Below are positions 1 through 64,000 of a DNA stretch of 64,000 nucleotides, piece after piece (positions within the stretch are counted from its first letter, which is position 1; the number at the start of each line of letters is the position of its first letter). Source of the DNA: an uncultured Bacteroidales bacterium (lineage in GTDB: Bacteria; Bacteroidota; Bacteroidia; Bacteroidales; Paludibacteraceae); the NCBI GenBank assembly GCA_902792535.1, contig CADAZU010000007.1, forward strand, positions 5,968-69,967. Direction: 5' to 3'. Made by a program: the position numbers and the translations under genes. The notes beneath the pieces were generated by a model. That model worked only from the letters and a program-made list of their open reading frames with translations, was not told the origin of the DNA and did no database searches.

Positions 1-1928
<1,928 letters not shown>

Positions 1929-1935
1929 TCAAATA

Positions 1936-3735
1936 TCAATACTCAATTACTATCATGGTCCAATAGCGGAGTGCAGGAAGGGTCAATGTGACTTGTCCTC
2001 CAGCATACTCGAAATCGACCTCCTGCGCATCTCCATGCCGATCATCGGGGGTAGCGACCCATATACGCGCGGGCTGTTTATCGGTCGCAAAGGAGATGGG
2101 TATATTCCTCAGCAAACTTTGCGGCGCTTGGTCTCCGTCGGAGTCGCACCAGTCGAGATGAGTGGCATTGCGGTAAGAGAGCAGGTGAATGACGTCGCGT
2201 GCGCCGACATGACGGCCCACCGTAGCGATCTGATTGAGTTGGGGTCCCCATTGGTTGAAGACGCAACTGTCGTGCGGACTGGTGATATCCACGCCGTACC
2301 AATCGCTGTTGAGAGCATCCGCCGGCACCTCCGGTCGCAGCAGGTTCTCGTATGCCACCGCGAAATCATAATAGCGGACCAGTGCCCGTTTGAGTTCGCC
2401 GGTCATCGTCAGGTTATCATCCGGGAAATACTCATGGCAGAGCATGTGTTCACCCATCTGCAGGATTGTTCCGCCCCAAGCCGAAGCAGCTGCCGTAGCC
2501 ATCAGGATGCCGGGAGTATTGAAATAGCCGCGTCCCTTCTGGCCGTGGTTATAGTTGAGATAGGCAGCCAGCACCGTCTGTTTGCCGGAAGACCAAGCGG
2601 CGTTGTTGGTGATGATATCCGAGAAGATCGAATAGCCGTTTGTGTTCGAGTGCTCCCATACCTCCGTATAGCAAAAATCGACGGGAGCGGAAGCTATCTG
2701 TCCCTGCTGGCCATACTGTCCGACGGCGTTCATGACAATCCGTTTGGACGGTTGCGCGGCTTTCTCGTTGGCGATAAAAGAGCCGAAAGCGGCTTGTACA
2801 TCGACCTCATTGCCCTCGTAATCATAGACGGTCGTCGGGCGGGCGCCGAGCTGGTCTATCTGCCAGCCGTCGAAATCAAAGATAGCATAGACCTCATCGT
2901 TCCGGGCACGGAGATAGTCGCGCCAGGAAGGGTTATGCATGTTCGCCAGATAGATCGCGCTCTTAAAAGGCGAACCCAAGGGATGGTTGTCTATCTTCGT
3001 ATGGTTACGGTCGGTATAAAGCAGCCACTCGCGGCTCACGTCGTCCGAGGCAAAGTCCTCCAGACATCCGTACCCCAAGTTATAGAAAAGGGTCAGCATC
3101 CCGCGTTTATGGGCGCCGTCGATATAGGATTGCACCGTGGAACGATAGCAATTACGGGAAATGATATCCGTCCAGCTGTCCATCGGTTGCGTAGCCGATC
3201 CCGCCAGCGGGTGATGGTGTTTCCAGTGCCAGTCCTGGAACTGCACATAGTTGATATGATATCTGTTGAGGTCGTCCAGGACGGTCTTGATCTCGCTCTC
3301 GGACATGCTGCCGTAGGACGAGAGGAAACCGTTACGGGGGAAGCGGCTCGGCTCGGACGACACATCAATACCGATAGTGGCTACCACAGAGTCGCGCCCG
3401 GATACGGACATATAGAGCGTAGCCATATAGCCGCGGAAATCGTCTGCCGGAGGTTGCCATGTCCAGGACTTGGCGGTCACGGGCTCCTCCTTGATCAGTT
3501 GTCCGAGATAGGAATAACGCACGGTTACCGCCTCCTCGGGTAGCGAATTGATGGACAGCATGACCGCCTCTCCCGGTTTATAAGCCGCCTTGTCGGAAGA
3601 TAGGAGATAGGGGATATAACTCTCGCCGTAGGTGACCGGGTCATTCTGAGGCGCAATCGTGTTGCAGGAGTATAGGAAAAGGGACAAAGTGACAATGTAC
3701 AATGTACAAAGGATATTTCGGATAATCTGTTTCAT
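1936..3735 (-). CDS. GH66-like dextranase / cycloisomaltooligosaccharide glucanotransferase family lipoprotein
   Basis: 599-aa ORF with lipobox ...SLFLYSC. Segments NYVQFQDWHWKHHHP and FDFDGWQIDQLG match my memory of GH66 catalytic barrels. It lies between GH97 and a SusE/F-like gene, as in the Bacteroides thetaiotaomicron dextran PUL. The family call is from memory only. Confidence 0.7.
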   Translation of the reverse strand: MKQIIRNILCTLYIVTLSLFLYSCNTIAPQNDPVTYGESYIPYLLSSDKAAYKPGEAVMLSINSLPEEAVTVRYSYLGQLIKEEPVTAKSWTWQPPADDFRGYMATLYMSVSGRDSVVATIGIDVSSEPSRFPRNGFLSSYGSMSESEIKTVLDDLNRYHINYVQFQDWHWKHHHPLAGSATQPMDSWTDIISRNCYRSTVQSYIDGAHKRGMLTLFYNLGYGCLEDFASDDVSREWLLYTDRNHTKIDNHPLGSPFKSAIYLANMHNPSWRDYLRARNDEVYAIFDFDGWQIDQLGARPTTVYDYEGNEVDVQAAFGSFIANEKAAQPSKRIVMNAVGQYGQQGQIASAPVDFCYTEVWEHSNTNGYSIFSDIITNNAAWSSGKQTVLAAYLNYNHGQKGRGYFNTPGILMATAAASAWGGTILQMGEHMLCHEYFPDDNLTMTGELKRALVRYYDFAVAYENLLRPEVPADALNSDWYGVDITSPHDSCVFNQWGPQLNQIATVGRHVGARDVIHLLSYRNATHLDWCDSDGDQAPQSLLRNIPISFATDKQPARIWVATPDDRHGDAQEVDFEYAGGQVTLTLPALRYWTMIVIEY

Positions 3736-4847
3736 AGCCGTACAAAGGAAATCGTTGTGTCATTGATATTAATTCGTATGGACCATTCTCCGCTTTCCGG
3801 GATGAGCCATTTGTTATCGGGGTCTCCGGCATGCGCGTCAAAGGTACCGTTTTCCGCAGGAGCACAGTCCGGCTCAGGCGCATAGAGCATCTCGCCCGAC
3901 CAATCGGAGCGGATCTCCGTAGGGAACTTGATCTGCCCCGTATTCAGATGCCCCTCATAGGTAAAGATACCTGTTTCGGGGTGCTTCATCTCCGTCAGGT
4001 TGTCCCAGCTCCAGCCTCCGGGTGCAGCGTCTCCGATCATATAGATGTGGCTGTAGGCTTCGCCACCGAGATAGGCGATCTCTATGGTCAGCGCCTCTAC
4101 ATCGGCGGTGATGCGGTAGGAGCCAGTCTTGGCGATAGTCCATTTGAAGTCGGGATAGCGTTCCTCGGAGTCGCGATAGACCATCTTGCTGTCGTCCGTC
4201 GAATCCTTGACGAAACAAGGTATCCAGTCCTCCGTAGTGCTCATGAGTTTGAACTCGCCTTTGTGCATCGTTCCGCTCCAGGAGAAGGAGGTGAAAGAGG
4301 TCATGTCCATGATCATCGCTGTGGCGCGGTTGAGATCCCATCCATGCGGAGTAGCATCTCCGACGAGGTATAGATCGGTCATCATCGTGGCATTCCAAGC
4401 AATAGCTACCTTAGCGATAGGCGATACTTGTTCTTCACCGGTCTGCACCACTTGCGCCCGGACACGGCAGTCGAACACCACGTACTCGCCCTCTTCTGTC
4501 TCCGGATAGAGGAGATAAAGCGTATCGGCTAACTGCCGGTGGCTGAATACCATCGTTCTATTGGCGGTTCGCCCGATCTCCCATTTCAGACCGTCTGCGA
4601 AATTATTACCCTCTCTGTCCATCTCCACCGTATAAGCGATGGCAGAGCCTGTACCATGATTGGTACCGGGAGTCCAGGACATCTCCAACGCCGCCAGATC
4701 CTTATACACCGGCAGACAGAAAACAGAGTCTGCTGACAGCGTGAGCGCCAGTTCTTTCTCCACTACCGGCTCTGCCGGTTTCTCGCAGGAAGAGAGGAGA
4801 AGGGACAAAGTGACCAAGTACAAAGTACTAAGAAGTATGTTTTTCAT
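3732..4847 (-). CDS. SusE/SusF-like outer-membrane glycan-binding lipoprotein
   Basis: 371 aa with lipobox ...LLLSSC, directly downstream of SusD. Two internal modules begin LYLVGDATPHGWD and IYMIGDAAPGGWSW, typical of SusE/SusF-type repeats. Overlaps the next gene by 4 nt. Confidence 0.75.
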   Translation of the reverse strand: MKNILLSTLYLVTLSLLLSSCEKPAEPVVEKELALTLSADSVFCLPVYKDLAALEMSWTPGTNHGTGSAIAYTVEMDREGNNFADGLKWEIGRTANRTMVFSHRQLADTLYLLYPETEEGEYVVFDCRVRAQVVQTGEEQVSPIAKVAIAWNATMMTDLYLVGDATPHGWDLNRATAMIMDMTSFTSFSWSGTMHKGEFKLMSTTEDWIPCFVKDSTDDSKMVYRDSEERYPDFKWTIAKTGSYRITADVEALTIEIAYLGGEAYSHIYMIGDAAPGGWSWDNLTEMKHPETGIFTYEGHLNTGQIKFPTEIRSDWSGEMLYAPEPDCAPAENGTFDAHAGDPDNKWLIPESGEWSIRININDTTISFVRL

Positions 4848-4848
4848 A

Positions 4849-6345
4849 TTACCAACCGGGGTTTTGAGTTAACAGATTATTGGCTTCTCGCTCCTGCATG
4901 GGGATCGGGAAAAGCAGATGTTTCGTTGTCGCAGCCGTCTTGCCGATGGAATGCAGGAAAGTGAGCGCGTAGTTATCGGGATATCGCAGCATGTCAAACC
5001 AGCGGTGTCCCTCAAAGGCGAGTTCCACCCGGCGCTCATGGATGATCTTCTCCCGCATCTGTACTTGCGAGAGTCCCTCAATCTGCGCGCGGCTGGTCAG
5101 TCCGGCACGCTTGCGCACCTGGTAGAGCGGTTCCTCCGCTTCCGTGGTACGCCCCAACTCATTGAGCGCTTCGGCTTTCATTAGAAGCACATCGGCATAC
5201 CGGGTAACGATCCAGTTCTGGTTGGAGGTATTGTAGTCCGGCGACTGCGCCTTGGTCAAGAGGAACTTACGGACATTATACCCCGTAGTGGACCATGTGC
5301 CGGAATAGGTATAACCGTCGAAAGTAGGACAACCGGTATAAAAGATGGTGATGTCCTTCCGCAGGTCTCCGGGTTCGTACTGGCTGACAAACTCCTGTGT
5401 AGGCTGGTTCCATCCATAGCACCCGGCTGCCATACCTGAGTTACGCGGTCCTTGATAGGTACTGATCCAAGAGGCCTGATTCTCGTTTGACCAGAAATCC
5501 TTGTTCGTCTTACCGTAATACTGCACCTCAAAGATTGATTCCACGCCGTTCTGACGGGCCGGGTTGTAATTATCGGCATAGTTTGGCGCCAGCTGATACC
5601 CCATATCGCCAATCTCCGTACAGAGCCGTACCACTTCGCTGTAGTTAGCAGGACCGGGGTTGTAGGTCAGATATACCCGTGCCAGCTCCGCCATAGCCGC
5701 CTCTTTCGTGGCTCTGCCGATATCCTTGCTGCCGTACTTGCTGCGCGTAGGCAGAAGCGCTATCGCTTGTTTGAGATCCTCAATGATGAGAGAATAAACA
5801 TCGTCTATAGAAGCTCTCGGCATTTTCAGTTCGCTATCCGCAGTGAGAGGCTCGGTGGGCATCGGCACGCCGCCAAACAGACGCACTAATATAAAATAGT
5901 AATGCGCGCGCAAGAAACGAGCTTCGCCTAGAAGGCGTGCCTTCAGGTCATTGTCGATGTCCATTTGCGGCACATTAGCCAGCACAAAGTTACACCTCAG
6001 GATACCAGGAGAAGGCCCTCTCCAAAGGTCCAAGGCGGCAAAATTGTCGGAACTGGCTATAAAATTAGCCATCTCCACGGTCTCGAGCCCATCGGTTCCG
6101 CCGCCGGCTCCTACTTCACTCTCGCCGGCGATGATATCCAGCGTCCAGATACGCATGTTGTACAGTTTAGGCCACTGGAGTGGCTGATAACAGGCGTTCA
6201 CGGCAGCAATGGCATCGGCTTCGGTCAGGAATCCGTTAGTAGTATCCACAGAGTCCCATGGTTTACGGTCGAGGAAATTGCAAGCCGAAGTACAAAGGGA
6301 CAAAGTACAAAGTACAATATATCTGTATAGTCGTTTTGTTTTCAT
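4849..6345 (-). CDS. RagB/SusD family nutrient-uptake outer-membrane lipoprotein
   Basis: 498 aa with lipobox ...LCTSAC. SusD-like length and helical composition, C-terminal ...LLTQNPGW. Located 4 nt downstream of the SusC-like gene. Confidence 0.93.
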   Translation of the reverse strand: MKTKRLYRYIVLCTLSLCTSACNFLDRKPWDSVDTTNGFLTEADAIAAVNACYQPLQWPKLYNMRIWTLDIIAGESEVGAGGGTDGLETVEMANFIASSDNFAALDLWRGPSPGILRCNFVLANVPQMDIDNDLKARLLGEARFLRAHYYFILVRLFGGVPMPTEPLTADSELKMPRASIDDVYSLIIEDLKQAIALLPTRSKYGSKDIGRATKEAAMAELARVYLTYNPGPANYSEVVRLCTEIGDMGYQLAPNYADNYNPARQNGVESIFEVQYYGKTNKDFWSNENQASWISTYQGPRNSGMAAGCYGWNQPTQEFVSQYEPGDLRKDITIFYTGCPTFDGYTYSGTWSTTGYNVRKFLLTKAQSPDYNTSNQNWIVTRYADVLLMKAEALNELGRTTEAEEPLYQVRKRAGLTSRAQIEGLSQVQMREKIIHERRVELAFEGHRWFDMLRYPDNYALTFLHSIGKTAATTKHLLFPIPMQEREANNLLTQNPGW

Positions 6346-6349
6346 AGCA

Positions 6350-9325
6350 TTAGAACATTATGTTAAGTCCGAAAGTAAAATTACGCGTGATAGGATAGAC
6401 GTTGCTATCAATGCCAGATCCGCCTACCTCCGGATCGAGGCCTGTGTAGCGGGTTAAGGTATAGAGGTTCTGGGCGGAGAAAGAGAACCGCACTTCTTCC
6501 ATCAGGGCTTTCTTGGTCAAGTGTTTTGGCAAGGTATAACCTATCGTGATATTTTTAAGACGCAGGTAGTCTCCCGACTCCAAGAAGCGGTCGGAGGTAC
6601 GGTTGTTCTTATTGGGATCCGAGAAGACCGCACGCGGCATGGTGGTGGAGTGATAATCAGGACGCCAGCGGTCGAGCACGGTGATCATCTGGTTCTGGGC
6701 GACCGACATGGCTTCAAGTGTCGCTCGGTTTCCGTTATAAATCTTGTTTCCTGCTGCGCCCTGGAGGTAGATCTCTATATCTACGCCGTAAAACTCAAAC
6801 CGGTTGTTCATAGAGAAAGTCCAAGAGGGACTCGGTGTACCGAGAATCGTACGGTCTTCCTCATTGATGACGCCATCGTTATTGAGATCCTTGAAACGGA
6901 TGTCACCGGGTTGGGTAGAGGTATAAGTGTCCGAACCGATTGTCTGGACTGCATGGGCGTCTATCTCTTCCTGGGTCTGGAAGATACCGTCCGTCACATA
7001 GCCGTAGAACGCCGCTACGGGGTATCCTACCTTATGGATATTGCAGTCGAAATACATCGGCACATCGTCGTTGAGGGAGAGGATACGGTTGTGGTTGTAT
7101 GCCACATTGACGGTGGTGGTCCAGGTGAAATTGGTCTTTTTGATATTCATGCTATTGAGGCTGAGTTCGACACCCATGTTTCTCATTCTTCCGGCATTGA
7201 TGCTCGGTACCGCTTCGTCCGAATAACCGCTGCTGATAGGCACTGACATCGGCACCAGCATATCGTTGGTATTCTTGATATATCCGTCGATGGTGGCATG
7301 GAGTCGTTGATTCAAGAGAGCCAGATCGATACCGACGTTGTACTGCTCCACGGTCTCCCAACGCACATTGGGGTTGGGCAAGACCCACGGAGCGAGCCCG
7401 GCTACCTGGGTTCCGCCAAAGAGATACTGCACCGTCTGGAGCTGGGATGCATAGGCATAGTTACCTACGGAGGCCTGGTTACCGGTCAAACCATAGCCGG
7501 CGCGGAGTTTGAGATCCGAAAGAGCGAAGGTCTTCTCAAACCAATGCTCCTCGCTCATACGCCATGCGATTGCTACGGAGGGGAAATAGCCCCATCTGTT
7601 TTTCTTGGCAAACCGGCTAGAACCATCGGCGCGGAAGGTAGCGGTAAGGAGATAGCGGTTGTCGTAGCCGTAGGTGACACGCCCCATGAAAGAGAGCAAA
7701 GCCCAGTCGGATTTATTGCCGCTCATGGTCGGTTCCAAGAGCCCGTTACTGAGCTGGCGCGCTTCTGCGGAGATAAATCCCTGTACCGCACCGCTCATAT
7801 ACTCGTAGTTATTCGCCTGCATGGATGAACCGATCATGGCTGAGAAGGAGTGCTTTTCTTTAAAGGTCTTGATGAACGTCAGGGTGTTATCCCAAAGCCA
7901 CGTGACGGATTTGTCAAACTGGCGGGTTACCTGACTCTCCGGTTGCGCGATCGGTTTCCAATCGTAAGCAGGCGACCAGCCCTCCGAGTCCCAGTACATG
8001 ACCTGCATACCGAAGGTGGTTTTGAAAATGAGCCAGTCAAGCGGCTTGATTTCGGCATAGATATTCCCCAGCAGGTTGTAGCCTTTGGTAGTGCTGGTGT
8101 TCTCATTCATTTTGCCTATCGGGTTGGTGATATCGCCTACGTACATCGCCAGCCCTACGGGTCCCGCCCATGTGCCGTCGGGGTTGTAGATAGCCTGGGT
8201 AGGCAGGGCGCGCATCGTATTCTGGAGGTTATACTCGCCGGACGATTTGATATCATGATTAAGGCTCAGTTTATGGCCGAACCGCAGCCATTTGAAGAGC
8301 TGGGTGTCGTGGTTGAACTGAAGGGTGATACGTTTATAATCCGTTGTTTTGACGATACCGCGCTGATCGTAATAAGCCCCGGAGACATAGAAATTGGATT
8401 TCTGGGTGCCGCCCGAATAACTGAGGGAGTAGTTCTGGGTCGGTGCGAACTGCCATATTTGCGACATCCAGTCGGTGCCTACACCCAATGCGGTAGGGTC
8501 TGCATATGCGGTGTATTGGGGTTGGCCGGCAGCCGCCATCATTTCATTATGAAGCGATGCGAACTGGGAGGCGTTGAGCAAAGGAAGCGTGCGCTGAATC
8601 TGATCAAAGCCGAACGAGCCTTTGAGGGCGATATGCCCTTTCTCGTTCTCGCCTTTCTTGGTTGTGATAATCACTACTCCGTACGCGCCGCGCGAACCAT
8701 ATATAGCAGTAGCGGAAGCATCCTTGAGCACATCAATACTCGCCACGTCATCCATATTGATCATGTTCAGCGGCACGTCAGTAGGCACTCCGTCAATGAC
8801 AATCAGCGGCTGGGAGTTATTGATACTGCCGATACCACGGATATTCAGGCTCACATTGCTACCCGGAGCACCGGAACCGGTAACCTGTAGTCCGGCAGCG
8901 CGTCCCTCCAGCGCTGCACCTAAAGAGGGCGCAGGCATCTTCTGGAGATCCTTGTCATTCACTTGGGCGATGGAACCCGTCAGATCGCTTTTTTTCTGAA
9001 CTCCGTAACCTACTACGACGACTTCTTCCAATACCTCGGTGTCTTCCTTTAGCACTACTTTCATGTCAGCAGAAGCGGCCAGAGTCTGGGAGGCATAGCC
9101 TACATAACTGATTTCCAGCATGGCTCCTTCCGGCACCTGCAGGCTGAAATTACCGTCGAAATCAGTGATTGTTCCGTTGGAAGTGCCTTGCTGCAAGATA
9201 GTAGCGCCGATTACCGGCTCGCCCGACACATCGGTTACTGTACCGTTGATAGCGGTCTGTGCAATACAGGAGAGAGGGAATAGCATCCCGATCAACCAAA
9301 CACAAATGCGCGTGTACGATTTCAT
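6350..9325 (-). CDS. SusC/RagA family TonB-linked outer-membrane transporter
   Basis: 991 aa. N-terminal carboxypeptidase-regulatory-like segment (INGTVTDVSGEPVIGATI), plug region (VVVGYGVQKKSDLTGS...IRGIGSINNSQPLIVIDGVP), and a barrel ending ...FTFGLNIMF. Confidence 0.95.
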   Translation of the reverse strand: MKSYTRICVWLIGMLFPLSCIAQTAINGTVTDVSGEPVIGATILQQGTSNGTITDFDGNFSLQVPEGAMLEISYVGYASQTLAASADMKVVLKEDTEVLEEVVVVGYGVQKKSDLTGSIAQVNDKDLQKMPAPSLGAALEGRAAGLQVTGSGAPGSNVSLNIRGIGSINNSQPLIVIDGVPTDVPLNMINMDDVASIDVLKDASATAIYGSRGAYGVVIITTKKGENEKGHIALKGSFGFDQIQRTLPLLNASQFASLHNEMMAAAGQPQYTAYADPTALGVGTDWMSQIWQFAPTQNYSLSYSGGTQKSNFYVSGAYYDQRGIVKTTDYKRITLQFNHDTQLFKWLRFGHKLSLNHDIKSSGEYNLQNTMRALPTQAIYNPDGTWAGPVGLAMYVGDITNPIGKMNENTSTTKGYNLLGNIYAEIKPLDWLIFKTTFGMQVMYWDSEGWSPAYDWKPIAQPESQVTRQFDKSVTWLWDNTLTFIKTFKEKHSFSAMIGSSMQANNYEYMSGAVQGFISAEARQLSNGLLEPTMSGNKSDWALLSFMGRVTYGYDNRYLLTATFRADGSSRFAKKNRWGYFPSVAIAWRMSEEHWFEKTFALSDLKLRAGYGLTGNQASVGNYAYASQLQTVQYLFGGTQVAGLAPWVLPNPNVRWETVEQYNVGIDLALLNQRLHATIDGYIKNTNDMLVPMSVPISSGYSDEAVPSINAGRMRNMGVELSLNSMNIKKTNFTWTTTVNVAYNHNRILSLNDDVPMYFDCNIHKVGYPVAAFYGYVTDGIFQTQEEIDAHAVQTIGSDTYTSTQPGDIRFKDLNNDGVINEEDRTILGTPSPSWTFSMNNRFEFYGVDIEIYLQGAAGNKIYNGNRATLEAMSVAQNQMITVLDRWRPDYHSTTMPRAVFSDPNKNNRTSDRFLESGDYLRLKNITIGYTLPKHLTKKALMEEVRFSFSAQNLYTLTRYTGLDPEVGGSGIDSNVYPITRNFTFGLNIMF

Positions 9326-9371
9326 AGTAAAATTAAAAAGGTTAATACTCAGTTTTTTAACTTTTGCACCG

Positions 9372-9379
9372 CAAAGGTA
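9372..9379 (-). promoter_or_regulatory. Candidate -7 box (TAccTTTG) upstream of the SusC-like gene
   Basis: Reverse complement of caaaggta. Lies 47 nt upstream of the ATG at 9325. I saw no good -33 TTTG. A second TAatTTTG lies at 9473..9480. Confidence 0.4.
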
Positions 9380-9512
9380 CTACAATTCACGCAAACACGC
9401 AATATGCGCATGTCAAAAAGTAGTGTATAGTAGCACAAAGAAAAATGCAAATCGCTTATTTTCAACGTTTTGCAAAATTAGTGATAGTCATAAAAAGTAG
9501 TGCGAATAACGG

Positions 9513-11057
9513 TCACAATGTTGCTATTTTCTCCTCAAAGTCTTCCCTTTCCCCGTTATAGAGGTTGCGCATCCGGGTGCGACTATTATAGATGGTGGAG
9601 AGAGAATAGCGCAGAAAACCGGCAATCTGCTTGCTATCCGTAATTCCCAGACGGATAAGGGCTAAGACACGCAAATCGGTATTCAGACGCTCGCCATCCT
9701 TGATACGTATCTCCGCCTCAGGAACTAACAAAGCTTGCACATCCGAGACGAAATCCGGGAATAACTCCAGGAAAGCTTCATCGAAATCGTGATAGAATGA
9801 GGCTAACTGCTCCTGGGTGAACCGCTGCGAGTTGAGTGCGGCGGTAATTTTGTCATATTTGCGGTCATGAGCCAGTATCTTCAACTCTTTGCGCCATGCG
9901 TCAAAACGGTCTATCAGCAGCGAGCTCATCTCCATATACCGACCGACATAGATAGTAGAACGCGCGCTCAGTTCGGCTAACCGACGGCGTTGCTGGATGA
10001 TATAACTCATCAACGCAATCAGTAACAAGACTATCAACAATATACTCGCCAGTAAAGCTATGAGCGTCATCTGGCGTCGTGTCACCTGACGGCGGTACGC
10101 TTCCACTACGATCGGATAGGTCTCTCCTACTTCAATGGATCGTACTCGCGCGCTACCCTCGAAAGCGTCTTGAACGGCGCACTCCATATACTTGAACGCA
10201 CGGTCTATGTCTCCTTCGTTATTCAGCAAGACCGCCAATTCCCGCAGCGAGATATACTCTCTCACAGCCCCTCGCAGGTCGGCAAGAGATGAGACGGTCA
10301 GATAATACTTCTCCTTTTGTGTATCTCCCAAGGCACGGTATATCTGCGCACGGGTGACGGCAAAAACAGCTTCTTCGCCCTGCTCCTCCAAGCGGTGAGC
10401 CCGCTCATAGGCTTCCATCACATGCAGTGCACTATCATACAGATGCTCCTCATAGAGATAATCAGCCCGCACCAACTCATGCAGGAATGAGCCTGCCGGA
10501 TGAATATGCATCATGGAGTCGCGGTATTGCTGGGTTAATCGGGAATATATATCCCGCTCACGAGGTGACACCGCAAAATCCCGCATCGATCCGTAGAGCG
10601 TTCGCCGCAGGTGATAATAATATGGATATAGCACCCCATTGAGAGGATCTGACAACGCCGAGTCCATGTACTCCAATGACTCATGGTACATACCATTGCG
10701 CATCATAACCTCCGAATAATTGAGGAGCGATACCTGTTTCTCAAAAGGAGTGGAGGCGATACGCAGCCGTTCCTCCGTATAATAGAGCTGGCTGTCCAGA
10801 TCATATGACCTGTATTCCTCTACCAACCTGCCGCACTCTTCAAAATAAGCGCTGTCATTCCAGCTAACGGCTAACCTGCCACGCAGCGAATCAATTCTAT
10901 GTTCGCGGACAGACTGGTATTGCGAGTGGATGTTGATACACTCATCCAGCTCACGCAGCAACTGGTTTTCCACATCGTTTTTTGAGGTACATGAATAAAA
11001 CATGCACAGACATAAACTGATGCAGAAAGATCGGAATATAAATGATGTTTGTCTCAT
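9513..11057 (-). CDS. SusR-like membrane-spanning PUL regulator (periplasmic helical/TPR-like domain, one TM, C-terminal HTH)
   Basis: TM segment LIALLASILLIVLLLIALMSYII. The C-terminus ...NTDLRVLALIRLGITDSKQIAGFLRYSLSTIYNSRTRMRN matches my memory of the SusR C-terminal HTH. The start is moved from 11111 to the ATG at 11057 (MRQTSFIF...). The promoter -7 box at 11081..11088 lies inside the longer ORF. Confidence 0.7.
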   Translation of the reverse strand: MRQTSFIFRSFCISLCLCMFYSCTSKNDVENQLLRELDECINIHSQYQSVREHRIDSLRGRLAVSWNDSAYFEECGRLVEEYRSYDLDSQLYYTEERLRIASTPFEKQVSLLNYSEVMMRNGMYHESLEYMDSALSDPLNGVLYPYYYHLRRTLYGSMRDFAVSPRERDIYSRLTQQYRDSMMHIHPAGSFLHELVRADYLYEEHLYDSALHVMEAYERAHRLEEQGEEAVFAVTRAQIYRALGDTQKEKYYLTVSSLADLRGAVREYISLRELAVLLNNEGDIDRAFKYMECAVQDAFEGSARVRSIEVGETYPIVVEAYRRQVTRRQMTLIALLASILLIVLLLIALMSYIIQQRRRLAELSARSTIYVGRYMEMSSLLIDRFDAWRKELKILAHDRKYDKITAALNSQRFTQEQLASFYHDFDEAFLELFPDFVSDVQALLVPEAEIRIKDGERLNTDLRVLALIRLGITDSKQIAGFLRYSLSTIYNSRTRMRNLYNGEREDFEEKIATL

Positions 11058-11080
11058 TGAAGTCCAAATTAACCACGCTG

Positions 11081-11112
11081 CAAAAGTACTGCTTTTTTCG
11101 GACATATGCAAG
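11081..11112 (-). promoter_or_regulatory. Bacteroidetes-type promoter (cTTG-N20-TActTTTG) for the SusR-like gene
   Basis: The -7 box is the reverse complement of 11081..11088. The -33-like TTG is at 11109..11112, with 20-nt spacing. Confidence 0.55.
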
Positions 11113-11150
11113 AAAAAGGTGGATTTTTAATGAAAAAAGAACGCGCGCGC

Positions 11151-11181
11151 TTGCGTATTTCGAAAAAAAGCAGTATCTTTG
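11151..11181 (+). promoter_or_regulatory. Bacteroidetes-type promoter (TTGc-N19-TAtcTTTG) for the lipid kinase/dut block
   Basis: TAtcTTTG at 11174..11181 and TTGC at 11151..11154. Divergent from the SusR-like promoter. Confidence 0.55.
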
Positions 11182-11231
11182 CAGCCGGTTTTCGAATTGA
11201 GAATTGAGAATGGAGAATTAAGTTAAGACAC

Positions 11232-12152
11232 ATGAAGAATATAGCATTTATCATCAATCCCGTATCGGGGAGCAAGGAGACGCAGAACGCGAAGCGTAAG
11301 TTGCCGAAGCTGATCATGCAGACGCTGGACAGCGAACAATGGTTGCCGAACATTGCCTTCACGGAGTATGCGGGTCACGCCACGGAGATGGCGTACCAGT
11401 TCTCCCGGATGGGTTTCGACGCAGTGGTAGCGGTAGGCGGCGACGGGACGGTGAACGAGGTGGCCCGCGGGATAGTGAAAGGTGAAAAGGGAAAGGCGAA
11501 AGGTGAAAGGAGCACAGCGTTAGGAATCATTCCGATGGGAAGCGGCAATGGTTTTGCGCGGCATCTGGACATACCCGTTCGCGCACAGCGAGCGATAGAA
11601 CTGATCAACCATTCGGAGCCTATCAGCGTAGATTACGGGGTGGCGAACGGCCGTCTGTTCATCAGCACCTGCGGCACGGGTTTTGATGCGCTGATAGCGG
11701 ATCATTTTGCGGGCAGCAACAAACGCGGTTTCAGCACGTATCTGCATAATATTCTGCACGATGTGTTCAACTATACGCCGCAGAACTACCACCTTGTGGG
11801 CGACGGCATCGATGTGACGCACAAGGCGTTTCTGATCACGTTTGCGAACGCGAACCAGTGGGGTTATGAAGCCATGATTGCGCCGAAAGCGAGTGTGCAG
11901 GACGGCAAGATGGATATCATGCTGATGTCGAGCCACGCGATATTAGGCAGCGCGAGTCTGGCTCTCCGTCTGTTCGCCGGGAGTATAGACGACAGCCATT
12001 TCATGAACACGATCCGCGCCAAAGAGGTGACGCTGGAGCGCGAGAGCGCAGCGCCGTTCCATATAGACGGCGACCCCGTGGAGATGGAGAAAGATATTCA
12101 CATCCGGATTGTAGAAGACGGACTGCGCGTGCTGGTGGAGAAAAGGTTTTGA
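11232..12152 (+). CDS. Diacylglycerol/lipid kinase family protein (YegS/BmrU-like)
   Basis: 306 aa. Motifs: IINPVSG, VAVGGDGTVNEV, GIIPMGSGNGFARHL. Carries an in-frame heptamer-word insertion (VKGEKGKAKGERS, 11475..11510). Confidence 0.85.
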   Translation: MKNIAFIINPVSGSKETQNAKRKLPKLIMQTLDSEQWLPNIAFTEYAGHATEMAYQFSRMGFDAVVAVGGDGTVNEVARGIVKGEKGKAKGERSTALGIIPMGSGNGFARHLDIPVRAQRAIELINHSEPISVDYGVANGRLFISTCGTGFDALIADHFAGSNKRGFSTYLHNILHDVFNYTPQNYHLVGDGIDVTHKAFLITFANANQWGYEAMIAPKASVQDGKMDIMLMSSHAILGSASLALRLFAGSIDDSHFMNTIRAKEVTLERESAAPFHIDGDPVEMEKDIHIRIVEDGLRVLVEKRF

Positions 12153-12155
12153 AAA

Positions 12156-12206
12156 TTGAAAGGTGAAAGGTGAAAGGTGAAAGGTGAAAGGTGAAAGGTG
12201 AAAGGT
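12156..12206. repeat. Heptanucleotide array (TTGAAAG + 6 x GTGAAAG) filling the lipid kinase-dut spacer
   Basis: Counted directly. The array runs from 3 nt after the TGA stop (12150..12152) to the nucleotide before the dut ATG (12207). Confidence 0.95.
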
Positions 12207-12641
12207 ATGGTTTTGAAGATTATTAACAAGAGCAAGAATCCGCTGCCGCGATACGAGAGTGCGGAGGCAGCAGGAATGGATATACGATGCAACATAGAGG
12301 ATGCTATTACGCTGCAGCCGCTGGAGCGGAAGCTGATTCCGACGGGACTGTTTATCGAGTTGCCGGCAGGGTACGAAGCGCAGATACGTCCGCGCAGCGG
12401 TCTGGCACTCAAACGCGGACTGACTGTTCTGAACACACCGGGCACGATTGACGCCGACTACCGCGGCGAGGTGGGTGTGATACTGATTAACCTGAGTGGC
12501 GAAGCGCAGACGATCGAACCGGGTGAGCGTATATGCCAGATGGTGATCGCCAAGCACGAGAGCCCGGAGGTAGTCGAAGTAACCGAACTGAGCGAGACCG
12601 AACGCGGCGCAGGAGGATTCGGGCATAGCGGGAGGAAATAG
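12207..12641 (+). CDS. dut: dUTP diphosphatase
   Basis: 144 aa. Motifs: [41 protein letters not shown] use the ATG at 12207 rather than the track's GTG at 12198, which lies inside the repeat. Confidence 0.95.
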
Positions 12642-12642
12642 G

Positions 12643-12673
12643 CCCCACCCGACCTCCCCATAGAGGGGAGGAG
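12643..12673. repeat. GC-rich hairpin element (CCCCACCCGACCTCCCCATAGAGGGGAGGAG)
   Basis: Perfect stem CCTCCCC/GGGGAGG with loop ATAGA. Lies between the dut stop and the TPR gene start. Same family as 1845, 12725 (inverted), 29800, 30033 and 51703. Confidence 0.85.
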
Positions 12674-12684
12674 ATAAGATAGAA

Positions 12685-13566
12685 ATGAGGAAGATATATA
12701 TAATCATATTAGTAATATTGCTATCCCTCCCCCTCTACGGGGGAGTTGGAGGGGGCGTCCGGGCGTCTGTGGAGCAGCAACAGCAGTTCCGCTACTACTG
12801 GTACGCAGCGCGGCAGGCGATTGAGGAAGAGCGGTACACAGAGGCATATGCGCTGCTACAGTTCTGCCAGGCACTCGACCCCTCCGACGGACAGACGATT
12901 TATTACTTGGGTATCCTCTACCAAGGCATGCAGCAGACGGACAAAGCGCAGGAGTATTTCAACCGTGCGTACCAAGCCATGCCTCGCGGTACGGCTCCGG
13001 AGGATTTGCTGGAACGCATCAAAAGGCAGTATATCGCGGAGAAACAATGGAAACAAGCACTTGCCATTCAGGACGAGCAAGACGAACGGAACGGCTATGA
13101 CGCCTACAGCGCGATCGCGCGCTACCGTATCTACGCCATGTGGGGCAAGTACAAAAAAGCCATTGCGGAGATAGACCGTTACCTGGAGACCGACCCGACG
13201 AACCTGCAGTTTATGCTTTTCCGGCTCGAGCTAATGGAAGGTACGGGTGCCAAGCCCAAAGAGCTATACGCCATGTACGAGCGGATATTGGAGATCAATC
13301 CGTATCACCTGATGGTACTCAATAACTACGCGTACCTCTTGGCGACCCACAAAGGCGACCTGACGAAAGCGGAAAAGATGAGTCAGTTGACCATCCGCGA
13401 AGAGCCGAACAACCCTGTTTATCTGGACACTTACGGCTGGATTATGCATCTGCAGGGACAGAATGAATTGGCGCGGTTCTACCTCTCTAAAGCCCTTTGG
13501 AACGCGACCGACAGCAACCGGGACGTGATCACGGAACACCTTATTAAAGTGAAAGGTGAAAGATGA
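12685..13566 (+). CDS. Tetratricopeptide-repeat protein (secreted)
   Basis: 293 aa with a signal peptide and TPR-like helices ([43 protein letters not shown]...). The order dut-TPR-lipoprotein-M23 matches what I remember from Bacteroides genomes. Confidence 0.8.
12725..12755. repeat. GC-rich hairpin element, inverted copy (CCCTCCCCCTCTACGGGGGAGTTGGAGGGGG), inside the TPR signal-peptide coding region
   Basis: Resembles the reverse complement of 12643..12673. Encodes ...[13 protein letters not shown]. Confidence 0.75.
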
Positions 13567-13660
13567 AAAGTGAAAGGTGAAAGGTGAAAGGTGAAAGGTG
13601 AAAGGTGAAAGGTGAAAGGTGAAAGGTGAAAGGTGAAAAGTGAAAGGTGAAAGATGAAAG
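13549..13660. repeat. 16-unit heptanucleotide array (GTGAAAG and ATGAAAA/GTGAAAA/ATGAAAG variants)
   Basis: Counted unit by unit. Unit 3 (aTGAaaa) supplies the TPR gene stop (13564..13566). Unit 16 (ATGaaag) supplies the next gene's start (13654). Confidence 0.97.
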
Positions 13661-14226
13661 GAAGAAGGATAATTTATATCATATTGATTCCATGCATGGT
13701 GTTGCTGGCAGGATGCGGAGCGAAGAAACAAGCTATCAGCCATGAGCCATCAGCCGTCAGCCAGGAGCCGGAGAAGCCGGCATGGCATACCTGTTTGATC
13801 CAAGGCGCACGCGCAACGGTGTACACCAACGAGGACAAGATCTCTGCGAACTTGACGATGCAGACTGTGCGCGATTCGATGATCGTGATCTCGGTCATGC
13901 CGATGATGGGCATCGAGATGATGCGCATTGAAGCCACACCGATGGAGATCATCGCCATCGACAAGGTACACGGACGATATGCGATTGCTTCGTTCGCCGA
14001 ACTGAACCGCAAGCTGACACCCTCCCTGAACTGGGATATACTGCAACAGGTTTGCACAGGCGAACTGCCGACCGGAGAAGAGAGAGCACGGCTGCAATAC
14101 AGTTTCGGCATGGAGGTGATCGAACTCGTCATTGACTACTCCCCGCGCAGACCGGATGTGCCGGTGCGCGTCGGAAACCAACGATTAGACAGATACACAC
14201 GAATAGATATTTCCAAATGGCTATAG
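13654..14226 (+). CDS. DUF4292-like (LolB-like) lipoprotein
   Basis: 190 aa with lipobox ...VLLAGC. The central region ...[34 protein letters not shown]... resembles my memory of DUF4292. Synteny next to the M23 gene supports this. Confidence 0.55.
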
Positions 14227-14266
14227 GAAAGGTGAAAGATGAAAGGTGAAAGATGAAAGGTGAAAG
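14227..14266. repeat. Heptanucleotide array (GTGAAAG/ATGAAAG alternating) at the DUF4292-like/EnvC-like junction
   Basis: Begins right after the TAG stop (14224..14226). The ATGAAAG unit at 14253 is the start codon of the next gene. The ATGAAAG at 14239 is out of frame and terminates after 5 codons. Confidence 0.95.
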
Positions 14267-15449
14267 ATTAATACATAGATGTTTTCTACTGGTCGTTTTG
14301 GTAGTTCTGTGTATCCGGATTCCGGCTTTCGGTGAGAGCGTGAAGGATCTGCAGAAGAAGCAGAAGAAGCTGCAGCAGGAGATCGAGCAGACCAACCAGA
14401 TGCTGAAGCAGACGAAGAAAGACGAGACTGCGACGGAGAACAAGCTGCAGCTAATAGGTCGAAATATCAAGAACCAAAAGCGATTGATCTCTACGCTGGA
14501 CAGCGAGATCACGGCTCTCAACAGAGAAATGAACCGTCTCAGCGGTCGCCGCGACTCGCTGCAGACCGTGCTGGACGGCTACAAAGCCGACTATGCGGAG
14601 ATGGTATGCAAAAGCCATTACGCCCGCATCCAGCAGTCGCCGCTTCTGTTCCTGCTCAGCAGCGACAGTTTTCAGCAGTTAGCCCGTCGCGCGCGCTACC
14701 TGCAGGAGTTCGCGCATTTCCGTCAGGAACAAGTGCGCCGTATCGAACGCACCCAAGCGGAGATAGACACCCAGAACGAGTTGCTGCAAGCCAACAAAAG
14801 CGACAAACAGACGGCATTGAGCACCCGCAAGCGCGAGCAGGAGAACCTCAAACGCGACGAGCGCAAGCAGCAGAAAATGCTGAGTCAGTTGAAGAGCAAA
14901 GAGAAAGACCTGACCAAACAGATCAAGCAGAAGCAGAAGAAAGTGAATGAGCTGAACAAGAAGATCGACGATATGGTCCGCAAGCAGGCAGAGAAATCCT
15001 CCAAGACGACGCTGACCAAAGAGCAGAAACTGATCGCCGGCGGGTTTGAGGAGAACAAAGGAAGACTCCCTTGGCCTGTAGAGAAAGGTATGATCAGCGG
15101 ACATTTCGGCAAACAGCAGCACCCGGTCTATACCCAGGTCACGATGGATAACAAAGGTATCTACCTACAGACCGTAGCCGGTGCAAAAGCCCGCGCGGTG
15201 TACAAAGGCGAAGTGACCAGTTGTTTCCTTGTCTCCAACACCTACGCCGTGATCGTTCAGCACGGTAACTACCGGACGGTCTATTCCAACCTCTCCAAAT
15301 TGAACGTCAAGCAAGGCGACAAAGTGGAGACCAAACAGGTCATCGGCACCATCTTTACCGACCCGGACCAGGACCAGAAAACAGAATTATATTTCCAGAT
15401 TTACAAAGATAAAAACATTCAAAATCCCGAATTATGGATTGCCAAATAA
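14253..15449 (+). CDS. Murein hydrolase activator EnvC-like protein (coiled coil + M23/LytM domain)
   Basis: 398 aa. Long Q/K/E-rich coiled coil, then ...WPVEKGMISGHFGKQQHPVY...YAVIVQHGNYRTVYSNLSKLNVKQGDKV.... Confidence 0.85.
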   Translation: MKGERLIHRCFLLVVLVVLCIRIPAFGESVKDLQKKQKKLQQEIEQTNQMLKQTKKDETATENKLQLIGRNIKNQKRLISTLDSEITALNREMNRLSGRRDSLQTVLDGYKADYAEMVCKSHYARIQQSPLLFLLSSDSFQQLARRARYLQEFAHFRQEQVRRIERTQAEIDTQNELLQANKSDKQTALSTRKREQENLKRDERKQQKMLSQLKSKEKDLTKQIKQKQKKVNELNKKIDDMVRKQAEKSSKTTLTKEQKLIAGGFEENKGRLPWPVEKGMISGHFGKQQHPVYTQVTMDNKGIYLQTVAGAKARAVYKGEVTSCFLVSNTYAVIVQHGNYRTVYSNLSKLNVKQGDKVETKQVIGTIFTDPDQDQKTELYFQIYKDKNIQNPELWIAK

Positions 15450-15976
15450 AGTTGAAAGTTGAAAGTTTAAAGTGGATAGTTATTGCGCTTATCGCGCTTG
15501 TCTTACTGCCTTCCTGCAAGACCAATAATTGGGCGGACTGGAAGACGCAGAACGAGATATGGCTGGCGAATAACAAACTGCAACCGGGTGTGGAGACTTC
15601 GCCATCCGGATTGCAATACAAGATCATCAAAGATCCGCTGAAGGACACCGGTGAAGCCACGCCGAACCCAACGGGCACTATCGTTTGCGACTATACCCTC
15701 AAGCTCGTCAACGGCAATATTATCGAGTCAAACAACAATGTGCCGCTGGATCTGAGTGGCGTAGTCGCCGGCTTTGCCGAGGGGTGTCATAAAGTGCATG
15801 TTCACGGCGACATCGAACTCTATATCCCTGCTTATCTGGGTTACGACAAAAATAAGTACGACACGAACGACTACGGTTCAGCCGAAGGGTTCGGCACAGA
15901 AGGCACTCAGGGTTATATCCCGCCCTATTCCACCCTCATTTATACCGTGCATATATGCAGCATCATCGCCAACTAA
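15434..15976 (+). CDS. FKBP-type peptidyl-prolyl cis-trans isomerase lipoprotein
   Basis: Lipobox ...LLPSC. SGLQYKIIKD...VVAGFAEGCHKVHVHGDIELYIPAYLGYD is FKBP-like. Start is uncertain. The ATG at 15434 overlaps the upstream gene by 16 nt. An in-frame TTG at 15452 would give MKVESLKWIVIAL.... Confidence 0.8.
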   Translation: MDCQIKLKVESLKWIVIALIALVLLPSCKTNNWADWKTQNEIWLANNKLQPGVETSPSGLQYKIIKDPLKDTGEATPNPTGTIVCDYTLKLVNGNIIESNNNVPLDLSGVVAGFAEGCHKVHVHGDIELYIPAYLGYDKNKYDTNDYGSAEGFGTEGTQGYIPPYSTLIYTVHICSIIAN

Positions 15977-16452
15977 TAGGATTTTTGATAGTGGTGCTTG
16001 CGCTCTGCGGCTGCGAAGGAACGACCTTCCGCAGTAGCGTGCCGGCTTATCCGGTGCGCGTGGTGATTGATACCAAAGTGGGTGCGTTTGTGCATTTCAA
16101 ACCGGAGACCACTTCGTCGTACGTCATTGCTAACAGGGACGGGTATTTCCTTGACAATAAATGGGTCACCTCCTCGTCGGCGATGGACGCTTACGGCTAC
16201 GGCGGAGTGCTGGTATTCGTCAGCTTCTTCGGCTACAACGCCTACGATCTGGCGTGTCCCAACTGCGCGGAGAAAGGTGCATGCCATCCCTGCGAAGTGA
16301 ACGGCGGGTTCGCGGTCTGCACCACATGCGAAGAGCAATACGACCTGCTCTCCGGCACGGCAGCTCCGCAGAAAGGGATTGCACATGAAGCGCTGCGCAA
16401 ACTGACACTCGTCAATTCGGACGGACGACTAACCATCACACAAGGACAATGA
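15955..16452 (+). CDS. Conserved hypothetical lipoprotein with a CPxC...C..C...CTTC cysteine cluster
   Basis: 165 aa with lipobox ...LALCGC. The C-terminal half contains YDLACPNCAEKGACHPCEVNGGFAVCTTCEEQYD. No confident family assignment. Confidence 0.6.
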   Translation: MQHHRQLIGFLIVVLALCGCEGTTFRSSVPAYPVRVVIDTKVGAFVHFKPETTSSYVIANRDGYFLDNKWVTSSSAMDAYGYGGVLVFVSFFGYNAYDLACPNCAEKGACHPCEVNGGFAVCTTCEEQYDLLSGTAAPQKGIAHEALRKLTLVNSDGRLTITQGQ

Positions 16453-16853
16453 TCACAAAAGACGATTTACTATCCATCGGCGTGCTCAAAAGGGCGCACG
16501 ACAAAGACCTGCCGGAGTTCATTTTCGTGCAGCGGGACGGATTGTTTGTACCCTTCCGCTCCTCCGACATCGCCGAACTGCGGGGCGAAGAGGCTTTTGT
16601 GCTGCGGACGGACATACAGGACGAAGAGGACGGGCTGATGACATGGCAGGACCTTGTGGGCTATTCCATCGAGGATCTGAACACGGATGGTCGTCGGTAT
16701 CTCGTCGGTATAATAGCATCCGTTGATGAGAGCACCATCAACACCCTTGCGACCCTCGAAGACGGACGGATGTTGCCGCTGCATGAAGATTTTATATTGG
16801 ACATTGACGAAGACGCACATGTGCTTCGCGTAAATTTACCATTTAAGATATGA
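16449..16853 (+). CDS. Hypothetical protein, possibly RimM/PRC-barrel-like
   Basis: 134 aa. 4-nt overlaps with both neighbours suggest real coding. The C-terminal pattern ...VGIIASVDESTINTLATLEDGRMLPLHEDFILDIDEDAHVLRVNLP resembles RimM C-termini. Function is uncertain. Confidence 0.5.
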   Translation: MITKDDLLSIGVLKRAHDKDLPEFIFVQRDGLFVPFRSSDIAELRGEEAFVLRTDIQDEEDGLMTWQDLVGYSIEDLNTDGRRYLVGIIASVDESTINTLATLEDGRMLPLHEDFILDIDEDAHVLRVNLPFKI

Positions 16854-17395
16854 GCCGCAAACTGACATCAGCCGAGATGGGACGCATGGACGTCGCCCAA
16901 TACCGCGAAGCGGACAAGCTGCCGCTGGTAGTGGTGCTTGATAATGTGCGCAGCCAGCATAATGTGGGCGCGGTCTTCCGTACTGCAGACGCCATGCGGA
17001 TCGAGCGGGTCGTGCTGTGCGGCATCTGTTGCTGCCCGCCGAACGCAGAGATACACAAGACGGCGCTCGGAGCCGAAGAGAGCGTCGAATGGAGTTATTA
17101 CAAAGACACACTGGAGGCAGTACGCGCGCTGCAGGCAGAAGGATACACCGTCTATGCCGTGGAGCAGGCACATGACTCCATCACCCTCGAAGAAGCGGCG
17201 GAACAGGTTGGCTCCAAGACCGCGGTGGTACTCGGGCACGAGGTCTTCGGCGTACAACAAGAAGTAGTAGATATTTGCAGCCAATGTATAGAGATCCCTC
17301 AATACGGCACCAAGCACTCGATGAACGTGTCGGTGACAGCAGGCATTGTGATGTACCGCTTAGCCTCCTCTCTCCGGCGCGAGACAAGGAAGTAG
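16850..17395 (+). CDS. TrmH/SpoU family RNA 2'-O-methyltransferase
   Basis: 181 aa. Motifs: NVRSQHNVGAVFRTADA, VVLGHEVFGV, IEIPQYGTKHSMNVSVTAGIVMY. Confidence 0.85.
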   Translation: MSRKLTSAEMGRMDVAQYREADKLPLVVVLDNVRSQHNVGAVFRTADAMRIERVVLCGICCCPPNAEIHKTALGAEESVEWSYYKDTLEAVRALQAEGYTVYAVEQAHDSITLEEAAEQVGSKTAVVLGHEVFGVQQEVVDICSQCIEIPQYGTKHSMNVSVTAGIVMYRLASSLRRETRK

Positions 17396-18795
17396 CGCAC
17401 GCGGCTATTCAGGCAGGGGCAGACGCTATCTATATCGGAGCGCCTGCTTTTGGTGCGCGCCAAGCGGCAGGCAACAGCATTGAGGATCTGGCGGAAGTGG
17501 TGCGCTACGCGCACACGTATGGGGTGCAGGTGTTGGTGACCGTCAATACGCTGCTCCATGAGGCTGAGTATCCGCAGGCGGTGCAGATGATACATGATCT
17601 ATACCGCATTGGAGTCGATGCACTCATCATTCAGGATCTGCACCTGCTGGATTTCGACCTGCCGCCTATTCGGCTACATGCCTCTACCCAGTGCGACAAC
17701 AGAACGCCCGAACAGGTGGCGAGACTGCGCGATATGGGTTTCAAGCGCGTGGTGTTGGCGCGAGAGCTGGGTATAGAAGAGATCCGTGCGATACATGAAG
17801 CTGTGCCGGATATTGAGTTGGAAGCCTTTGTTCACGGTGCGCTGTGCGTCTCCTATTCCGGACGGTGCTATATATCCGAAGTGCTCGCGGGACGAAGCGC
17901 CAACAGAGGGGCTTGCGCACAGTACTGCCGCATGGCGTACGATCTGCTGGACAGCAGTATGAACGAGGTGCTCGACGAAGAAGGCAAACCTATTCATCAG
18001 CGGTACTTACTATCCCTGCAGGACCTGGACAGGAGTGCGTATCTGGATGAACTGATCGATGCCGGTGTGACGACCGTTAAGATCGAAGGGCGGCTAAAAG
18101 ATGCGGAATACGTGACGAATATCACCGCTTATTATCGGGAGAAGCTTTCTGCATTCAGCCATCAGCCGTCAGTTATCAGCCGTGGCTTCATCCCTAATCC
18201 GGAGAAGACGTTTCACCGCGGTGCAACGGATTATTTCCTGCATGGCAGGACACGTCCTATGGCTAATTGGGACACTCCTAAATCGACCGGAGAGTATATC
18301 GGTGAATTGCTGGAGGCACGAGGCAACACCCTGCGCGTGCGGCTCAAAGAAGGAGTCGTGCTGCATAATGGCGACGGGCTGACGATCGGCAGCGAAGGCT
18401 TCTCCGTCAACGGCGTGGAAGGAAATATCATTAAGATTAACAAAAATCTCTCCGCCTCCTCGCTAAAGGGAAGTGAACTATATAGAAACCTCGATGTGGA
18501 GTTCGTGCGCTCGTTGCACTCCGAACGGCGCATACCGGTGAACATCCTTTTCCGCGAGACGGAAGAGGGATTTGAGTTGCAATATAAAGCCGTTCCTTCA
18601 GGGAAGGTATGGGTCGGCTCTTTTGCGTTTGCCCATGAGCCCGCCAAGAACCCCGAGAAAGCGATAGAGACGATCCGCACACAGTTGTCCAAATTAGGCG
18701 ACACACCGTATATTGCGCGGGAGATCAAGATTGAGAGCAAACCCTATTTTATACCGATTAGTATATTGAACGAATGGAGACGAACCGTCCTTTGA
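17284..18795 (+). CDS. Peptidase U32 family protein (RlhA/TrhP-like), C-terminus apparently split off
   Basis: Motifs: AIQAGADAIYIG, VLVTVNT, HASTQ, ELEAFVHGALCVSYSGRCYIS...RSANRGACAQYCR. The only in-frame starts (TTG 17275, ATG 17284) overlap the TrmH-family gene by more than 110 nt. Ends at a TGA that overlaps the 60-aa ORF 18774..18956 in another frame. Confidence 0.8.
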   Translation: MYRDPSIRHQALDERVGDSRHCDVPLSLLSPARDKEVAHAAIQAGADAIYIGAPAFGARQAAGNSIEDLAEVVRYAHTYGVQVLVTVNTLLHEAEYPQAVQMIHDLYRIGVDALIIQDLHLLDFDLPPIRLHASTQCDNRTPEQVARLRDMGFKRVVLARELGIEEIRAIHEAVPDIELEAFVHGALCVSYSGRCYISEVLAGRSANRGACAQYCRMAYDLLDSSMNEVLDEEGKPIHQRYLLSLQDLDRSAYLDELIDAGVTTVKIEGRLKDAEYVTNITAYYREKLSAFSHQPSVISRGFIPNPEKTFHRGATDYFLHGRTRPMANWDTPKSTGEYIGELLEARGNTLRVRLKEGVVLHNGDGLTIGSEGFSVNGVEGNIIKINKNLSASSLKGSELYRNLDVEFVRSLHSERRIPVNILFRETEEGFELQYKAVPSGKVWVGSFAFAHEPAKNPEKAIETIRTQLSKLGDTPYIAREIKIESKPYFIPISILNEWRRTVL

Positions 18796-18956
18796 TGACC
18801 TGCCGCTACTGCCTACTGTTTGAGTTGGGGCATTGCCGCAAGACGAATCCTTATCCGAAAGACAAGGAGCCGCGGTATCTGCGTCTGCGCACCGGCAAAG
18901 TGCTGGAACTCCGCTTCGACTGCAAGAACTGCCAGATGCTAGTGGACGAAGCATAA
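18774..18956 (+). CDS. Cys-rich 60-aa ORF, probably the detached C-terminal segment of the U32 protein
   Basis: METNRPLMTCRYCLLFELGHCRK...RFDCKNCQMLVDEA. Overlaps the U32 ORF end by 22 nt in a different frame. Four Cys in two CxxC-like pairs. Confidence 0.45.
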   Translation: METNRPLMTCRYCLLFELGHCRKTNPYPKDKEPRYLRLRTGKVLELRFDCKNCQMLVDEA

Positions 18957-19001
18957 ATGCAAATTAAAAATTAAGAATTAAAAAGCGGGAAGTGAAAATT
19001 T

Positions 19002-20162
19002 ATGAATAGTTTTTTGGCAAGTATATTGGTTTTGGTGCTCCATGTGGGGCATGGGGAGCGGATCAATGACGCGCTGGATAGCGCGCGGACGGTGTATGAA
19101 CAGAAGGGCGAGAAGACGACCATTCTGATTGAACCGGGGACGTATCGCGAGGAGATCACGATTGACGTGCCGAGACTGACGATTAAGAATGCGAGCCGGA
19201 AGCCTTCTATCGGATTGCAGAACGGCGGCGTGGAGTGCGATAAGAATGCCGTGCGGATCACTTGGTACTACGGGCACGGGTATCAATATCGGAGTATGGG
19301 AAATAGGGTTAATTACGGAGGCAGCAGGGAACGGAGATGGAACGCTTCTGTTCTCGTTACTGCGCCGGATTTCAGGGCGGAGAATATTATCTTCGAGAAT
19401 TCATTCAATCTCTATGTCTGCGACCTTGAGGCGGCAGACAGTCTGGTGGACATCAGCCAGAGCGACATGCCATGGACGGAGAAAGAGCGTCCGAAGAAAA
19501 TGATGCCTGTGCGTCCGAAAGAGGTTGGGAGCACCGAGGTGCAGCTGAAGAAATACCGCGAACGCGCGGCTGCTATTTCGTTTACCGAGGGGGCGAAGAA
19601 CGCGCATTTGAAGAAGCAGGACGTGCTCTACGGCGACGAGGGAGCGAGTATTTATTGGGAGAAAGGGATTCTGCAAGGCGGAGTGGACTTCATCTTCGGC
19701 GGCATGACGATGGCTGTGGATCGCGCTACGATCGTAGCGAATATCAACGGGGAGAAAGGAGATAAATGCTATATAAGTGCGGGACGGAGCGAAGGACGCG
19801 GACTGCTGTTCTACAAATGTCATATACGGCTGGCAACGGAGGAGGAACTATCAGCCGTCAGCCAGCAGCCGTCAGCCAGCAGCCAGCAGGTATGGTTGGC
19901 GCGTCCGTGGAGACCGTGGGGTGAGACCGTTTGGGCTTATACCACTTGGGATGAGGGTGTGCTGAACAGCGAAGGCTGGCACACGGGGCTTATCCAAAAA
20001 CGCCCGGAGTTCGACCCCGCTAATCCTTGCCCGCGCAGCTATGAGTACAAGTCGCAGGATGGCTCTAAAGGAAGACCAAAATGGGTCTCCTTACTCCGGA
20101 AACCCATTTTACCTGATGGCACAAAACTAACGCCTAAAACATGGTTAAAGAACAAAGAATAA
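19002..20162 (+). CDS. Pectinesterase (CE8) family protein
   Basis: 386 aa. CE8-like motifs: QDVLYG (QDTL-like), GGVDFIFGG, LARPWRPWG (LGRPW-like). Contains the in-frame word insertion LSAVSQQPSASSQQ (19849..19890). Confidence 0.8.
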   Translation: MNSFLASILVLVLHVGHGERINDALDSARTVYEQKGEKTTILIEPGTYREEITIDVPRLTIKNASRKPSIGLQNGGVECDKNAVRITWYYGHGYQYRSMGNRVNYGGSRERRWNASVLVTAPDFRAENIIFENSFNLYVCDLEAADSLVDISQSDMPWTEKERPKKMMPVRPKEVGSTEVQLKKYRERAAAISFTEGAKNAHLKKQDVLYGDEGASIYWEKGILQGGVDFIFGGMTMAVDRATIVANINGEKGDKCYISAGRSEGRGLLFYKCHIRLATEEELSAVSQQPSASSQQVWLARPWRPWGETVWAYTTWDEGVLNSEGWHTGLIQKRPEFDPANPCPRSYEYKSQDGSKGRPKWVSLLRKPILPDGTKLTPKTWLKNKE

Positions 20163-20167
20163 AATGT

Positions 20168-21061
20168 TCAATTTTTAACCGCTTTAAAGGACATGTCGAG
20201 GGATTTGTAACTGTGGGTGAGGGCTCCTACAGAGATGAAATCCACACCTTGCTCGGCATAGGAACGGATCGTGTCGATTGTAATACCGCCGGAGGACTCG
20301 ATCTCCATGTGACGTCCGGCAGTCTTTTCCCACTCGCGGATCATAACGACCGCTTCGCGGGTTTTCTCCGGCGTGAAATTATCGAGCATGATACGGTCGG
20401 GGATATTGGTAGCGAGTGCTTCGCGGATCTCGTCGAAATTACGTACCTCAATCTCTATCTTCATATTCAGGAAACGCTCTTTCTGCCCCTCTTCTGCTTT
20501 CCTTTTTAAATAATCGCGTGCACGCGTGAGAGCGGCTGTGATACCTCCTGCGAAGTCCACGTGGTTGTCTTTGAGCAAGATCATGTCGAACAAGCCGATC
20601 CGATGGTTCATACCTCCACCGAGCGCGACCGCCTCTTTCTCCAGATAGCGGAGACCAGGGGTCGTCTTGCGCGTGTCGAGGACATGGCATCCTGTGTCCT
20701 CTATGAGCGATTGATAGCGATGCGCCGTGGTAGCGACGCCCGACATTCGCTGCATGATATTGAGCATTGTGCGTTCGATCTGCAGCAGGCTCAGTTCCTT
20801 GCCATAGACCTTGAAGGCAATATCGCCGGGCTTAACATGGTCGCCGTCATGCAGAAACTGCTCCATCCTGCACTCGGGATCGAAATAGTTAATGATCTCT
20901 TTCGCCACCTCTACTCCGGCAAGTACACCGGTGTCCTTGATGATCAGCTGCTGGCAACCCATCTGGGTCGGTGGAATACAACTAAGCGAGGTATGATCAC
21001 CATCGCGGATGTCTTCTTCAAACCAAATAGCAATTAATTTGCGTAGTTCTTGTTTGTCCAT
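20168..21061 (-). CDS. nadC: Nicotinate-nucleotide diphosphorylase (carboxylating) / quinolinate phosphoribosyltransferase
   Basis: Motifs: LDTRKTTPGLRYLEKEAVALGGGMNHRIGLFDMILLKDNH and ...IESSGGITIDTIRSYAEQGVDFISVGALTHS. Start set to the ATG at 21061 (MDKQELRK...) because the promoter -7 box lies inside the longer track ORF. Confidence 0.93.
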   Translation of the reverse strand: MDKQELRKLIAIWFEEDIRDGDHTSLSCIPPTQMGCQQLIIKDTGVLAGVEVAKEIINYFDPECRMEQFLHDGDHVKPGDIAFKVYGKELSLLQIERTMLNIMQRMSGVATTAHRYQSLIEDTGCHVLDTRKTTPGLRYLEKEAVALGGGMNHRIGLFDMILLKDNHVDFAGGITAALTRARDYLKRKAEEGQKERFLNMKIEIEVRNFDEIREALATNIPDRIMLDNFTPEKTREAVVMIREWEKTAGRHMEIESSGGITIDTIRSYAEQGVDFISVGALTHSYKSLDMSFKAVKN

Positions 21062-21078
21062 AATTCGAAATTTTTGTG

Positions 21079-21110
21079 CAAAAGTACAAAAATTCTTGCA
21101 TATATGCAAA
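21079..21110 (-). promoter_or_regulatory. Canonical Bacteroidetes promoter (TTTG-N20-TActTTTG) for nadC
   Basis: The -7 box is the reverse complement of 21079..21086. The -33 TTTG is the reverse complement of 21107..21110. Confidence 0.65.
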
Positions 21111-21126
21111 TTTTTTACTAATTTTG
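21095..21126 (+). promoter_or_regulatory. Divergent promoter (cTTG-N20-TAatTTTG) for the 21131 gene; the -7 box ends 4 nt before the ATG
   Basis: TAatTTTG at 21119..21126, TTG at 21096..21098. Both divergent -33 elements lie in the 14-bp palindrome TTGCATATATGCAA (21096..21109). Confidence 0.6.
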
Positions 21127-21130
21127 CAGC

Positions 21131-21787
21131 ATGAAGCGAAAAATATACATCTGTCTGTTGCTCTGCATAGTGTCTTTTCCGGCATTAGGGGAGACGAAAT
21201 GGGATCACATCACCTGGCGGAACGAGATCCGCTTGGGTTGGGGAGACCAGTTATTCGAGAGTCTGATGTGGCATAATCCGACCAACATCACCACCACGAT
21301 GCCGGAGAGTTTTCAGCAGACGTATCATGAGAATTACCGCCACCACCAGCACATCTGGCTGGAATACCAGTACCGTTTCAACCACTGGTTTTCGTTAGGC
21401 GGTATGATGGACATGAGCGAAGTAGGCTGGGACGACGTGACGCGTAACGGCGCGGGGGTTGAGCTGAGCCGCAGCCGCGGGCATTATTTCTACAATCTGG
21501 TTTTCATGCCCACGATCCGCTTCACTTATTTTCACCATGAATATGTGAATCTGTATTCCGGTATAGGTATCGGAATGGACATCAACGGAGGTACGGAGAC
21601 GAACGCCAAAGGCCAGCGCACAGAGGTGGGTGCTGCGGTCAATTTTACCGTCTTCGGCGTGAGCGCCAACTACAAGCGGTGGTTCTGGACGGTCGATTTC
21701 GGAGGCATGTACGCGCTCAAGAATGCGAACGCGATCTATATGGCTTCGTCGCGGATTATTAATGTAGGATTAGGGGCGAGATTCTGA
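21131..21787 (+). CDS. Hypothetical outer-membrane beta-barrel-like protein
   Basis: 218 aa with a signal peptide (...VSFPALG). Alternating aromatic/hydrophobic strands and a C-terminal ...INVGLGARF typical of OMP termini. Confidence 0.55.
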   Translation: MKRKIYICLLLCIVSFPALGETKWDHITWRNEIRLGWGDQLFESLMWHNPTNITTTMPESFQQTYHENYRHHQHIWLEYQYRFNHWFSLGGMMDMSEVGWDDVTRNGAGVELSRSRGHYFYNLVFMPTIRFTYFHHEYVNLYSGIGIGMDINGGTETNAKGQRTEVGAAVNFTVFGVSANYKRWFWTVDFGGMYALKNANAIYMASSRIINVGLGARF

Positions 21788-21823
21788 GAAGATTTGAAAA
21801 TTTGAAGATTTGAAGATTGAATT

Positions 21824-23170
21824 ATGAAATACAGATACCAACATATTCTATTGCTGCTCTTGGCGGTATGGATGACAGGATGTCAATTCCGTCAGGACGA
21901 GTATGTCGATTTCTCGGAGATACCTGCGGCAGGAGGCTTGAAATTCCAAGTCATTGGTCAGAACGAGCGGGATCTGAGTGAAGGTATTCCTTCCAACTGT
22001 TACCTGCCGGACGGCACGCCGGTGAACGAGTGGACAGGGGGCAGCGATCAGCCGTCAGAGGAGAGCGATATGCCGGGTCCACGGCGCACGAGTTCGGTCA
22101 CGGGAGCCGGTATTCTGCAGGAGCTGCTCAAATACGGGAACCAGAACCAAATAATAGAAGTGGTAGGCACTTACCCCAGCATAGACATTGAAGGCAACCC
22201 GATTACACTCTCGGGCAAAGTGATGCTTCCCAAGAATGGTAATCCCAAACGCATGATCATAGTGAGCCACTATACCGTTTGCTCCAACGCCGAAGCACCG
22301 AGCAGTTGTTTCTCGTTAGAGGGGGTGCTGGTTAAATCGGGGTATGGTCTTATCATCCCGGATTATATCGGTTACGGTGTTACGTCAAAGGAAGTTCACC
22401 CATACTTGGTGATGGACGTAACGGCGCATAACGTAGTGGATATGTATCTTGCCGTCAAGCCATGGTTGGAGGCAGTCGGCAGGAGTGCGGATGACCCCAG
22501 TCTGGATCTTGTAGGCTATAGTCAAGGCGGGGCTACCACGATGGCGGTACAGTACCTGATTGAGAGCGAATACAGCAACGCGGATGACATCAATTATATT
22601 ATGCTACACCGCGTGTTCGCCGGCGGCGGTCCGTACGACATACAGGCGACCTACGAGCGTTTCGTCACAACCGACACAGCCGGTTACCCGGTAGCCGTAC
22701 CATTAGTGCTGCAAGGCATGATCAAGGGCAACAAACTGAACATGCAGTTGGAGGACATGATGCAGCCGTGGCTATGCGAACATATGGAGGACTGGATCAA
22801 CAGCAAGCGTTTCACCTCCGCGCAGATTAACAAACTGATCGGCACCAAGGTGACCCACAACCTGCTGACCCCGGAAGCTATGGAACAGACGTCCGAAAAA
22901 GTAGCGGAGCTATACAAGGCTATGACCCTGAACTCGATCATCGCCTATGACTGGATCCCGAAAGCACCGGTCTATATGATGCACTCGATGGACGATGAGA
23001 CGGTGCCGTACACCAACGCCACACATGCTCGGTCGCATTGGAAGGAAGCCAACATCACCTATAATTTCGGTCACTACGGCGGACACGTACTGACCTGCTT
23101 GCGATTTATCTATACTGTACAAGAATTATTAGCTAACGAAGAGGCAGAAAGGAGGAAATATGAGAACTAA
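21824..23170 (+). CDS. Alpha/beta hydrolase, secretory-lipase-like lipoprotein
   Basis: 448 aa with lipobox ...WMTGC. Nucleophile elbow GYSQGG. Late ...MHSMDDETVPY... and ...GHYGGH... are consistent with Asp/His of a catalytic triad. Confidence 0.65.
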   Translation: MKYRYQHILLLLLAVWMTGCQFRQDEYVDFSEIPAAGGLKFQVIGQNERDLSEGIPSNCYLPDGTPVNEWTGGSDQPSEESDMPGPRRTSSVTGAGILQELLKYGNQNQIIEVVGTYPSIDIEGNPITLSGKVMLPKNGNPKRMIIVSHYTVCSNAEAPSSCFSLEGVLVKSGYGLIIPDYIGYGVTSKEVHPYLVMDVTAHNVVDMYLAVKPWLEAVGRSADDPSLDLVGYSQGGATTMAVQYLIESEYSNADDINYIMLHRVFAGGGPYDIQATYERFVTTDTAGYPVAVPLVLQGMIKGNKLNMQLEDMMQPWLCEHMEDWINSKRFTSAQINKLIGTKVTHNLLTPEAMEQTSEKVAELYKAMTLNSIIAYDWIPKAPVYMMHSMDDETVPYTNATHARSHWKEANITYNFGHYGGHVLTCLRFIYTVQELLANEEAERRKYEN

Positions 23171-24062
23171 AATTACGTTGCTTCTTATCCTTTGCTCCTT
23201 CCTCCTTGCGTCCTGCAATACAGAGGCGTACTACGAGACGAAGGACGTAGAAGTAAAAATGAATATCACGAATGTGTCCTCGGGCTTCATTGAGTGTGAG
23301 TACTCAACCAACAAGGACGCTTATTACCTCATTGCAATCCGAGAGCCGTGGGAGGATTTTAACCCCATAACCCACCAGAAGCAGTTCATGCAGTTAGCCC
23401 TTGACAGCGCGTACGCGGAGTATTTGTTATGGCGGAATGATCTGCTTCACCAGCAAGAATTTACTATAGCTCCCTTCTCCAGCCACTCGCTCCAATATGG
23501 TAAAACCAGCCATTTCTTCACGGGTCTGACCCCCTACACGGACTATTGGGTATTTGCGTTCCCTGTTGATCCGGAAACAATGAGACCTGCCGGAAAACTG
23601 GTTTTGGAGAATATCAAGACTTCTATCGCCTCCACCGTAGATGTTCGTTTTGAATACCGTGTGAGGGGCATGTGGGACTATCTCTACCCGGTGGACACGC
23701 TCGGTCACATCAACGCCCGCTATCCCTATATTGCCATCACCAAAGACAGCCTCGAACTTACCACAGAGATTGCGGAATGGGGTACTCCGCTCCCCTTCTT
23801 CTACAACTGGGAAGAGGATATGTTCGAGAATCCCCAAACAGCCGATATTTTTTACGGTGTGAAAGCGACCGAGCATGATGGCCGCCTATTAACCTGCGCG
23901 TTTGAAGAAGGGCACACGTACTATACCGGCATCACCGGCTTTGACGGGCTGTTCAAACACATGGCGGTCTATAAGTTCACGTGGCACAAAGACTGCGTTT
24001 ACTATTTCCAGGACACCGATACCACCAACTTGTATATAAAGGATATAGATAAACTATTATAA
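23160..24062 (+). CDS. Hypothetical lipoprotein
   Basis: 300 aa with lipobox ...LLASC. Overlaps the lipase-like gene by 11 nt. No family recognised. Confidence 0.6.
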   Translation: MRTKITLLLILCSFLLASCNTEAYYETKDVEVKMNITNVSSGFIECEYSTNKDAYYLIAIREPWEDFNPITHQKQFMQLALDSAYAEYLLWRNDLLHQQEFTIAPFSSHSLQYGKTSHFFTGLTPYTDYWVFAFPVDPETMRPAGKLVLENIKTSIASTVDVRFEYRVRGMWDYLYPVDTLGHINARYPYIAITKDSLELTTEIAEWGTPLPFFYNWEEDMFENPQTADIFYGVKATEHDGRLLTCAFEEGHTYYTGITGFDGLFKHMAVYKFTWHKDCVYYFQDTDTTNLYIKDIDKLL

Positions 24063-24070
24063 CCGGTGCT

Positions 24071-24541
24071 ATGAAAATCTCCCTTCTTGTGGTGGGCAAG
24101 ACCACCGACACGCGCCTGTCCTCCCTCATGGAGGAATATATCTCGCGACTCAAACACTATGTGCCGTTTGAGTTGGTCGTTGTGCCGGATCTGAAGAACA
24201 CCAAAGCGCTCAGCGAGGAGCAGATCAAAACCGCCGAAGGCGAAGCTATCCTGCGCTATCTCACGCCGTCCATGGACGTCGTTCTGCTGGACGAACACGG
24301 ATGGGAGTTCCGGTCTATCGAGTATGCCGAATGGCTGCAAAAGAAGATGGGTTCCGGCAAGGATCTGACGCTCGTTATCGGAGGTCCGTACGGTTTCAGC
24401 GAAGCGGTCTATGCCCGCGCGAACGGAAAGGTATCGTTCAGCAAAATGACTTTTTCCCACCAGATGATACGACTAATGGCGGTGGAACAGATCTACCGCG
24501 GAATGACTATTCTCCGCGGCGAGCCTTACCACCACGAATAA
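24071..24541 (+). CDS. rlmH: 23S rRNA (pseudouridine1915-N3)-methyltransferase
   Basis: 156 aa. ...LVIGGPYGFSEAVYARANGKVSFSKMTFSHQMIRLMAVEQIYRGMTILRGEPYHHE is a typical RlmH (SPOUT) C-terminus. Confidence 0.93.
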   Translation: MKISLLVVGKTTDTRLSSLMEEYISRLKHYVPFELVVVPDLKNTKALSEEQIKTAEGEAILRYLTPSMDVVLLDEHGWEFRSIEYAEWLQKKMGSGKDLTLVIGGPYGFSEAVYARANGKVSFSKMTFSHQMIRLMAVEQIYRGMTILRGEPYHHE

Positions 24542-24562
24542 ACGCGACCTTTGAGCCGCGTT
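24541..24562. terminator. Candidate bidirectional hairpin between convergent rlmH and the LysM-M23 gene
   Basis: AACGCG-N10-CGCGTT followed by TATTCTATTT on the + strand. Confidence 0.45.
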
Positions 24563-24605
24563 TATTCTATTTACGATGTACGAAGGACGATGTACGAAGG
24601 AAGGT

Positions 24606-25637
24606 TTATCTTACCCTGATTTTTTGACCGATCTGCAGTACTTTGGTCTCTTTGATCTTATTCAGCTGGCAAAGCTTGCGTACGGTTGTGCCGTAGCGTT
24701 TGGCAATGCCGGAGAGTGTGTCGCCGGAGCGCACCTTGTGGTATTTCATCGCGGCTTGCTCTGCGCGCGCCTGCTTCATCGCCTTGATACCGATCACGTA
24801 CTCTTGGTCGTTCTTCAGTTTGCCTGTCGTGAAATCGATGACGTTATCGGGGTTCATGGCTTCGCCCAAGTAGCGGATCTCCAGGTGGAGATGGCTGCCG
24901 GTGGAGCGTCCTGTGTTACCTCCCAAACCAATCACGTATCCCGCCGGAACACGCTCATATTCATCCACAAGCGGACGACTCAAGTGACCGTAGATCGTCT
25001 CCAGACCGTTGTCATGGCGAAGGACCACATAGTATCCATAGCCGCGCGGATCCCATCCTACGATACGTACCTGACCGGGCCAAGCCGAGCGGATCGAGTC
25101 GCCGATCTGTACTTTAATATCGGTGCCCTTATGCATTCTGTACCGGCGCCAGCCAAACGGACTCGTCACATAGCCCGGAGCCGGAAGAACAAAGCCCGCC
25201 ATCGGGATATGCACATCCTCCTTGAGGCTATCGAAGAGCGTGCCGTATGGGTTCACGCGCTCGTCCGTCCAGATATGCCGGTAGAGGCTGTCCGCCGGGT
25301 GATGAGTGAAGAGCGTGCTGTCGCCGAACATGAACTGCGGTGCGAGTTTATAGACCACATCGCCGTCTTTGGTGCGGACGATGATCTTATTGGGTAGCAG
25401 TTCCATGTCACATCCGAGGATGAGTGTATCATGCGCAAAGAGCCCCGCCAGGCACTCCGGCAACTGCGCCGCACGCGCATCGAGATCGTCCATTTCCTCC
25501 AGTTCGTCGCCCTCGCTGTCCACGGCGAGCGTGTCCAAAGGCGGGTTCAGAGAGAGATCTTCGGTGAAGACATTATCGGCTCTTAATGGAATCAGAAGCA
25601 GCAGAAGCAGAAGCCCAGTAGATGTAATACGAGACAT
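24606..25637 (-). CDS. M23 family metallopeptidase with C-terminal LysM domain
   Basis: Start set to the ATG at 25637 ([20 protein letters not shown] signal peptide). M23 motifs HKGTDIK and GSHLHLEIR. LysM: [30 protein letters not shown]. The track ORF extension to 25922 overlaps the upstream gene and looks non-coding. Confidence 0.88.
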
Positions 25638-27229
25638 AGTATTCCTAATGCAATGAGTGTGATACAAATACCGATGAGCCATTTCTTGCCGTTGCCCATC
25701 TCGCCTTTCATTTTCGGCGCTTTGATGAACGGGAAAGCCACTTGCTCGGTGAGCGTCCGTCCGAACGGAACGGAGATGATCGCGTCGGCGTTGACAGCCC
25801 AGCCGTTGGCGTTGAGGACAGGAGCGAGGTTTCTGCGGCGCAGTTTGAGCCAAGCCATCACCATGCTCGGTCCGCTGATCACCAGCAGGATGCATATGAA
25901 GACGAGGATGTTCTGCCACCATGTCAGCGCGGCTAACCCGGCAGCAACGGAAGCCAGCGCGGCGCCGATCATACCTAAAGCCATGCCGATGGCGGCAAAG
26001 ATACCTGCGAATTTCGCGATGTCGAATGCCGGTTTCTTCTCTGCAGCGGGATCGGCAGCAGCTGCATCGGCTTTAGCGGTCATGTCGTCGAATGCCTTTG
26101 CGTCTTTCTCTGCGGCGGATTTGTTGATCTTGTCCTCGACCCATTTGGAGAACTTGCGGTAAGGGGTCCAAAATGCCTGCCGGATAGAGATCGGGTTCTC
26201 GATGATCTTATAGACCGTAGCATCGTAGTCCAGCCCGTCGTTGTCGTAGAAGATGGCGTTTTTGCCGACGCTGAGGTTCTTGATCTCGCCTTGCGTCACG
26301 GCGGCTACTATCTGTGCGGTCTTTCCGGTCTTTTGGTTTACGCAGTTGCAATAGATCAGATACATGCCGCTCAGCGGAGCTTGCGCATCGTGCTTGCTCA
26401 TATCGTTCACGCGGATACAGAGGAGACACGCGCGCTGGTCAATGATGAGCGTACCGGCTTGGAAGGACGCGATGGTCTTGTCGTTGAGGTCGTAGAAGTC
26501 CTCGAGGGTCACGAAGTTGCGCAGCAGGCGGTAGAAATCGCGGTGGAGGAGGAGCAGTTTGCGCAGCGGCATGAACTCGGCTTGCGCCGCAGCCAGAGCC
26601 TCGGCGTTAGCACCTTCGGCAGCTGCTTTGGCAGCCTCCCATTCAGCGATCTGCGCACCCATTTCCTCAAATTTCTTCTCGCTCATACCGGGTTTCGGTG
26701 TCTCCTCGGGGATCAGAGCCAGACCGAGTTTCTGCAACTTCTCCTGCTCGAAGTAAGCGGCATATTCAGCACTTTTCTCCTTGTAAGCAGCGATGACATC
26801 TGCCTCCAGCGGCGCAGCGGGAACAGCTTGTTCCTCGATGGTAACGCCGTCGATAGCAGCTTGTACGGCTGCCAGCGAGATGGTATTCTCCTTGCCGGCG
26901 ATTTTCTTCGCCACAGCGGCGATTGCTTCGTCGGCGATGTTTGCGATCTCAATTTCATCTTTCTGCGCGAAGAGCGACTTCGGCTCTTTGAGGTTTGCGC
27001 AGAGCCACTCGGCGGTGGCTACCACTTCTTTTAGACGCAGTTTGCCGTCGCCGTCTGTATCCATCAGACTCAGCGAATCGGCGCTGATCTCCAAGCCGTT
27101 GACCGGGCAGGAGAGGACGGTCCACATTTTCTTGTCCAACTCGCCGAGGTGCCGAATATCCTCCGCCGACTGAATGCGTACGCGGGTAACTCCACCCACA
27201 TTCGCAAAACTCCATTTGTACTTTGCCAT
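25592..27229 (-). CDS. Hypothetical EF-hand-containing membrane protein
   Basis: 545 aa. Canonical EF-hand loop [12 protein letters not shown] near the N-terminus, an Ala/Glu-rich linker and a conserved-looking central domain. C-terminal TM helices ([72 protein letters not shown]) and a Cys-rich tail GFCFCCF. No family recognised. Confidence 0.7.
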
Positions 27230-27267
27230 AATATCTTGGTTTTTTAGTTAGTCCATATTTTGCGCTG

Positions 27268-27299
27268 CAAAATTACTAAAAATAGATGAATTACGCAAA
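27268..27299 (-). promoter_or_regulatory. Canonical promoter (TTTG-N20-TAatTTTG) for the EF-hand protein gene
   Basis: The -7 box is the reverse complement of 27268..27275. The -33 is the reverse complement of 27296..27299. The ATG at 27229 lies about 39 nt downstream. Confidence 0.65.
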
Positions 27300-28120
27300 T
27301 ATTTTTGTTATTTTTCCTAAATCCTCCGCGATTTTAGTACTTTTATGAAATTGCCGATTATTAAGATTCGGGCGGTTATCCCCGAATCTGCCTAAGAGCA
27401 GCGCGACGTCAGCGCAAGGTCTGCTGATTTGGGGGCAATTGAACCGACATTGAGCCGAGATGGGTAGGCAATAGGTTCGGTGATGGTTATCTAAAAATCC
27501 CATCGGCACATATCTACGTCTTTCGGAACTAACTTTAGGGAGTACGATAAATGTTTCTGGGTTATTAGTTTCTCTAAAAAGATGAGGTGTAAATGCTAAT
27601 TTTTGGCGTCCTGTATCAGGTGAACTCTCCCTCGCTTCTTTACATGCTTCTATTCGTTTCATTACAAGAGGCATTTTTCGCAATTCTGCGGGTGTAACAC
27701 CAACGAGCCATAAACAAAATCGTTTCTTATTATTAATAAATTCATCCGATCCTAATAGTTTCTTTATATATGGAATGGCAGCAGGTTCTTTTCGAATGAA
27801 ATCTTCGTAGTCTTCCGCCTCAATAATCAGATGTCCGCCATCCGCGGGGCGATTTCCTGTTGTCATTTCCAGGACATCGCAGAGCGGTTTGGAGCGGCTG
27901 TCAATCCAAGTATCGGGCGCATCAATAAGGTATGCGTTGATATTGGAGGCAGGGATGGATTGCATGTCAGAGATATAGATTCTCTTCGCGCTAACGCCCG
28001 AAGCAGCCGACAAGGAGAGCGGCGAATCTAATTCGCCTGTAAAAGAAGAAAAGCCAATAATGACACAATGGACGTGAGCTTTGATGTCGGCTTCGCTATC
28101 CCAACGGTCATGTATGTAGG
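27291..28120 (-). pseudogene. Fragment of an MmeI-like (type IIL/IIG) DNA methyltransferase/restriction fusion gene
   Basis: The middle of the 415-aa track ORF reads ...WDSEADIKAHVHCVIIGF...INAYL...GNRPADGGHLIIEAEDYEDFIRKEPAAIPYIKKLLGSDEFINNKKRFCLWL...VSSERRRYVPMGFLD. This matches my memory of the MmeI-family region downstream of the methylase core. The N-terminal helicase-like/methylase part and the C-terminal part are absent. The first ~140 codons of the ORF read through simple repeats. Confidence 0.6.
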
Positions 28121-28216
28121 TATATATTTTTGCGATTGCAAAGGTAGCAATAAATTTTGATTTATGCAAATAAAAGTACATTTTTTTGCAATAATGGGGG
28201 ATTGACAAGGCGCAGT

Positions 28217-28382
28217 GGGGGTATTGTGGGGGTATTGTCGTCCTAAGGTGGTCGCGTGTTGGTCGGGAGATGATCCCGTGATGGTCGGGAGATGCTCCCG
28301 TGATGGTCGCGTTGGCAACCCGATATTCTATGCACAAGACATAGTATATGGTCGCAAATATGGTCGCAAATATGGTCGCAAA
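28217..28382. repeat. Cluster of direct repeats: 2 x 11 bp (GGGGGTATTGT), 2 x 22 bp (GGTCGGGAGATGNTCCCGTGAT), 3 x 12 bp (TATGGTCGCAAA)
   Basis: Read directly. Seven copies of a (T/G)GGTCG(C/G) core occur within about 135 bp (28250..28382). Confidence 0.9.
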
Positions 28383-28414
28383 ATCCTGCAAATAGCAAAA
28401 TAAAATAGATTTTA

Positions 28415-28446
28415 CTTGCGTATGTGGATTTTTTGTAGTAATTTTG
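28415..28446 (+). promoter_or_regulatory. Promoter (cTTG-N20-TAatTTTG) for the 28490 lipoprotein gene
   Basis: TAatTTTG at 28439..28446, TTG at 28416..28418. Confidence 0.55.
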
Positions 28447-28489
28447 CAGTCGCAAATTGTGTGGTACATTTGAAGAAACAGTGGATGAT

Positions 28490-28945
28490 ATGAAAAAACA
28501 ATTATTTTTATGCCTGATTGCCGCAATGGCAATGGCATTCACGGCTTGTAGTAATAATGAGTCGCAGTTGAAGAAACGCACCGTAGATCTGGCCGTTCAA
28601 TCCAGTCAATGGGAGTTTGACCAGGATGTGAACCAGTATTATTGCCATTTCAATGTGCCGGAACTGACCGCACAAATCTATAACTACGGCGAAGTGAGTG
28701 TGAACCGCGAGTACAACAGCGGCTCAAAGAATGTCTATCAGGTGGCTCTGCCGGAGACGAGCTACAAAGTGGAATACGAGGTAGATGAGAATGACTCCGT
28801 CATCAACACGTTCTACTATGCGCAGCATATAGACTATGCGTATGGCGTCGGGTTTGTAGAGGTATTCTACACGATCTCGGATTATTTCTACCCGGATGGT
28901 TTTGCGCCGGAAGGGATGCTGTTCCGGTTGCAGATGACATACTAA
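28490..28945 (+). CDS. Hypothetical lipoprotein
   Basis: Start set to the ATG at 28490 (MKKQLFLCLIAAMAMAFTAC...). 151 aa. No family recognised. Confidence 0.65.
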   Translation: MKKQLFLCLIAAMAMAFTACSNNESQLKKRTVDLAVQSSQWEFDQDVNQYYCHFNVPELTAQIYNYGEVSVNREYNSGSKNVYQVALPETSYKVEYEVDENDSVINTFYYAQHIDYAYGVGFVEVFYTISDYFYPDGFAPEGMLFRLQMTY

Positions 28946-28986
28946 GGTGCTTGGTGGTTTTTAAGAATATAAACATAGATAAACCC

Positions 28987-29041
28987 TTTTAAATGCTTTA
29001 AAGCTACGCTTTTTGTGTGCTTGCGGGTAAAGCATTTAAAA
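28987..29041 (+). promoter_or_regulatory. 14-bp perfect inverted repeat (TTTTAAATGCTTTA ... TAAAGCATTTAAAA) enclosing the putative start of the DAHP synthase gene
   Basis: Arms at 28987..29000 and 29028..29041 with a 27-nt loop. The loop contains the only in-frame GTG/TTG starts (29015, 29021). The left arm also overlaps a local palindrome GCTTTAAAGC. Confidence 0.4.
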
Positions 29042-30127
29042 GCAATAAACATAAATAAAAATATTATCGGTCAACCGATTTACATAGTAGGACCGTGCGC
29101 GGCGGAGAGTCGCGAACAAGTGTTGGAGACTGCACGGGAACTGGCGGCTATCAGCCAAGAGTTTCCGGCATTCCGTTTTATTTTTCGCGCGGGCGCATGG
29201 AAACCGCGCACGAGCCCGCACACGTTTCAAGGTGTAGGCGAAGAGGCACTGACATGGCTGGCGGAGGCGAAGATGCTGTTTGACATGGATGTTGCGACAG
29301 AAGTGGCAACGCCGGAGCATGTGCGCAAAGCCATTGCCGCAGGAATGGATTACCTATGGATCGGTGCGCGGACGAGCGCAAACCCGATGGCGGTGGAGGC
29401 GATAGCGAAAGCTATTGCAGACCGCGATGCTGCAAGACCATCACAAAGTGACTGTAAGATAAAAGGTATTCTGATCAAGAATCCGGTGAATGAGGATGCG
29501 AAGTTATGGATCGGTAATATAGAGCGGTTGGAGAAGACAGGGGTGCCTGTGATTGCCGTTCACCGAGGCTGCGGACACCAGCCATGCTGGAGGATGGCGC
29601 ACCAAGTGCGACTCGCACGACCGGACATACCGATGTTATTAGACCCAAGCCACATGAGCGGCGACGCAGCCAAAGTGCCGGAGCTGATGCAGATGATTCC
29701 GCAGTTAGGGCTGGACGGCGCGATGGTGGAGGTGCATTGCAATCCTGCGGAGGCGTTGTCCGACGCCAAGCAGCAGATAACGCCGGAGGCGTTGGCAAAC
29801 CTCACCCCGCCCTCTCCTCAAGAGAGGGAGCCAAGAGAGGGAGGTTTGAGAGAGAGAAAAAATACCGAGCTCAATTGGCTCAGGGCGGAGATAGATGAGT
29901 TGGACGACAAGTTATGGGACACCATCGCGGCACGAATGGATGTCAGCCGGCGGATCGGCGAATGGAAAAAAGCCAACGGCGTTGCCCCACTCCAGCCCGG
30001 GCGATATGAAGAGATCGTGGAAAGACTAAAAGCCCCCCAGCCCCCTGAAGGGGGAGGGTTGCGGACGGAGTTTAAGTTGGCATTATGGGAACTGATCCAC
30101 GAGGAGAGTTTGCGGCAGCAAGAATAA
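29015..30127 (+). CDS. Bifunctional 3-deoxy-7-phosphoheptulonate synthase / chorismate mutase type II
   Basis: ...IVGPCAAESREQVLETAREL..., FRAGAWKPRTSP, LWIGARTS, VIAVHRG, LLDPSHMSG, then the CM domain LNWLRAEIDELDDKLWDTIAARMDVSRRIGEWK. The start codon is uncertain because there is no in-frame ATG. Two GC-rich element insertions lie in-frame. Confidence 0.88.
   Translation: MCLRVKHLKAININKNIIGQPIYIVGPCAAESREQVLETARELAAISQEFPAFRFIFRAGAWKPRTSPHTFQGVGEEALTWLAEAKMLFDMDVATEVATPEHVRKAIAAGMDYLWIGARTSANPMAVEAIAKAIADRDAARPSQSDCKIKGILIKNPVNEDAKLWIGNIERLEKTGVPVIAVHRGCGHQPCWRMAHQVRLARPDIPMLLDPSHMSGDAAKVPELMQMIPQLGLDGAMVEVHCNPAEALSDAKQQITPEALANLTPPSPQEREPREGGLRERKNTELNWLRAEIDELDDKLWDTIAARMDVSRRIGEWKKANGVAPLQPGRYEEIVERLKAPQPPEGGGLRTEFKLALWELIHEESLRQQE
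29800..29856. repeat. GC-rich hairpin element (CCTCACCCCGCCCTCTCCTCAAGAGAGGGAG...) in-frame in the DAHPS-CM linker
   Basis: Stem CCCTCTC/GAGAGGG with loop CTCAA, then a partial duplication CCAAGAGAGGGAGG. Encodes ...LTPPSPQEREPREGGLRERK.... Confidence 0.75.
30033..30060. repeat. GC-rich hairpin element (CCCCCCAGCCCCCTGAAGGGGGAGGGTT) in-frame in the chorismate mutase domain
   Basis: Stem CCCCC/GGGGG with loop TGAA. Encodes ...KAPQPPEGGGLR.... Confidence 0.75.
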
Positions 30128-30155
30128 TGAATAAAAATAAAGAATAGAGAATATT

Positions 30156-33005
30156 TTGAAGAATTTAAGGTACATAGTTATTTTGATCTTGTGCTTCGCC
30201 GGGATGGCGAGTGCGCAGGAGGTGACGAGCATATCGGGTACGGTAGTGGACGGCGACACAGGCGAGACGCTGCCGTTCGTGCAGATATACTTCCTCAAAT
30301 CCACCACCAGCAAAGGTATGATCGCTTCGGAAGTCGGCACGACATCCGATATAGACGGTAATTTCACGATCTCAAACAGTCTGGGTTATAACACGCTGAA
30401 TTTCCAGATGTTGGGTTACAAGACCGAGATGCTGACTTTGCGTAAGGGTCAGAGCCGTAAGAACGTGAAAGTCAAACTGACGCCGGATGTGTATGGTCTG
30501 CAGGATATCGTAGTGACCCCGAAACACCGCAAACGGGACTACAAACGCAAAGGTAACCCTGCTGTCGAGTTGATTAAGAATGTGATTGCTCACAAGGACT
30601 CGTTCTGCGTGACGACCGCAGAACAATACACGGCGAAGAGTTACAGCCGTATGTCTTTTGCGCTGGATAACATCAAGGTGAACTGGAACAAGCCGTTCTG
30701 GAAAGATTTCGCTTTCGTGAAGAAATACATCGACACGACGGGCGTATATCCGAACGTGACGGTTTCCATCCGCGAGCACCTGAACACGGAGTATTACCAG
30801 CGCAAGCCGCACCGCGAGAAGAAAGTGCTGGACAAGAAACGTATTTTCGGTATCGAGAGCGTGATCGGTTCGCAGTCCTTCCAGCAGAACATCAATGCTA
30901 TCTTCAAAGACGTGGATATCAACGACAACAGCATGAACCTGCTGTTTAACCGTTTCGTTTCGCCGCTGAGCAGCACGCTCGCCGTGACTTTCTATCAATA
31001 CTACATCATGGACACGATCATGGTGGACGGTTATCCGTGTATCGACCTTGCGTTCGTGCCGGTGAACTCGGAGAGTTACGGTTTCACGGGTCACCTCTAT
31101 ATCGTGAACGACTCTACATTCCGACTCAAGAAATACGCGATCAATATCCCGCCGGACATCAACCTCAATTTCGTGAGCAATTTCTCGATTGAGCACAGTT
31201 ACAAGCAGTTGGAGAACGGTCTTTGGGCACCGGACAGAACGAGCACTTACGCCAAATTCTATATCATCAACAACAAACGCGGCATGTTAGCCCGCCAGAC
31301 CAAGATCTACACGGGTTGGGACATGGAGACGCCGATAGCGAAAGAGACTTTCTCGAACCTGACAGGCCCAGAGACGGAAGTGAACGACTCGACCGCCGAG
31401 GTGGTATGGGAGGGTCAATGGACCGACGAGATGCGTCCCGAGCCGCTGACCAAGTATGAGAGTTCGGTAGTGGACCTTGTGCGCGAGTTCACCAACACGC
31501 CGAAGTTCAACAGTCTTGCGCTTTTCGTCAATGCCGTGACGACGGAGTATATCCCGACCCGGAAAGCTGAGTTTATGTATCTCAGTAAGTTCGATTTCGG
31601 ACCGATCTATAACTTCGTGAGCTGGAACATGTTAGAGGGCGTTCGTCTGCGTGTAGGCGGCGGATCCACGGCACGGTTGCACGACCAGTTCTTCTTCCGC
31701 GGGTATGTCGCTTTCGGCACCAAAGACCTGCTGCCGAAATACAGCGCCACGTTCGTCTATACATTCGACAAACACAAAGACCAGCCGTACGACGGACTGC
31801 GGCATCACCTGCAACTGATGGCTCAATACGACGTAGAGGAGCCGGGTCAGGTGAATGACGTGGTACGAAGGGATAATATATTGATGTCCATTCCGACGAG
31901 CACGCCGACCATGCCATTTGCGCAGTATGTGTTCCACGCGAAGGCGGAGTATATGAAAGAATGGCGGAACAACCTGATGCTGAAGACCACTTTCGATTTC
32001 ACCAACAACCGCGCTGCGGGATCGCTCCGTTACGACCGCGTGGACTATACCCAGCATATCAACGGCACAGACACCACCTTTACCCGCTCGCTGAGCAATA
32101 TCGGTTCGTACCGCAACTACGAGGGTGTATTTGAGTTGGAGTACTCGCCGGGCTCTATGATCGGTATAGACCGCGAGGGAATCAAGAACCCTTGGGGTCT
32201 GGAAAAAGATGCTCCGACGATCAACCTGCGCCACACCGTGGGTTACCTGGACGACCGCCACAACGGAGGCACCGGATTCCTCTACAACAAGACGGAGATC
32301 ATGTTTGACAAACGGTTCTGGTTCTCGGCTTTCGGTCACTTAGATCTGCGTATCAAGACCGGCATGCTCTGGCAGAAAGCGCCGTTCACCAAGTTGCATA
32401 TCCCCGAGACGAGCACCAGTATCCTATTGGGTCAGCGGAGTTTCAACCTGATGAAACCGATGGAGTTTATGATGGACGAGTATGTATCGCTTTTCGCCAC
32501 CTATTATTTCAAGGGCTGGATCATGAACCGCATCCCGGGTATCAACAAACTGAAGCTGCGCGGCGTAGTCAGCTTCGCCGGCGTGTATGGCGGTTTGACG
32601 AAGAAGAACAATCCGTATCTGGAGACAAGCAATGGTCTGTACGATTTCCCGCACACGGCATGGGAGAACGGTATTGTGGACAATGCCTTTGACCAGCTAG
32701 GTTATATCAAAGACGGCTACCGCACTTCTTCACCGATCGGCAAACTGCCGTATCTGGAGATCACAGCGGGATTTGAGAACATCCTCAAATTCATCCGTAT
32801 CGACTATATCCGCCGTATTACCTACAACGACTACGAGTTGCCGTATATGATCCAGAAGATGGAGATGGTGGATCCGATGCGTCCTACGATGGGTTACAAG
32901 CCCGCGGTGGACGAAAACGGCGACCCGATCATGATCCATGGACGCAGACGTATCGCCGCATGGGGACGAAACGGAGTAAAATTAACAGTCAGAATTTCGT
33001 TATAA
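30156..33005 (+). CDS. DUF5686-like protein with N-terminal carboxypeptidase-regulatory-like domain
   Basis: 949 aa with a TTG start and signal peptide MKNLRYIVILILCFAGMASAQE. ISGTVVDGDTGETLPFVQIYF...DIDGNFTI is CarboxypepD_reg-like. The large C-terminal region matches my memory of Bacteroidetes DUF5686 proteins. Confidence 0.65.
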   Translation: MKNLRYIVILILCFAGMASAQEVTSISGTVVDGDTGETLPFVQIYFLKSTTSKGMIASEVGTTSDIDGNFTISNSLGYNTLNFQMLGYKTEMLTLRKGQSRKNVKVKLTPDVYGLQDIVVTPKHRKRDYKRKGNPAVELIKNVIAHKDSFCVTTAEQYTAKSYSRMSFALDNIKVNWNKPFWKDFAFVKKYIDTTGVYPNVTVSIREHLNTEYYQRKPHREKKVLDKKRIFGIESVIGSQSFQQNINAIFKDVDINDNSMNLLFNRFVSPLSSTLAVTFYQYYIMDTIMVDGYPCIDLAFVPVNSESYGFTGHLYIVNDSTFRLKKYAINIPPDINLNFVSNFSIEHSYKQLENGLWAPDRTSTYAKFYIINNKRGMLARQTKIYTGWDMETPIAKETFSNLTGPETEVNDSTAEVVWEGQWTDEMRPEPLTKYESSVVDLVREFTNTPKFNSLALFVNAVTTEYIPTRKAEFMYLSKFDFGPIYNFVSWNMLEGVRLRVGGGSTARLHDQFFFRGYVAFGTKDLLPKYSATFVYTFDKHKDQPYDGLRHHLQLMAQYDVEEPGQVNDVVRRDNILMSIPTSTPTMPFAQYVFHAKAEYMKEWRNNLMLKTTFDFTNNRAAGSLRYDRVDYTQHINGTDTTFTRSLSNIGSYRNYEGVFELEYSPGSMIGIDREGIKNPWGLEKDAPTINLRHTVGYLDDRHNGGTGFLYNKTEIMFDKRFWFSAFGHLDLRIKTGMLWQKAPFTKLHIPETSTSILLGQRSFNLMKPMEFMMDEYVSLFATYYFKGWIMNRIPGINKLKLRGVVSFAGVYGGLTKKNNPYLETSNGLYDFPHTAWENGIVDNAFDQLGYIKDGYRTSSPIGKLPYLEITAGFENILKFIRIDYIRRITYNDYELPYMIQKMEMVDPMRPTMGYKPAVDENGDPIMIHGRRRIAAWGRNGVKLTVRISL

Positions 33006-33008
33006 GCC

Positions 33009-33788
33009 ATGAAAAAGATCGTATTAATATTGAGTATTGCGGTCCTGTCTCTCAGCCTGAGGGCTCAGAGTCGGGATGTCAAGATCCAGCAGTCGTTGGA
33101 TGAAGCGAAGGCTAAGTTAGTGGAGTTCAATACCGAGCACATGATCGATTCGCTGGATCAGGAGAAGTTACCCCGGTTGGTATCCGGCGGTTTGTTAGCG
33201 AACGCGAACATGAGCAATTTTATCATCACCCGGAACCACAAGCCGATGAGTTCGTACATGCACGTAGGCGGCGAGTTAGGCGGATTCATGGATTTCCGAA
33301 TCACCAAGCATTTCTCGATCCAACCGCAAGTGATCTTCACAGCGCACCAGAACTACTTCGCAGCGACCGACACAGCAAACCATTTATGGTCATTCGGAAT
33401 GGACATACCGGTCTATTTCCTGGGCCGATTCGGCAATATGGAAAAAGGCTATATCCAGTTCGGCGGTGGCATTTTCACCCATTTCACCTTTGCGTCCAAT
33501 ATCCGCAACAAATACAAGAATGTAGATGAATCAGCCTCTGTGACCCCACCCGTCACCCCGACCGACACACACGACTACAGCAAACTATACAGTCTGCACG
33601 ACAACCATTTCGGTGTAGCCGTGACGGTGGGGTACGAGTTCCCGATAGGCATTCAGATCAATGCCCACTACAAAGTCAGCCTGTCCGACATCGCAGGATT
33701 CTACAAGGAATACAAAGGTCAGGAGATTGCCGACGCAGTGATCTACCCGCAGTCCGTTTCGTTAGGAATCGGGTACAGGTGGAAATAG
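33009..33788 (+). CDS. Outer-membrane beta-barrel (porin-family-like) protein
   Basis: 259 aa with a signal peptide. Alternating beta-strand pattern ending ...SVSLGIGYRWK. Confidence 0.6.
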   Translation: MKKIVLILSIAVLSLSLRAQSRDVKIQQSLDEAKAKLVEFNTEHMIDSLDQEKLPRLVSGGLLANANMSNFIITRNHKPMSSYMHVGGELGGFMDFRITKHFSIQPQVIFTAHQNYFAATDTANHLWSFGMDIPVYFLGRFGNMEKGYIQFGGGIFTHFTFASNIRNKYKNVDESASVTPPVTPTDTHDYSKLYSLHDNHFGVAVTVGYEFPIGIQINAHYKVSLSDIAGFYKEYKGQEIADAVIYPQSVSLGIGYRWK

Positions 33789-33791
33789 CCG

Positions 33792-34568
33792 TCAGCAGCG
33801 GTGAAAGAACCGATAAACCGGTAAGAAAAAGCGGAGCCAGCGGCGGTAGGAGGCAGGGAGGATGAAGGGTTGGATCGCCGCATTGCGGATCGAGCAAGCC
33901 ACCCAATAACGCCTGATAGCCTTTCCCTCCGGATAGCGCATCAGATACGCCCTTGCTTCATTACGAGCAAGGGTGTTTTTATGTACGTCTCCCTTGGGAT
34001 GGGTGATAGAGAGGCGGTCGTCAATCTCGCAGCGCAAACCCCAATGGCGCGCATAGAAACACGCCACGAGATCCAGTCCCCAGCCATGCGGATTGATGTC
34101 CAGCGGCTCCAACTGCTTATACACCGGCGCAGCATACATGCCTAACATACCTTCCGCAAAAGCGACGGCTCTGCGTCCTCCGCTATGGCGCGAATAGGAC
34201 CATGCCACCCACGTATAAGAGTCGTCCGCATGAGAGGGACAATAGACACCCACCTCTTCGAAAGACTCGGAGAGCAAGATATCCTTGAGTTGCATCAGCG
34301 CCTCATGCGACATCAGGACATCCGAGCAGATGAAGAACAGATAGGGGTAATGTCCCTTGTCCGCCATGGTGATTGCATGGTGCATCATGCCGGAATAGAA
34401 GACATTAGGCAAATAGACCGTGTCGCCGCCGCAAGGATCAGGCTTCTCGCCACTATCCGCGTCTATGATATGACATTCAAAGAACGGACGGAGCTCGCGA
34501 TAGAGGAACTCCGCGTTAGCGGCTTCATGGTAATTGAAGATACAGAAAAGGATCTCACTTGCTTGCAT
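33792..34568 (-). CDS. Hypothetical protein, possibly a GT-A-fold glycosyltransferase
   Basis: 258 aa, last gene of the GT28/flippase-like unit (14-nt overlap). N-terminal ILFCIFNYHE... and ...LFFICSDVL... resemble a GT-A beta1 strand and DxD-like region. Weak call. Confidence 0.4.
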   Translation of the reverse strand: MQASEILFCIFNYHEAANAEFLYRELRPFFECHIIDADSGEKPDPCGGDTVYLPNVFYSGMMHHAITMADKGHYPYLFFICSDVLMSHEALMQLKDILLSESFEEVGVYCPSHADDSYTWVAWSYSRHSGGRRAVAFAEGMLGMYAAPVYKQLEPLDINPHGWGLDLVACFYARHWGLRCEIDDRLSITHPKGDVHKNTLARNEARAYLMRYPEGKAIRRYWVACSIRNAAIQPFILPASYRRWLRFFLPVYRFFHRC

Positions 34569-35637
34569 TGCGTTTACGGATTAGTTTGCTTTTTCCGAGC
34601 CACTGCGGCAGGATGATCACACCAGCGATCAGGTAATAATAATAGGTGCATAGACGCCAGATCGAGGTAATGACCACCGTGGACATCTTCTGGGTAATAA
34701 ATTCGCCCAAGAAGCCATCGAACATCACTTCGGCAAATCCGCTGCCGCCCGGCGTAGGAACGATCATACAGACGATACCCAAGATATACTGGCGCGCGAA
34801 ACACATCAGGTTATCCGCTCCTGTCAAGGGATTGAAGATCATGATTGCCATATTAGCTATAAGGAAGCGGAAGCCCCATATACCTATTGTCGAGAGCGCC
34901 ATGCGCACCCAATAGCCGGCAGACTCATGCTGTATCTCCCGCGCACACTGACGCAGTTCGACCGCCGTACGCAGCGCGCGGTAGCGATAGCGGCGCAGGA
35001 ACTTCAGCGAGAAGACAGTCCCAATGATTTTCACCAAAATAATGGACTTGCAAAACAGACCAATGAAGAGCATGGTGACCCATACGAACTTCATCACATA
35101 TCCGATGATAAACGCCCAGAGATAGCCGTATTGGAAATAGCCATCGGCAGTAAACATTTCGCCATAAGGGATGAGTAGTAGCAGGACAGGGAAGAGGACG
35201 ATCATGAACATTTCGTCCAAGAAGAGTGCCAAGATCGTCATTGACGTAGCACGACTGACCTTAATCCCCTCGCGGTGGACAAAGATGACCTCCAGCGACG
35301 AGCCTCCCGCGGCAGAAGGAGTGACCGCCGAAGTGAACTCATAGAGCATCCGGATGCGGAAGAGCTGGCTGAACTTGAGCGGTGCGCCGGACATCACCCG
35401 AAGGCGGTACATGCCGGAGAAATCCTTAAAGAGCGTGAAGAGTACAACCAATAAGGCGAACACCCACCAATGGTCGGCAAGGGTGATCGGTCCCTGCGGG
35501 ATGTCGTCGTGCATCTCGCGCCAGAGCATATACCCCACTCCGATCAGACCGAACAGGATCGGCCAGATGACCATTGAGGGCTTGAAGCGCGAAGCTACAG
35601 AGCGGTTTTCGGAAACTGTTTTATTGGTGTTGCTCAT
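34555..35637 (-). CDS. UPF0104 / lysylphosphatidylglycerol-synthase-TM-region-like (flippase-like) integral membrane protein
   Basis: 360 aa with about 8 predicted TM helices. ...VPTPGGSGFAEVMF... resembles the conserved PGG.G motif of this family. Confidence 0.6.
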   Translation of the reverse strand: MSNTNKTVSENRSVASRFKPSMVIWPILFGLIGVGYMLWREMHDDIPQGPITLADHWWVFALLVVLFTLFKDFSGMYRLRVMSGAPLKFSQLFRIRMLYEFTSAVTPSAAGGSSLEVIFVHREGIKVSRATSMTILALFLDEMFMIVLFPVLLLLIPYGEMFTADGYFQYGYLWAFIIGYVMKFVWVTMLFIGLFCKSIILVKIIGTVFSLKFLRRYRYRALRTAVELRQCAREIQHESAGYWVRMALSTIGIWGFRFLIANMAIMIFNPLTGADNLMCFARQYILGIVCMIVPTPGGSGFAEVMFDGFLGEFITQKMSTVVITSIWRLCTYYYYLIAGVIILPQWLGKSKLIRKRNASK

Positions 35638-35643
35638 CGGATG

Positions 35644-36807
35644 TCAGGCTTCGTAGGTTTGTATAAATTTCGCGATATTGACGGCGCCGTTGCCTTCATT
35701 ACGGATGGCTTCCTCCGCCTCCTTATAGATATCAAGGATAGCGGGATCCGAGACGCACTCGTTCACCCACCGTACGATCCGGTGCGACTGGGTAAAGAAC
35801 CGTCCGCAGTTAAGGACCGAGGTAAAGAGGTGCATTGATTCATATTCGATATTGGATGCACAATAGAACACGCCAATAGGCACTCCCATGAGGGCGCTGT
35901 CCAGCATGGCGTTCGGTCCACCTTTGGTCAGAAGCACATCCGAGGCGCGGTTGAGTTCATAGACCTTCGGCACAAACTCATAGGGGCGCAGGTCAATCTT
36001 CGGAGCAACTTTCTCCCGGAGCTTCATCAGACGGCGGTAGAGCCGTTTGTTCGTGCCGCAGATAGCAATCAGAGTAATCGGATATTTGACATGCATAAGC
36101 AATGCCATTACTACCCTGCTCATGCCGGAGCGGCCATACCCTCCTGCCGCCACCATGACGGTAAAACGGTCTTGGGGCAACTCATATTTAGTACGATAGA
36201 ACGCTTTGTTCTCCGTCACGTCCATGATCTCCTTGCGGGTCACAAAAGGAACAATCATCAACTGCTTGCGGGTAAAATCATGATGAAGCGCGTCGTGGAA
36301 AGCCAGACGACAGTTGACAACAAACTTATCCACCCGGATATTCCACCAGTTATGGACATTGTTATCGGGATCGTAGGTGACCACCTTCACATGCGGATCC
36401 ACCATGTCGCGATACTGGGTAGCCAAGAAGGAAGTAAGGTAATGGGTATCTATGATAATATCCGGCTGAATCTCCCGTAGGATTTCAAAGTAAGCCTTTC
36501 GCTGGCGACGGTAGAATGTACTGACCACAAAGGGCAGAGAGTTATGAATGCCGAAGATATGGGTCGCCGCCATCTGGATATAGTTATGCCAAGGAAACGT
36601 ATTCGCCCACTTGACGTCCCGGATAAACTGTTTCTCCAGTTTAAGCAAGGAAGGATGAGCCTGGAACGTATATTTGCGGATTAGCTCTATATTGGGGTCG
36701 TGGAGCGCCTCAATAGCGTCCGCAATAGAGTTCGCCGTCGTAATATGTCCAAACCCCGCCTCAATATATGTCACCAGCACGCGTTTCTTGGTATGTTTTT
36801 CAGCCAT
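35644..36807 (-). CDS. MGDG-synthase-like glycosyltransferase (GT28 family)
   Basis: 387 aa. N-terminal RVLVTYIEAGFGHITTANSIADAI is typical of the monogalactosyl/monoglucosyl-diacylglycerol synthase family. C-terminal ...LLTKGGPNAMLDSALMGVP.... Confidence 0.7.
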   Translation of the reverse strand: MAEKHTKKRVLVTYIEAGFGHITTANSIADAIEALHDPNIELIRKYTFQAHPSLLKLEKQFIRDVKWANTFPWHNYIQMAATHIFGIHNSLPFVVSTFYRRQRKAYFEILREIQPDIIIDTHYLTSFLATQYRDMVDPHVKVVTYDPDNNVHNWWNIRVDKFVVNCRLAFHDALHHDFTRKQLMIVPFVTRKEIMDVTENKAFYRTKYELPQDRFTVMVAAGGYGRSGMSRVVMALLMHVKYPITLIAICGTNKRLYRRLMKLREKVAPKIDLRPYEFVPKVYELNRASDVLLTKGGPNAMLDSALMGVPIGVFYCASNIEYESMHLFTSVLNCGRFFTQSHRIVRWVNECVSDPAILDIYKEAEEAIRNEGNGAVNIAKFIQTYEA

Positions 36808-36836
36808 ATCTATTTACACAGATTTACTTTGGGCTG

Positions 36837-36868
36837 CAAAGGTACGAAAAAAATCCCACATACGCAAA
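36837..36868 (-). promoter_or_regulatory. Canonical promoter (TTTG-N20-TAccTTTG) for the GT28-like gene
   Basis: The -7 box is the reverse complement of 36837..36844. The -33 is the reverse complement of 36865..36868 and lies in the loop of the upstream terminator hairpin. Confidence 0.6.
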
Positions 36869-36885
36869 TATATGTGGGATTTTTT
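36848..36885 (-). terminator. Intrinsic terminator after the GT4 gene
   Basis: Perfect 15-bp inverted repeat AAAAAATCCCACATA / TATGTGGGATTTTTT with an 8-nt loop. The minus-strand RNA ends in a U run. Confidence 0.7.
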
Positions 36886-36898
36886 CTCAATTAGGCAT

Positions 36899-38080
36899 TT
36901 AAAAGCCCTTTTTAGAATGTTTTATGCGATAGGAGTTCTGAATATCCCGGTATCTGAGAATAACTTCGTCCATGACACTCTCCCACGAACGAGCGATCGT
37001 CATAGAGGCTTTGTCTCCCACTTTCTCAAGAACTTCCGGGTGCTCCATCAGCCATGCCAGCCGATCCGCATACGCCTGTTTGTCATTCGGCGTAAGGAAT
37101 CCGTTGACATCCTTCTCTATGACCTCAGCCGCTGTTGAATCCTGCAGCATGAGTGCCGGGGTGTGCATCGCTGCCGCCTCGCGCACGACAAGCGGTGCGT
37201 TGTCATAAAGCGAGGGGAAGAGGAATAGATCCGCCGCCGCATCGATGCGTTTGAGGCGTTCGCGGTCATGGATATTGCCGAGGAGGGTGACATGATCCTG
37301 AAGCCTCAGTTCATTAATCTTCTGGCGGATTTCCCGCACGGCGTAGCCGGTACCGACCATAAAAAGATGGAACGGCCGCTCTTTGACAAGAGACAGAGAA
37401 TCGAGTATAAAGCCTATATTCTTCTCCCAAATATGTTGTCCGACGAAGAGGAGCATCGTCTCATCCTGTGCCATGCCTAATTCCTCGCGCATCTGCGTGC
37501 GCATTTCCTTAATAAGGCGTACGGGCGTAGAGAAATCGTTTCCATTCTCCACCACCTCCACGTGCCCGGTATAGCCGTACTCACGGAGGGTGGGCTCAAC
37601 CGCGGCCTGCGGAATCCAGACTTCATCGGCTTTCTCAAAGAAATCCACCACCTGACGAATCATCCAGTCCACCAATTTCTTATTGGGCACATTGTGCTCA
37701 AAATCCTGGCGGTACTTGGAGTGGAAAGTAGCCACGAGGGGTATCTTCTGCTTTCGTGCCGCACGGTAAGCCAAAGAGCCCGATGTAAAGGGGCAATGGG
37801 CATGAACGAGGTCGAAGCGCATCTTCCTCCAGTTACGCCAGAACGCCGCATCGGCATACGGCAAACCGTAGCGATACGGATGGCGGAAGGGGATAGGCAC
37901 AGAGACATATCTATTAATCGGATACGGAGCGGTGTCGATCACCTCCCCTGCCCCAGGAGCATAAGGCGTAATGACGCGCACATCATAACCCTTCTCATGC
38001 AACCAATAGGCGTAGTTTTGCGCCGTTAATGCCACACCATCCAGAATAGGCGGGAAATTATCATTGAATATACCGTACAT
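36899..38080 (-). CDS. Glycosyltransferase family 4
   Basis: 393 aa. N-terminal ...FPPILDGVALTAQNYAYWL.... C-terminal GT-B region ...ADLFLFPSLYDNAPLVVREAAAMHTPALM... (E-x7-E-like). Lies 30 nt downstream of the giant gene. Confidence 0.8.
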   Translation of the reverse strand: MYGIFNDNFPPILDGVALTAQNYAYWLHEKGYDVRVITPYAPGAGEVIDTAPYPINRYVSVPIPFRHPYRYGLPYADAAFWRNWRKMRFDLVHAHCPFTSGSLAYRAARKQKIPLVATFHSKYRQDFEHNVPNKKLVDWMIRQVVDFFEKADEVWIPQAAVEPTLREYGYTGHVEVVENGNDFSTPVRLIKEMRTQMREELGMAQDETMLLFVGQHIWEKNIGFILDSLSLVKERPFHLFMVGTGYAVREIRQKINELRLQDHVTLLGNIHDRERLKRIDAAADLFLFPSLYDNAPLVVREAAAMHTPALMLQDSTAAEVIEKDVNGFLTPNDKQAYADRLAWLMEHPEVLEKVGDKASMTIARSWESVMDEVILRYRDIQNSYRIKHSKKGF

Positions 38081-38110
38081 GTGTGTGAATTAACTACCTA
38101 TTTTTTCCTC

Positions 38111-41100
38111 TTATCGGAGCATAAACTTACCTCCTTTGGCGATCTTGCGGGTCTTAGAATCGAAGAAGACGTAGAAGTAAATATGCTCGGGTTTCGCCTG
38201 GAAGTAAGCACCTGCAGCCGAGGGCAGTGCGTCCACGAGAATCTGGTTTCCTTTCTCATCGATCTCTACCACCACGTCTGCCGGATCGGCGACAGGGATC
38301 TCCTGCAACATCAGCATATGTCCGTTGAGATCGTAGATACCCAATTGGATACCGATACCGATCGTGACACCTTTGTACTGGCCGTCTCCGGCATAGAGGA
38401 AGATATAGTCGTCCGTGTCCACCACAGCGGATGCAGCCCAGTTGGCATAGACGAAATTGAGGATATAGACGATGGTCGTACCATCCTGAGCGGTACAGTA
38501 TATCTCAACGCTCTTGCCATTCTCAATAACGGTCTCCATACCTGCTTCCCACGAAGCGAGCGTGTCCACCGGCACAGCCGTGATCTCCGGAATCTGGGCT
38601 CCCTGCGCAATGACGATGGTATAGGTGAGGGTGTCTCTATGATAGCCGCGTAATTCTTCGCCGTTCAGCCAGATCATATCCAGATGCGCTTCCGAGGAAA
38701 GCAGGATCGACTGGGAGATAGTATAAACGCCTATAGTACCATCCGGCGCGGTCACGAAGATCTGGAGCACGCCTTCGTCCATGGTGACACTCACCGTAGC
38801 GTTCGGATCTTGCGGGATAGCGGTGATTGCCGCAGCGGACAGCAATGCGGTTGAGTCAGTGCCGACCGGATAAACGATCTCGTATTCCTGTACGTCGGCA
38901 TCAAATCCGGCGATCGTCACGCCATTGACCTGCAGGTCTGCCAGATGCCAGTTGGAGGAAAGCAGATGAACGAAGGTAAGCGTATATTCGGAGGTAGTAG
39001 CACCGTCTCCGGCAGTAACGAGGATAGTGAGTTCCGTGTCGCCTACCCAAGTGGTGTCCACTTGCTGTTGTTCGTCCGCCGTCACCCATGTCACCACAGG
39101 CATTTCCGCTCCATAGAGCACCGCGTTCTGATAATTATATTCGGCAGGATCAAAGCCTTCCTGAAGTACTCCGTCAAGGAGAACAGCCGCCAAATCAGAG
39201 TTCTCCGAGGGCAGCCAAGTGAAGGAGAGGGTATAAGTCCGTGTTGTCACGCCATCCTCCGCTGTCACGGTAATGGTATTTCCGGAGACTGCTACCGTTG
39301 CCGCCGGATCTTCCGGCTCCGCTGTGATAGCCGGTGTCTGCGCACCAAACGGCAGAGCAATCGAATAGGACTCCTCGTCGGCATAGAAGGCATAGAGACC
39401 TATGCCGTCCAGCGCTATAGACGCCAGGTTGGCATTGGAGGATTTGGCTATTGTGAATACCACCGAATAGGTAGCGGTATGTACGCCGTCCTCGGCAGTC
39501 ACTACTATTGAAACGGTATTGCCGGTGCTCAGCACCTGCGCCGTGCTCTTGCTGTCCGAAAGAATATAATCCACCTTCGGCAGAGCATCAGTACCATGCG
39601 GCAGTTCTATATTATAGTTATACTTGTCCGGTTGGAAAGCGGGTACGGATTCATTGCCGACCATCAGGTCCGCCAGCGTACATACATCGGACGGAAGCAC
39701 ATCCACCTGAACCGTATAGGTATTCCGAGCCACGCCGTCCTCCGCCGTCACCACGAAGGTGACCGTAGCCGAAGAGCCGTTCTGCACCGTCGTCATTTCC
39801 GCTGTGGCTCCTTCGCATACCACTGCCGCCATAGCAGGTATAGCAGAGCCGGAAGGCAGAGAGAGGGTATAGCTAAACTGATCCGATTGGAATCCCGGGA
39901 TCGACACGCCATCCGCAGAGATTGAAGTGAGGTATGCCCCAGTAGCCGGCGTATGGAGGTGAACCAGCACGGAATAGCGGCTATGTGTTTTGCCATTCGC
40001 GGCAGTAGTCAGCACAAAGACCGCTACGTTTTCTTCGTCTATCCTAACCGTTGTATATTGCACATCCGCATCGGGATCTTGGGCTGTAGCCTCGAACTGG
40101 TCCAAAGATTCGAGCGTAACGGTATAGTCGTAGGTCTCCTCATAGAAGTCCGGCAGCGGCTCAGAGTTGGTGTTTATCGAAGCGAGAAGGGCATTGTCTG
40201 AAGGATGGCGGGCGATAATATAGGTAGTGTCTATTGCCGCTCCGCTACCAAATACATGGAGGTAATAGCAAGTATCGGTAGTCACCATTACAACGCTATC
40301 AAGGGCATATTCGCGGCTGTAGTTCACGATCGGCATCTCCTCCAGATTGACCAGACGGGCGGTGGACGATCCTATGATCGTATTCTCCGCAGGTACGTTG
40401 GTCACAGCGGCGGTGTTGACCGCGCTCTTCTCCCATGCCACATAATATACCTTTTGCGCTCCGCTCTCAGCCGTCACACCGATCACATACGCCGTGTCGT
40501 TGCGACCGATCACAACGGACTGGTAAGGCGAACCCTTGGTCACCGTCAGATCCATGCCATCGAGGGAATAAGTGATGGCAGTATTGGTCGATTTGGGACG
40601 GGTGACGGTCAGCGTATAGTCCGTATAAGAGAGGTTCTCAGCATAGTTGCGGATCGTCGCTGTGCGCACGCCGTTATTCTCCTCCGACCATGTCACAACC
40701 GGCATCTGGTCGGCTACTGCGTGTACGAACGCCAACGTAGGCGTTCCATAACTATCCGCGTCAATCGTAGCACTGATGTTCGTGCCGTCTATCGTTGCAG
40801 CCACGCCGTTCACATTCACGCCGGAAAGAACGGATGAATAGTTCAGACGCAGGTTATCGAAATACATAGAAGAGGTGAATCGGGCAGAAGAAGAAGCACC
40901 GGAAGAACTAATATAATAGTCCTCCAACACATCCGAATGGGCAGAACTAATCAATATATCCAATGTTACCGGTATATAATCCTCGGCATAAGTGATATTT
41001 CGCGAGAGTGTGCTCCATTGGTTCTTGGCCATGGTGTTAAATGCCTGCGAATAATTCACCTGTCTCATTCCATTCGCATTGTATATAAACCGCCAGCCGG

Positions 41101-44100
41101 TCACTTTGTTGTACGCCTGCAGGTTATAGTCGATCGCCACATTGTCCGGGGTGTTGCGGAAAGGAATGGGTTCTCCGAAAGCGAGGGAAGAGTGAATCTC
41201 ATATAGCCATAAAATCCATTTTCCAACCGACACCGTAGGCTGCGACAAGGACAAGAAGCCCGGCATGGACTCCGCCGAGGTCAGCAGCCATATCGTAGCA
41301 AGATTAGCCGCCAGGCTTCCTTCCGTATGTGTGGTGGTGGACTTAGCGGTATTCTCAGGATCATAGGTTCCCGCGTCACCGGAAGTGACGGCATTGATCG
41401 CCGAATACCAGCCGTTGGGGGCTTGACCGTCCGAATTGGTGTTGTCGTTATGATGGGATGTCCAGTTCTCAAATCCGAGATCAAAGGTAATGTCGCCCGG
41501 ATAATAATACGTCACCAAATAAGTGTGTTTGTATTCGCCTTCTTCACCTGCCTCCACAGTCAGTTTGACCCATTTCGCATTAGCATCCTTTTCCACTTCT
41601 GCATCGCTTTGCGCCGTGTAGGTCAATTCCGGCGTCTCGGCGACGGAAAGGACATAATTATACACATCGGGACGGAACTCCGGGATGGACACACCCGCCA
41701 CCTGAATATCCAACAATTGCGCCGGGTCGTACGGATAGACATTGGGCGTCAAGGTATATACCTTGTCTGCTTCGTTCGGGTCAAGCGATTTGACCGTGAT
41801 CACTGTGGGTTCCAATACGCCGCCACCGATAATCGTCACCTCTTGCTCCGGGTAGTTCTTCGCCACCGAGACGACCTCCATCGCGGTCGTGCCATAAGGC
41901 AGATTGATTGTGAAATCCGGTCCTTGGGTCATATCCAGCGCACCTATTCCGTCTAATACGATTGCCGTCAGTTCATTCGCCAAACCGGGCAATGCCACAG
42001 TATAAGAGAAGGAGTATGTAGCCTGCGTGCCGTCTTCGGCGGTCACAACGATCGTGGAGGGTTGACCTATAGGCGCTTCGGTGATTAGGAGCGACTGCTC
42101 CGGCTCTCCCTTTTCTACGGTCAATGCCGGCGACAGGGTCGTGCCGTAAGGGAGCATAATATCCGTATAGGTTTTTGTAGCCGGATCGAAGGAGAAGTTG
42201 ACTCCGTCAATCTCTACAGACGCCAGATCCGTGTTGCTCGATTTGGCAACCGGGAAATCAATGGTATAAGTCCGAGTGGTCGTTTTATCTTCCGCCAAGA
42301 CTTTGATTCGCGTAGGACGGTTGATACCTCCGTGCTCTACGGTGATCGTCTGGCCGGTTGTTGCTGCTACCGGCATGACTGCCGGCACTTGGTAGGTGCG
42401 CCATGGCAACGGATAGGTGTATGAGAGGGTCGCGGGGTCGAACGGATTGTATTTCTCGCCTCCTATGTACAACTCCGCCAGCGTTGCGTCCGACGAAGCA
42501 GGGAAGGAATCCATCGGGAAGGCAGGAATAACCACCTCTTCCGGCGAGTTGAGACGCACCGTATAAGTGTTCGGAGTACCCTCCTCCGGGGTCACCACGA
42601 TGCGCGCTGTACCGTAGGTAGAGGGCGAAACGATTGAGATTTTCTGTCCCTCATTTGCCAGAACGGTCACTTGGGGCATGGTGGCATTATTCCAAACCAG
42701 CGAATAGTCCAGCTGCTCGGGGGTAAAGCCCTCCAGCTCATTGCCGTTCAGATAGATCATTTGCAACAACGCATTCGCCGATTTCTCCACCTCGAATGCG
42801 ATCATATACACCCGCGTCGAGCCGTCGCCCGCCGTGACGGTCAGACGGACTGTCATTTGCGACTGGTTCACCGCCAAAGCCACCTGCTGGTAAGTATCTC
42901 CGGGTGTATAGGTTACCGTCGGCATGTTCTTTGTGCCAGCAGGCAAAGAGACGGTATAGTTCAGCGTGTCGGAGTGGAACGCCTCCATCGGTTCGCCATC
43001 CAACGCTATGCCGGCTAAGGCATTATTGGTCGATTTCTCGGTCTGGAAAAGCAGCCTATAGGTAGTCTTCGCGCCGCTTGCTGCGGTCACTACGATCCGC
43101 GTCGTGCCGTCCACGCCGCCTTCCGTCATCTCGACCGTCTGGTAGTTATCGCCCTTGGTGAAAGCGATCGCCGGCAGGGCAGTCGTGCCTAACGGCAGAG
43201 TGATGGTATAGAGCGTTTTCTCCGGAGCGAAGTCCGCTATCGGTTCGCCGTCCAGCGTGATACCCGCCAGATAGGAATAAGAAGACGCTTCTATTTTGTA
43301 TGTAATCTTATAGGTCTTGCTGAGCGTAGAGCCGGGTATGGAAACTTGGACTTGTGCGCCGGAGGCAAGGGTGTTGCTGAGCAATTGGATATTCTGCACT
43401 CCGTCCGGGTATGCCGACTGCCATGTGATCGCCGGAGCGTCTGTCGTGCCCAAAGGCAGCGAAACGGTATAGTTCGACTTGGTAGGTTGGAAGCCAGGCA
43501 GGAGCGAACCGTCGAGGTAGATCGCTTGCAGCGTCACGTCCGTCAATGGAGCTACCGAGAAATTGACCGTATAAGTCTGGGTCGTCGTACCGTCGCCTGC
43601 GGTCACAGAGACCGTAGCTGTTCCAGTGGTAGAAGTAGCCTGAGTGACCGAAACTGTTGCGGAGCCGTCCTGCGCAGAGGCGGTCACTTGCGGCACTTCG
43701 GTCGTGCCGTACGGCAGCGCTACGTTGTAATTCGTCAGATAAGCGTTGAAACCGTTCACCGTCTGACCGTTCACCTGCAGGTCTGCCAGACGGGCGTTGT
43801 TGCTCGCCTGCGAGACAAACTTGATCCGATAGGTGGTAGTAGTGCTACCATCCTCCGCCCGCACGGTAATGACGGTAGGCGCGCCGTCGACTTGACCATA
43901 CGTGATTGTACATTCCGCATCGGTCAAACGGCGTCCCGGGAAATTCGCTCTACCTCCACGTGTATTGGTCAATGAACCTGCTCCGCGGACACAAGTGATT
44001 GTTGGCATTTGTGTAACTCCCACACCTAATGAACATATCTGTTCGTCCGTATTATCGGGATCGAAGCCTTTCCACTCCTTGTTGGTCACGCCGTTGTTGA

Positions 44101-44971
44101 GGTATATCTTTTGCACCTTGCTGGAATAGATCAGCGAGATGTCGTCCACGTCCAGCGAAGATCCTGCATACTGTCCGCTATTAGCGCGGAAATCCGGATA
44201 GCGCCCCGCAGAGAGAATGACGTTGCATTTCTCCGGCACATCGTCATTGAAATAGTAGATCGGCACGGTGATCTTCGTCCAGTTGGGGTATGCTTTTTTC
44301 TCGTAATACCAACCTTCGGCAATCTGTTTGGCTTGTACGGCAGTACCGCACTCATTGCCGTCCAGAGCCTGACGAATATCGGATTCCTCATCAATGGTAT
44401 ATTCCGGATGCGATCCCGACACGTCGGTACAGGAGAGGTTCTTCGCCTTGAACGAAGAAGCACGCGAAGTACCGCTCCAGGCATAGTACAGCAGGTTGAA
44501 ATTCTCATCTGCGGTATGGTCACCCGCCGCATTGTCCACCGAACTATCATAGTACCGCTTGATCCATACGACCATCGAGTCCGGTCTGTTCGTCCAGCTA
44601 ATACCGCCATACGTGCCTGCCGTGGCATCTTCAATCGATGTGAGGCTCGATACATACGCCCATGGGTGTCCCAACGAGACATACCCCGGAGAAGTGGCCC
44701 CAATGCCCAACGCTCCGACAAACTGGTCCTGGATCTTGAGCGCGGAGCCGGACCTACCCGTCGTCTTATGGGCGAAATTGAATTCTACTTTCAACTGGCT
44801 TACATTGGAGAAATTCCAGTATTTAGGCTGCGCCGAACTTTTGAACTGGGCACCCGACCAGTCCTCAAACCCAGGATCGGGGAACTGAAAATTATCCGCA
44901 CTAACAGCCAAAGGAATTGCCATCCATGCGAAACAGAATAATAAAAGCTTAAAGAATTTACTCATATTCAT
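38111..44971 (-). CDS. Giant (2286 aa) secreted surface protein: signal peptide, PCMD-like domain, ~10 cadherin-like beta-sandwich repeats, second PCMD-like domain, ~10 more repeats, T9SS-like C-terminal tail
   Basis: Signal peptide MNMSKFFKLLLFCFAWMAIPLAVSA. PCMD-like N-termini DNFQFPDPGFEDWSG (aa ~26-282; 44126..44896) and ITFDLGFENWTSH (aa ~1158-1378; 40838..41500). About 80-88-aa repeats of the type L..L.V.G..I.GF.P....Y.V.LPYGT...P.VTA.......V.V......T.I.VTAEDG.T..TY.+.F. The C-terminal ~80 aa (IYDLNGHMLMLQEI...FMLR) resembles a Por/T9SS sorting domain. Confidence 0.85.
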   Translation of the reverse strand: MNMSKFFKLLLFCFAWMAIPLAVSADNFQFPDPGFEDWSGAQFKSSAQPKYWNFSNVSQLKVEFNFAHKTTGRSGSALKIQDQFVGALGIGATSPGYVSLGHPWAYVSSLTSIEDATAGTYGGISWTNRPDSMVVWIKRYYDSSVDNAAGDHTADENFNLLYYAWSGTSRASSFKAKNLSCTDVSGSHPEYTIDEESDIRQALDGNECGTAVQAKQIAEGWYYEKKAYPNWTKITVPIYYFNDDVPEKCNVILSAGRYPDFRANSGQYAGSSLDVDDISLIYSSKVQKIYLNNGVTNKEWKGFDPDNTDEQICSLGVGVTQMPTITCVRGAGSLTNTRGGRANFPGRRLTDAECTITYGQVDGAPTVITVRAEDGSTTTTYRIKFVSQASNNARLADLQVNGQTVNGFNAYLTNYNVALPYGTTEVPQVTASAQDGSATVSVTQATSTTGTATVSVTAGDGTTTQTYTVNFSVAPLTDVTLQAIYLDGSLLPGFQPTKSNYTVSLPLGTTDAPAITWQSAYPDGVQNIQLLSNTLASGAQVQVSIPGSTLSKTYKITYKIEASSYSYLAGITLDGEPIADFAPEKTLYTITLPLGTTALPAIAFTKGDNYQTVEMTEGGVDGTTRIVVTAASGAKTTYRLLFQTEKSTNNALAGIALDGEPMEAFHSDTLNYTVSLPAGTKNMPTVTYTPGDTYQQVALAVNQSQMTVRLTVTAGDGSTRVYMIAFEVEKSANALLQMIYLNGNELEGFTPEQLDYSLVWNNATMPQVTVLANEGQKISIVSPSTYGTARIVVTPEEGTPNTYTVRLNSPEEVVIPAFPMDSFPASSDATLAELYIGGEKYNPFDPATLSYTYPLPWRTYQVPAVMPVAATTGQTITVEHGGINRPTRIKVLAEDKTTTRTYTIDFPVAKSSNTDLASVEIDGVNFSFDPATKTYTDIMLPYGTTLSPALTVEKGEPEQSLLITEAPIGQPSTIVVTAEDGTQATYSFSYTVALPGLANELTAIVLDGIGALDMTQGPDFTINLPYGTTAMEVVSVAKNYPEQEVTIIGGGVLEPTVITVKSLDPNEADKVYTLTPNVYPYDPAQLLDIQVAGVSIPEFRPDVYNYVLSVAETPELTYTAQSDAEVEKDANAKWVKLTVEAGEEGEYKHTYLVTYYYPGDITFDLGFENWTSHHNDNTNSDGQAPNGWYSAINAVTSGDAGTYDPENTAKSTTTHTEGSLAANLATIWLLTSAESMPGFLSLSQPTVSVGKWILWLYEIHSSLAFGEPIPFRNTPDNVAIDYNLQAYNKVTGWRFIYNANGMRQVNYSQAFNTMAKNQWSTLSRNITYAEDYIPVTLDILISSAHSDVLEDYYISSSGASSSARFTSSMYFDNLRLNYSSVLSGVNVNGVAATIDGTNISATIDADSYGTPTLAFVHAVADQMPVVTWSEENNGVRTATIRNYAENLSYTDYTLTVTRPKSTNTAITYSLDGMDLTVTKGSPYQSVVIGRNDTAYVIGVTAESGAQKVYYVAWEKSAVNTAAVTNVPAENTIIGSSTARLVNLEEMPIVNYSREYALDSVVMVTTDTCYYLHVFGSGAAIDTTYIIARHPSDNALLASINTNSEPLPDFYEETYDYTVTLESLDQFEATAQDPDADVQYTTVRIDEENVAVFVLTTAANGKTHSRYSVLVHLHTPATGAYLTSISADGVSIPGFQSDQFSYTLSLPSGSAIPAMAAVVCEGATAEMTTVQNGSSATVTFVVTAEDGVARNTYTVQVDVLPSDVCTLADLMVGNESVPAFQPDKYNYNIELPHGTDALPKVDYILSDSKSTAQVLSTGNTVSIVVTAEDGVHTATYSVVFTIAKSSNANLASIALDGIGLYAFYADEESYSIALPFGAQTPAITAEPEDPAATVAVSGNTITVTAEDGVTTRTYTLSFTWLPSENSDLAAVLLDGVLQEGFDPAEYNYQNAVLYGAEMPVVTWVTADEQQQVDTTWVGDTELTILVTAGDGATTSEYTLTFVHLLSSNWHLADLQVNGVTIAGFDADVQEYEIVYPVGTDSTALLSAAAITAIPQDPNATVSVTMDEGVLQIFVTAPDGTIGVYTISQSILLSSEAHLDMIWLNGEELRGYHRDTLTYTIVIAQGAQIPEITAVPVDTLASWEAGMETVIENGKSVEIYCTAQDGTTIVYILNFVYANWAASAVVDTDDYIFLYAGDGQYKGVTIGIGIQLGIYDLNGHMLMLQEIPVADPADVVVEIDEKGNQILVDALPSAAGAYFQAKPEHIYFYVFFDSKTRKIAKGGKFMLR

Positions 44972-45029
44972 AAATTATTAAATTTTCTTCGTTTTTTGCG
45001 GCTCAAAAGAGCCCATTTTTTATCGGGTG

Positions 45030-45061
45030 CAAAATTACTGCTTTTTTGTCAAGCGGACAAT
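45030..45061 (-). promoter_or_regulatory. Promoter (aTTG-N20-TAatTTTG) for the giant surface-protein gene
   Basis: The -7 box is the reverse complement of 45030..45037, about 59 nt upstream of the ATG at 44971. The -33 is weak. Confidence 0.5.
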
Positions 45062-45093
45062 AGCGTTTATTACTAAAAAATATACGATTATTA

Positions 45094-45117
45094 AGCCCCG
45101 CTCATAAGAGCGAGGCT
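45094..45117 (-). terminator. Candidate terminator hairpin after the radical SAM operon
   Basis: AGCCCCGCTC-ATAA-GAGCGAGGCT (10-bp stem, one mismatch). On the minus-strand RNA an A/U-rich tract with a U6 run follows about 13 nt later. Confidence 0.4.
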
Positions 45118-45169
45118 AAAATTAGGGTTTAGGAGGTTACTATTTTTAAGAATGTCAAAAATTTGAGTA

Positions 45170-46246
45170 TTATTGCCCGACCCGATGGAGGTGGCAAAGC
45201 ATGAGCGAACCGTCTTCGCGTCGAAGGTGCATGCCGTTTCCTTCGCAGAAGGTCCAGGCTTTGCAGTCCTTGCAAGGTTCGGACTGCTTCATCCATGTGC
45301 GATCGCGGTAAGGTTTGAAGCCGTGCTCCCAGACAGACCAGAAGGAATCGCGGTATATATTCCCTTGGTAATACTTGCCGCGGATGGAGGTGCACGCAGA
45401 GATAGAGCCGTCAATGAGGATAGACGCAATTGAGATCCCTGCTGCACATTGGTAGAGGTGGTCGCGGACACGCCCTTCGTAAGTGCCGAGATAGCCTTCG
45501 CAGGAATAAGAGACATGACGCCCGGCCTCGCGTTCGGAGACGATAAAATCCATGAGGTATCGGAACTGCTCGTCGGTCAGTAGGAGTTCGGGATTGGAGG
45601 CAGCGCGTCCCATCGGGTCAATGCCAAAGACACGCCAGTCTCGCACGCCGAGCGACCAGAGCATATCGCGGATCTCGGGCAAGTGGTCTATCGTGCGCTG
45701 GTTAACGCAGGTGACGACATCGAAAGCGAGGGAGGGAGTAGAAGCATTGTGGTCAATTATCAATTTAATGGCGCGAGTGGCACCTTCGAAAGCAAGCGGG
45801 TGTTGGCGAAGCCAGATGTGGTCTTTTTCGAGTCCGTCGCAAGAGACCGTAATAGAACGGAGTCCGGCGGAGACGAGTTCGTCGAAGCGCTCTTGGGTGA
45901 GTGCCAAGCCGTTTGTGACCATTCCCCAAGGGTAGCCGCGCGATTTAAGAGCCCGTCCTATGTCGGCGAGGTCTTTGCGCATGAGTGGTTCGCCGCCGGA
46001 AATGATGATTAAAACTTCGTGGGGATTGACATGCGGAGTAACCTCCGTGTCTATGACATGGAGAAAATCTTCGGCAGGCATATCGGGTGTCTCGACCGAG
46101 GCGATGCAATCGCTGCCGCAATGGAGGCAATGGACATTACAACGGAGCGTGGACTCCCAAAAGAGCTGGCGAAGAGGGTGCAGTTCCTTGAGGTTTCGCC
46201 TCCTCAGGCTTTCGAGCCACAAGGCTATTTTCAGACGCATTTTCAC
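45170..46246 (-). CDS. Radical SAM enzyme with C-terminal SPASM/twitch-like auxiliary Fe-S domain
   Basis: CNVHCLHC (CX3CX2C) at 46118..46141, verified codon by codon. GGEPLM. C-terminal CAAGISIASILIDGSISAC (CX12GX4C) and CKDCKAWTFC (CX2CX5C) plus a further Cys. The start is GTG 46246 (GTGA overlap with the upstream stop) or ATG 46240. Confidence 0.9.
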   Translation of the reverse strand: MKMRLKIALWLESLRRRNLKELHPLRQLFWESTLRCNVHCLHCGSDCIASVETPDMPAEDFLHVIDTEVTPHVNPHEVLIIISGGEPLMRKDLADIGRALKSRGYPWGMVTNGLALTQERFDELVSAGLRSITVSCDGLEKDHIWLRQHPLAFEGATRAIKLIIDHNASTPSLAFDVVTCVNQRTIDHLPEIRDMLWSLGVRDWRVFGIDPMGRAASNPELLLTDEQFRYLMDFIVSEREAGRHVSYSCEGYLGTYEGRVRDHLYQCAAGISIASILIDGSISACTSIRGKYYQGNIYRDSFWSVWEHGFKPYRDRTWMKQSEPCKDCKAWTFCEGNGMHLRREDGSLMLCHLHRVGQ

Positions 46247-46452
46247 AGGTTTTCCTCCACGATAGATGTCGATGGTACTTCTTGTTGCACTTGTTCAGGT
46301 ACCGGAATTCCATACTCCGGTACAGGGCCATAGAGCACTTGCGGATCATCCGGCACTCCGTATTTTTGCATAGGTTCACAAGCCGCGAAGCCGAGAGCAC
46401 TTAACAACATGACGATTAGCGCATTAGCGCGGGTTAAGATTTTCTTTTTCAT
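46243..46452 (-). CDS. 69-aa lipoprotein-like peptide P1 with three YG.P motifs (candidate radical SAM substrate)
   Basis: MKKKILTRANALIVMLLSALGFAAC|EPMQKYGVPDDPQVLYGPVPEYGIPVPEQVQQEVPSTSIVEENL. Has a lipobox. ATGA overlap with the upstream gene. Clear paralog of P2. Confidence 0.7.
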   Translation of the reverse strand: MKKKILTRANALIVMLLSALGFAACEPMQKYGVPDDPQVLYGPVPEYGIPVPEQVQQEVPSTSIVEENL

Positions 46453-46922
46453 AATTCAAAATTAACTGTGGCATAGCCGTTATACGGTATTTTTTGATTT
46501 TGTACCAAAGCGGTGTCATAGGTAACGGGAGCAAAGATATACTGCTGGGGATATAGACCGGTTGAATCGGTCGCTACAACAGTTATTTCCGTAGGCACTT
46601 CGCGTCCGCGGTATCGGATAATCGTATATCGTCCGAGCGAGTCCGTGATCGAATAATTATAGGTCAGGATATCCGGTTCGTTCGGTTCACGTACGCCGGG
46701 CAGAGAGACATATATTCCGCTGAGCGGCTGGGATGCCGTATTGGTAACCGTGCCGTTTACAATCAGGCGGGGGCTCGCAGAAGTATAATGTCCTGCTGAC
46801 TCCGTTTCGCCCGGATTCACGATCCATACACCGCCATCTACATCCGTCGGAGAGTTCGCTTTACATCCGGCAAAACCGCTGCATAACGCAATTAAAAACA
46901 ATATGTATATATTCTTTCTCAT
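46449..46922 (-). CDS. Lipoprotein with carboxypeptidase-regulatory-like beta-sandwich domain
   Basis: 157 aa with lipobox ...SGFAGC. IVNGTVTNTASQPLSGIYVSL...ITDSLGRYTI fits a CarboxypepD_reg-like fold. ATGA overlaps at both ends. Confidence 0.65.
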   Translation of the reverse strand: MRKNIYILFLIALCSGFAGCKANSPTDVDGGVWIVNPGETESAGHYTSASPRLIVNGTVTNTASQPLSGIYVSLPGVREPNEPDILTYNYSITDSLGRYTIIRYRGREVPTEITVVATDSTGLYPQQYIFAPVTYDTALVQNQKIPYNGYATVNFEL

Positions 46923-47443
46923 GGCCGTTTGAAAAATTTATACGTTGTAGGACCCAATGTTGTCTCGACACGCAGAAAATAATACCCCGGCGGTAATTGA
47001 CTGATATCCACGTTTCGGTCACTGGCGAACATCAGATGCCCGTTCCAATCGGCCACAATGATTCGCCTTACCCATAGAGAACCGGTAAAATCGGTTTTCC
47101 AGCAACCTATCCGGATGGAATAAAGACCTGTGTGTGTAATCGGGCAAGAGATCTCACCGTAACTGAGTCCGTAGAAATAGTCCTCGTTGTTGCGGTTGCT
47201 TTGCTCCTCCTGTATTACGACATAGGACACGGCTTCTTTCTGCGTTTGGATGAAGAGGGTGTTGCCGGATAGCGACGCCCGGAACTGGTTCGGGTCAGTA
47301 GGATCCGGTGTACTGCCGGTCGGTCCGTCCATCGGCATATAGGCAAAGACCGACATTTTCAGCGGTATAGAGATCGTGTCATTCGCCCGAATGGAGAAAG
47401 AGACGAAGCAAAGGAACACTATGAAAATGAGACGTTTAGGCAT
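46919..47443 (-). CDS. DUF3244-like secreted protein with T9SS-like C-terminal tail
   Basis: Start set to the ATG at 47443 (MPKRLIFIVFLCFVSFSIRA). ...FRASLSGNTLFIQTQKEAVSYVVIQEE...GLYSIRIG...FTGSLWV resembles the DUF3244 pattern. The C-terminus ...VDISQLPPGYYFLRVETTLGPTTYKFFKRP resembles a Por sorting domain. Confidence 0.55.
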   Translation of the reverse strand: MPKRLIFIVFLCFVSFSIRANDTISIPLKMSVFAYMPMDGPTGSTPDPTDPNQFRASLSGNTLFIQTQKEAVSYVVIQEEQSNRNNEDYFYGLSYGEISCPITHTGLYSIRIGCWKTDFTGSLWVRRIIVADWNGHLMFASDRNVDISQLPPGYYFLRVETTLGPTTYKFFKRP

Positions 47444-48695
47444 GGCTGTTGGCGATCGATCGTAAGGTATCTTGCAGCTGTTTGGCACTCACACCAAGCC
47501 GTTTGGCGATGAGGTATTTGTCTTTTCCGATGCCGTTCTCTGCGCGGAAGAGGATCTGCGCCATTTCGGCATAGGAGAAGCCGATGAGGACGAGGACACA
47601 GATGCGGATGTCGCGCTCCGGGAGTCCTCTCTGCTCCAGTTTGGAGACGATGCCAAACAGCAGTTTGTTGCAGATCACAGAGAATTGGCGGTAGTCGTTC
47701 CATTGGAGCTCCGAGCGGATGTCCGGCGATTGGCGGAGGAGACGGCATTGGGCGTCCAGCGCGTTCTTGCGGCGGCTGGAACGGAGATAGAGCCATGCGG
47801 CAAGAGCCAAAAGAAGCAGTATTGCTGTAGCAATAAGCGCGAAGAGGGTTTGGGGTTTCAGAGGCGGCGAATAAGGCTGAAGGGCTTGCTGCGCAAGGAG
47901 CATGGCTTCTATCCATTCGGGGTTGTTGCGTTCCAGCGAACGCTGGATGTCCGCCCTTGCGGACGCCAAGTCGCGGATGTCGTCTGCCGCTGCCGTTGAG
48001 TCACAATGGGTGAGGATATAACAGGCATCGTCCAGATAGCGAGGATTGTCCGTTTCGGCGAGGACTTGGCGGGCATAGAAGAGCGCGGAGTCCTTGTGGT
48101 TCAGGAAGGTATATGCCTGCGCGCGGAGGATGGCAAAATAGGGAGAGGAGTTTTGGGCGAAGTCGAGCGCGGACGTTGGGGCGGAGTCGAGCGCGGGCTT
48201 TGGGGCGGTATAAAAGAGGACGGAGTCGTATTCGGCGGCATAGAGACAAGCGGCGGCGCGAGATTCGAGGACTTTGGTCTGTACGGCTTCGGAGGACGAG
48301 ATGGCAAGGGCTGAGTCGAGAAGTTGAAAGGCGGTTTGTTTGTCCGCAAGGACTGCTTTTTCCCACGCCATATTGTTGAGCGCGAAGGCTTGCGCGAGGG
48401 AGTCTTTTGCGGCTACGAACTGATTGAGGGATTGGCGGTAGAGATCGAAGGCGAGTTCGTGCTGTTCGCCTATCCGGCACATGGTAGCCATGTTGCTGTA
48501 CGAACGTCCTTTGACGGCAAACTCCTCGGACGGAACACGCACGGCGGAGAGAAAAGCCTGCATGGCTTCGACCGGCTGACCGGCTTCGCGGGCTTGTTTG
48601 CCTTGGAGATAATACGACTCGGCTGTCGGCGAAGCACAAGCCACCGACAGCAGGAGAAAGAGAGAGAGGAATCCTATTTGACGATGCGCGCGCAT
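47436..48695 (-). CDS. Membrane-spanning regulator: lipoprotein-type signal, periplasmic TPR-like domain, one TM helix, cytoplasmic LuxR/HTH-like domain
   Basis: 419 aa. ...LLLSVAC signal, TPR-like helices, TM LFALIATAILLLLALAAWLYL. C-terminus ...LPERDIRICVLVLIGFSYAEMAQILFRAENGIGKDKYLIAKRLGV.... Same topology as the SusR-like protein at 9513..11057. Confidence 0.65.
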   Translation of the reverse strand: MRAHRQIGFLSLFLLLSVACASPTAESYYLQGKQAREAGQPVEAMQAFLSAVRVPSEEFAVKGRSYSNMATMCRIGEQHELAFDLYRQSLNQFVAAKDSLAQAFALNNMAWEKAVLADKQTAFQLLDSALAISSSEAVQTKVLESRAAACLYAAEYDSVLFYTAPKPALDSAPTSALDFAQNSSPYFAILRAQAYTFLNHKDSALFYARQVLAETDNPRYLDDACYILTHCDSTAAADDIRDLASARADIQRSLERNNPEWIEAMLLAQQALQPYSPPLKPQTLFALIATAILLLLALAAWLYLRSSRRKNALDAQCRLLRQSPDIRSELQWNDYRQFSVICNKLLFGIVSKLEQRGLPERDIRICVLVLIGFSYAEMAQILFRAENGIGKDKYLIAKRLGVSAKQLQDTLRSIANSHA

Positions 48696-48880
48696 CAGTC
48701 GTTCACCGGCGATTGAGGGGTCTCTACGACCTCCTCGGGGGTCGGGATACCGTACATCGGCATAGGAGGATCGGGAGAGCCGTACTTAACCAAGGGTTCC
48801 TTGCAACCGCTGAGTCCCAGCAGGGACAGGATTGCCGCGCCCAAGAAGGCGTTTGTGCGAGTTAAAAGTTTCTTTCTCAT
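48695..48880 (-). CDS. 61-aa lipoprotein-like peptide P2 with YG.P motifs (paralog of P1)
   Basis: MRKKLLTRTNAFLGAAILSLLGLSGC|KEPLVKYGSPDPPMPMYGIPTPEEVVETPQSPVND. ATGA overlap with P3 and a 1-nt TGATG overlap with the regulator gene. Confidence 0.65.
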   Translation of the reverse strand: MRKKLLTRTNAFLGAAILSLLGLSGCKEPLVKYGSPDPPMPMYGIPTPEEVVETPQSPVND

Positions 48881-49086
48881 AATGATTCATTATTATCGGA
48901 TGTGTCGTTTGCAACGGAACGGAGTTGCTGCTCCATTTTCTGCTGGTCTTTTTGGAAGTCCGGTTCGTTCTGCCAATATCTTTCCGACGGCGCCGGTCCA
49001 TAGCAGGCAGCGAAGGTGAATGCCACGCCGGTAAGCAGGCAGAGTTTGATGCCGAGTCGGAGGAATGTGTCAATCAGTTTGCGCAT
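48877..49086 (-). CDS. 69-aa lipoprotein-like peptide P3
   Basis: Start set to the ATG at 49086, downstream of the promoter. MRKLIDTFLRLGIKLCLLTGVAFTFAAC|YGPAPSERYWQNEPDFQKDQQKMEQQLRSVANDTSDNNESL. Confidence 0.55.
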   Translation of the reverse strand: MRKLIDTFLRLGIKLCLLTGVAFTFAACYGPAPSERYWQNEPDFQKDQQKMEQQLRSVANDTSDNNESL

Positions 49087-49112
49087 AATGTCGGGTGTTT
49101 TGAAATCCGGTG

Positions 49113-49144
49113 CAAAGGTAGTGCTTTTTAAAGATATATGCAAA
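49113..49144 (-). promoter_or_regulatory. Canonical promoter (TTTG-N20-TAccTTTG) for the P3-P2-regulator-...-radical SAM operon
   Basis: The -7 box is the reverse complement of 49113..49120. The -33 is the reverse complement of 49141..49144. It shares the extended -33 word AATTTGCATATATC with the promoter at 49840..49871, and shares AATTTGCATATAT with the nadC promoter. Confidence 0.65.
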
Positions 49145-49201
49145 TTTCGGGGTTGGGAAAATAGTTGGGATTTTGGTTTTTGCCTTTCTAGGCGGAGTAG
49201 A

Positions 49202-49630
49202 TCAAAGGGTTGGGGGCTCTTTGCGGAGGATGGCACGGATGAAATTATCTATGCGGGCATAGATGGTGTAAGTGCCGTCCTTGGCGCGTGGAGCGATGGG
49301 GTCAGGAGTACCTTTAAGTTGGGCATTGAAGCGAGCCACGTAAGAGTCCAGGAGTGCCTGTTTCTGAGGCGTCAGGGGTGTTTTGTTTCTAAGTGCGTCG
49401 ATGAACTCTTGCGCCAGATGGGAGGCTTGTCCGAAAGCGGTTTGATTCGCTCTTTCGCGCGTCAGGACAGGGTTCGCTTTGTAGTTACGGGGTCGCGGGG
49501 TGTACGCCTCAAGACGTCCCACTTTCGCCACCGTGCCATCAAAATTGTAGAAGGTTTTGCGGCGCTCGACGAGTCCACCTCGGGCACCTCTGATTTCCTC
49601 AATGTCGGGAGTGTGTTTAATTCTAGCCAT
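49202..49630 (-). CDS. Hypothetical basic 142-aa protein
   Basis: MARIKHTPDIEEIRGARGG.... No signal peptide and no family recognised. It is the only long ORF in its interval and lies downstream of two candidate promoters. Confidence 0.5.
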   Translation of the reverse strand: MARIKHTPDIEEIRGARGGLVERRKTFYNFDGTVAKVGRLEAYTPRPRNYKANPVLTRERANQTAFGQASHLAQEFIDALRNKTPLTPQKQALLDSYVARFNAQLKGTPDPIAPRAKDGTYTIYARIDNFIRAILRKEPPTL

Positions 49631-49720
49631 ATATCGCGAATTTGAAGATTATTAACCGATTAGGTGTTTGCGGATGTGTAGCGGATATGGATCTTATAGC
49701 AAAGTACCTCGATTATGACG

Positions 49721-49772
49721 CACTTATCGCGCACTTATCTCCCACTTATCACGCACTTATCACGCACTAATT
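49721..49772. repeat. 11-bp tandem repeat (CACTTATCNCN) x 4 plus a degenerate fifth copy
   Basis: CACTTATC at 49721, 49732, 49743 and 49754, and CACTAATT at 49765. The period is exactly 11 bp. Confidence 0.9.
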
Positions 49773-49778
49773 CGGGCA

Positions 49779-49810
49779 CAAAAGTAGTAAAAAAAATTGG
49801 AATGTGCAAG
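49779..49810 (-). promoter_or_regulatory. Candidate promoter (cTTG-N20-TActTTTG)
   Basis: The -7 box is the reverse complement of 49779..49786. TTG at 49807..49810 on the reverse strand. It would start transcription at the edge of the 11-bp repeat array. Confidence 0.4.
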
Positions 49811-49839
49811 AGTTTGACACATTTTTTAGAAAAGTTGTG

Positions 49840-49871
49840 CAAAGATAGTACTTTTTTTTGATATATGCAAA
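49840..49871 (-). promoter_or_regulatory. Canonical promoter (TTTG-N20-TAtcTTTG) about 200 nt upstream of the 142-aa ORF
   Basis: The -7 box is the reverse complement of 49840..49847. The -33 is the reverse complement of 49868..49871. Confidence 0.6.
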
Positions 49872-49920
49872 TTTTTGAGAGATTTTTTTCGAAATATAAG
49901 AAATGGCACAGTTTTTGCTA

Positions 49921-49956
49921 CCGATATATCGGTAAATCGAGCTATCGATATATCGA
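49921..49956. promoter_or_regulatory. Two 12-bp palindromes sharing the core CGATATATCG, 24 bp centre to centre, upstream of the MoxR/Bat operon
   Basis: CCGATATATCGG at 49921..49932 and TCGATATATCGA at 49945..49956. Confidence 0.45.
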
Positions 49957-50025
49957 CAGCGAGAGAGAACTCGACGCTGACGCGGCGAGCACAAAACAAA
50001 GAAAATTTAAAAACACTATATAAAA

Positions 50026-51015
50026 ATGCAAGTAGATATCAGAGAATTGCAAGAGCGCGTGGAACGCGAGAGTTCTTTTGTGGATGCCTTGACGTTAGGC
50101 ATGAACCAAGTGATCGTAGGTCAGAAGCACCTCGTGGAGAGTTTGCTAATCGGTCTGCTGAGTGACGGGCATATATTGTTGGAAGGAGTGCCGGGCTTGG
50201 CTAAGACCTTAGCAATTAAGACATTGAGCGACCTCATCAAGGCGGATTTCAGTCGTATTCAGTTCACTCCGGATCTGCTGCCAGCCGATGTACTCGGTAC
50301 GCAGATTTACAGCCAGAAAAGCGAAGAATTCAAGATCAAGAGAGGTCCGATCTTCGCTAATTTTGTGCTGGCAGACGAGATCAACCGTGCTCCGGCGAAA
50401 GTGCAGAGCGCGTTGCTGGAGGCGATGCAGGAGCGTCAAGTGACGATCGGCGAGGAGACGTTCAAGCTGGACGATCCGTTCCTGGTTCTTGCCACCCAGA
50501 ACCCGATTGAGCAGGAAGGAACTTATCCTCTGCCGGAAGCGCAGACCGACCGTTTCATGCTGAAAGTGGTGATCGGTTACCCGAAGAAAGAGGAGGAGCA
50601 GGCCATCATCCGTCAGAACATTGCGAGCGAGAAAAAGACCGTTCTGCCGATCTTGAGCACGACGGATATTATCAAGGCGCGCAAGGTGGTCGAGGAGGTT
50701 TACCTGGACGAGAAGATCGAGAAATACATCGTCGATATCGTGTTTGCGACCCGCCAGCCGGAAGAGTACGGACTGAAGGAGTTGAAGCAGATGATCGCTT
50801 TCGGCGGCAGTCCTCGTGCCAGCATCAACCTCGCGAAGGCAGCGCGCGCGTACGCGTTTATTCATAGGAGAGGATACGTGACGCCGGAGGATGTGCGTGC
50901 TGTTTGCTACGACGTGCTGAGACACCGAATCGGCCTGACGTACGAAGCCGAGGCGAATAACATGACGACGGAGGATATTATTACCGAAGTATTAAACGCC
51001 GTACAGGTACCTTAA
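50026..51015 (+). CDS. MoxR family AAA+ ATPase
   Basis: 329 aa. Motifs: LLEGVPGLAKT (Walker A), FSRIQFTPDLLPADVLGT, VLADEINRAPAKVQSALLEAMQERQVTIG. Confidence 0.95.
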   Translation: MQVDIRELQERVERESSFVDALTLGMNQVIVGQKHLVESLLIGLLSDGHILLEGVPGLAKTLAIKTLSDLIKADFSRIQFTPDLLPADVLGTQIYSQKSEEFKIKRGPIFANFVLADEINRAPAKVQSALLEAMQERQVTIGEETFKLDDPFLVLATQNPIEQEGTYPLPEAQTDRFMLKVVIGYPKKEEEQAIIRQNIASEKKTVLPILSTTDIIKARKVVEEVYLDEKIEKYIVDIVFATRQPEEYGLKELKQMIAFGGSPRASINLAKAARAYAFIHRRGYVTPEDVRAVCYDVLRHRIGLTYEAEANNMTTEDIITEVLNAVQVP

Positions 51016-51040
51016 GGTTTTTGTTTTTTCGCGGTGTCTC

Positions 51041-51096
51041 CGGCTTTTCGGTTCGGTCATTATGGACCCCATAACTCCCTCACCGGAAAAACCAAA
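51041..51096. repeat. Copy 1 of a 56-58-bp intercistronic element (CGGCTTTTCGGTTCGGTCATTATGGACCCCATAACTCCCTCACCGGAAAAACC...)
   Basis: Nearly identical to 55822..55879, with weaker similarity extending about 25 bp on each side. Here it is nested in an outer inverted repeat TTTTTCGCG (51026..51034) / CGCGAAAAA (51102..51110). Confidence 0.9.
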
Positions 51097-51133
51097 TCCA
51101 CTCGCGAAAAATTCAAAAACAAGAAATTACTAA
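51062..51133 (+). CDS. Possible 23-aa micro-ORF inside repeat copy 1 (MDPITPSPEKPNPLAKNSKTRNY)
   Basis: An ATG-initiated frame conserved with 55843..55920. Ends 13 nt before the DUF58 start. Speculative. Confidence 0.2.
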   Translation: MDPITPSPEKPNPLAKNSKTRNY

Positions 51134-51146
51134 TGAGGCATATTTT

Positions 51147-52031
51147 ATGACTTCAGAAGAGTTATTACAGAAAGTTCGGAAGATAGAGATCAAGACACAC
51201 GGTTTGAGTCGGAATATCTTCGCAGGCGAGTACCACAGCCAATTCAAAGGCCGCGGTATGGCGTTCAGCGAGGTGCGCGAATACCAGCCGGGTGACGATG
51301 TTCGGTCGATCGACTGGAACGTGACCGCCCGTATGAACCGACCCTATATCAAAGTCTATGAAGAGGAGCGCGAGTTGACGGTGATGTTGCTTGTCGATGT
51401 CAGCGGAAGCCGTAATTTTGGCACAGTAAGCCAGATGAAACGCGACACGATTGCCGAAGTAGCCGCGACACTCGCATTCTCGACCATAGAGAACAACGAC
51501 AAGGTGGGCGTGATCTTCTTCAGCGACCAAGTGGAGAAATTTATTCCTCCCAAGAAAGGCAAGAGTCATGTGCTGCATATCATTCGCGAGCTGCTGAGCT
51601 TCGAGCCGGAGCACCATGGGACGGATCTGAATGCGGCTCTTCAATACCTGACGAACGCGCAGAAGAGACGGTGTACGGCGTTTGTGATAAGCGATTTCAT
51701 AACCCCACCCCAACCCTCCCCTCAAGGGAGGGGGCACGTAGATCCGGTGGTGATCGCGAGCCGGAAGCACGACCTGAGTGCTATACAGATATACGACCGG
51801 CGGGACGCGGAGCTGCCGGATGTGGGGCTGCTGAAAGTGAAAGACCCGGAGACGGGTGCACGCGTTTGGACAGACACGTCCGTGGCGAGTGTGCGCAAGG
51901 CTTATGCCGAGGCATGGCGGGCTCAACAGGCGGCACTCGAAGAGATGTACAACAAGACCGGCATGAACCATGTCGAGATCCGGACGGATGAAGACTATGT
52001 GAAGGCTTTAATGAGATTGTTTAAGAACTAG
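51147..52031 (+). CDS. DUF58 domain protein (MoxR-associated, VWA-like)
   Basis: 294 aa. FSEVREYQPGDDVRSIDWNVTAR, LLVDVSGS. In-frame GC-rich element insertion ...TPPQPSPQGRGH.... Confidence 0.9.
   Translation: MTSEELLQKVRKIEIKTHGLSRNIFAGEYHSQFKGRGMAFSEVREYQPGDDVRSIDWNVTARMNRPYIKVYEEERELTVMLLVDVSGSRNFGTVSQMKRDTIAEVAATLAFSTIENNDKVGVIFFSDQVEKFIPPKKGKSHVLHIIRELLSFEPEHHGTDLNAALQYLTNAQKRRCTAFVISDFITPPQPSPQGRGHVDPVVIASRKHDLSAIQIYDRRDAELPDVGLLKVKDPETGARVWTDTSVASVRKAYAEAWRAQQAALEEMYNKTGMNHVEIRTDEDYVKALMRLFKN
51703..51735. repeat. GC-rich hairpin element (CCCCACCCCAACCCTCCCCTCAAGGGAGGGGGC) in-frame in the DUF58 gene
   Basis: Stem CCCTCCC/GGGAGGG with loop CTCAA. Same 5' CCCCACCC arm as 12643..12673. 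Confidence 0.8.
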
Positions 52032-52064
52032 TCAAACCAGTCGAACTAGTTAAACTAGAATAAT

Positions 52065-53030
52065 ATGTTACAAAATATTTTATTAGCGATAGTAGTGAGT
52101 GCGAGTATCGACTCGACGATGCTGATGATCGGCGACCAGACGGACATGCACTTGAGCGTGACGCACGAGGCGGGCGAACAAGTGGAATGGCCTGCTTTCG
52201 GCGAGCAGTTGCAGGAAGGCATTGAGATCGTCGATCGCACGACACCGGACACCACTACCCTGCCCGACGGACGCGTTCAGATACACCAGGATCTGAAGCT
52301 GACGAGTTTCAAGGACAGCCTTTTTTCGATCAGCCCGATAGCCATCGCCAGCGGCGAGGACACTTTCCGGACGGATCCCATGGCGCTGAACGTCATTCAG
52401 CCGTTTGAGGTGGACACGACGCTCGCTATCACCGATATCAAGGACATCGAGCGGGCACCGATCTATTGGTGGGGTATCATCCGTTGGATTTTGCTCGTGC
52501 TGCTGAGTTGCGGACTGATCGCACTCGGTTTCTGGCTCTGGCGCAAGTACGACACTTACCGTCAACGCGAAGAAGAGCCGATCGATCCTGAGTTGCTGCG
52601 TCCGGCAGACGAGGTGGCTTTGGAGAAACTGGACGAGATCAAGGCGGCGAAGATCTGGAAGGACGGTAAGGTGAAGGAATACCAGACCGAGCTGACCGAC
52701 GTCGTGCGCGAGTACATCAGCCGGCGTTTCGGCGTGCAGAGCACGGAGAAGACGAGCGAAGAGACTCTGCGAGAATTGGAGCCAATTCTCGTTAAGGGAC
52801 AAAGGGACGATGTACAATGTACAAAGGAGGAGGGGAAAGCGCTTTATGAGCGGTTGGCAGGCATGTTGCGGACAGCGGACCTCGTGAAATTCGCCAAATG
52901 GCACACCACGCCGGACGAGAACGAGAGCGCTCTGACGACCGCTTATGACTTTGTGAAAGAGACAAAGGAAGTACCAAGTGACCAAGTACCAAGTGACCAA
53001 GTACCAAGTACAAAGGAGGAGGAATTATGA
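52065..53030 (+). CDS. Bat-operon membrane protein (BatD-like N-terminus, one TM, DUF4381-like C-terminal region)
   Basis: 321 aa. TM IIRWILLVLLSCGLIALGFWLW. ...ALEKLDEIK...VREYISRRFGV...T.EE... resembles DUF4381. Contains word-repeat insertions at 52794..52833 and 52959..53022. Confidence 0.6.
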   Translation: MLQNILLAIVVSASIDSTMLMIGDQTDMHLSVTHEAGEQVEWPAFGEQLQEGIEIVDRTTPDTTTLPDGRVQIHQDLKLTSFKDSLFSISPIAIASGEDTFRTDPMALNVIQPFEVDTTLAITDIKDIERAPIYWWGIIRWILLVLLSCGLIALGFWLWRKYDTYRQREEEPIDPELLRPADEVALEKLDEIKAAKIWKDGKVKEYQTELTDVVREYISRRFGVQSTEKTSEETLRELEPILVKGQRDDVQCTKEEGKALYERLAGMLRTADLVKFAKWHTTPDENESALTTAYDFVKETKEVPSDQVPSDQVPSTKEEEL

Positions 53031-54013
53031 CATTTGCTAATCCGGGATATTTATTCTTATTGCTGCTGCTGTTCCCTATCATCGGCTGGTATTGGTATGA
53101 GTTGCGGAAAGCCGACGCGAGTGTTCAGATCAGCGACACTCGAACGCTGGCAGCGCAACCCAAGAGCTGGCGGGTTTGGATGCTGCACGTGCCGTTTTTG
53201 CTGCGCGTAGCGGTAGTGACCTTATTATCTCTCGCGCTCGCGCGACCGCAGTTGACCAACCGCTGGTCGTCGGAGAGCACGGAGGGAATAGACATTATGA
53301 TGGCACTCGATATATCGGGTACGATGCTGGCGGAGGATCTGCGACCGAACCGTCTGGAAGCAGCCAAACAAGTGGCGTCGGATTTCGTGATCGCCCGTCC
53401 AAATGACCAGATCGGTCTGGTTGTTTTCGCCGGCGAGAGCTTCACCCAATGTCCGCTGACGACCGACCATGCGGTGCTCGTGAACCTGTTCAAATCCGTT
53501 GAATACGGCATGATCGAAGACGGAACGGCGATCGGTCTGGGTCTCGCGAACGCTGTGAACCGCATGAAAGACAGCAAGACGAAATCGAAAGTGGTGATTC
53601 TGCTGACCGACGGTAGTAACAACCGCGGCGACATCGACCCGCAGACGGCAGCGGAGATCGCCAAGAGTTTCGACATCCGTGTTTATACGGTCGGCGTCGG
53701 CAGTTACGGTCAGACGCGCGTGCCGGTGAACACGCCGATGGGACGTCAGTACGTGACGATGGATTCGGAGTTCGACGAAGGGACACTTCGCCGCATTGCC
53801 GAGACGACCGGCGGTCAGTATTTCCGCGCGACGGACAACGGAAGTTTGAAACGCATCTACGAGCAGATCGACCAGTTGGAGAAGACCAAGTTGCGCGTGC
53901 GGGAGTATTCGAAACACACGGAGAACTTCGCGCCGTTCCTGTATGCGGCATTGATCTGCCTGCTGCTGGAAGTGATTTTGCGCTATTTCGTGCTACGCAC
54001 GATTAGCAATTAG
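53027..54013 (+). CDS. batA: Aerotolerance protein BatA (TM + von Willebrand factor A domain)
   Basis: 328 aa. MALDISGTMLAEDLRPNRLEAAK, VILLTDGSNN. Position in the operon supports the call. Confidence 0.88.
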   Translation: MTFANPGYLFLLLLLFPIIGWYWYELRKADASVQISDTRTLAAQPKSWRVWMLHVPFLLRVAVVTLLSLALARPQLTNRWSSESTEGIDIMMALDISGTMLAEDLRPNRLEAAKQVASDFVIARPNDQIGLVVFAGESFTQCPLTTDHAVLVNLFKSVEYGMIEDGTAIGLGLANAVNRMKDSKTKSKVVILLTDGSNNRGDIDPQTAAEIAKSFDIRVYTVGVGSYGQTRVPVNTPMGRQYVTMDSEFDEGTLRRIAETTGGQYFRATDNGSLKRIYEQIDQLEKTKLRVREYSKHTENFAPFLYAALICLLLEVILRYFVLRTISN

Positions 54014-54043
54014 AGATTTGAAGATTTGAAAATTTGAAGATTC

Positions 54044-55087
54044 ATGTTTAGGTTTGCAAATATAGAGATATTATGGCTGCTGTGGACGGTACCGGCTTTC
54101 GCAGTCGCCTATTTCTGGTACACCAAGCGGAAGAGAAAGCAGCTGGAGGAGTTCGGCGATGCGGAGCTGGTGGAGCAGTTGATGCCCAATGCCAGCCGTG
54201 TACGTCCAACGGTTAAGTTTACGATTCTGATGGTAGCTCTGACGCTACTGATTGTAGCTGCCGCGCGTCCGCAGTTCGGTCAGAGCGAGCGCACGGAGAA
54301 ACGGCAAGGTATAGAAGCCGTTGTGGCATTAGATATATCCAACTCCATGCTGGCGGAGGACGTGGCGCCGAACCGTCTGGACCGCGCCAAACAGATGCTG
54401 AGCAAGTTGATGGACAACATGGTGGACGACAAAGTGGGTCTGGTGGTTTTCGCCGGCGACGCGTTTGTGCAACTGCCGATCACCTGCGACTACGTGTCCG
54501 CGAAGATGTTTCTCAATTCGATCAAGCCGGAGTTGATCAAGACGCAAGGAACGGCTATCGGCGCGGCTTTGAACACTTCGATCCGCTGTTTCGGCGAACA
54601 GAGCGACGCGAGTCGTGCGATCATTCTGATCACCGACGGCGAGAACCATGAGGACGACGCAGTAGCCGTTGCGCAGCGCGCCAAAGAGCAAGGCATCCGC
54701 GTGCTGGTAGTCGGTATCGGCAAGCCCGAAGGAAGCCCTATTCCTCTGCCCGGCACCAATAATTTCATCAAAGACCGTCAAGGGAACGTGGTGGTGAGCC
54801 GGCTCAATGAAGAGATGTGCCGCGAGATAGCGCAAGCCGGAGGAGGTATCTATGTCCGCTGCGACAACACCAATACCGCCACCAAAGCCATCCAGAAAGA
54901 GCTGGACAAACTGGGCAAACAGGAGATAGAGACACAGGTCTTCACCGACTACAACGAGCAGTTCCAAAGTTTTGCTTTGATCGCATTGCTGCTGCTGGTG
55001 ATCGATTTCTTTATCTTCAACCGCAAGAACAAAGCGATCACAAGGCTGGATATTTTCGGAGAATCAGGAGTCAAGAATCAAGAATAA
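54044..55087 (+). CDS. batB: Aerotolerance protein BatB (TM + VWA domain)
   Basis: 347 aa. VALDISNSMLAEDVAPNRLDRAK, IILITDGENHEDD. Confidence 0.88.
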   Translation: MFRFANIEILWLLWTVPAFAVAYFWYTKRKRKQLEEFGDAELVEQLMPNASRVRPTVKFTILMVALTLLIVAAARPQFGQSERTEKRQGIEAVVALDISNSMLAEDVAPNRLDRAKQMLSKLMDNMVDDKVGLVVFAGDAFVQLPITCDYVSAKMFLNSIKPELIKTQGTAIGAALNTSIRCFGEQSDASRAIILITDGENHEDDAVAVAQRAKEQGIRVLVVGIGKPEGSPIPLPGTNNFIKDRQGNVVVSRLNEEMCREIAQAGGGIYVRCDNTNTATKAIQKELDKLGKQEIETQVFTDYNEQFQSFALIALLLLVIDFFIFNRKNKAITRLDIFGESGVKNQE

Positions 55088-55094
55088 GGACATT

Positions 55095-55796
55095 ATGAAG
55101 AAGATAGTTGTTATATTTGGCAGTCTGTTAATAGTCTCTATGTCGCTTTTTGCGCAGGAAGAGGCAAGCGACGTGCGGAAAGGCAACCGCCATTACCGCC
55201 AGCAGGAGTTCACCGAGGCGGAAGTGGATTACAGGCGTGCGATCGAGACCAACAAAGATAGTTACGAAGCGCATTATAATCTCGGCGACGCGCTCTTCAA
55301 ACAAGACAAGTACGCCGATGCGCAGGCAGAGTTCGAGACCGCGGCGAAGATGCTGGACAAGAAAACCGACAAAGAGCGGTACGCCAAGTCGATGCATAAC
55401 ATCGGCAACTGCAATTTTGCGCAACAGCAATACGACAAGGCCGTGGCGGCTTATCAGGAGTCGCTGCGCGCGAACCCGAAAGACAATGACACGCGATATA
55501 ATCTGGTGAAAGCGATGGAGATGTTGCAACAGCAACAGCAGCAACAGCAGCAACAGAACCAAGACAAGCAGGATCAGAAACAAGACCAGCAGCAACAGCA
55601 ACAACAGCAACAACAGGAGCAAAACCAAGACCAACAGGAGCAGCAGCAAGAGCAACAGCAAAAGGAGCAGCAAGACCAGATGGACAAAGAGACGGCAGAG
55701 CAGATCCTGCAAGCGCTGGAGCAAGACGAGCAAGACACGCAGGAGAAATTGCAACGCCAGCAGGGGCGTAAACGTCGCGTTGAAAAAGAATGGTAG
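55095..55796 (+). CDS. batC: Aerotolerance protein BatC (TPR) with a long Gln-rich tract
   Basis: 233 aa. TPR helices (YEAHYNLGDALFKQDKYADAQAEF..., NIGNCNFAQQQYDKAVAAYQESL). Poly-Q/Q-rich region encoded at about 55525..55680. Confidence 0.82.
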   Translation: MKKIVVIFGSLLIVSMSLFAQEEASDVRKGNRHYRQQEFTEAEVDYRRAIETNKDSYEAHYNLGDALFKQDKYADAQAEFETAAKMLDKKTDKERYAKSMHNIGNCNFAQQQYDKAVAAYQESLRANPKDNDTRYNLVKAMEMLQQQQQQQQQQNQDKQDQKQDQQQQQQQQQQEQNQDQQEQQQEQQQKEQQDQMDKETAEQILQALEQDEQDTQEKLQRQQGRKRRVEKEW

Positions 55797-55821
55797 GAAA
55801 TTTGGTTTTTCTTGGAATATT

Positions 55822-55879
55822 CGGCTTTTCGGTTCGGTCATTATGGACCCCATAACTCCCTCACCGGAAAAACCCAATC
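55822..55879. repeat. Copy 2 of the 56-58-bp intercistronic element
   Basis: Same core as 51041..51096 with a single difference (one extra C, AAAACCC vs AAAACC). Lies between batC and batD. Confidence 0.9.
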
Positions 55880-55920
55880 TTCTCAAGAACAATTCAAATT
55901 TCAGAACTAATTGCGTATGA
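55843..55920 (+). CDS. Possible 25-aa micro-ORF inside repeat copy 2 (MDPITPSPEKPNLLKNNSNFRTNCV)
   Basis: Its TGA (55918..55920) overlaps the batD ATG (55917..55919) as ATGA. Speculative. Confidence 0.2.
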   Translation: MDPITPSPEKPNLLKNNSNFRTNCV

Positions 55921-57779
55921 AATTAAAATTATCTATATTGACATTATTCGTCGGCATCGCCCTAACGGCGTTTGCCGATGAGGTCGTTTTTAGGGCGCAA
56001 GCGCCTAAACAGGTGGTAGTAGGTCGCCCGTTTCAGTTAACCTACTCGGTTAATCAACGCAGCCGCGACTTGCGGGCACCAGAGTTCACGGATTTTGACG
56101 TGCTGTCCGGTCCGTACACGAGCACGAGCAGCAGCACATCGTTCGTCAACGGCAAACGCACCTCGTCGTTCGAGCAGACCTATACGTACATGCTGATGGC
56201 GCGCACAGCCGGTACCTTCACCATCGGTCCCGCAACCATCAAAGTGGACGGCGAGAATGTTCAGTCCAACGGCGTGCGGATCCAAGTACTGCCTGAGGAC
56301 GAACAGGAAAGCAGTCAACCATCAGCAGGCAGCAGGCAGCAGTCTGCAGGTCAAAGCAGCAGCCAGTCATCGGCCGGTCAAGGCGGAAACGTCTCTTCGG
56401 AGAACCTATTTGTGCGAACGATCGCATCCAAGACGCGCGTACACGAGCAGGAGGCACTGATGGTGACCTACAAACTCTATTTCGCGAACGTGGACGTAGC
56501 GCAGTTGACCAACAACACCAAGCTGCCGGAGTTCACCGGGTTTCTGAAACAAGAGTTGGAGCAAGGCGAGATCCAGACGGAGTTGGAGCACTACAACGGC
56601 CGCAATTACCAGACGGCTGTGCTCTACCGCACGATCCTTTACCCGCAACACTCCGGCGATATCAAGATAGTTCCGGCTAATTTCGAAGCCGTCCTGCGCG
56701 TGCAGGTACAGCAACGTCCGCGGTCAATCTTCGACGATTTCTTCGGTTCGTACACCAACGTGACGCGCATGCTGACCGCTCCGGGCGTGACGATCCATGT
56801 AGCGGCACTGCCGGGTGGCAAACCGGCAGGATTCAGCGGAGGCGTAGGACGGTTCACCCTCACGCCATCCATCTCGCAGACCGAGATACAAGCCAACGAA
56901 GCCGTCACGATCCGTCTGGACATTGCCGGTTCGGGAAACATGAAACTGCTGAAGACACCGGCTATCGACTGGCCCGAAGGATTCGAGCCTTACGACCCCA
57001 AAGTGACCAATAATTTCAACACGACCACAGCGGGTGTAAGTGGTACCAAGTCAATCGAGTACCTCGCTATCCCACGTTCGGCAGGCGAATATACAATTCC
57101 GGCGGTTAAGTTCAGTTATTTCGACATCGACGAGAAAGCCTACAAGACGCTCTCGACGCCGGAATACACGATCTTGGTGAAACGCGGCGCAGGAGAGCCG
57201 GCAGCGAATGGCAGCCAGCCTTCCGGCGTGATCAGTTACACCCAGAAAGAGGACATCAAGCAACTGGGATCCGATATCCGCTATATCGACACGAAAAAGC
57301 CCTCAGCTGTCAGCCGCCAGCGTTCCGCTATCAACTATCAGTGGATATGGCTGTGGTACGTTGTGCCCTTGATCATTGCATTGATTCTGCTCGTCGTGCT
57401 GCGCAAGCAGATCAAAGAGGCGGCAGACATCACCCGCATGCGGTACAAACGCGCGAACAAGGTTGCCCAGAAGCGTCTGAAAGCCGCTGCAGCCGCCCTG
57501 AAGGCGAACGACAAAGACCATTTCTACGAAGAGATCGAGCGCGCGGCGTGGACTTACCTGTCCGACCGGCTCTCTATTCCTACAGCAGATCTGAATAAGG
57601 AAAATATCGCTTCTATCCTGCGCCAGAAGGGCGTTTCGGAGGAGCTGATCAAAGAGGTGATGGCCGTGCTCTCGACGGCGGAGTTTGCGCGCTATGCGCC
57701 CGCTACCGACCACGCCATGGACGACCTCTATGCCGACACAACGAACCTGATTAACAAACTGGAAAACGAAAAGATATGA
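55917..57779 (+). CDS. batD: Aerotolerance protein BatD
   Basis: 620 aa from the ATG at 55917. Signal peptide, ...QVVVGRPFQLTYSVN..., late TM WLWYVVPLIIALILLVVL. Position in the operon supports the call. Confidence 0.82.
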   Translation: MKLKLSILTLFVGIALTAFADEVVFRAQAPKQVVVGRPFQLTYSVNQRSRDLRAPEFTDFDVLSGPYTSTSSSTSFVNGKRTSSFEQTYTYMLMARTAGTFTIGPATIKVDGENVQSNGVRIQVLPEDEQESSQPSAGSRQQSAGQSSSQSSAGQGGNVSSENLFVRTIASKTRVHEQEALMVTYKLYFANVDVAQLTNNTKLPEFTGFLKQELEQGEIQTELEHYNGRNYQTAVLYRTILYPQHSGDIKIVPANFEAVLRVQVQQRPRSIFDDFFGSYTNVTRMLTAPGVTIHVAALPGGKPAGFSGGVGRFTLTPSISQTEIQANEAVTIRLDIAGSGNMKLLKTPAIDWPEGFEPYDPKVTNNFNTTTAGVSGTKSIEYLAIPRSAGEYTIPAVKFSYFDIDEKAYKTLSTPEYTILVKRGAGEPAANGSQPSGVISYTQKEDIKQLGSDIRYIDTKKPSAVSRQRSAINYQWIWLWYVVPLIIALILLVVLRKQIKEAADITRMRYKRANKVAQKRLKAAAAALKANDKDHFYEEIERAAWTYLSDRLSIPTADLNKENIASILRQKGVSEELIKEVMAVLSTAEFARYAPATDHAMDDLYADTTNLINKLENEKI

Positions 57780-58513
57780 GAAAGATATTTGTAATTTGTA
57801 ATTTCTTATTGGTCATTTGCTCCGTCTTCGCACAAAGCGATTTTGAGGCAGCCAATGCCGCCTATGCGGATGGCAGGTACGACGAGGCAGCGACCATCTA
57901 CCAGAGTCTGTTGGACGAGCAGCCGAATGCGACCCTATATTACAATCTCGGCAATGCGCGGTTCAAACAAGGCGAGTTGGCACAGGCGATTCTCAGTTAT
58001 GAGCGCGCCCTGCGGCTGAAGCCGAACTACAAGGACGCCAAATACAATCTCGCTTTTGCGCAGAGCAGGATTGTAGATAATATACCGGAGCAGGATTTCT
58101 TCCTGTCCTCCTGGGCACGTACGGTTCGCAACCAGCTAAGCGAGCGCACGTGGATCCGGCTCTCTATCGGGCTCTTTATCCTGGCACTGGCAGGGTTACT
58201 GCTCTTTCTGCTTGGACGCGCAATGTGGGTGCGCAAGACGGCTTTTCATACCGCTTGGATCGCCCTACTCTTCTCGCTCGTCACGGGGCTCAACGCCGCT
58301 TCGCTGCATAACAGAGACACCCTGCGCAATGAAGCTATCATCACACAGGGTGTCGTCAATGCGAAATCTTCTCCAGATCGCTCAGGAACAGACCTCTTTA
58401 CCCTTCACGAAGGCACCAAAGTGACCATCCGTGAAACGATCGGCGAATGGGTTAACGTCCACGTTGGCTCGAACGAGGGCTGGATCCGGAACTCGAACCT
58501 TGAGAGGATCTAA
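57776..58513 (+). CDS. batE: Aerotolerance protein BatE (TPR + TM + SH3-like C-terminus)
   Basis: 245 aa. TPR (YYNLGNARFKQGELAQAILSYERALRLKPNYKDAKYNL). C-terminal GTKVTIRETIGEWVNVHVGSNEGWI is SH3b-like. Confidence 0.82.
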   Translation: MRKIFVICNFLLVICSVFAQSDFEAANAAYADGRYDEAATIYQSLLDEQPNATLYYNLGNARFKQGELAQAILSYERALRLKPNYKDAKYNLAFAQSRIVDNIPEQDFFLSSWARTVRNQLSERTWIRLSIGLFILALAGLLLFLLGRAMWVRKTAFHTAWIALLFSLVTGLNAASLHNRDTLRNEAIITQGVVNAKSSPDRSGTDLFTLHEGTKVTIRETIGEWVNVHVGSNEGWIRNSNLERI

Positions 58514-59738
58514 CGGACGAGCCGCTCGTACGTGTAGCACCGGAGGTGCTTCCGGAGCGGGTTGATGTGTTGCTCGAACGAGTAGAACTGCTCTCGCGTT
58601 TCACAGTTGTGGTACGACCTGAAGCATCGGTTGTCTTCACCGTTGTGCGGGTCGTACCGCTTTTATTGACCTTGGTCTGAACGGTTGTCGAAGGAGCCGA
58701 CGAACGGGTCGTAGCTGGGGTATTGGTCTTCGTGCTCGTAGAGCGTGCCGACGTACCACCAGTCTTCGTAGAAGAGGCAGCGGTAGTAGTTGTACTAGAC
58801 GATCTAGTCGAACTAGTGGTACTAGAAGAACTAGTTGAACTAGAAGATTTAGCCGGCGATTTACTTACCTCCTGACGGAGCTGTCCGGCATTACGGACGG
58901 AGACGCCATTGGTGCTGCTCGCCGTACGGGTCACTCGTTGCTCGAACGAGTCGCTCGGATGCTGGGTAGCATAGTCGCTGCGAGACGCACTACGAGTCAT
59001 ATTCGTGTAGTTCGTGTAGAACACCGTCGTCGGGTATTCGCAGGTGTGGCAATAATGATGGTTCGCCATATAAGTCGTCACATACGCCTGGTAGTGGTTC
59101 AGATAGATCGGCTTCGGCTGGGTGTAGTATGACGGGAAATAACCATAGTTATACGGCGAAGTCCATACTGCATAGGTCGGACGACCAAACACATCCCACA
59201 GCGGCGGACGTTTCACAAACACCGGACGAACGATATAGTTATATCCGTACAGATACCGGTCACCCACTACCTCTACATACAGCGCGTTAGTTCTGCGCTC
59301 CGCGATCAGCGTAGCAACATCCTGAAACACACCATAATCCAGACAAGCCTGGATCAGGAAGGTATGGTAATAACCTTGGTAGGTCTCAATCACACGCAGG
59401 TAATCAATCCATCCGTCGCGGTTCAGATCCAAGTTATTGATCATATACCGGCTGGAGTTGAGGATCTGCTCAAACTCGCGCACCGAACGGCTCTCAGCGA
59501 ACGCCGCAGCCACGGCATTCAAGTCCAGATAAAAACACGGATCGCTGTTGTAGGTGGTCACGGTAACCGTGCTCACCGTGGTGTGTTTCGGAGCAGGAGT
59601 GGTCACCGTGGTCGTATAAACGGTCTTCACCGGAGCCACCGGCTCAACGGTCGGCGCTACCGTGAAGATACTCGTCCAACAGCCGGTCAGCATAAAGGAC
59701 AAAGGAACCAAGTACAATATACGAAGGAACTTTTTCAT
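58452..59738 (-). CDS. Hypothetical lipoprotein with an EF-hand-like loop and a ~150-aa Ser/Thr/Arg-rich tail
   Basis: 428 aa with lipobox ...FMLTGC. DLNRDGWIDYLR loop, a Tyr-rich middle, and an S/T-rich C-terminus. Its 3' end overlaps batE convergently by 62 nt. Confidence 0.65.
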   Translation of the reverse strand: MKKFLRILYLVPLSFMLTGCWTSIFTVAPTVEPVAPVKTVYTTTVTTPAPKHTTVSTVTVTTYNSDPCFYLDLNAVAAAFAESRSVREFEQILNSSRYMINNLDLNRDGWIDYLRVIETYQGYYHTFLIQACLDYGVFQDVATLIAERRTNALYVEVVGDRYLYGYNYIVRPVFVKRPPLWDVFGRPTYAVWTSPYNYGYFPSYYTQPKPIYLNHYQAYVTTYMANHHYCHTCEYPTTVFYTNYTNMTRSASRSDYATQHPSDSFEQRVTRTASSTNGVSVRNAGQLRQEVSKSPAKSSSSTSSSSTTSSTRSSSTTTTAASSTKTGGTSARSTSTKTNTPATTRSSAPSTTVQTKVNKSGTTRTTVKTTDASGRTTTVKRESSSTRSSNTSTRSGSTSGATRTSGSSVRSSQGSSSGSSPRSSQRGR

Positions 59739-59774
59739 AATAAATATTCTTTATTCATTATTCTATATTCATTC

Positions 59775-62435
59775 TTACAGCGTCTTCGCTACTTCGATTT
59801 CTTCAAATGCCTCCAGCATATCGCCCTGTTGCAGGTCGTCGTATGCCTTGAGACTCACGCCGCACTCGGTGTTGACACCGGCCTCTTTGATATCATCCTT
59901 GACATGTTTGAGGGACGCCAGTTCGGCGGTCTTGATCACGATACCGTCGCGAATGACACGCACTTTGTTGCCGCGTTTGATCTTGCCTTCGCGCACAATA
60001 CAGCCGGCGATCGTACCCACTTTGGAGATATGAAAAGTCTGGAGTATTTCGAGGGTTGCAGTTACTTCTTCTTTCACCTCCGGCGCCAACATACCTGCCA
60101 TCGCGTCCTTGATCTCGTTGATTGCATCGTAGATGATGGAATAGATGCGGATATCCACCTCTTCCTGCTCCGCCATCTTGCGCGCCGTGCCGGTAGGACG
60201 GACGTTGAAGCCAACGATCAGGGCATCGGAAGCCGCAGCCAGCATGACATCGCTGTCGCTGATAGCGCCTACGGCACCATGGATGACGTTGACCTGGATA
60301 TTCTCCGTCGAGAGTTTGATGAGCGAGTCCTTGATAGCCTCTACCGAACCGTCCACATCGGCTTTGACGATGATGTTCAGTTCCTTGAAGTCTCCGATCG
60401 CCAGACGGCGTCCGATCTCCTCCAAACCAATGTGTTTCTTGGTCCGGATGGACTGCTCGCGCTGGAGTTGCTCACGTTTATTGGCAATCTCTCGTGCCTC
60501 TTGCTCGGTCGGCAGGACGTTGAACTCGTCGCCCGCCTGCGGCGCACCGTTGAGACCCAAGATCGAACAGGGTTCGCCCGGACGCACTTCGGTGATCTTC
60601 TGGCCGCGCTCGTTGAACATCGCTTTGATGCGACCGTGGAAGGTACCGGCAAGCACGATGTCACCCATATGGAGCGTACCGTCCTGTACCAGCAGCGTAG
60701 CTACGTAGCCACGCCCTTTGTCCAGAGAAGACTCGATCACCGAACCTTTGGCACGACGTTTGGGGTTGGCTTTCAGATCCAGCATCTCTGCCTCCAGCAG
60801 CACTTTCTCCAGCAGTTCATAAACGCCTGTGCCTTTCTTCGCAGAGATCTCCTGGCACTGGTATTTACCGCCCCAGTCCTCTACAAGGATGTTCATGTTC
60901 GACAACTGCTCACGGATCTTATCGGGGTTTGCTCCGGGTTTATCAACTTTGTTGATCGCGAAGACCATCGGCACACCGGCAGCCTGAGCGTGGTTGATTG
61001 CCTCGATCGTCTGCGGCATGACGGCGTCGTCTGCGGCAATGATGATGATCGCTATATCCGTCACTTTCGCTCCGCGGGCACGCATAGCGGTAAAAGCAGC
61101 GTGACCCGGCGTGTCGAGGAAGGTGATATGCTGACCGTTCTTCAGTTTGACGTTGTACGCACCGATGTGCTGGGTGATACCACCCGCCTCACCGGCGATC
61201 ACGTTGGCGTTACGAATGTGGTCCAGCAAGGATGTCTTACCGTGATCAACGTGTCCCATGACGGTAATAATCGGGCAGCGGGACTCGATGTCCTCTTCGT
61301 TCACCACCTCGTCGGCGTTGATCTCTTCCACCACGTGGGCAGCGACGTACTCGGTCTGGAAGCCGAACTCTTCCGCCACGAGGTTGATCGTCTCTGCATC
61401 CAGACGCTGGTTGATGGAAACGAACAGACCGAGGCTCATACAGGTACCGATGATCTTGTTGACCGGCACGTTCATCATGACGGCGAGGTCATTGGCGGTC
61501 ACGAACTCGGTCAGTTTGAGCACTTTGGATTGCTCCTGTGCCTCCATCATCTCCAGTTCATGACGCTCGCGCTCCTGCTCGCGGCGCTCACGTTTGTGTT
61601 TCGCCGTTGTGCTCTTGCTCTTCGGCTGCTGCAGACGCGTCAGCGTCTCCTTCAGTGCCTTTTCCACCTCCTCTTGAGTAGCCTCGCGAGGCTGGTTCTT
61701 CTTGCCTTTGGGTTTGCTTTGGTTGCGTTTGTCGGTCGGGTCCACTTTGGCGCCCTTGATGCGCTCGCGTTTGCGACGTTCAGCCGCAGCCGCCTGTGCT
61801 TGTGCCGCCTGGGCAGCTTGAGCCGCCTGACGCTCCTCGCGCTCCTTGCGTTTCTGCTCCTTGGTCTTCTTCGCCGGACGGGTCGAGGTGTCAATAGACG
61901 CCAGATCGATCTTTCCTACCACTTTCGGTCCGTCGGTCACTTCCGGCTTACCGAGAGTGAATATCTCCGGCTTGGACGGTTTGGGTTTCGCAGCCTGCGC
62001 CTGCGCCTCCGCTGCTTTGCGTGCAGCCTCTTCGGCTGCTGCTTTCTCTGCCGCTGCCTTGCGTGCCGCTTCTTCGGCTGCTGCTTTCTCTGCCGCTGCC
62101 TTGCGCGCCGCTTCTTCGGCTGCTGCTTTCTCTGCTGCTTTCTCTGCTGCTACCTTGCGCGCTGCTTCTTCCGCCGCCGCCTTCTCCGCCTTGGCTGCCT
62201 CAGCCGCTTCTTTCTCGGCACGGGCTGCCTCTTCGCGTTCCGCCGCACGACGATCCGCCTCTATCTTCAGCGCCGTGTCCTTGTTGAACTCTTTCGCCAA
62301 CAGCAGATAGAGATCGTCGTCTATACGTACGTTCGGATCCGACGCCACGGGATGACCGTTCTTCTCGCACCATGCAGTCAGAGTAGCCATTCCGATATTT
62401 AATTCTTTACATGCTTTTATCAGTTTTATAGCCAT
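59775..62435 (-). CDS. infB: Translation initiation factor IF-2
   Basis: 886 aa. [29 protein letters not shown]. Ala/Glu/Lys-rich repetitive N-terminal region. Confidence 0.97.
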
Positions 62436-62588
62436 GTCGCGTGAACTATGGCTCAGAACGATTCGCGACGATGTCGCTCATATGATCTTTCGCCATGTTC
62501 CCGCTCTTCGGTCCGCGAACACTACGTTCGGTTCACGTCCCGATTTACGAGAACGCCTCTTAGTCCATAGAGGGGTTAAGGGTTAGAC

Positions 62589-63842
62589 TTAATCGTTTGC
62601 GAACTCTGCTTCGAGGATGCGGATGACGTCTTCGATCGTCTCCTCCTCCAGATCGGTGCGTTTGATCAAGTCTTCCTTGCTGATCGCCAGCACCTCTTTT
62701 GCAGTGTCCAGACCGGCAGCCTTGAAGGCGTCGATCACCCACTGATCGATCTCGTCGTTGAACTCGTCCAGATAGATATCGTCCAAATCCTCATCGATCT
62801 CGCGATAAACCTCTACCTCGTATCCGGTCAGCATACCCGCCAACTTGACGTTGTATCCGCCTTTACCGATAGCGAGGGACACCTCGTCCGGCTTCAGGTA
62901 CACCTTAGCGGTCTTGTTCTCCTCGTCAATCTCCATCGAGCTGATCTTCGCGGGCGAGAGAGCACGCTGGATATACAGGTTGATATTCGGGGTATAGTTG
63001 ATCACATCGATGTTCTCGTTGCGCAGCTCGCGAACGATACCGTGGATACGGGCGCCCTTCACGCCGACGCAAGCGCCAACCGGGTCGATACGCTCGTCGA
63101 AGGTCTCCACTGCCACTTTGGCGCGTTCACCCGGGATACGGGCGATCTTCTTGATAGCGATCAGTCCCTCTTTCACCTCCGGCACCTCTTGCTCAAACAG
63201 ACGCTGGAGGAACAGCGGAGCGGTACGGCTCAGGATGATCTTCGGCTGCTGGTTCTTGTTCTCCACTTGTACCACTACGGCGCGTACCATATCGCCCTTG
63301 CGGTAGAAATCCGAAGGGATCTGGTTCTGTTTCGGCAGATAGAGCTCGTTGCCCTCTTCGTCGAGCAGCAGCATCTCTTTCTTCCACACCTGGTACAACT
63401 CGCCGGTAACGATCTGTCCCAGCATATCTTTGTACCGCTGGTAGAGATTCTCCTTTTGCAACTCCAGGATCTTGGATGCCAGAGTCTGACGGAGGTTCAG
63501 GATCATACGGCGGCCGAATGAAGCCAGCGAAACCTGATCCGTTACATCGTCTCCCACTTCCGCCTCTTCGTCCAGCAGCCGTGCGTCGCTCAGCGAAATC
63601 TGGATATCCGGATTCGCCACATCGCCATCCTCCATCACCAGACGGTCGCGGTAGATCTCCAAGTCACCCTTGTCCGGGTTCACGATGATCGTGTACTTGG
63701 CAGACGTACCGTACATCTTGAGAATCACGCTTTTGAACGAGTCCTCCAGTACTGTGATCAAGGTCTGCTTGTCAATACTCTTGTTCTCTTTGAAATCTTT
63801 GAAAATGTCAATCAAATTGACTGTTTCTTCTTTGCTTGCCAT
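62589..63842 (-). CDS. nusA: Transcription termination/antitermination factor NusA
   Basis: 417 aa. S1 and KH regions (...PVGACVGVKGARIHGIVRELRNENIDVINY...) and C-terminal acidic repeats. Confidence 0.97.
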   Translation of the reverse strand: MASKEETVNLIDIFKDFKENKSIDKQTLITVLEDSFKSVILKMYGTSAKYTIIVNPDKGDLEIYRDRLVMEDGDVANPDIQISLSDARLLDEEAEVGDDVTDQVSLASFGRRMILNLRQTLASKILELQKENLYQRYKDMLGQIVTGELYQVWKKEMLLLDEEGNELYLPKQNQIPSDFYRKGDMVRAVVVQVENKNQQPKIILSRTAPLFLQRLFEQEVPEVKEGLIAIKKIARIPGERAKVAVETFDERIDPVGACVGVKGARIHGIVRELRNENIDVINYTPNINLYIQRALSPAKISSMEIDEENKTAKVYLKPDEVSLAIGKGGYNVKLAGMLTGYEVEVYREIDEDLDDIYLDEFNDEIDQWVIDAFKAAGLDTAKEVLAISKEDLIKRTDLEEETIEDVIRILEAEFAND

Positions 63843-63845
63843 ATA

Positions 63846-64000
63846 TTAAAATTTTAAATCATATTTCACATATTTGGGTTCGTCGTACCGCCAGGTGTAG
63901 GTCACGATTTGCGTCTCCTTGCGTTTCTTGCCCTCTACCGCTACTTTCTCCGCCACATCGACGCTGAACGTCTCCTCATCGACGGAAACGAGTTGTCCTT
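63846..64000 (-). CDS. rimP: Ribosome maturation factor RimP, C-terminal part (5' end beyond the window)
   Basis: My reverse translation gives ...GQLVSVDEETFSVDVAEKVAVEGKKRKETQIVTYTWRYDEPKYVKYDLKF*, with the stop 3 nt before the nusA ATG. The rimP-nusA-infB order is conserved. Confidence 0.7.
   Translation of the reverse strand, partial: GQLVSVDEETFSVDVAEKVAVEGKKRKETQIVTYTWRYDEPKYVKYDLKF

Follow-up and report, generated by a model that had tools for sequence, protein, structure and literature searches.

The window analysed here, a stretch of 64,000 nucleotides of rumen Bacteroidales DNA, carries on its minus strand a locus of seven overlapping open reading frames (ORFs), which an earlier note on this DNA had placed at the same coordinates. 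In the direction of transcription these encode P3 (48877..49086, 69 aa), P2 (48695..48880, 61 aa), a TPR-TM-HTH protein (47436..48695, 419 aa), a 174-aa protein (46919..47443), a 157-aa lipoprotein (46449..46922), P1 (46243..46452, 69 aa) and a radical SAM enzyme (45170..46240 with ATG start, 356 aa, or 45170..46246 with GTG start, 358 aa). The architecture described in the earlier note, seven ORFs with one Bacteroidetes-type promoter upstream and a stable hairpin downstream, was found again in the sequence, as were the gene junctions: ATGA overlaps at 48877-80, 46919-22 and 46449-52, TGATG at 48695, an 8-nt overlap at 47436-43, and, between P1 and the enzyme gene, either GTGA at 46243-46 or a 2-nt gap in front of the ATG at 46240. 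Since relatives of the enzyme begin with M-x-L-R-L-K, the GTG start is favoured, and hence an overlap rather than a gap. The promoter (49113..49144, minus strand), located 5' of P3, matches the pattern TTTG-N20-TAnnTTTG exactly; nine such sites are present in the window against a chance expectation of 0.52, and a search for internal operon promoters found none between 45170 and 49112. Isolated TAnnTTTG sequences without a -33 element occur at 46539 and 46464. The hairpin (45094..45117, minus strand), located 3' of the enzyme gene, has a 10-bp stem and a minimum free energy of -19.2 kcal/mol (z = -4.2), equalled by none of 200 shuffles. It differs from a canonical stem-plus-U-run terminator and is absent from a simple terminator scan because no U-run directly follows the stem; the transcription unit probably ends here.

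The enzyme is a full-length member of NCBIfam family TIGR04133 (517.7 bits, cut-off 425), so that its identity with the enzyme of the "rSAM/lipoprotein system", which the earlier note had suggested, proved right. Pfam assigns it PF04055 (56 bits) and PF13186 (29.9 bits). Among its best 25 NCBIfam matches, other families reach at most 110 bits with cut-offs of 265-725, and it stands far from anSME, PqqE and all other characterised families. The best of these partial similarities are to TIGR04103 (nif11-class maturase 3, 110 bits) and TIGR03913 (GDL-motif maturase, 109 bits), and the strong partial matches also include AhbD, NirJ and AhbC. Solved structures nearest by sequence are BlsE, MoaA and PqqE (E = 6e-12 to 6e-7, the latter for PqqE). 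All cysteine motifs attributed to the enzyme could be located: CX3CX2C consists of C34, C38 and C41 (46118..46141), accompanied by an additional conserved Cys45, CX12GX4C spans C265..C283, CX2CX5C consists of C323, C326 and C332, and further cysteines are C247 and C349; the SPASM cysteines C247-C349 correspond to 45194..45502. They are invariant among 46 homologs and conserved also in a homolog of 54% identity. The usual fourth cysteine of CX2CX5CX3C is missing, and G336 stands in its place. Only 33 residues precede the cysteine triad, and NCBIfam and Pfam searches gave no match to an RRE domain, in agreement with the claim that there is no room for an N-terminal one. The enzyme evolves under dN/dS of 0.04-0.06; its AF2 model has a pLDDT of 61, with the SPASM part below 50. 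Literature searches for function or chemistry of the TIGR04133/TIGR04134 system yielded nothing, and TIGR04133 is a family catalogued by computation and biochemically uncharacterised.

P1 begins with a signal containing a conserved Asn10 and the lipobox FAAC (46378..46389), followed by the motifs KYGVP (46351..46365), LYGPVP (46318..46335) and EYGIP (46303..46317). It matches the P1-type HMM with E = 2e-9, is 80-87% identical to its counterparts in two related loci (L007 and L011; dN/dS 0.13-0.29) and has 93-97% identical clusters in public databases, where named P1-like members are called "hypothetical protein". Its paralog P2 (same HMM, E = 1e-6) has the lipobox LSGC (48803..48814) and the motifs KYGSP (48773..48787) and MYGIP (48743..48757), with 90-93% identity in loci L001 and L002 (dN/dS 0.23-0.38). 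P3 (P3 HMM, E = 4e-34; dN/dS 0.11-0.44) carries a lipoprotein-type signal ending in FAAC, immediately followed by YGPAP (C28-P33, 48988..49005) and an acidic tail. Its family has 22 matches among the closest loci, in which the N-terminal segment IKLC.LTGVAFTFAACY.PAP is almost invariant and YAP often replaces YGP. None of the three peptides has a Pfam or NCBIfam match above cut-off. Within the peptides, the lipobox Cys never varies, and Asn10 is invariant in A1 and almost so in A4, part of this apparent invariance being a selection effect, as the HMMs were seeded with upstream ORFs and the seed filter demanded Asn.

Among 1.84 billion library proteins, the family profile, into which fused forms of the TIGR04134 type also fall, is matched by 395 representatives at 50% identity. 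These fused forms, about half of the family, join the same head to a folded beta-sandwich of about 110 aa; head-only forms account for 73 of the 134 newly recovered representatives. The earlier note had taken TIGR04134 for the model of the tiny peptides, but P1, P2 and P3 all stay below its cut-off of 39.8, and in relatives TIGR04134 describes proteins of about 150 aa, in which a P1-like head (conserved lipoprotein signal and YG.P) is fused to the beta-sandwich body. P1 aligns with profile positions 2-36 only (12 bits), and the 157-aa lipoprotein with positions 29-112 (24.2 bits), whereas in relatives of the same clade genuine TIGR04134 lipoproteins (96 and 87 bits) adjoin the enzyme. The 157-aa protein has an ordinary lipobox of its own and lacks the YG motif, and it aligns with fused family members. 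Its previous label, CarboxypepD_reg-like, falls below threshold for the window protein itself (17.7 vs 32.3) but is backed by relatives and by a predicted fold, a prealbumin/carboxypeptidase-regulatory-like sandwich in the AF2 model of a relative (pLDDT 82.6). By these alignments, the window splits the TIGR04134 architecture into separate genes, P1 being the head and the 157-aa lipoprotein the body. In the NCBIfam and Pfam searches, the head-only peptides, P1 and P2 included, and the P3 family fall under no model.

The core motif of the peptides is [KL]-Y-G-[VPI]-P, and each peptide contains 2-5 repeats of Y-G-X. At least two YG are present in 158 of 162 short family members, and YG is carried by 132 of the 134 additional representatives at 50% identity. 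Three quarters (75%) of all Tyr in mature regions lie in YG, 13 times the expectation based on composition, and position +3 is Pro in 82% of motifs. Short peptides conserve nothing in their mature part but the lipobox Cys and YG.P; in full-length TIGR04134-type proteins, YG follows soon after the lipobox Cys in all cases. The AF2 model of a relative places the YG motifs in a flexible tether between signal helix and folded body, where they could be reachable for an enzyme. In fused proteins the second YG directly adjoins the first beta-strand, and the YG-less 157-aa lipoprotein of the window keeps its Tyr ("HYTSAS"); this copy may therefore be partly structural.

The seven-gene unit described in the earlier note is not conserved, the exact order being present in 0 of 80 related loci. 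What is conserved is the pairing of enzyme and peptide: a P1- or P3-like gene lies at most 130 nt from the enzyme gene in 54 of the 78 loci with enough flank, and anywhere in the flanks in 65 of 80. All 68 P1-type HMM matches in 1.04 Mb are upstream of the enzyme and on the same strand, and no family of at least 110 aa other than the enzyme is common to more than 20 of the 80 loci. P1/P3-like genes alone accompany the enzyme consistently. A search from the peptide side found short peptides (P0155, P0177 and P0174) with a 4-nt overlap with a Radical_SAM+SPASM gene, and the pairing is kept at 54% enzyme identity, where three paralogous peptides follow the enzyme gene. In about 13 of the 78 enzyme loci, no peptide can be recognised up to 7 kb away, and one short peptide occupies a syntenic site without an enzyme gene. 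Protease or transporter genes were not found near the enzyme loci, which fits the general Sec/Lsp route. Some fused YG-lipoproteins are encoded more than 3 kb from any rSAM gene, an indication that a single enzyme may act on several substrates. Because protease, exporter and RRE are missing and fused YG-lipoproteins lie far from rSAM genes, the arrangement is less RiPP-like than proposed and more like that of a maturase whose several protein substrates are dispersed, as with anSME or QhpD.

The remaining genes are less widespread. The 419-aa protein, found in approximately 15-18 of the 80 loci, has a signal/lipobox-like N-terminus, a TPR domain, a transmembrane helix (47784..47846) and a helix-turn-helix (HTH, 47481..47624). 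Its TPR label is supported by TPR_12 (34.4 bits, cut-off 30.1), and its HTH label solely by comparison of the C-terminal profile with a GerE sequence entered by hand (hhalign probability 87.5%, E = 3.6e-6); the protein is a candidate LuxR/GerE-like accessory regulator, and this regulator is the sole basis of the signalling idea put forward earlier. The 174-aa secreted protein, which occurs in about 14 of the 80 loci and is invariably flanked by the TPR-HTH protein on one side and the body lipoprotein on the other, shows no DUF3244 match in spite of its former label, and its T9SS-type tail is borderline (Por_Secre_tail 21.6 vs 23 in NCBIfam, 17.7 vs 27 in Pfam). The whole trio, body lipoprotein included, is restricted to about 15-20 of the 80 loci.

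We consider it on balance probable, with a modest lean, that the locus represents a split form of the TIGR04133 and TIGR04134 "rSAM/lipoprotein system", whose enzyme modifies YG pre-lipoproteins. The system itself is already known computationally; its split arrangement is new. The YG-motif peptides are likely targets of protein modification, judging from the sequence comparisons: the peptides are conserved, are the sole consistent neighbours and keep the lipobox Cys and YG, as the substrate hypothesis predicts. As the sequence shows, the seven genes form one translationally coupled operon under a single promoter. The cytoplasmic radical SAM/SPASM enzyme would recognise the small pre-lipoproteins P1, P2 and probably P3, plausibly via their unusually conserved signal-peptide region, the motif or both, as it has no RRE domain, and would modify the Tyr-Gly core of the repeated [K/L]-Y-G-[V/P/I]-P motifs before export. 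The peptides would then leave via Sec, be lipidated at the invariant lipobox Cys and be cut by signal peptidase II, resulting in short, Pro/Glu-rich, modified lipopeptides on a membrane. YG-headed lipoproteins encoded elsewhere in the genome would probably be served by the same enzyme. The TPR-TM-LuxR-type, T9SS-tail-like and body proteins form an accessory cassette of one subclade only. As a best guess of low confidence, the reaction may be a Tyr-centred cross-link or oxidation within Y-G-X, by analogy with three-residue cyclophane formation. Action in the cytoplasm on proteins later exported is known for the SPASM enzymes anSME and QhpD.

An unlikely alternative, which nevertheless has several observations behind it, is that the enzyme acts on a small molecule, cofactor, lipid or other protein, and that YG lipoproteins are its partners (receptors, carriers or a product-binding module). 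The nearest solved relative, BlsE, is a nucleoside decarboxylase, MoaA comes next, and AhbD, NirJ and AhbC are among the strong partial matches, so that the best partial similarities include small-molecule and tetrapyrrole enzymes (BlsE, AhbD, NirJ and MoaA); the missing RRE, the loci without adjacent peptide and the fused lipoproteins without nearby enzyme gene point the same way. However, the top partial matches are peptide maturases, the enzyme has a full SPASM domain, and no conserved small-molecule biosynthesis genes lie nearby. The 4-nt coupling, together with a repeated motif far more conserved than the remainder of the peptide, is what a substrate relationship predicts. A role of the YG motif in structure, sorting or processing by other machinery, for example as a rigid tether rich in Pro or as a site for a protease or for sorting, with the enzyme modifying another residue of these proteins, such as one around the lipobox Cys, appears quite improbable. 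The position of the motif in a tether beside the lipid anchor would suit such a role, Cys is present at position -2 in 12% of motifs ("EYGCP" is frequent in fused forms), and, with the fourth SPASM Cys missing, an iron site may stay open, as it does in CteB, where it binds a substrate Cys. Yet conservation does not extend to the Cys near the motif, and YG.P is the only conserved mature feature of short peptides besides the lipobox Cys. Very unlikely, too, are P1, P2 and P3 as classical leader-core RiPP precursors with an N-terminus serving as enzyme leader and a free, non-lipidated product. Conservation is higher in their N-terminal region than in the mature portion (Asn10 in the P1 type, IKLC.LTGVAFTFAAC in P3), a pattern uncommon among signal peptides but characteristic of leaders, and repeated motifs occur in some rSAM RiPPs. 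The same region, however, has all features of a lipoprotein signal (Lys/Arg-rich start, hydrophobic stretch, L-A-G-C-type lipobox, invariant Cys), genes for a leader protease or ABC exporter are absent nearby, and fusion of the head to a beta-sandwich in about half of the family indicates a protein anchor and no cleaved leader. That the small ORFs are chance ORFs or annotation artefacts, as their length of 61-69 aa and lack of Pfam or NCBIfam matches might suggest, is scarcely conceivable and refuted by comparative data: they are genuine genes, conserved under purifying selection (dN/dS 0.11-0.44), with in-frame homologs kept in dozens of species, 395 representatives fitting the family profile (fused forms included) and start and stop codons overlapping neighbouring genes.

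The modification of YG pre-lipoproteins that we favour can be compared with several known systems. The rSAM-SPASM RiPP maturases (nif11-class maturase 3, GDL-motif maturase, PqqE, MftC, CteB, SuiB) share the radical SAM and SPASM architecture and give the best partial HMM similarity to the window enzyme, with all scores far below family cut-offs, but the window system has no N-terminal RRE, leader protease or exporter, and its partners are pre-lipoproteins, half of them fused to a folded domain. The 3-CyFE/triceptide enzymes, also SPASM proteins, act on repeated three-residue motifs starting with an aromatic residue, which is a functional analogy only: these families are not among the best 25 HMM matches of the enzyme, the third residue here is V, P, I, A, T and occasionally G whereas a polar one is typical of triceptides, and a lipoprotein signal stands in place of a leader, next to an enzyme without RRE. 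QhpD is a SPASM enzyme that cross-links the small exported protein QhpC (quinohemoprotein amine dehydrogenase gamma subunit) before translocation. The window system would likewise combine a SPASM enzyme with a small exported protein, but the similarity of its enzyme to QhpD does not exceed the generic SPASM level, and P1-type peptides have no conserved Cys besides that of the lipobox, in contrast to the Cys-to-Asp/Glu thioethers of QhpC. With anSME, whose mechanism is established, the system shares a SPASM enzyme without RRE, and it would also share a short motif of a secreted protein modified in the cytoplasm before Sec export, and one enzyme for several substrates, some encoded far off, the dispersed ones being candidates here. 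It differs in that the best 25 NCBIfam matches include no anSME model, the resemblance in fold stays at a generic level (TM about 0.42-0.45), the peptides lack the C/S-x-P-x-R motif, and the SPASM Cys pattern is without the CX3C fourth Cys. TIGR04133 and TIGR04134, finally, are hypothetical equivalogs in NCBIfam/TIGRFAMs, defined by co-occurrence only, and their names already appear in public annotations. The window departs from this system in its split head and body, neither above cut-off, and in its accessory regulator cassette, and agrees with it in an enzyme above cut-off and in relatives with genuine TIGR04134.

The operon comprises seven genes on the minus strand, all of them present in the ORF list and in the sequence itself at the places claimed in the earlier note: P3 (48877..49086, 69 aa), P2 (48695..48880, 61 aa), a TPR/TM protein (47436..48695, 419 aa), a 174-aa protein (46919..47443), a 157-aa lipoprotein (46449..46922), P1 (46243..46452, 69 aa) and the radical SAM enzyme (45170..46240 or 46246, 356 or 358 aa). 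Gene junctions agree as well: ATGA overlaps occur three times, TGATG and an 8-nt overlap once each, and the enzyme is preceded by GTGA or by a 2-nt gap. Enzyme homologs start with M-x-L-R-L-K, and this beginning is fitted by the GTG start at 46246 with its 4-nt P1/enzyme overlap; the same 4-nt peptide/enzyme overlap is present in gene calls of three other contigs. A scan for sigma-70 promoters and terminators gave counts at chance level, being uninformative for Bacteroidetes, and the TTTG/TAnnTTTG pattern and direct folding were used instead. The single promoter ahead of the operon is an exact match to the Bacteroidetes-type TTTG-N20-TAnnTTTG (49113..49144); such sites number nine in the window against 0.52 expected, with none inside the operon. 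The hairpin following the enzyme gene (45094..45117) folds with -19.2 kcal/mol (z = -4.2) and was missed by the simple terminator scan because it has no adjoining U-run.

The enzyme is a member of TIGR04133 (517.7 bits against a cut-off of 425, E = 1.3e-155, residues 2-354 of 356), the family that the earlier note had put forward for it. Among its best 25 NCBIfam matches, the next families (nif11-class maturase 3, GDL-motif maturase, AhbD, NirJ2, MftC, PqqE and others) reach at most 110 bits against cut-offs of 265-725. Pfam recognizes Radical_SAM (PF04055, 56 bits) and SPASM (PF13186, 29.9 bits, cut-off 21.5), and the closest solved structures by sequence are BlsE (E = 6e-12), MoaA and PqqE. 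Judged by sequence, the NCBIfam scores included, the enzyme clusters neither with anSME nor with any other characterised clade. Its cysteine motifs lie at the positions proposed earlier and its cysteines are invariant in 46 homologs. The CX3CX2C triad (C34, C38 and C41) is followed by a fourth invariant cysteine, Cys45 (CNVHCLHCGSDC), which extends the motif to CX3CX2CX3C (window 46106..46141), and the SPASM motif, CX2CX5C-EGN-G (window region 45194..45502), is devoid of the usual fourth cysteine, G336 standing in its place. Both peculiarities are kept in a 54%-identical homolog at another locus (L081) and may be relevant to mechanism. The 33 residues ahead of the triad are strongly conserved in the homolog alignment and form two helices in a low-confidence model; no RRE-type domain was detected, in agreement with the claim that there is no room for one at the N-terminus. 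The AlphaFold2 model of the enzyme, built with 46 close homologs, has pLDDT 61, falling below 50 in the SPASM part, and is too poor for cluster ligation or peptide binding to be read from it. A PDB fold search with this model returned generic radical SAM cores only (viperin, PqqE, BlsE, SkfB, SuiB, CteB, MoaA and anSME; TM 0.37-0.46). One metagenome-assembled genome, RUG14367, carries two TIGR04133 paralogs on different contigs (L013 and L025), which share 87% and 85% identity with that of the window. Their partner arrangements differ, and in L025 a TPR/T9-tail/body cassette lies downstream of the enzyme and a P3-like ORF on the opposite strand.

When one genome of each GTDB species was scanned, at least 572 relatives were confirmed, and the 80 closest loci of these 572 (enzyme identity 70-98%) were compared. 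Almost all are labelled as Paludibacteraceae or as uncultured Bacteroidales genomes assembled from metagenomes, for the most part of gut samples from ruminants and other animals. Searches with HMMs of the P1-type signal and of P3 found P1-type or P3 genes in 65 of the 80; enough flank is available for 78 loci, and in 54 of them such a gene is situated at most 130 nt from the enzyme gene. All 68 P1-type matches in 1.04 Mb are upstream of the enzyme and on its strand. The seven genes, which the earlier note had taken as one system, were rejected as a conserved unit, since their exact order occurs in 0 of the 80 closest loci; the closest genomes (L001 and L002, 98% enzyme identity) have no P1, and the minimal operon consists of a P3-like gene, a P1-like gene and the enzyme (L005, L008 and L009). 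It might be argued that the enzyme acts on another substrate, and a nearby peptide is indeed missing at about 13 enzyme loci. Clustering of ORFs of at least 110 aa within 4 kb of the enzyme, on the other hand, showed every other family to be limited to 20 of the 80 loci at most: the body lipoprotein family (the beta-sandwich discussed below) is found in 20, a cadherin-like giant in 19, a 5'-nucleotidase-like lipoprotein in 16, the TPR-HTH protein in 15 and the T9-tail protein in 14.

Two neighbours of the operon recur in relatives. The gene of the giant (2286 aa, Cadherin-like beta-sandwich repeats, PF12733; window 38111..44971, minus strand) lies directly downstream of the enzyme gene and is preceded by a TAnnTTTG -7-type motif at 45037. 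Its homologs are also downstream of the enzyme, peptide-less loci L003 and L050 included; this looks like conserved synteny, and the gene probably forms a transcription unit of its own. A 142-aa ORF ('MARIKHTPDIEE...', window 49202..49630, minus strand) without Pfam match lies immediately upstream of the operon promoter; its family was found in 11 of the 80 loci, and the same gene also precedes the minimal operon in L005 and L008.

The earlier note had named TIGR04134 as the partner model of the enzyme and expected it to fit the tiny peptides. It does cover fusion proteins of about 150 aa beside the enzyme in relatives, but it is not a model of the tiny peptides. No window protein reaches its cut-off (39.8 bits, profile of about 150 aa): P2 and P3 gave no match, P1 scores 12.1 bits over profile positions 2-36 only, and the 157-aa lipoprotein 24.2 bits over positions 29-112, so that between them the two account for its head and its body. 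True members adjoin the enzyme in L013 and L029, with whole-model scores of 96 and 87 bits. These fused proteins are composed of a P1-like head, with the signal 'MK.K.L.R.NA.I..LLG.LGF..C' followed by KYG.P and EYG.P, and a beta-sandwich body. P1 and P2 possess the conserved signal (Asn10), the lipobox and two or three YG.P motifs, as do all full-length members examined; the 157-aa lipoprotein has an ordinary signal and no YG. In the predicted structure of a fused member (AlphaFold2, pLDDT 82.6) a signal helix occupies residues 9-22 and a sandwich of prealbumin/carboxypeptidase-regulatory-like fold starts at residue 46. Both YG motifs belong to the non-regular stretch ahead of the fold: the flexible part of this stretch, modelled with low confidence, contains the first, and the second borders directly on strand 1. 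The motif is thus placed in an accessible tether. The window accordingly appears to hold the TIGR04134 architecture in split form, with P1 and its paralog P2 as head and the 157-aa lipoprotein as body. YG follows soon after the lipobox cysteine in every full-length member retrieved, and we deduce from these alignments, not from a published definition, that the YG tether is the family hallmark. Architectures vary further. In one relative a P3-type head is joined to the same body (P0305), and head-body-tail forms, found among P0366, P0385, P0398, P0399, P0402, P0412, P0435 and P0233, carry an extra (I/V)KYG.P at the C-terminus. Each body of P0435, a tandem duplication, is preceded by PEYGMPHA, and in P0233 a P1-type head is fused to an unrelated C-terminal domain that by eye resembles the start of a TonB-dependent-receptor plug.

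Motif statistics were collected from 162 non-identical short family members. Their mature parts average 70 residues and are abundant in Pro, Glu and Val; at least two YG occur in 158 of the 162, and YG holds 75% of all mature-region tyrosines, 13 times the expectation from composition, with the consensus [I/P/V]-[M/V]-[V/A/C]-[K/L]-Y-G-[V/P/I]-P. No short member has a Pfam domain, and their source names read 'hypothetical protein', except for one 'starvation-inducible outer membrane lipoprotein'. When 1.84 billion 50%-identity representatives were searched with a profile, 395 proved to be family members. YG is present in 132 of the 134 newly recovered representatives, of which 73 are short and 61 longer (mostly of the fused-body type), some with an extra YG after the body.

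The search was also run in reverse, from peptides to their neighbours. For the short peptides P0155, P0177 and P0174 the next gene in each case encodes a Radical_SAM+SPASM protein and overlaps the peptide gene, and P0237 with two paralogs comes after an enzyme 54% identical to that of the window. P0203 lies at a site of conserved synteny that has no enzyme gene: loci L091 (3001..3249) and L098 (2501..3852) share the order of a 5'-nucleotidase-like lipoprotein and then a YG peptide, with Peptidase_S66 on the opposite strand; in L091, where the peptidase gene call overlaps the 3' end of the YG peptide, the radical SAM gene is absent, apparently lost with the peptide retained. Fused proteins P0295 and P0284 are encoded inside V-type ATPase operons (L087 3001..3423 and L092 3001..3438) in the order subunit A, YG-lipoprotein (4-nt overlap with A), a protein of about 800 aa and subunit B, and fused P0301 lies beside rpsL/rpsG; no radical SAM gene was found within 3 kb of these three. 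Taken together, the forward and reverse tests are better fitted by one enzyme with a preferred adjacent substrate and dispersed substrates than by a closed RiPP cluster.

P1, P2 and P3 have the features of putative bacterial lipoproteins, namely a positively charged N-terminus, a hydrophobic stretch and a lipobox (criterion [LVI][ASTVI][GAS]C, for substrates of the Lgt/LspA pathway), which reads LSGC in P2, FAAC in P1 and P3, and mostly LAGC in relatives. In P3 a near-invariant signal-like segment is followed by C-Y-[G/A]-P-A-P. In two alignments of the P1-type family (A1 and A4) the lipobox cysteine is invariant; Asn10 is invariant or nearly so, an asparagine that the seed filter itself demanded. 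Values of dN/dS (P1 0.13-0.29, P2 0.23-0.38, P3 0.11-0.44, enzyme 0.04-0.06) rule out chance ORFs and establish the peptides as genes conserved in relatives. That they are true leader-core RiPPs which escape lipidation is unlikely and sits poorly with the invariant lipobox cysteine.

As to the accessory genes, TPR repeats of the 419-aa protein exceed the threshold when it is scanned alone, and one TM helix is present. Its HTH stands less firmly: Pfam gave only HTH_10 at the C-terminus (13.9 bits, E = 0.05), and a GerE profile comparison was therefore used, which favours a GerE/LuxR-type domain (87.5%). For the 174-aa protein the T9SS sorting domain holds as a borderline match, but the DUF3244 label was rejected, with no match even at E = 10. 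Only a subclade has the TPR-HTH and T9-tail genes, which makes 'signalling' an optional reading and not a core one. The operon itself is mosaic. For its enzyme, TPR-HTH protein, P2 and P3 the nearest counterparts are those of L001 and L002 (dS 0.05-0.29), loci whose body lipoprotein is 39% identical to that of the window; for the 157-aa lipoprotein and P1 they are those of L010 and L011 (dS 0.34-0.41), the L011 enzyme being at dS 1.6 from the window enzyme. GC content is 0.476 in P1, 0.473 in the 157-aa lipoprotein and 0.491 in the T9-tail protein, as against 0.555 in the enzyme and 0.573 in the TPR gene. Because closest relatives and GC differ from the rest of the operon, cassette exchange of the substrate segment (window 46243..47443) is suggested.

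We regard it as possible, while falling short of likely, that P1-P3 and about 400 50%-identity representatives form a new class of ribosomal products: short lipopeptides modified by a radical SAM/SPASM enzyme at Tyr-Gly-x-Pro repeats, recognised via the Sec/SPII signal region and not via an RRE-bound leader, then lipidated and displayed on the envelope, with the enzyme also maturing dispersed YG-tethered lipoproteins, those of V-type ATPase operons included. In the reading that we favour, with moderate confidence, the cytoplasmic enzyme would modify the Y-G core before the peptides are exported by Sec and lipidated; a leader/RRE interaction would be replaced by the conserved signal region, and the dispersed YG-lipoproteins would be served by the same enzyme. 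It is less likely that the YG motif is used by other machinery. As for chemistry, our guess by analogy with three-residue cyclophanes is that Y-G-X acquires a tyrosine-centred cross-link or oxidation; conceivable alternatives are epimerisation and attack on the glycine C-alpha.

The system is not categorically new, because TIGR04133 and TIGR04134 are already catalogued computationally, under the public name 'rSAM/lipoprotein system'. What appears new is that the conserved element of the partner is the head with its YG tether and not the body, that the P3 family and lipopeptides made of the head alone occur widely and are covered by no model, and that the variant in the window is both split and mosaic and includes a regulator cassette. 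Full-text literature searches found neither biochemistry of TIGR04133/4 nor radical SAM-modified lipoproteins; the lone 'TIGR04134' in the searched literature is a mis-citation for the T9SS type B CTD, and a paper on RiPP mining in Bacteroidales makes no mention of lipoproteins. TIGR04133 is a large enzyme family of gut and rumen Bacteroidales; the query matched at least 572 genomes at species level and, at 90% identity, thousands of clusters. The question is now narrowed to a synthesisable target, [K/L]-Y-G-[V/P/I]-P in a short tether beside a lipid anchor, and P1 and P2, as minimal natural candidate substrates of 40-70 residues beside their enzyme, lend themselves readily to an assay in vitro or by co-expression. 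Should the modification prove real, radical SAM chemistry on lipoproteins would gain a new type, and a recognition mode without RRE would come to light together with a maturation step acting on envelope proteins of abundant gut anaerobes. No earlier case of a radical SAM modification dedicated to bacterial lipoproteins would then be known, and the Tyr/Gly chemistry might be new as well; if the assay is negative, the long-standing computational TIGR04133/4 pairing would need reinterpretation.

Comparison with known systems sets the operon apart from classical RiPP clusters, in which an RRE/PqqD-like domain is present in the enzyme or a partner and a leader protease and/or exporter is encoded nearby. 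None of the seven window proteins contains such a domain according to Pfam and NCBIfam, the operon encodes neither protease nor exporter, and no such family is conserved in the 80 loci. From anSME systems it differs in both components: the best 25 NCBIfam matches of the enzyme, all at most 110 bits, include no anSME model, and the C/S-x-P-x-R motif of anSME substrates does not occur in P1, P2 or P3. As to 3-CyFE/triceptide systems, HMMs do not place the window enzyme in these families; the Y-G-X repeats of the window peptides are, by sequence pattern alone, compatible with the repeated aromatic-X-X motifs that a dedicated SPASM enzyme joins into cyclophanes in those systems.

Follow-up and report, generated by a model that had tools for sequence, protein, structure and literature searches.

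Short lipoprotein precursors with repeated Tyr-Gly-x-Pro units beside a TIGR04133 radical SAM/SPASM gene: probable domain-less members of the TIGR04134 family

The stretch of DNA analysed here (64 kb of a rumen/gut Bacteroidales genome, hereafter the window) carries a series of co-oriented genes on the minus strand, in the order P3, P2, TPR protein, secreted protein, lipoprotein lip157, P1 and radical SAM (rSAM) enzyme. These genes are tightly packed, with overlaps of 4 nt between P3 and P2, 1 nt between P2 and the TPR gene, and 4 nt between lip157 and P1, and with a gap of 2 nt between P1 and the rSAM gene. A Bacteroidetes-type promoter, TTTG-N20-TACCTTTG, precedes the P3 ATG by 27 nt (49113-49144, minus strand); its consensus is the one described in the Bacteroides promoter literature. 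The pattern TTTGN{19,21}TANNTTTG had seven matches in the window, with 0.29 expected. This promoter is likely the start of the operon and, together with the tight gene packing, it indicates that the genes form one operon.

Among the neighbours of the small ORFs, the TPR protein (47436-48695, minus strand; 419 aa) was characterized by a lipobox-type signal peptide, a TPR region (TPR_12, E 1.7e-6), one transmembrane segment, and a conserved C-terminal region that looked HTH-like by eye. Pfam and PDB searches did not support an HTH in this protein, and the C-terminal 109 aa retrieved only HTH_10, at E 0.044. The secreted protein s174 (46919-47443, minus strand; 174 aa), taken from a gene call, exhibited a T9SS C-terminal sorting domain near threshold (TIGR04183, 21.2 bits; cut-off 23). 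The 157-aa lipoprotein lip157 (46449-46922, minus strand) has its own signal peptide, no YG.P and a weak CarboxypepD_reg match. It scored 24.2 bits against TIGR04134, its residues 42-125 corresponding to profile positions 29-112, and by this profile match it is related, though divergent, to the beta-sandwich domain of TIGR04134.

The small ORFs P1, P2 and P3 reported in the first-pass annotation were all recovered at their positions on the minus strand. P1 (46243-46452; 69 aa) is a domain-less YG.P lipoprotein precursor with an FAAC lipobox, an acidic tail and three Tyr-Gly units, KYGVP, LYGPVP and EYGIP (46303-46365, minus strand; translation of the span, KYGVPDDPQVLYGPVPEYGIP). P2 (48695-48880; 61 aa) is of the same type, with an LSGC lipobox and two YG.P units, KYGSP and MYGIP (48743-48787, minus strand; translation of the span, KYGSPDPPMPMYGIP). 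The paralogy of P1 and P2, proposed to include the signal peptide, was borne out by BLASTP with composition correction (29 identities out of 57 positions, 51%; E 2e-16), which returned the same alignment as had been drawn by eye. Moreover, P1 and P2 scored 68 and 66 bits, respectively, with an HMM of the family N-terminus. For P1, P2 and P3, pN/pS was 0.25-0.55 in the mature part versus 0.10-0.20 in the signal peptide (pS 0.35-1.0); purifying selection is thus stronger on the signal peptide. Independent gene callers also predicted these ORFs on metagenome contigs that share this gene order. The low pN/pS, the independent gene calls and the overlapping or abutting start and stop codons show that the three ORFs are real genes, and P1 and P2 are genuine small lipoprotein precursors.

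P3 (48877-49086, minus strand; 69 aa from the ATG at 49086) is a small lipoprotein precursor in which YGPAP comes immediately after the signal peptide, GIKLCLLTGVAFTFAAC. The CYGPAP junction, in which the lipobox Cys precedes Tyr-Gly-Pro, lies by translation at 48988-49005 (minus strand). P3 belongs to a family of 74 clusters of about 65 aa; among 26 aligned members, C28 and Y29 were invariant and G30 and P31 at least 90% conserved, and pN/pS rose from 0.10 in the signal peptide to 0.30 in the mature part. The junction pointed out earlier is therefore present and conserved, but the reading of P3 as a reduced relative of P1 and P2 did not hold: hhalign gave a probability of 28%, over the h-region and lipobox only. 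A decayed P1/P2 paralogue is ruled out by this score and by the distinct, conserved family.

TIGR04134 is the NCBIfam family "radical SAM-associated putative lipoprotein", of ~150 aa, the curated partner of TIGR04133. Both are hypothetical equivalogs in NCBIfam and, to our knowledge, have not been studied. Judged by profile comparisons, P1 and P2 are almost certainly members of the TIGR04134 family. Their profile aligned with the canonical N-terminal module over residues 1-43 (hhalign 98.6%, E 8e-16), and an exhaustive hmmsearch with it retrieved both short forms and canonical proteins (133-169 aa), including ids from the search with the TIGR04134-type profile. The gene immediately upstream of the rSAM orthologue in sister genomes scored 85-93 bits on TIGR04134 and encodes the same signal peptide and xYG.P. 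P1 itself scored 12 bits on the TIGR04134 model (cut-off 39.8), and P2 had no match in a search with this model, because neither carries the beta-sandwich domain; pipelines therefore annotate them as "hypothetical". The transthyretin-like beta-sandwich domain would have been either lost from P1 and P2 or never present. At least 73 distinct short forms were identified, most with an acidic tail of their own and without a domain remnant. In an AF2 model of a canonical member, pLDDT was below 55 at residues 23-40 and the sandwich began at P43. The stretch that joins the lipid anchor to the domain, the counterpart of the unit-bearing tether of P1 and P2, is thus predicted to be disordered, and the Tyr-Gly units of this canonical relative to lie within it and at the edge of the domain.

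The repetition of Tyr-Gly-x-Pro described in the first-pass annotation is real. The six-frame translation of the window (81,335 aa; segments of at least 40 aa) contained 14 YG.P in total, and P1 and P2 were the only segments with two or more. Among 26 P1 homologues, K30-Y31-G32 was invariant and L40-Y41-G42-P43 was at least 90% conserved, with the third unit missing in three of them. The unit consensus was [V/A/C][K/L/M/E]-Y-G-[V/I/P/T/C]-P, with Tyr-Gly as its core. Conservation thus held for Tyr-Gly, which was constant, but not fully for the Pro at +3, which drifts, a distant rSAM-adjacent clade having LYGVQ and KYGVMxP. At least one YG.P was present in 119 of 120 canonical proteins and at least two in 73 of them, one being placed exactly where the first beta-strand starts; of the short forms, 55 out of 73 had at least two, and 74-78% of all Tyr in their mature parts precede Gly. 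In about 1 Mb of sequence, YG.?P occurred within 20 aa of the lipobox Cys in 51 out of 164 lipoprotein-like ORFs, all of at most 175 aa, and in none of the 37 longer ones. In addition, a D[ST][AILVMT] sequon immediately preceded a Tyr-Gly unit in 23 of the 73 short forms.

The signal peptide is family-specific, M-K-K-K-x-L-T-R-x-N-A...L-G-F-x-x-C, and the unusual conservation of its n-region, already remarked upon, proved to be a family hallmark. Asn was found 11-19 residues before the lipobox Cys in 24 out of 25 P1 homologues and 95 out of 97 canonical relatives, versus 34 out of 117 other lipoprotein-like ORFs and 1 out of 74 P3 proteins. Since synonymous sites vary, this conservation acts at the protein level.

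The rSAM/SPASM enzyme (45170-46240, minus strand; 356-358 aa) had Radical_SAM and SPASM matches, a PqqE match over its full length, and a score of 517.7 bits on TIGR04133 (cut-off 425). Among the best 25 of the 69 NCBIfam families matched, no other curated cut-off was passed, and the next-best family scored 110 bits (cut-off 725). HMM scores placed the enzyme as near to the tetrapyrrole enzymes AhbD and NirJ2 as to peptide maturases. The Cx3Cx2C motif corresponds to C36/C40/C43, and seven Cys in the SPASM part were invariant among 82 orthologues. The enzyme carries no RRE-sized extension and leaves no space for a leader-binding domain of the RRE type, consistent with direct recognition of a motif, as by the anaerobic sulfatase-maturating enzyme, anSME (PMC7771511; PMC10114670).

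The proposed link to the rSAM gene was upheld. The gene encodes a TIGR04133 enzyme, and P1, the lipoprotein adjoining it, falls in the TIGR04134 family. Of 78 rSAM loci with upstream sequence, about 58 had a small lipoprotein gene (short, canonical or P3-type) abutting the rSAM start, and about 12 had no family member within 6 kb. Short forms were the commonest neighbour (about 45 loci versus 7 with a canonical protein). The domain is dispensable at rSAM loci; the signal peptide and the Tyr-Gly units persist. Several copies per locus elsewhere fit the suggestion that P1 and P2 are part of a substrate family. The first-pass annotation had named interruption of the ORFs beside an intact rSAM gene as possible counter-evidence; in the two closest relatives, whose rSAM is 98% identical, P1 is cleanly missing while P2 and P3 are retained. 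Seen from the lipoprotein side, the rSAM gene was absent from the recovered DNA (at most 4 kb on either side, and less where the contig was short) of seven out of eight sampled family members elsewhere, a TIGR04133 gene abutting only one (L086). The contexts without rSAM included an rnf operon, a position beside V-ATPase A/B genes and one after a hotdog thioesterase, among others. Two canonical members likewise had no rSAM in the recovered flanking DNA.

As P1 and P2 keep only the signal peptide and the Tyr-Gly-x-Pro units, these units are the leading candidate for modification. On the most likely of the readings considered, quite possible if a little short of probable, the YG.P units are the target of the enzyme, modified before export in the way that anSME modifies sulfatases. 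A cytoplasmic, oxygen-sensitive rSAM/SPASM enzyme would recognise the short linear units in the unfolded precursor and abstract an H atom there, ahead of Sec export, and the conserved Asn and n-region of the signal peptide may aid recognition or delay export. Export of the modified product would be followed by lipidation of the lipobox Cys, cleavage by signal peptidase II and display on a membrane. Candidate chemistries include a cyclophane from Tyr to the C-beta of X3, a different cross-link of Tyr, or a change to the residue that follows Gly; the cyclophane idea put forward in the first-pass annotation is a resemblance only. Against this reading stand the HMM scores that place the enzyme as near to AhbD and NirJ2 as to peptide maturases, the drift of Pro at +3, the lack of P1 in the closest relatives, the rSAM loci with no family member within 6 kb, and the members elsewhere with no rSAM gene in the recovered DNA.

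Because seven of the eight sampled members show no rSAM gene in the recovered DNA, a role independent of the enzyme is a serious rival, if on balance an unlikely one. The units would then be structural, or serve for docking, in a family of small lipoproteins and lipoprotein tethers, with no need for rSAM chemistry. Possible functions are binding to a membrane complex or to the beta-sandwich paralogue, export, and glycosylation; the enzyme would act elsewhere, for instance on the beta-sandwich domain, on one cognate copy only or on a small molecule. By analogy with LptM, P1 and P2 would then serve as accessory lipoprotein subunits. The short forms in rnf and V-ATPase operons, the canonical members without a nearby rSAM gene and the rSAM loci without any partner are consistent with such a role, as are the translational coupling of the domain-only paralogue lip157 to P1 and the position of the canonical YG.P at the first beta-strand; the sequon before Tyr-Gly suggests periplasmic processing. 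However, about three quarters of loci have an abutting family member when counted from the enzyme, and NCBIfam curators found the association strong enough to define a pair. Repeat units at variable spacing are better explained as a motif recognised by an enzyme than as a sorting signal that depends on position, and the weak matches to the LptM model span the signal peptide only. A single enzyme with many scattered substrates is, moreover, the norm for anSME (PMC7771511).

A peptide-based regulatory circuit, in which the rSAM enzyme matures a signal or decoy, with P2, P3 and perhaps P1 as peptides sensed by the membrane-spanning TPR protein, appears improbable. The P2 stop does overlap the start codon of the TPR gene, at least 10 loci show the arrangement P3-P2-TPR or P3-TPR, and the protein combines an exported TPR region, one transmembrane segment and the highly conserved, HTH-like C-terminal segment; yet this HTH found no support in the searches, lipidated products would be anchored and non-diffusible, the TPR-s174-lip157 block also occurs apart from P2/P3 and rSAM (L031, L047, L055), and most rSAM loci have a short lipoprotein without a TPR gene. 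That P1 and P2 are functionless, decaying truncations of full-length TIGR04134 genes is very improbable. A few short forms in the database are plainly truncated canonical proteins (P0227, P0238, P0267, P0277) and P1 is missing from the closest relatives, but pN/pS is well below 1 with saturated synonymous divergence, the short forms are numerous, mostly tailed and without domain remnant, and they are the commonest neighbour of the enzyme. There is also no space for a lost P1 domain, since the rSAM start lies 2 nt past the P1 stop.

Among known systems, LptM/YifL is a small lipoprotein that acts via a short conserved N-terminal stretch and a disordered tail. P1 and P2 resemble it in size (60-70 aa), in a conserved Gly/Pro/Tyr stretch near the lipobox and in a disordered tail rich in Pro and acidic residues, and some family members lie inside membrane-complex operons; similarity to the LptM model is nevertheless 12-18 bits (cut-off 27.7), and neither repetition of a unit nor synteny with an rSAM gene is known for LptM. 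In triceptides, which are RiPPs with three-residue cyclophanes, 3-CyFE rSAM/SPASM enzymes cross-link the aromatic residue of an Omega1-X2-X3 motif to a C-beta (PMC11499958). Aromatic-X-X units are likewise reiterated here in a short peptide adjoining an rSAM/SPASM gene, but the N-terminus of P1 and P2 is a lipoprotein signal peptide rather than a RiPP leader, triceptides are not known for a conserved Gly at X2 or Pro at X4, and the enzyme passes only the TIGR04133 cut-off among the best 25 of 69 families. The SPASM enzyme anSME modifies a (C/S)xPxR motif of exported sulfatases, and in gut Bacteroidales a single enzyme can act on many scattered substrates (PMC7771511; PMC10114670). Both systems have a SPASM-type rSAM enzyme without a leader-binding domain, and the putative targets here, like the sulfatases, have Sec-type signal peptides and a short Pro-containing linear motif; however, the motif here is x-Y-G-x-P, with no requirement for Cys or Ser, the enzyme is not anSME by HMM, and its putative substrates are tiny lipoproteins, whereas those of anSME are enzymes that need a catalytic residue. 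The closest counterpart is the "rSAM/lipoprotein system" of NCBIfam itself: P1 and P2 share the signal peptide and first xYG.P unit of TIGR04134, and P1 lies directly against the rSAM gene, a position held by canonical members in sister genomes. The system is thus not new, the pair being already curated as TIGR04133/TIGR04134. Compared with TIGR04134 proteins of about 150 aa, P1 and P2 are only 61-69 aa, lack the transthyretin-like domain ending in DFQLKKK, and have extra Tyr-Gly units and an acidic tail, while at this locus the domain resides in a separate, divergent gene, lip157.

The genes studied lie on the minus strand and are tightly packed, with all neighbours from P3 to the radical SAM gene either 2 nt apart or overlapping by 1-4 nt. 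In transcription order, they encode P3, a small lipoprotein containing CYGPAP (69 aa; 49086-48877); P2, one of two paralogous YG.P lipoprotein precursors (61 aa; 48880-48695); a TPR protein with a lipobox-type signal peptide, TPR repeats and one transmembrane segment (419 aa; 48695-47436); a secreted protein with a near-threshold T9SS sorting domain (174 aa; 47443-46919; 21.2 bits versus a cut-off of 23); the 157-aa lipoprotein lip157 (46922-46449); P1, the second YG.P precursor (69 aa; 46452-46243); and the TIGR04133 radical SAM/SPASM enzyme (46240-45170). The P1 stop codon is located 2 nt ahead of the enzyme start, and P2 2.4 kb upstream in the same operon. After a gap of 200 nt, the radical SAM gene is followed by a gene on the same strand (38111-44971) encoding a 2286-aa protein with at least eight cadherin-like β-sandwich repeats, a homologue of which was also observed downstream of the enzyme in about 30 related loci.

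The Bacteroidetes promoter consensus TTTG-N20-TAnnTTTG was matched 27 nt before the P3 ATG (49113-49144, minus strand). With a spacer of 19-21 nt, the TTTG-N19-21-TAnnTTTG pattern occurred seven times in the window, versus 0.29 expected by chance, the other six matches being located at 21079-21110, 27268-27299, 28139-28170, 36837-36868 and 49840-49871 (all minus strand) and at 54025-54056 (plus strand). Five of the seven start with TTTGC(A/G)TA, and they are probably genuine promoters of this genome. A scan for sigma-70 promoters and terminators gave no more than chance-level results, the Bacteroidetes consensus being informative instead. Since the genes are tightly packed, with a promoter ahead of P3 and no further match to this consensus between P3 and the enzyme, the region from P3 to the radical SAM gene is most simply read as one operon. 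Longer versions of the P3 ORF (88 and 119 aa) are unlikely, as their starts fall within or upstream of the promoter. Identical proteins in the same gene order were found on independent metagenome contigs, and the closest genomes were rumen and gut MAGs of Paludibacteraceae/Bacteroidales. A row of plus-strand genes (50026-54013) divergent from this region resembles a Bat-like (aerotolerance-type) operon, its products being a MoxR-type AAA ATPase, a DUF58 protein, a protein resembling DUF4381 and a VWA protein.

P1 and P2 aligned with 51% identity across 57 residues (E 2e-16), which bears out the paralogy proposed by eye in the first-pass annotation; the translations of the motif-bearing spans of P1, P2 and P3 also agreed with those it had given. 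In a six-frame translation of the whole window, two YG.P motifs in one segment were found in P1 and P2 only, and the YG.P observation as a whole was confirmed as far from chance. Among 25 clusters of P1 homologues, K30-Y31-G32 was invariant and LYGP was conserved in at least 90%. Invariance of the Tyr, Gly and Pro positions, a check put forward in the first-pass annotation, held for Tyr-Gly, but not for Pro, which drifts in one clade of enzyme-adjacent forms (LYGVQ, KYGVMxP), so that Tyr-Gly constitutes the constant core. P3 homologues formed 74 clusters of about 65 aa and, in 26 aligned members, Cys28-Tyr29 was invariant and Gly-Pro was at least 90% conserved. Codon comparisons gave pN/pS values of 0.10-0.20 in signal peptides versus 0.25-0.55 in mature parts, with a pS of 0.35-1.0. 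Homologue conservation and these ratios identify P1, P2 and P3 as translated genes; spurious ORFs are ruled out by purifying selection, independent gene calls and the number of homologue clusters (at least 25 for P1 and 74 for P3). Judged from the codon comparisons, selection constrains the signal peptides more strongly than the mature parts and does so at the level of the protein, not of the nucleotide sequence; the pS observed in the signal peptides rules out RNA structure or nucleotide-level conservation as the source of signal-peptide constancy.

P1, P2 and P3 were all predicted to be lipoprotein precursors and SPase II substrates, with a basic n-region, a hydrophobic h-region and a lipobox (consensus [LVI][ASTVI][GAS]C), which reads L-S-G-C in P2 and F-A-A-C in P1 and P3, a Phe -3 variant that is kept across the homologues of the latter two. 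The unusual signal-peptide conservation pointed out in the first-pass annotation proved real: an Asn located 11-19 residues ahead of the Cys was present in 24 out of 25 P1 homologues and 95 out of 97 canonical family proteins (the forms of about 150 aa), versus merely 34 out of 117 other lipoprotein-like ORFs and 1 out of 74 P3 proteins. Matches to LptM (12-18 bits) were below cut-off and confined to the signal peptide, and homology to this protein was rejected. P3 was likewise rejected as a degenerate P1/P2 paralogue, as the profile-profile match had a probability of 28% and covered the h-region and lipobox alone; given this match, the Cys...Tyr-Gly-Pro common to P3 and P1/P2 has either arisen by convergence or is too short for a judgement. 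P3 represents a further family of small lipoproteins associated with the same loci.

To place P1 and P2, we used TIGR04134, the 150-position profile of the "radical SAM-associated putative lipoprotein" (cut-off 39.8 bits). P1 scored 12.1 bits (profile positions 2-36), P2 gave no match, and lip157 scored 24 bits (positions 29-112), all below the cut-off; canonical neighbours in four related loci (L031, L055, L058 and L068) scored 85-93 bits. A neighbouring TIGR04133 gene, the setting characteristic of TIGR04134, is present here as well. The canonical consensus reads MK.K.LT.INA.IA.LL..LGF..C...KYG.P...EYG(V/T/C)P(Y/H)A, after which comes a β-sandwich ending in DFQLKKK; of 120 canonical proteins retrieved from a database, 119 carried at least one YG.P and 73 at least two. 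The family-type signal peptide and the following xYG.P are present in P1/P2 (hhalign against the canonical profile, residues 1-43, 98.6%, E 8e-16). Neither of them has the C-terminal β-sandwich (some 100 aa; CarboxypepD_reg/transthyretin-like, with DFQLKKK at its end), and both terminate 20-35 aa past the last Tyr-Gly unit. When 1.84 billion representatives were searched exhaustively using HMMER and a P1/P2 profile, 96 proteins were retrieved, including 73 new short forms (39-121 aa) and about twenty canonical proteins (133-169 aa), some of them recovered before by the canonical profile. Given the hhalign result and the recovery of both forms by one profile, P1 and P2 are domain-less members of the TIGR04134 lineage. 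The TIGR04134 model misses them, and the sole close P1 relative with a source name was annotated as hypothetical. TIGR04133/TIGR04134 is a known curated pair, of which P1 and P2 represent an unrecognised domain-less variant of the lipoprotein partner. The earlier interpretation of the YG.P units as substrates of the SPASM enzyme was partly supported: the link to the radical SAM gene stood, whereas the pair was already curated and P3 belonged to a separate family.

The unit common to short and canonical forms can be written as [V/A/C][K/L/M/E]-Y-G-[V/P/I/T/C]-P, with Pro at +3 in 68-92% of units; Gly follows 74-78% of all Tyr found in the mature portions of the short forms. Within about 1 Mb of sequence, only ORFs of up to 175 aa had a YG.?P no more than 20 residues from the lipobox Cys; none of the 37 lipoprotein-like ORFs above this length carried it, which, for this sequence, rules out a general Bacteroidales lipoprotein tether motif. 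For one canonical member, AlphaFold gave a model (mean pLDDT 80.7) with a signal-peptide helix (residues 4-19), a low-confidence tether containing the first unit (residues 23-40), and a second unit directly ahead of the first strand, whose first residue is P43. The modelled fold, a generic transthyretin/carboxypeptidase-regulatory/CnaB-like sandwich, points to no particular function. In 23 out of the 73 short forms (P0224-P0306; e.g., DTTVxxMYGVP), a D-[S/T]-[A/I/L/V/M/T] triplet, which corresponds to the Bacteroidetes O-glycosylation sequon, was observed 1-4 residues before a Tyr-Gly unit; it was missing from P1 and P2.

SPASM enzymes act mostly on peptides or proteins. The enzyme of the window belongs to TIGR04133 ("rSAM_w_lipo"; 517.7 bits, cut-off 425) and matched the Pfam Radical_SAM and SPASM domains; no other curated cut-off was passed among the 25 NCBIfam matches listed of 69, the best other match scoring 110 bits versus 725. 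The Cx3Cx2C cysteines (C36/C40/C43) and seven SPASM-region cysteines were invariant in 82 orthologues. No N-terminal extension able to be a leader-binding RRE was found, and a PDB sequence search with the enzyme returned distant relatives only (BlsE, MoaA and PqqE). The SPASM region (residues 325-351) exhibited a Cx2Cx5C arrangement without the usual fourth Cys three residues on, and the upstream Cys249 was invariant instead; going by this cysteine pattern, one of the auxiliary clusters could have a ligand site that is unusual or left open.

Loci of orthologous enzymes (80 loci, 76-98% identity) were then classified, by our own count, according to the gene ending at the enzyme start. Short lipoproteins of the P1 type (60-140 aa, with a similar signal peptide and 2-6 Tyr-Gly units) were observed in about 45 loci, canonical lipoproteins (138-151 aa) in 7, the four tested scoring 85-93 bits on TIGR04134, domain-only lipoproteins like lip157 in 6, and P3-type proteins in 6. 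By our own count, about 12 out of 78 enzyme loci had no family member within 6 kb. The copy number of the small genes differed between close relatives; P1 was cleanly absent from the two nearest relatives, in which P2 and P3 were kept. The enzyme was sometimes preceded by P3-type plus P1/P2-type pairs, two in succession, or by a tandem of two short forms (L010, 4895-6004; L011, 2709-3542; L086, 2291-2776). Moreover, the TPR protein, the 174-aa protein (46919-47443, minus strand in the window) and the lip157-type lipoprotein (46449-46922, minus strand) move together as a block, which was found elsewhere apart from short lipoproteins or the enzyme (L031, 8207-10315; L047, 172-1859; L055, 3450-5916).

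Eight database family members were sampled for context, with at most 4 kb recovered per side and several contigs of just 1-3 kb. Only P0233, which has an 80-aa sibling, was found to abut a TIGR04133 gene (581 bits). For the other seven, the recovered DNA contained no radical SAM gene, although, given these lengths, one may lie farther away. Short YG.P genes in this situation included L085 4001-4228, L090 1508-1720, L088 737-1159, L092 535-753 and L093 1855-2022. Among the contexts, we found one short form within an rnf operon, between rnfC and rnfD and after a hotdog thioesterase; another following a similar thioesterase and preceding a zeta-toxin-like kinase; two in tandem between the A and B genes of a V-type ATPase; another after the A gene and before an M6 metalloprotease; and one near a LysE gene. 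Two canonical TIGR04134-type lipoproteins, one of them carrying the JGI label "rSAM/lipoprotein system", were located among unrelated genes without a radical SAM gene within 4 kb (L094, 4001-4429; L097, 4001-4474), which indicates that the family has copies away from the enzyme.

The main support for the enzyme targeting Tyr-Gly units is the natural deletion series, in which the domain is lost and the signal peptide and Tyr-Gly units persist. By analogy with the sulfatase-maturating enzyme anSME, our leading proposal is that the TIGR04133 enzyme would modify the Tyr-Gly-x-Pro units in the unfolded precursor, ahead of Sec export, and the modified peptide would then be lipidated and anchored. 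In its complete form, which we put forward as a tentative and still rather doubtful proposal, this modification takes place in the cytoplasm, the signal peptide with its invariant Asn serves as a recognition or timing element, and Sec, Lgt and LspA yield a lipid-anchored, radically cross-linked envelope peptide; the products would form a RiPP-like class that is lipidated and has numerous substrates encoded in trans in each genome, among them the rnf and V-ATPase copies. The targeting proposal is weakened by the sampled members that mostly lack a radical SAM gene in the recovered DNA, by the enzyme loci without a partner within 6 kb, and by the absence of P1 from the two nearest relatives. Such an asymmetry would agree both with one enzyme acting on many scattered substrates and with a lipoprotein family motif whose role is independent of the enzyme. 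In a third reading, suggested by gene order, P2 and P3 are ligands of the adjacent membrane TPR protein, whose C-terminal segment (ERExRICVLVLIGxSYAEMA...GIGKDKYxIAKxLGVS) is very conserved and appeared HTH-like by eye, an assignment that Pfam and PDB sequence searches did not confirm; from these sequence features, the 419-aa protein could be a regulator that spans the membrane.

Although curated, the TIGR04133/TIGR04134 radical SAM system found in gut and rumen Bacteroidales is functionally blank, and its domain-less forms amount to a natural deletion experiment that left a peculiar signal peptide and Tyr-Gly-x-Pro beside the enzyme. The likely target of this uncharacterised enzyme is thereby narrowed to a five-residue unit in a peptide of 60-70 aa, a substrate candidate with defined residues to mutate for first biochemistry. 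If the modification exists, it would join radical SAM peptide chemistry with lipoprotein biogenesis, two fields that seldom meet; if it does not, there is still an unannotated small-lipoprotein group that recurs in energy-conserving membrane-complex operons.

In the literature searched, nothing relevant was found on TIGR04133/TIGR04134, on radical SAM-lipoprotein pairing in Bacteroidetes or on the pentapeptides, and the single match for TIGR04134 appears to be a mistaken accession for a T9SS type B domain. Triceptides (3-CyFE RiPPs) are defined by a link from an aromatic residue to a C-beta on an Omega1-X2-X3 motif (PMC11499958), with which the Y-G-V/I/P units of P1 and P2 agree, a weak criterion alone. 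The cyclophane of the first-pass annotation would be one chemical possibility among several, since none of the 25 matches listed of 69 puts the enzyme in a characterised cyclophane-synthase family, TIGR04133 being the only model passed. The best precedent for SPASM action on exported proteins is anSME, which recognizes a short Pro-containing linear motif, mainly through backbone binding, and has many sulfatases in Bacteroides as substrates (PMC7771511; PMC10114670). The system described here differs in that the anSME target motif, (C/S)xPxR, is absent from P1 and P2 and no anSME model is among the listed NCBIfam matches of the enzyme; a modification of the Tyr-Gly-x-Pro units, if it exists, would extend the anSME precedent of radical maturation before export.
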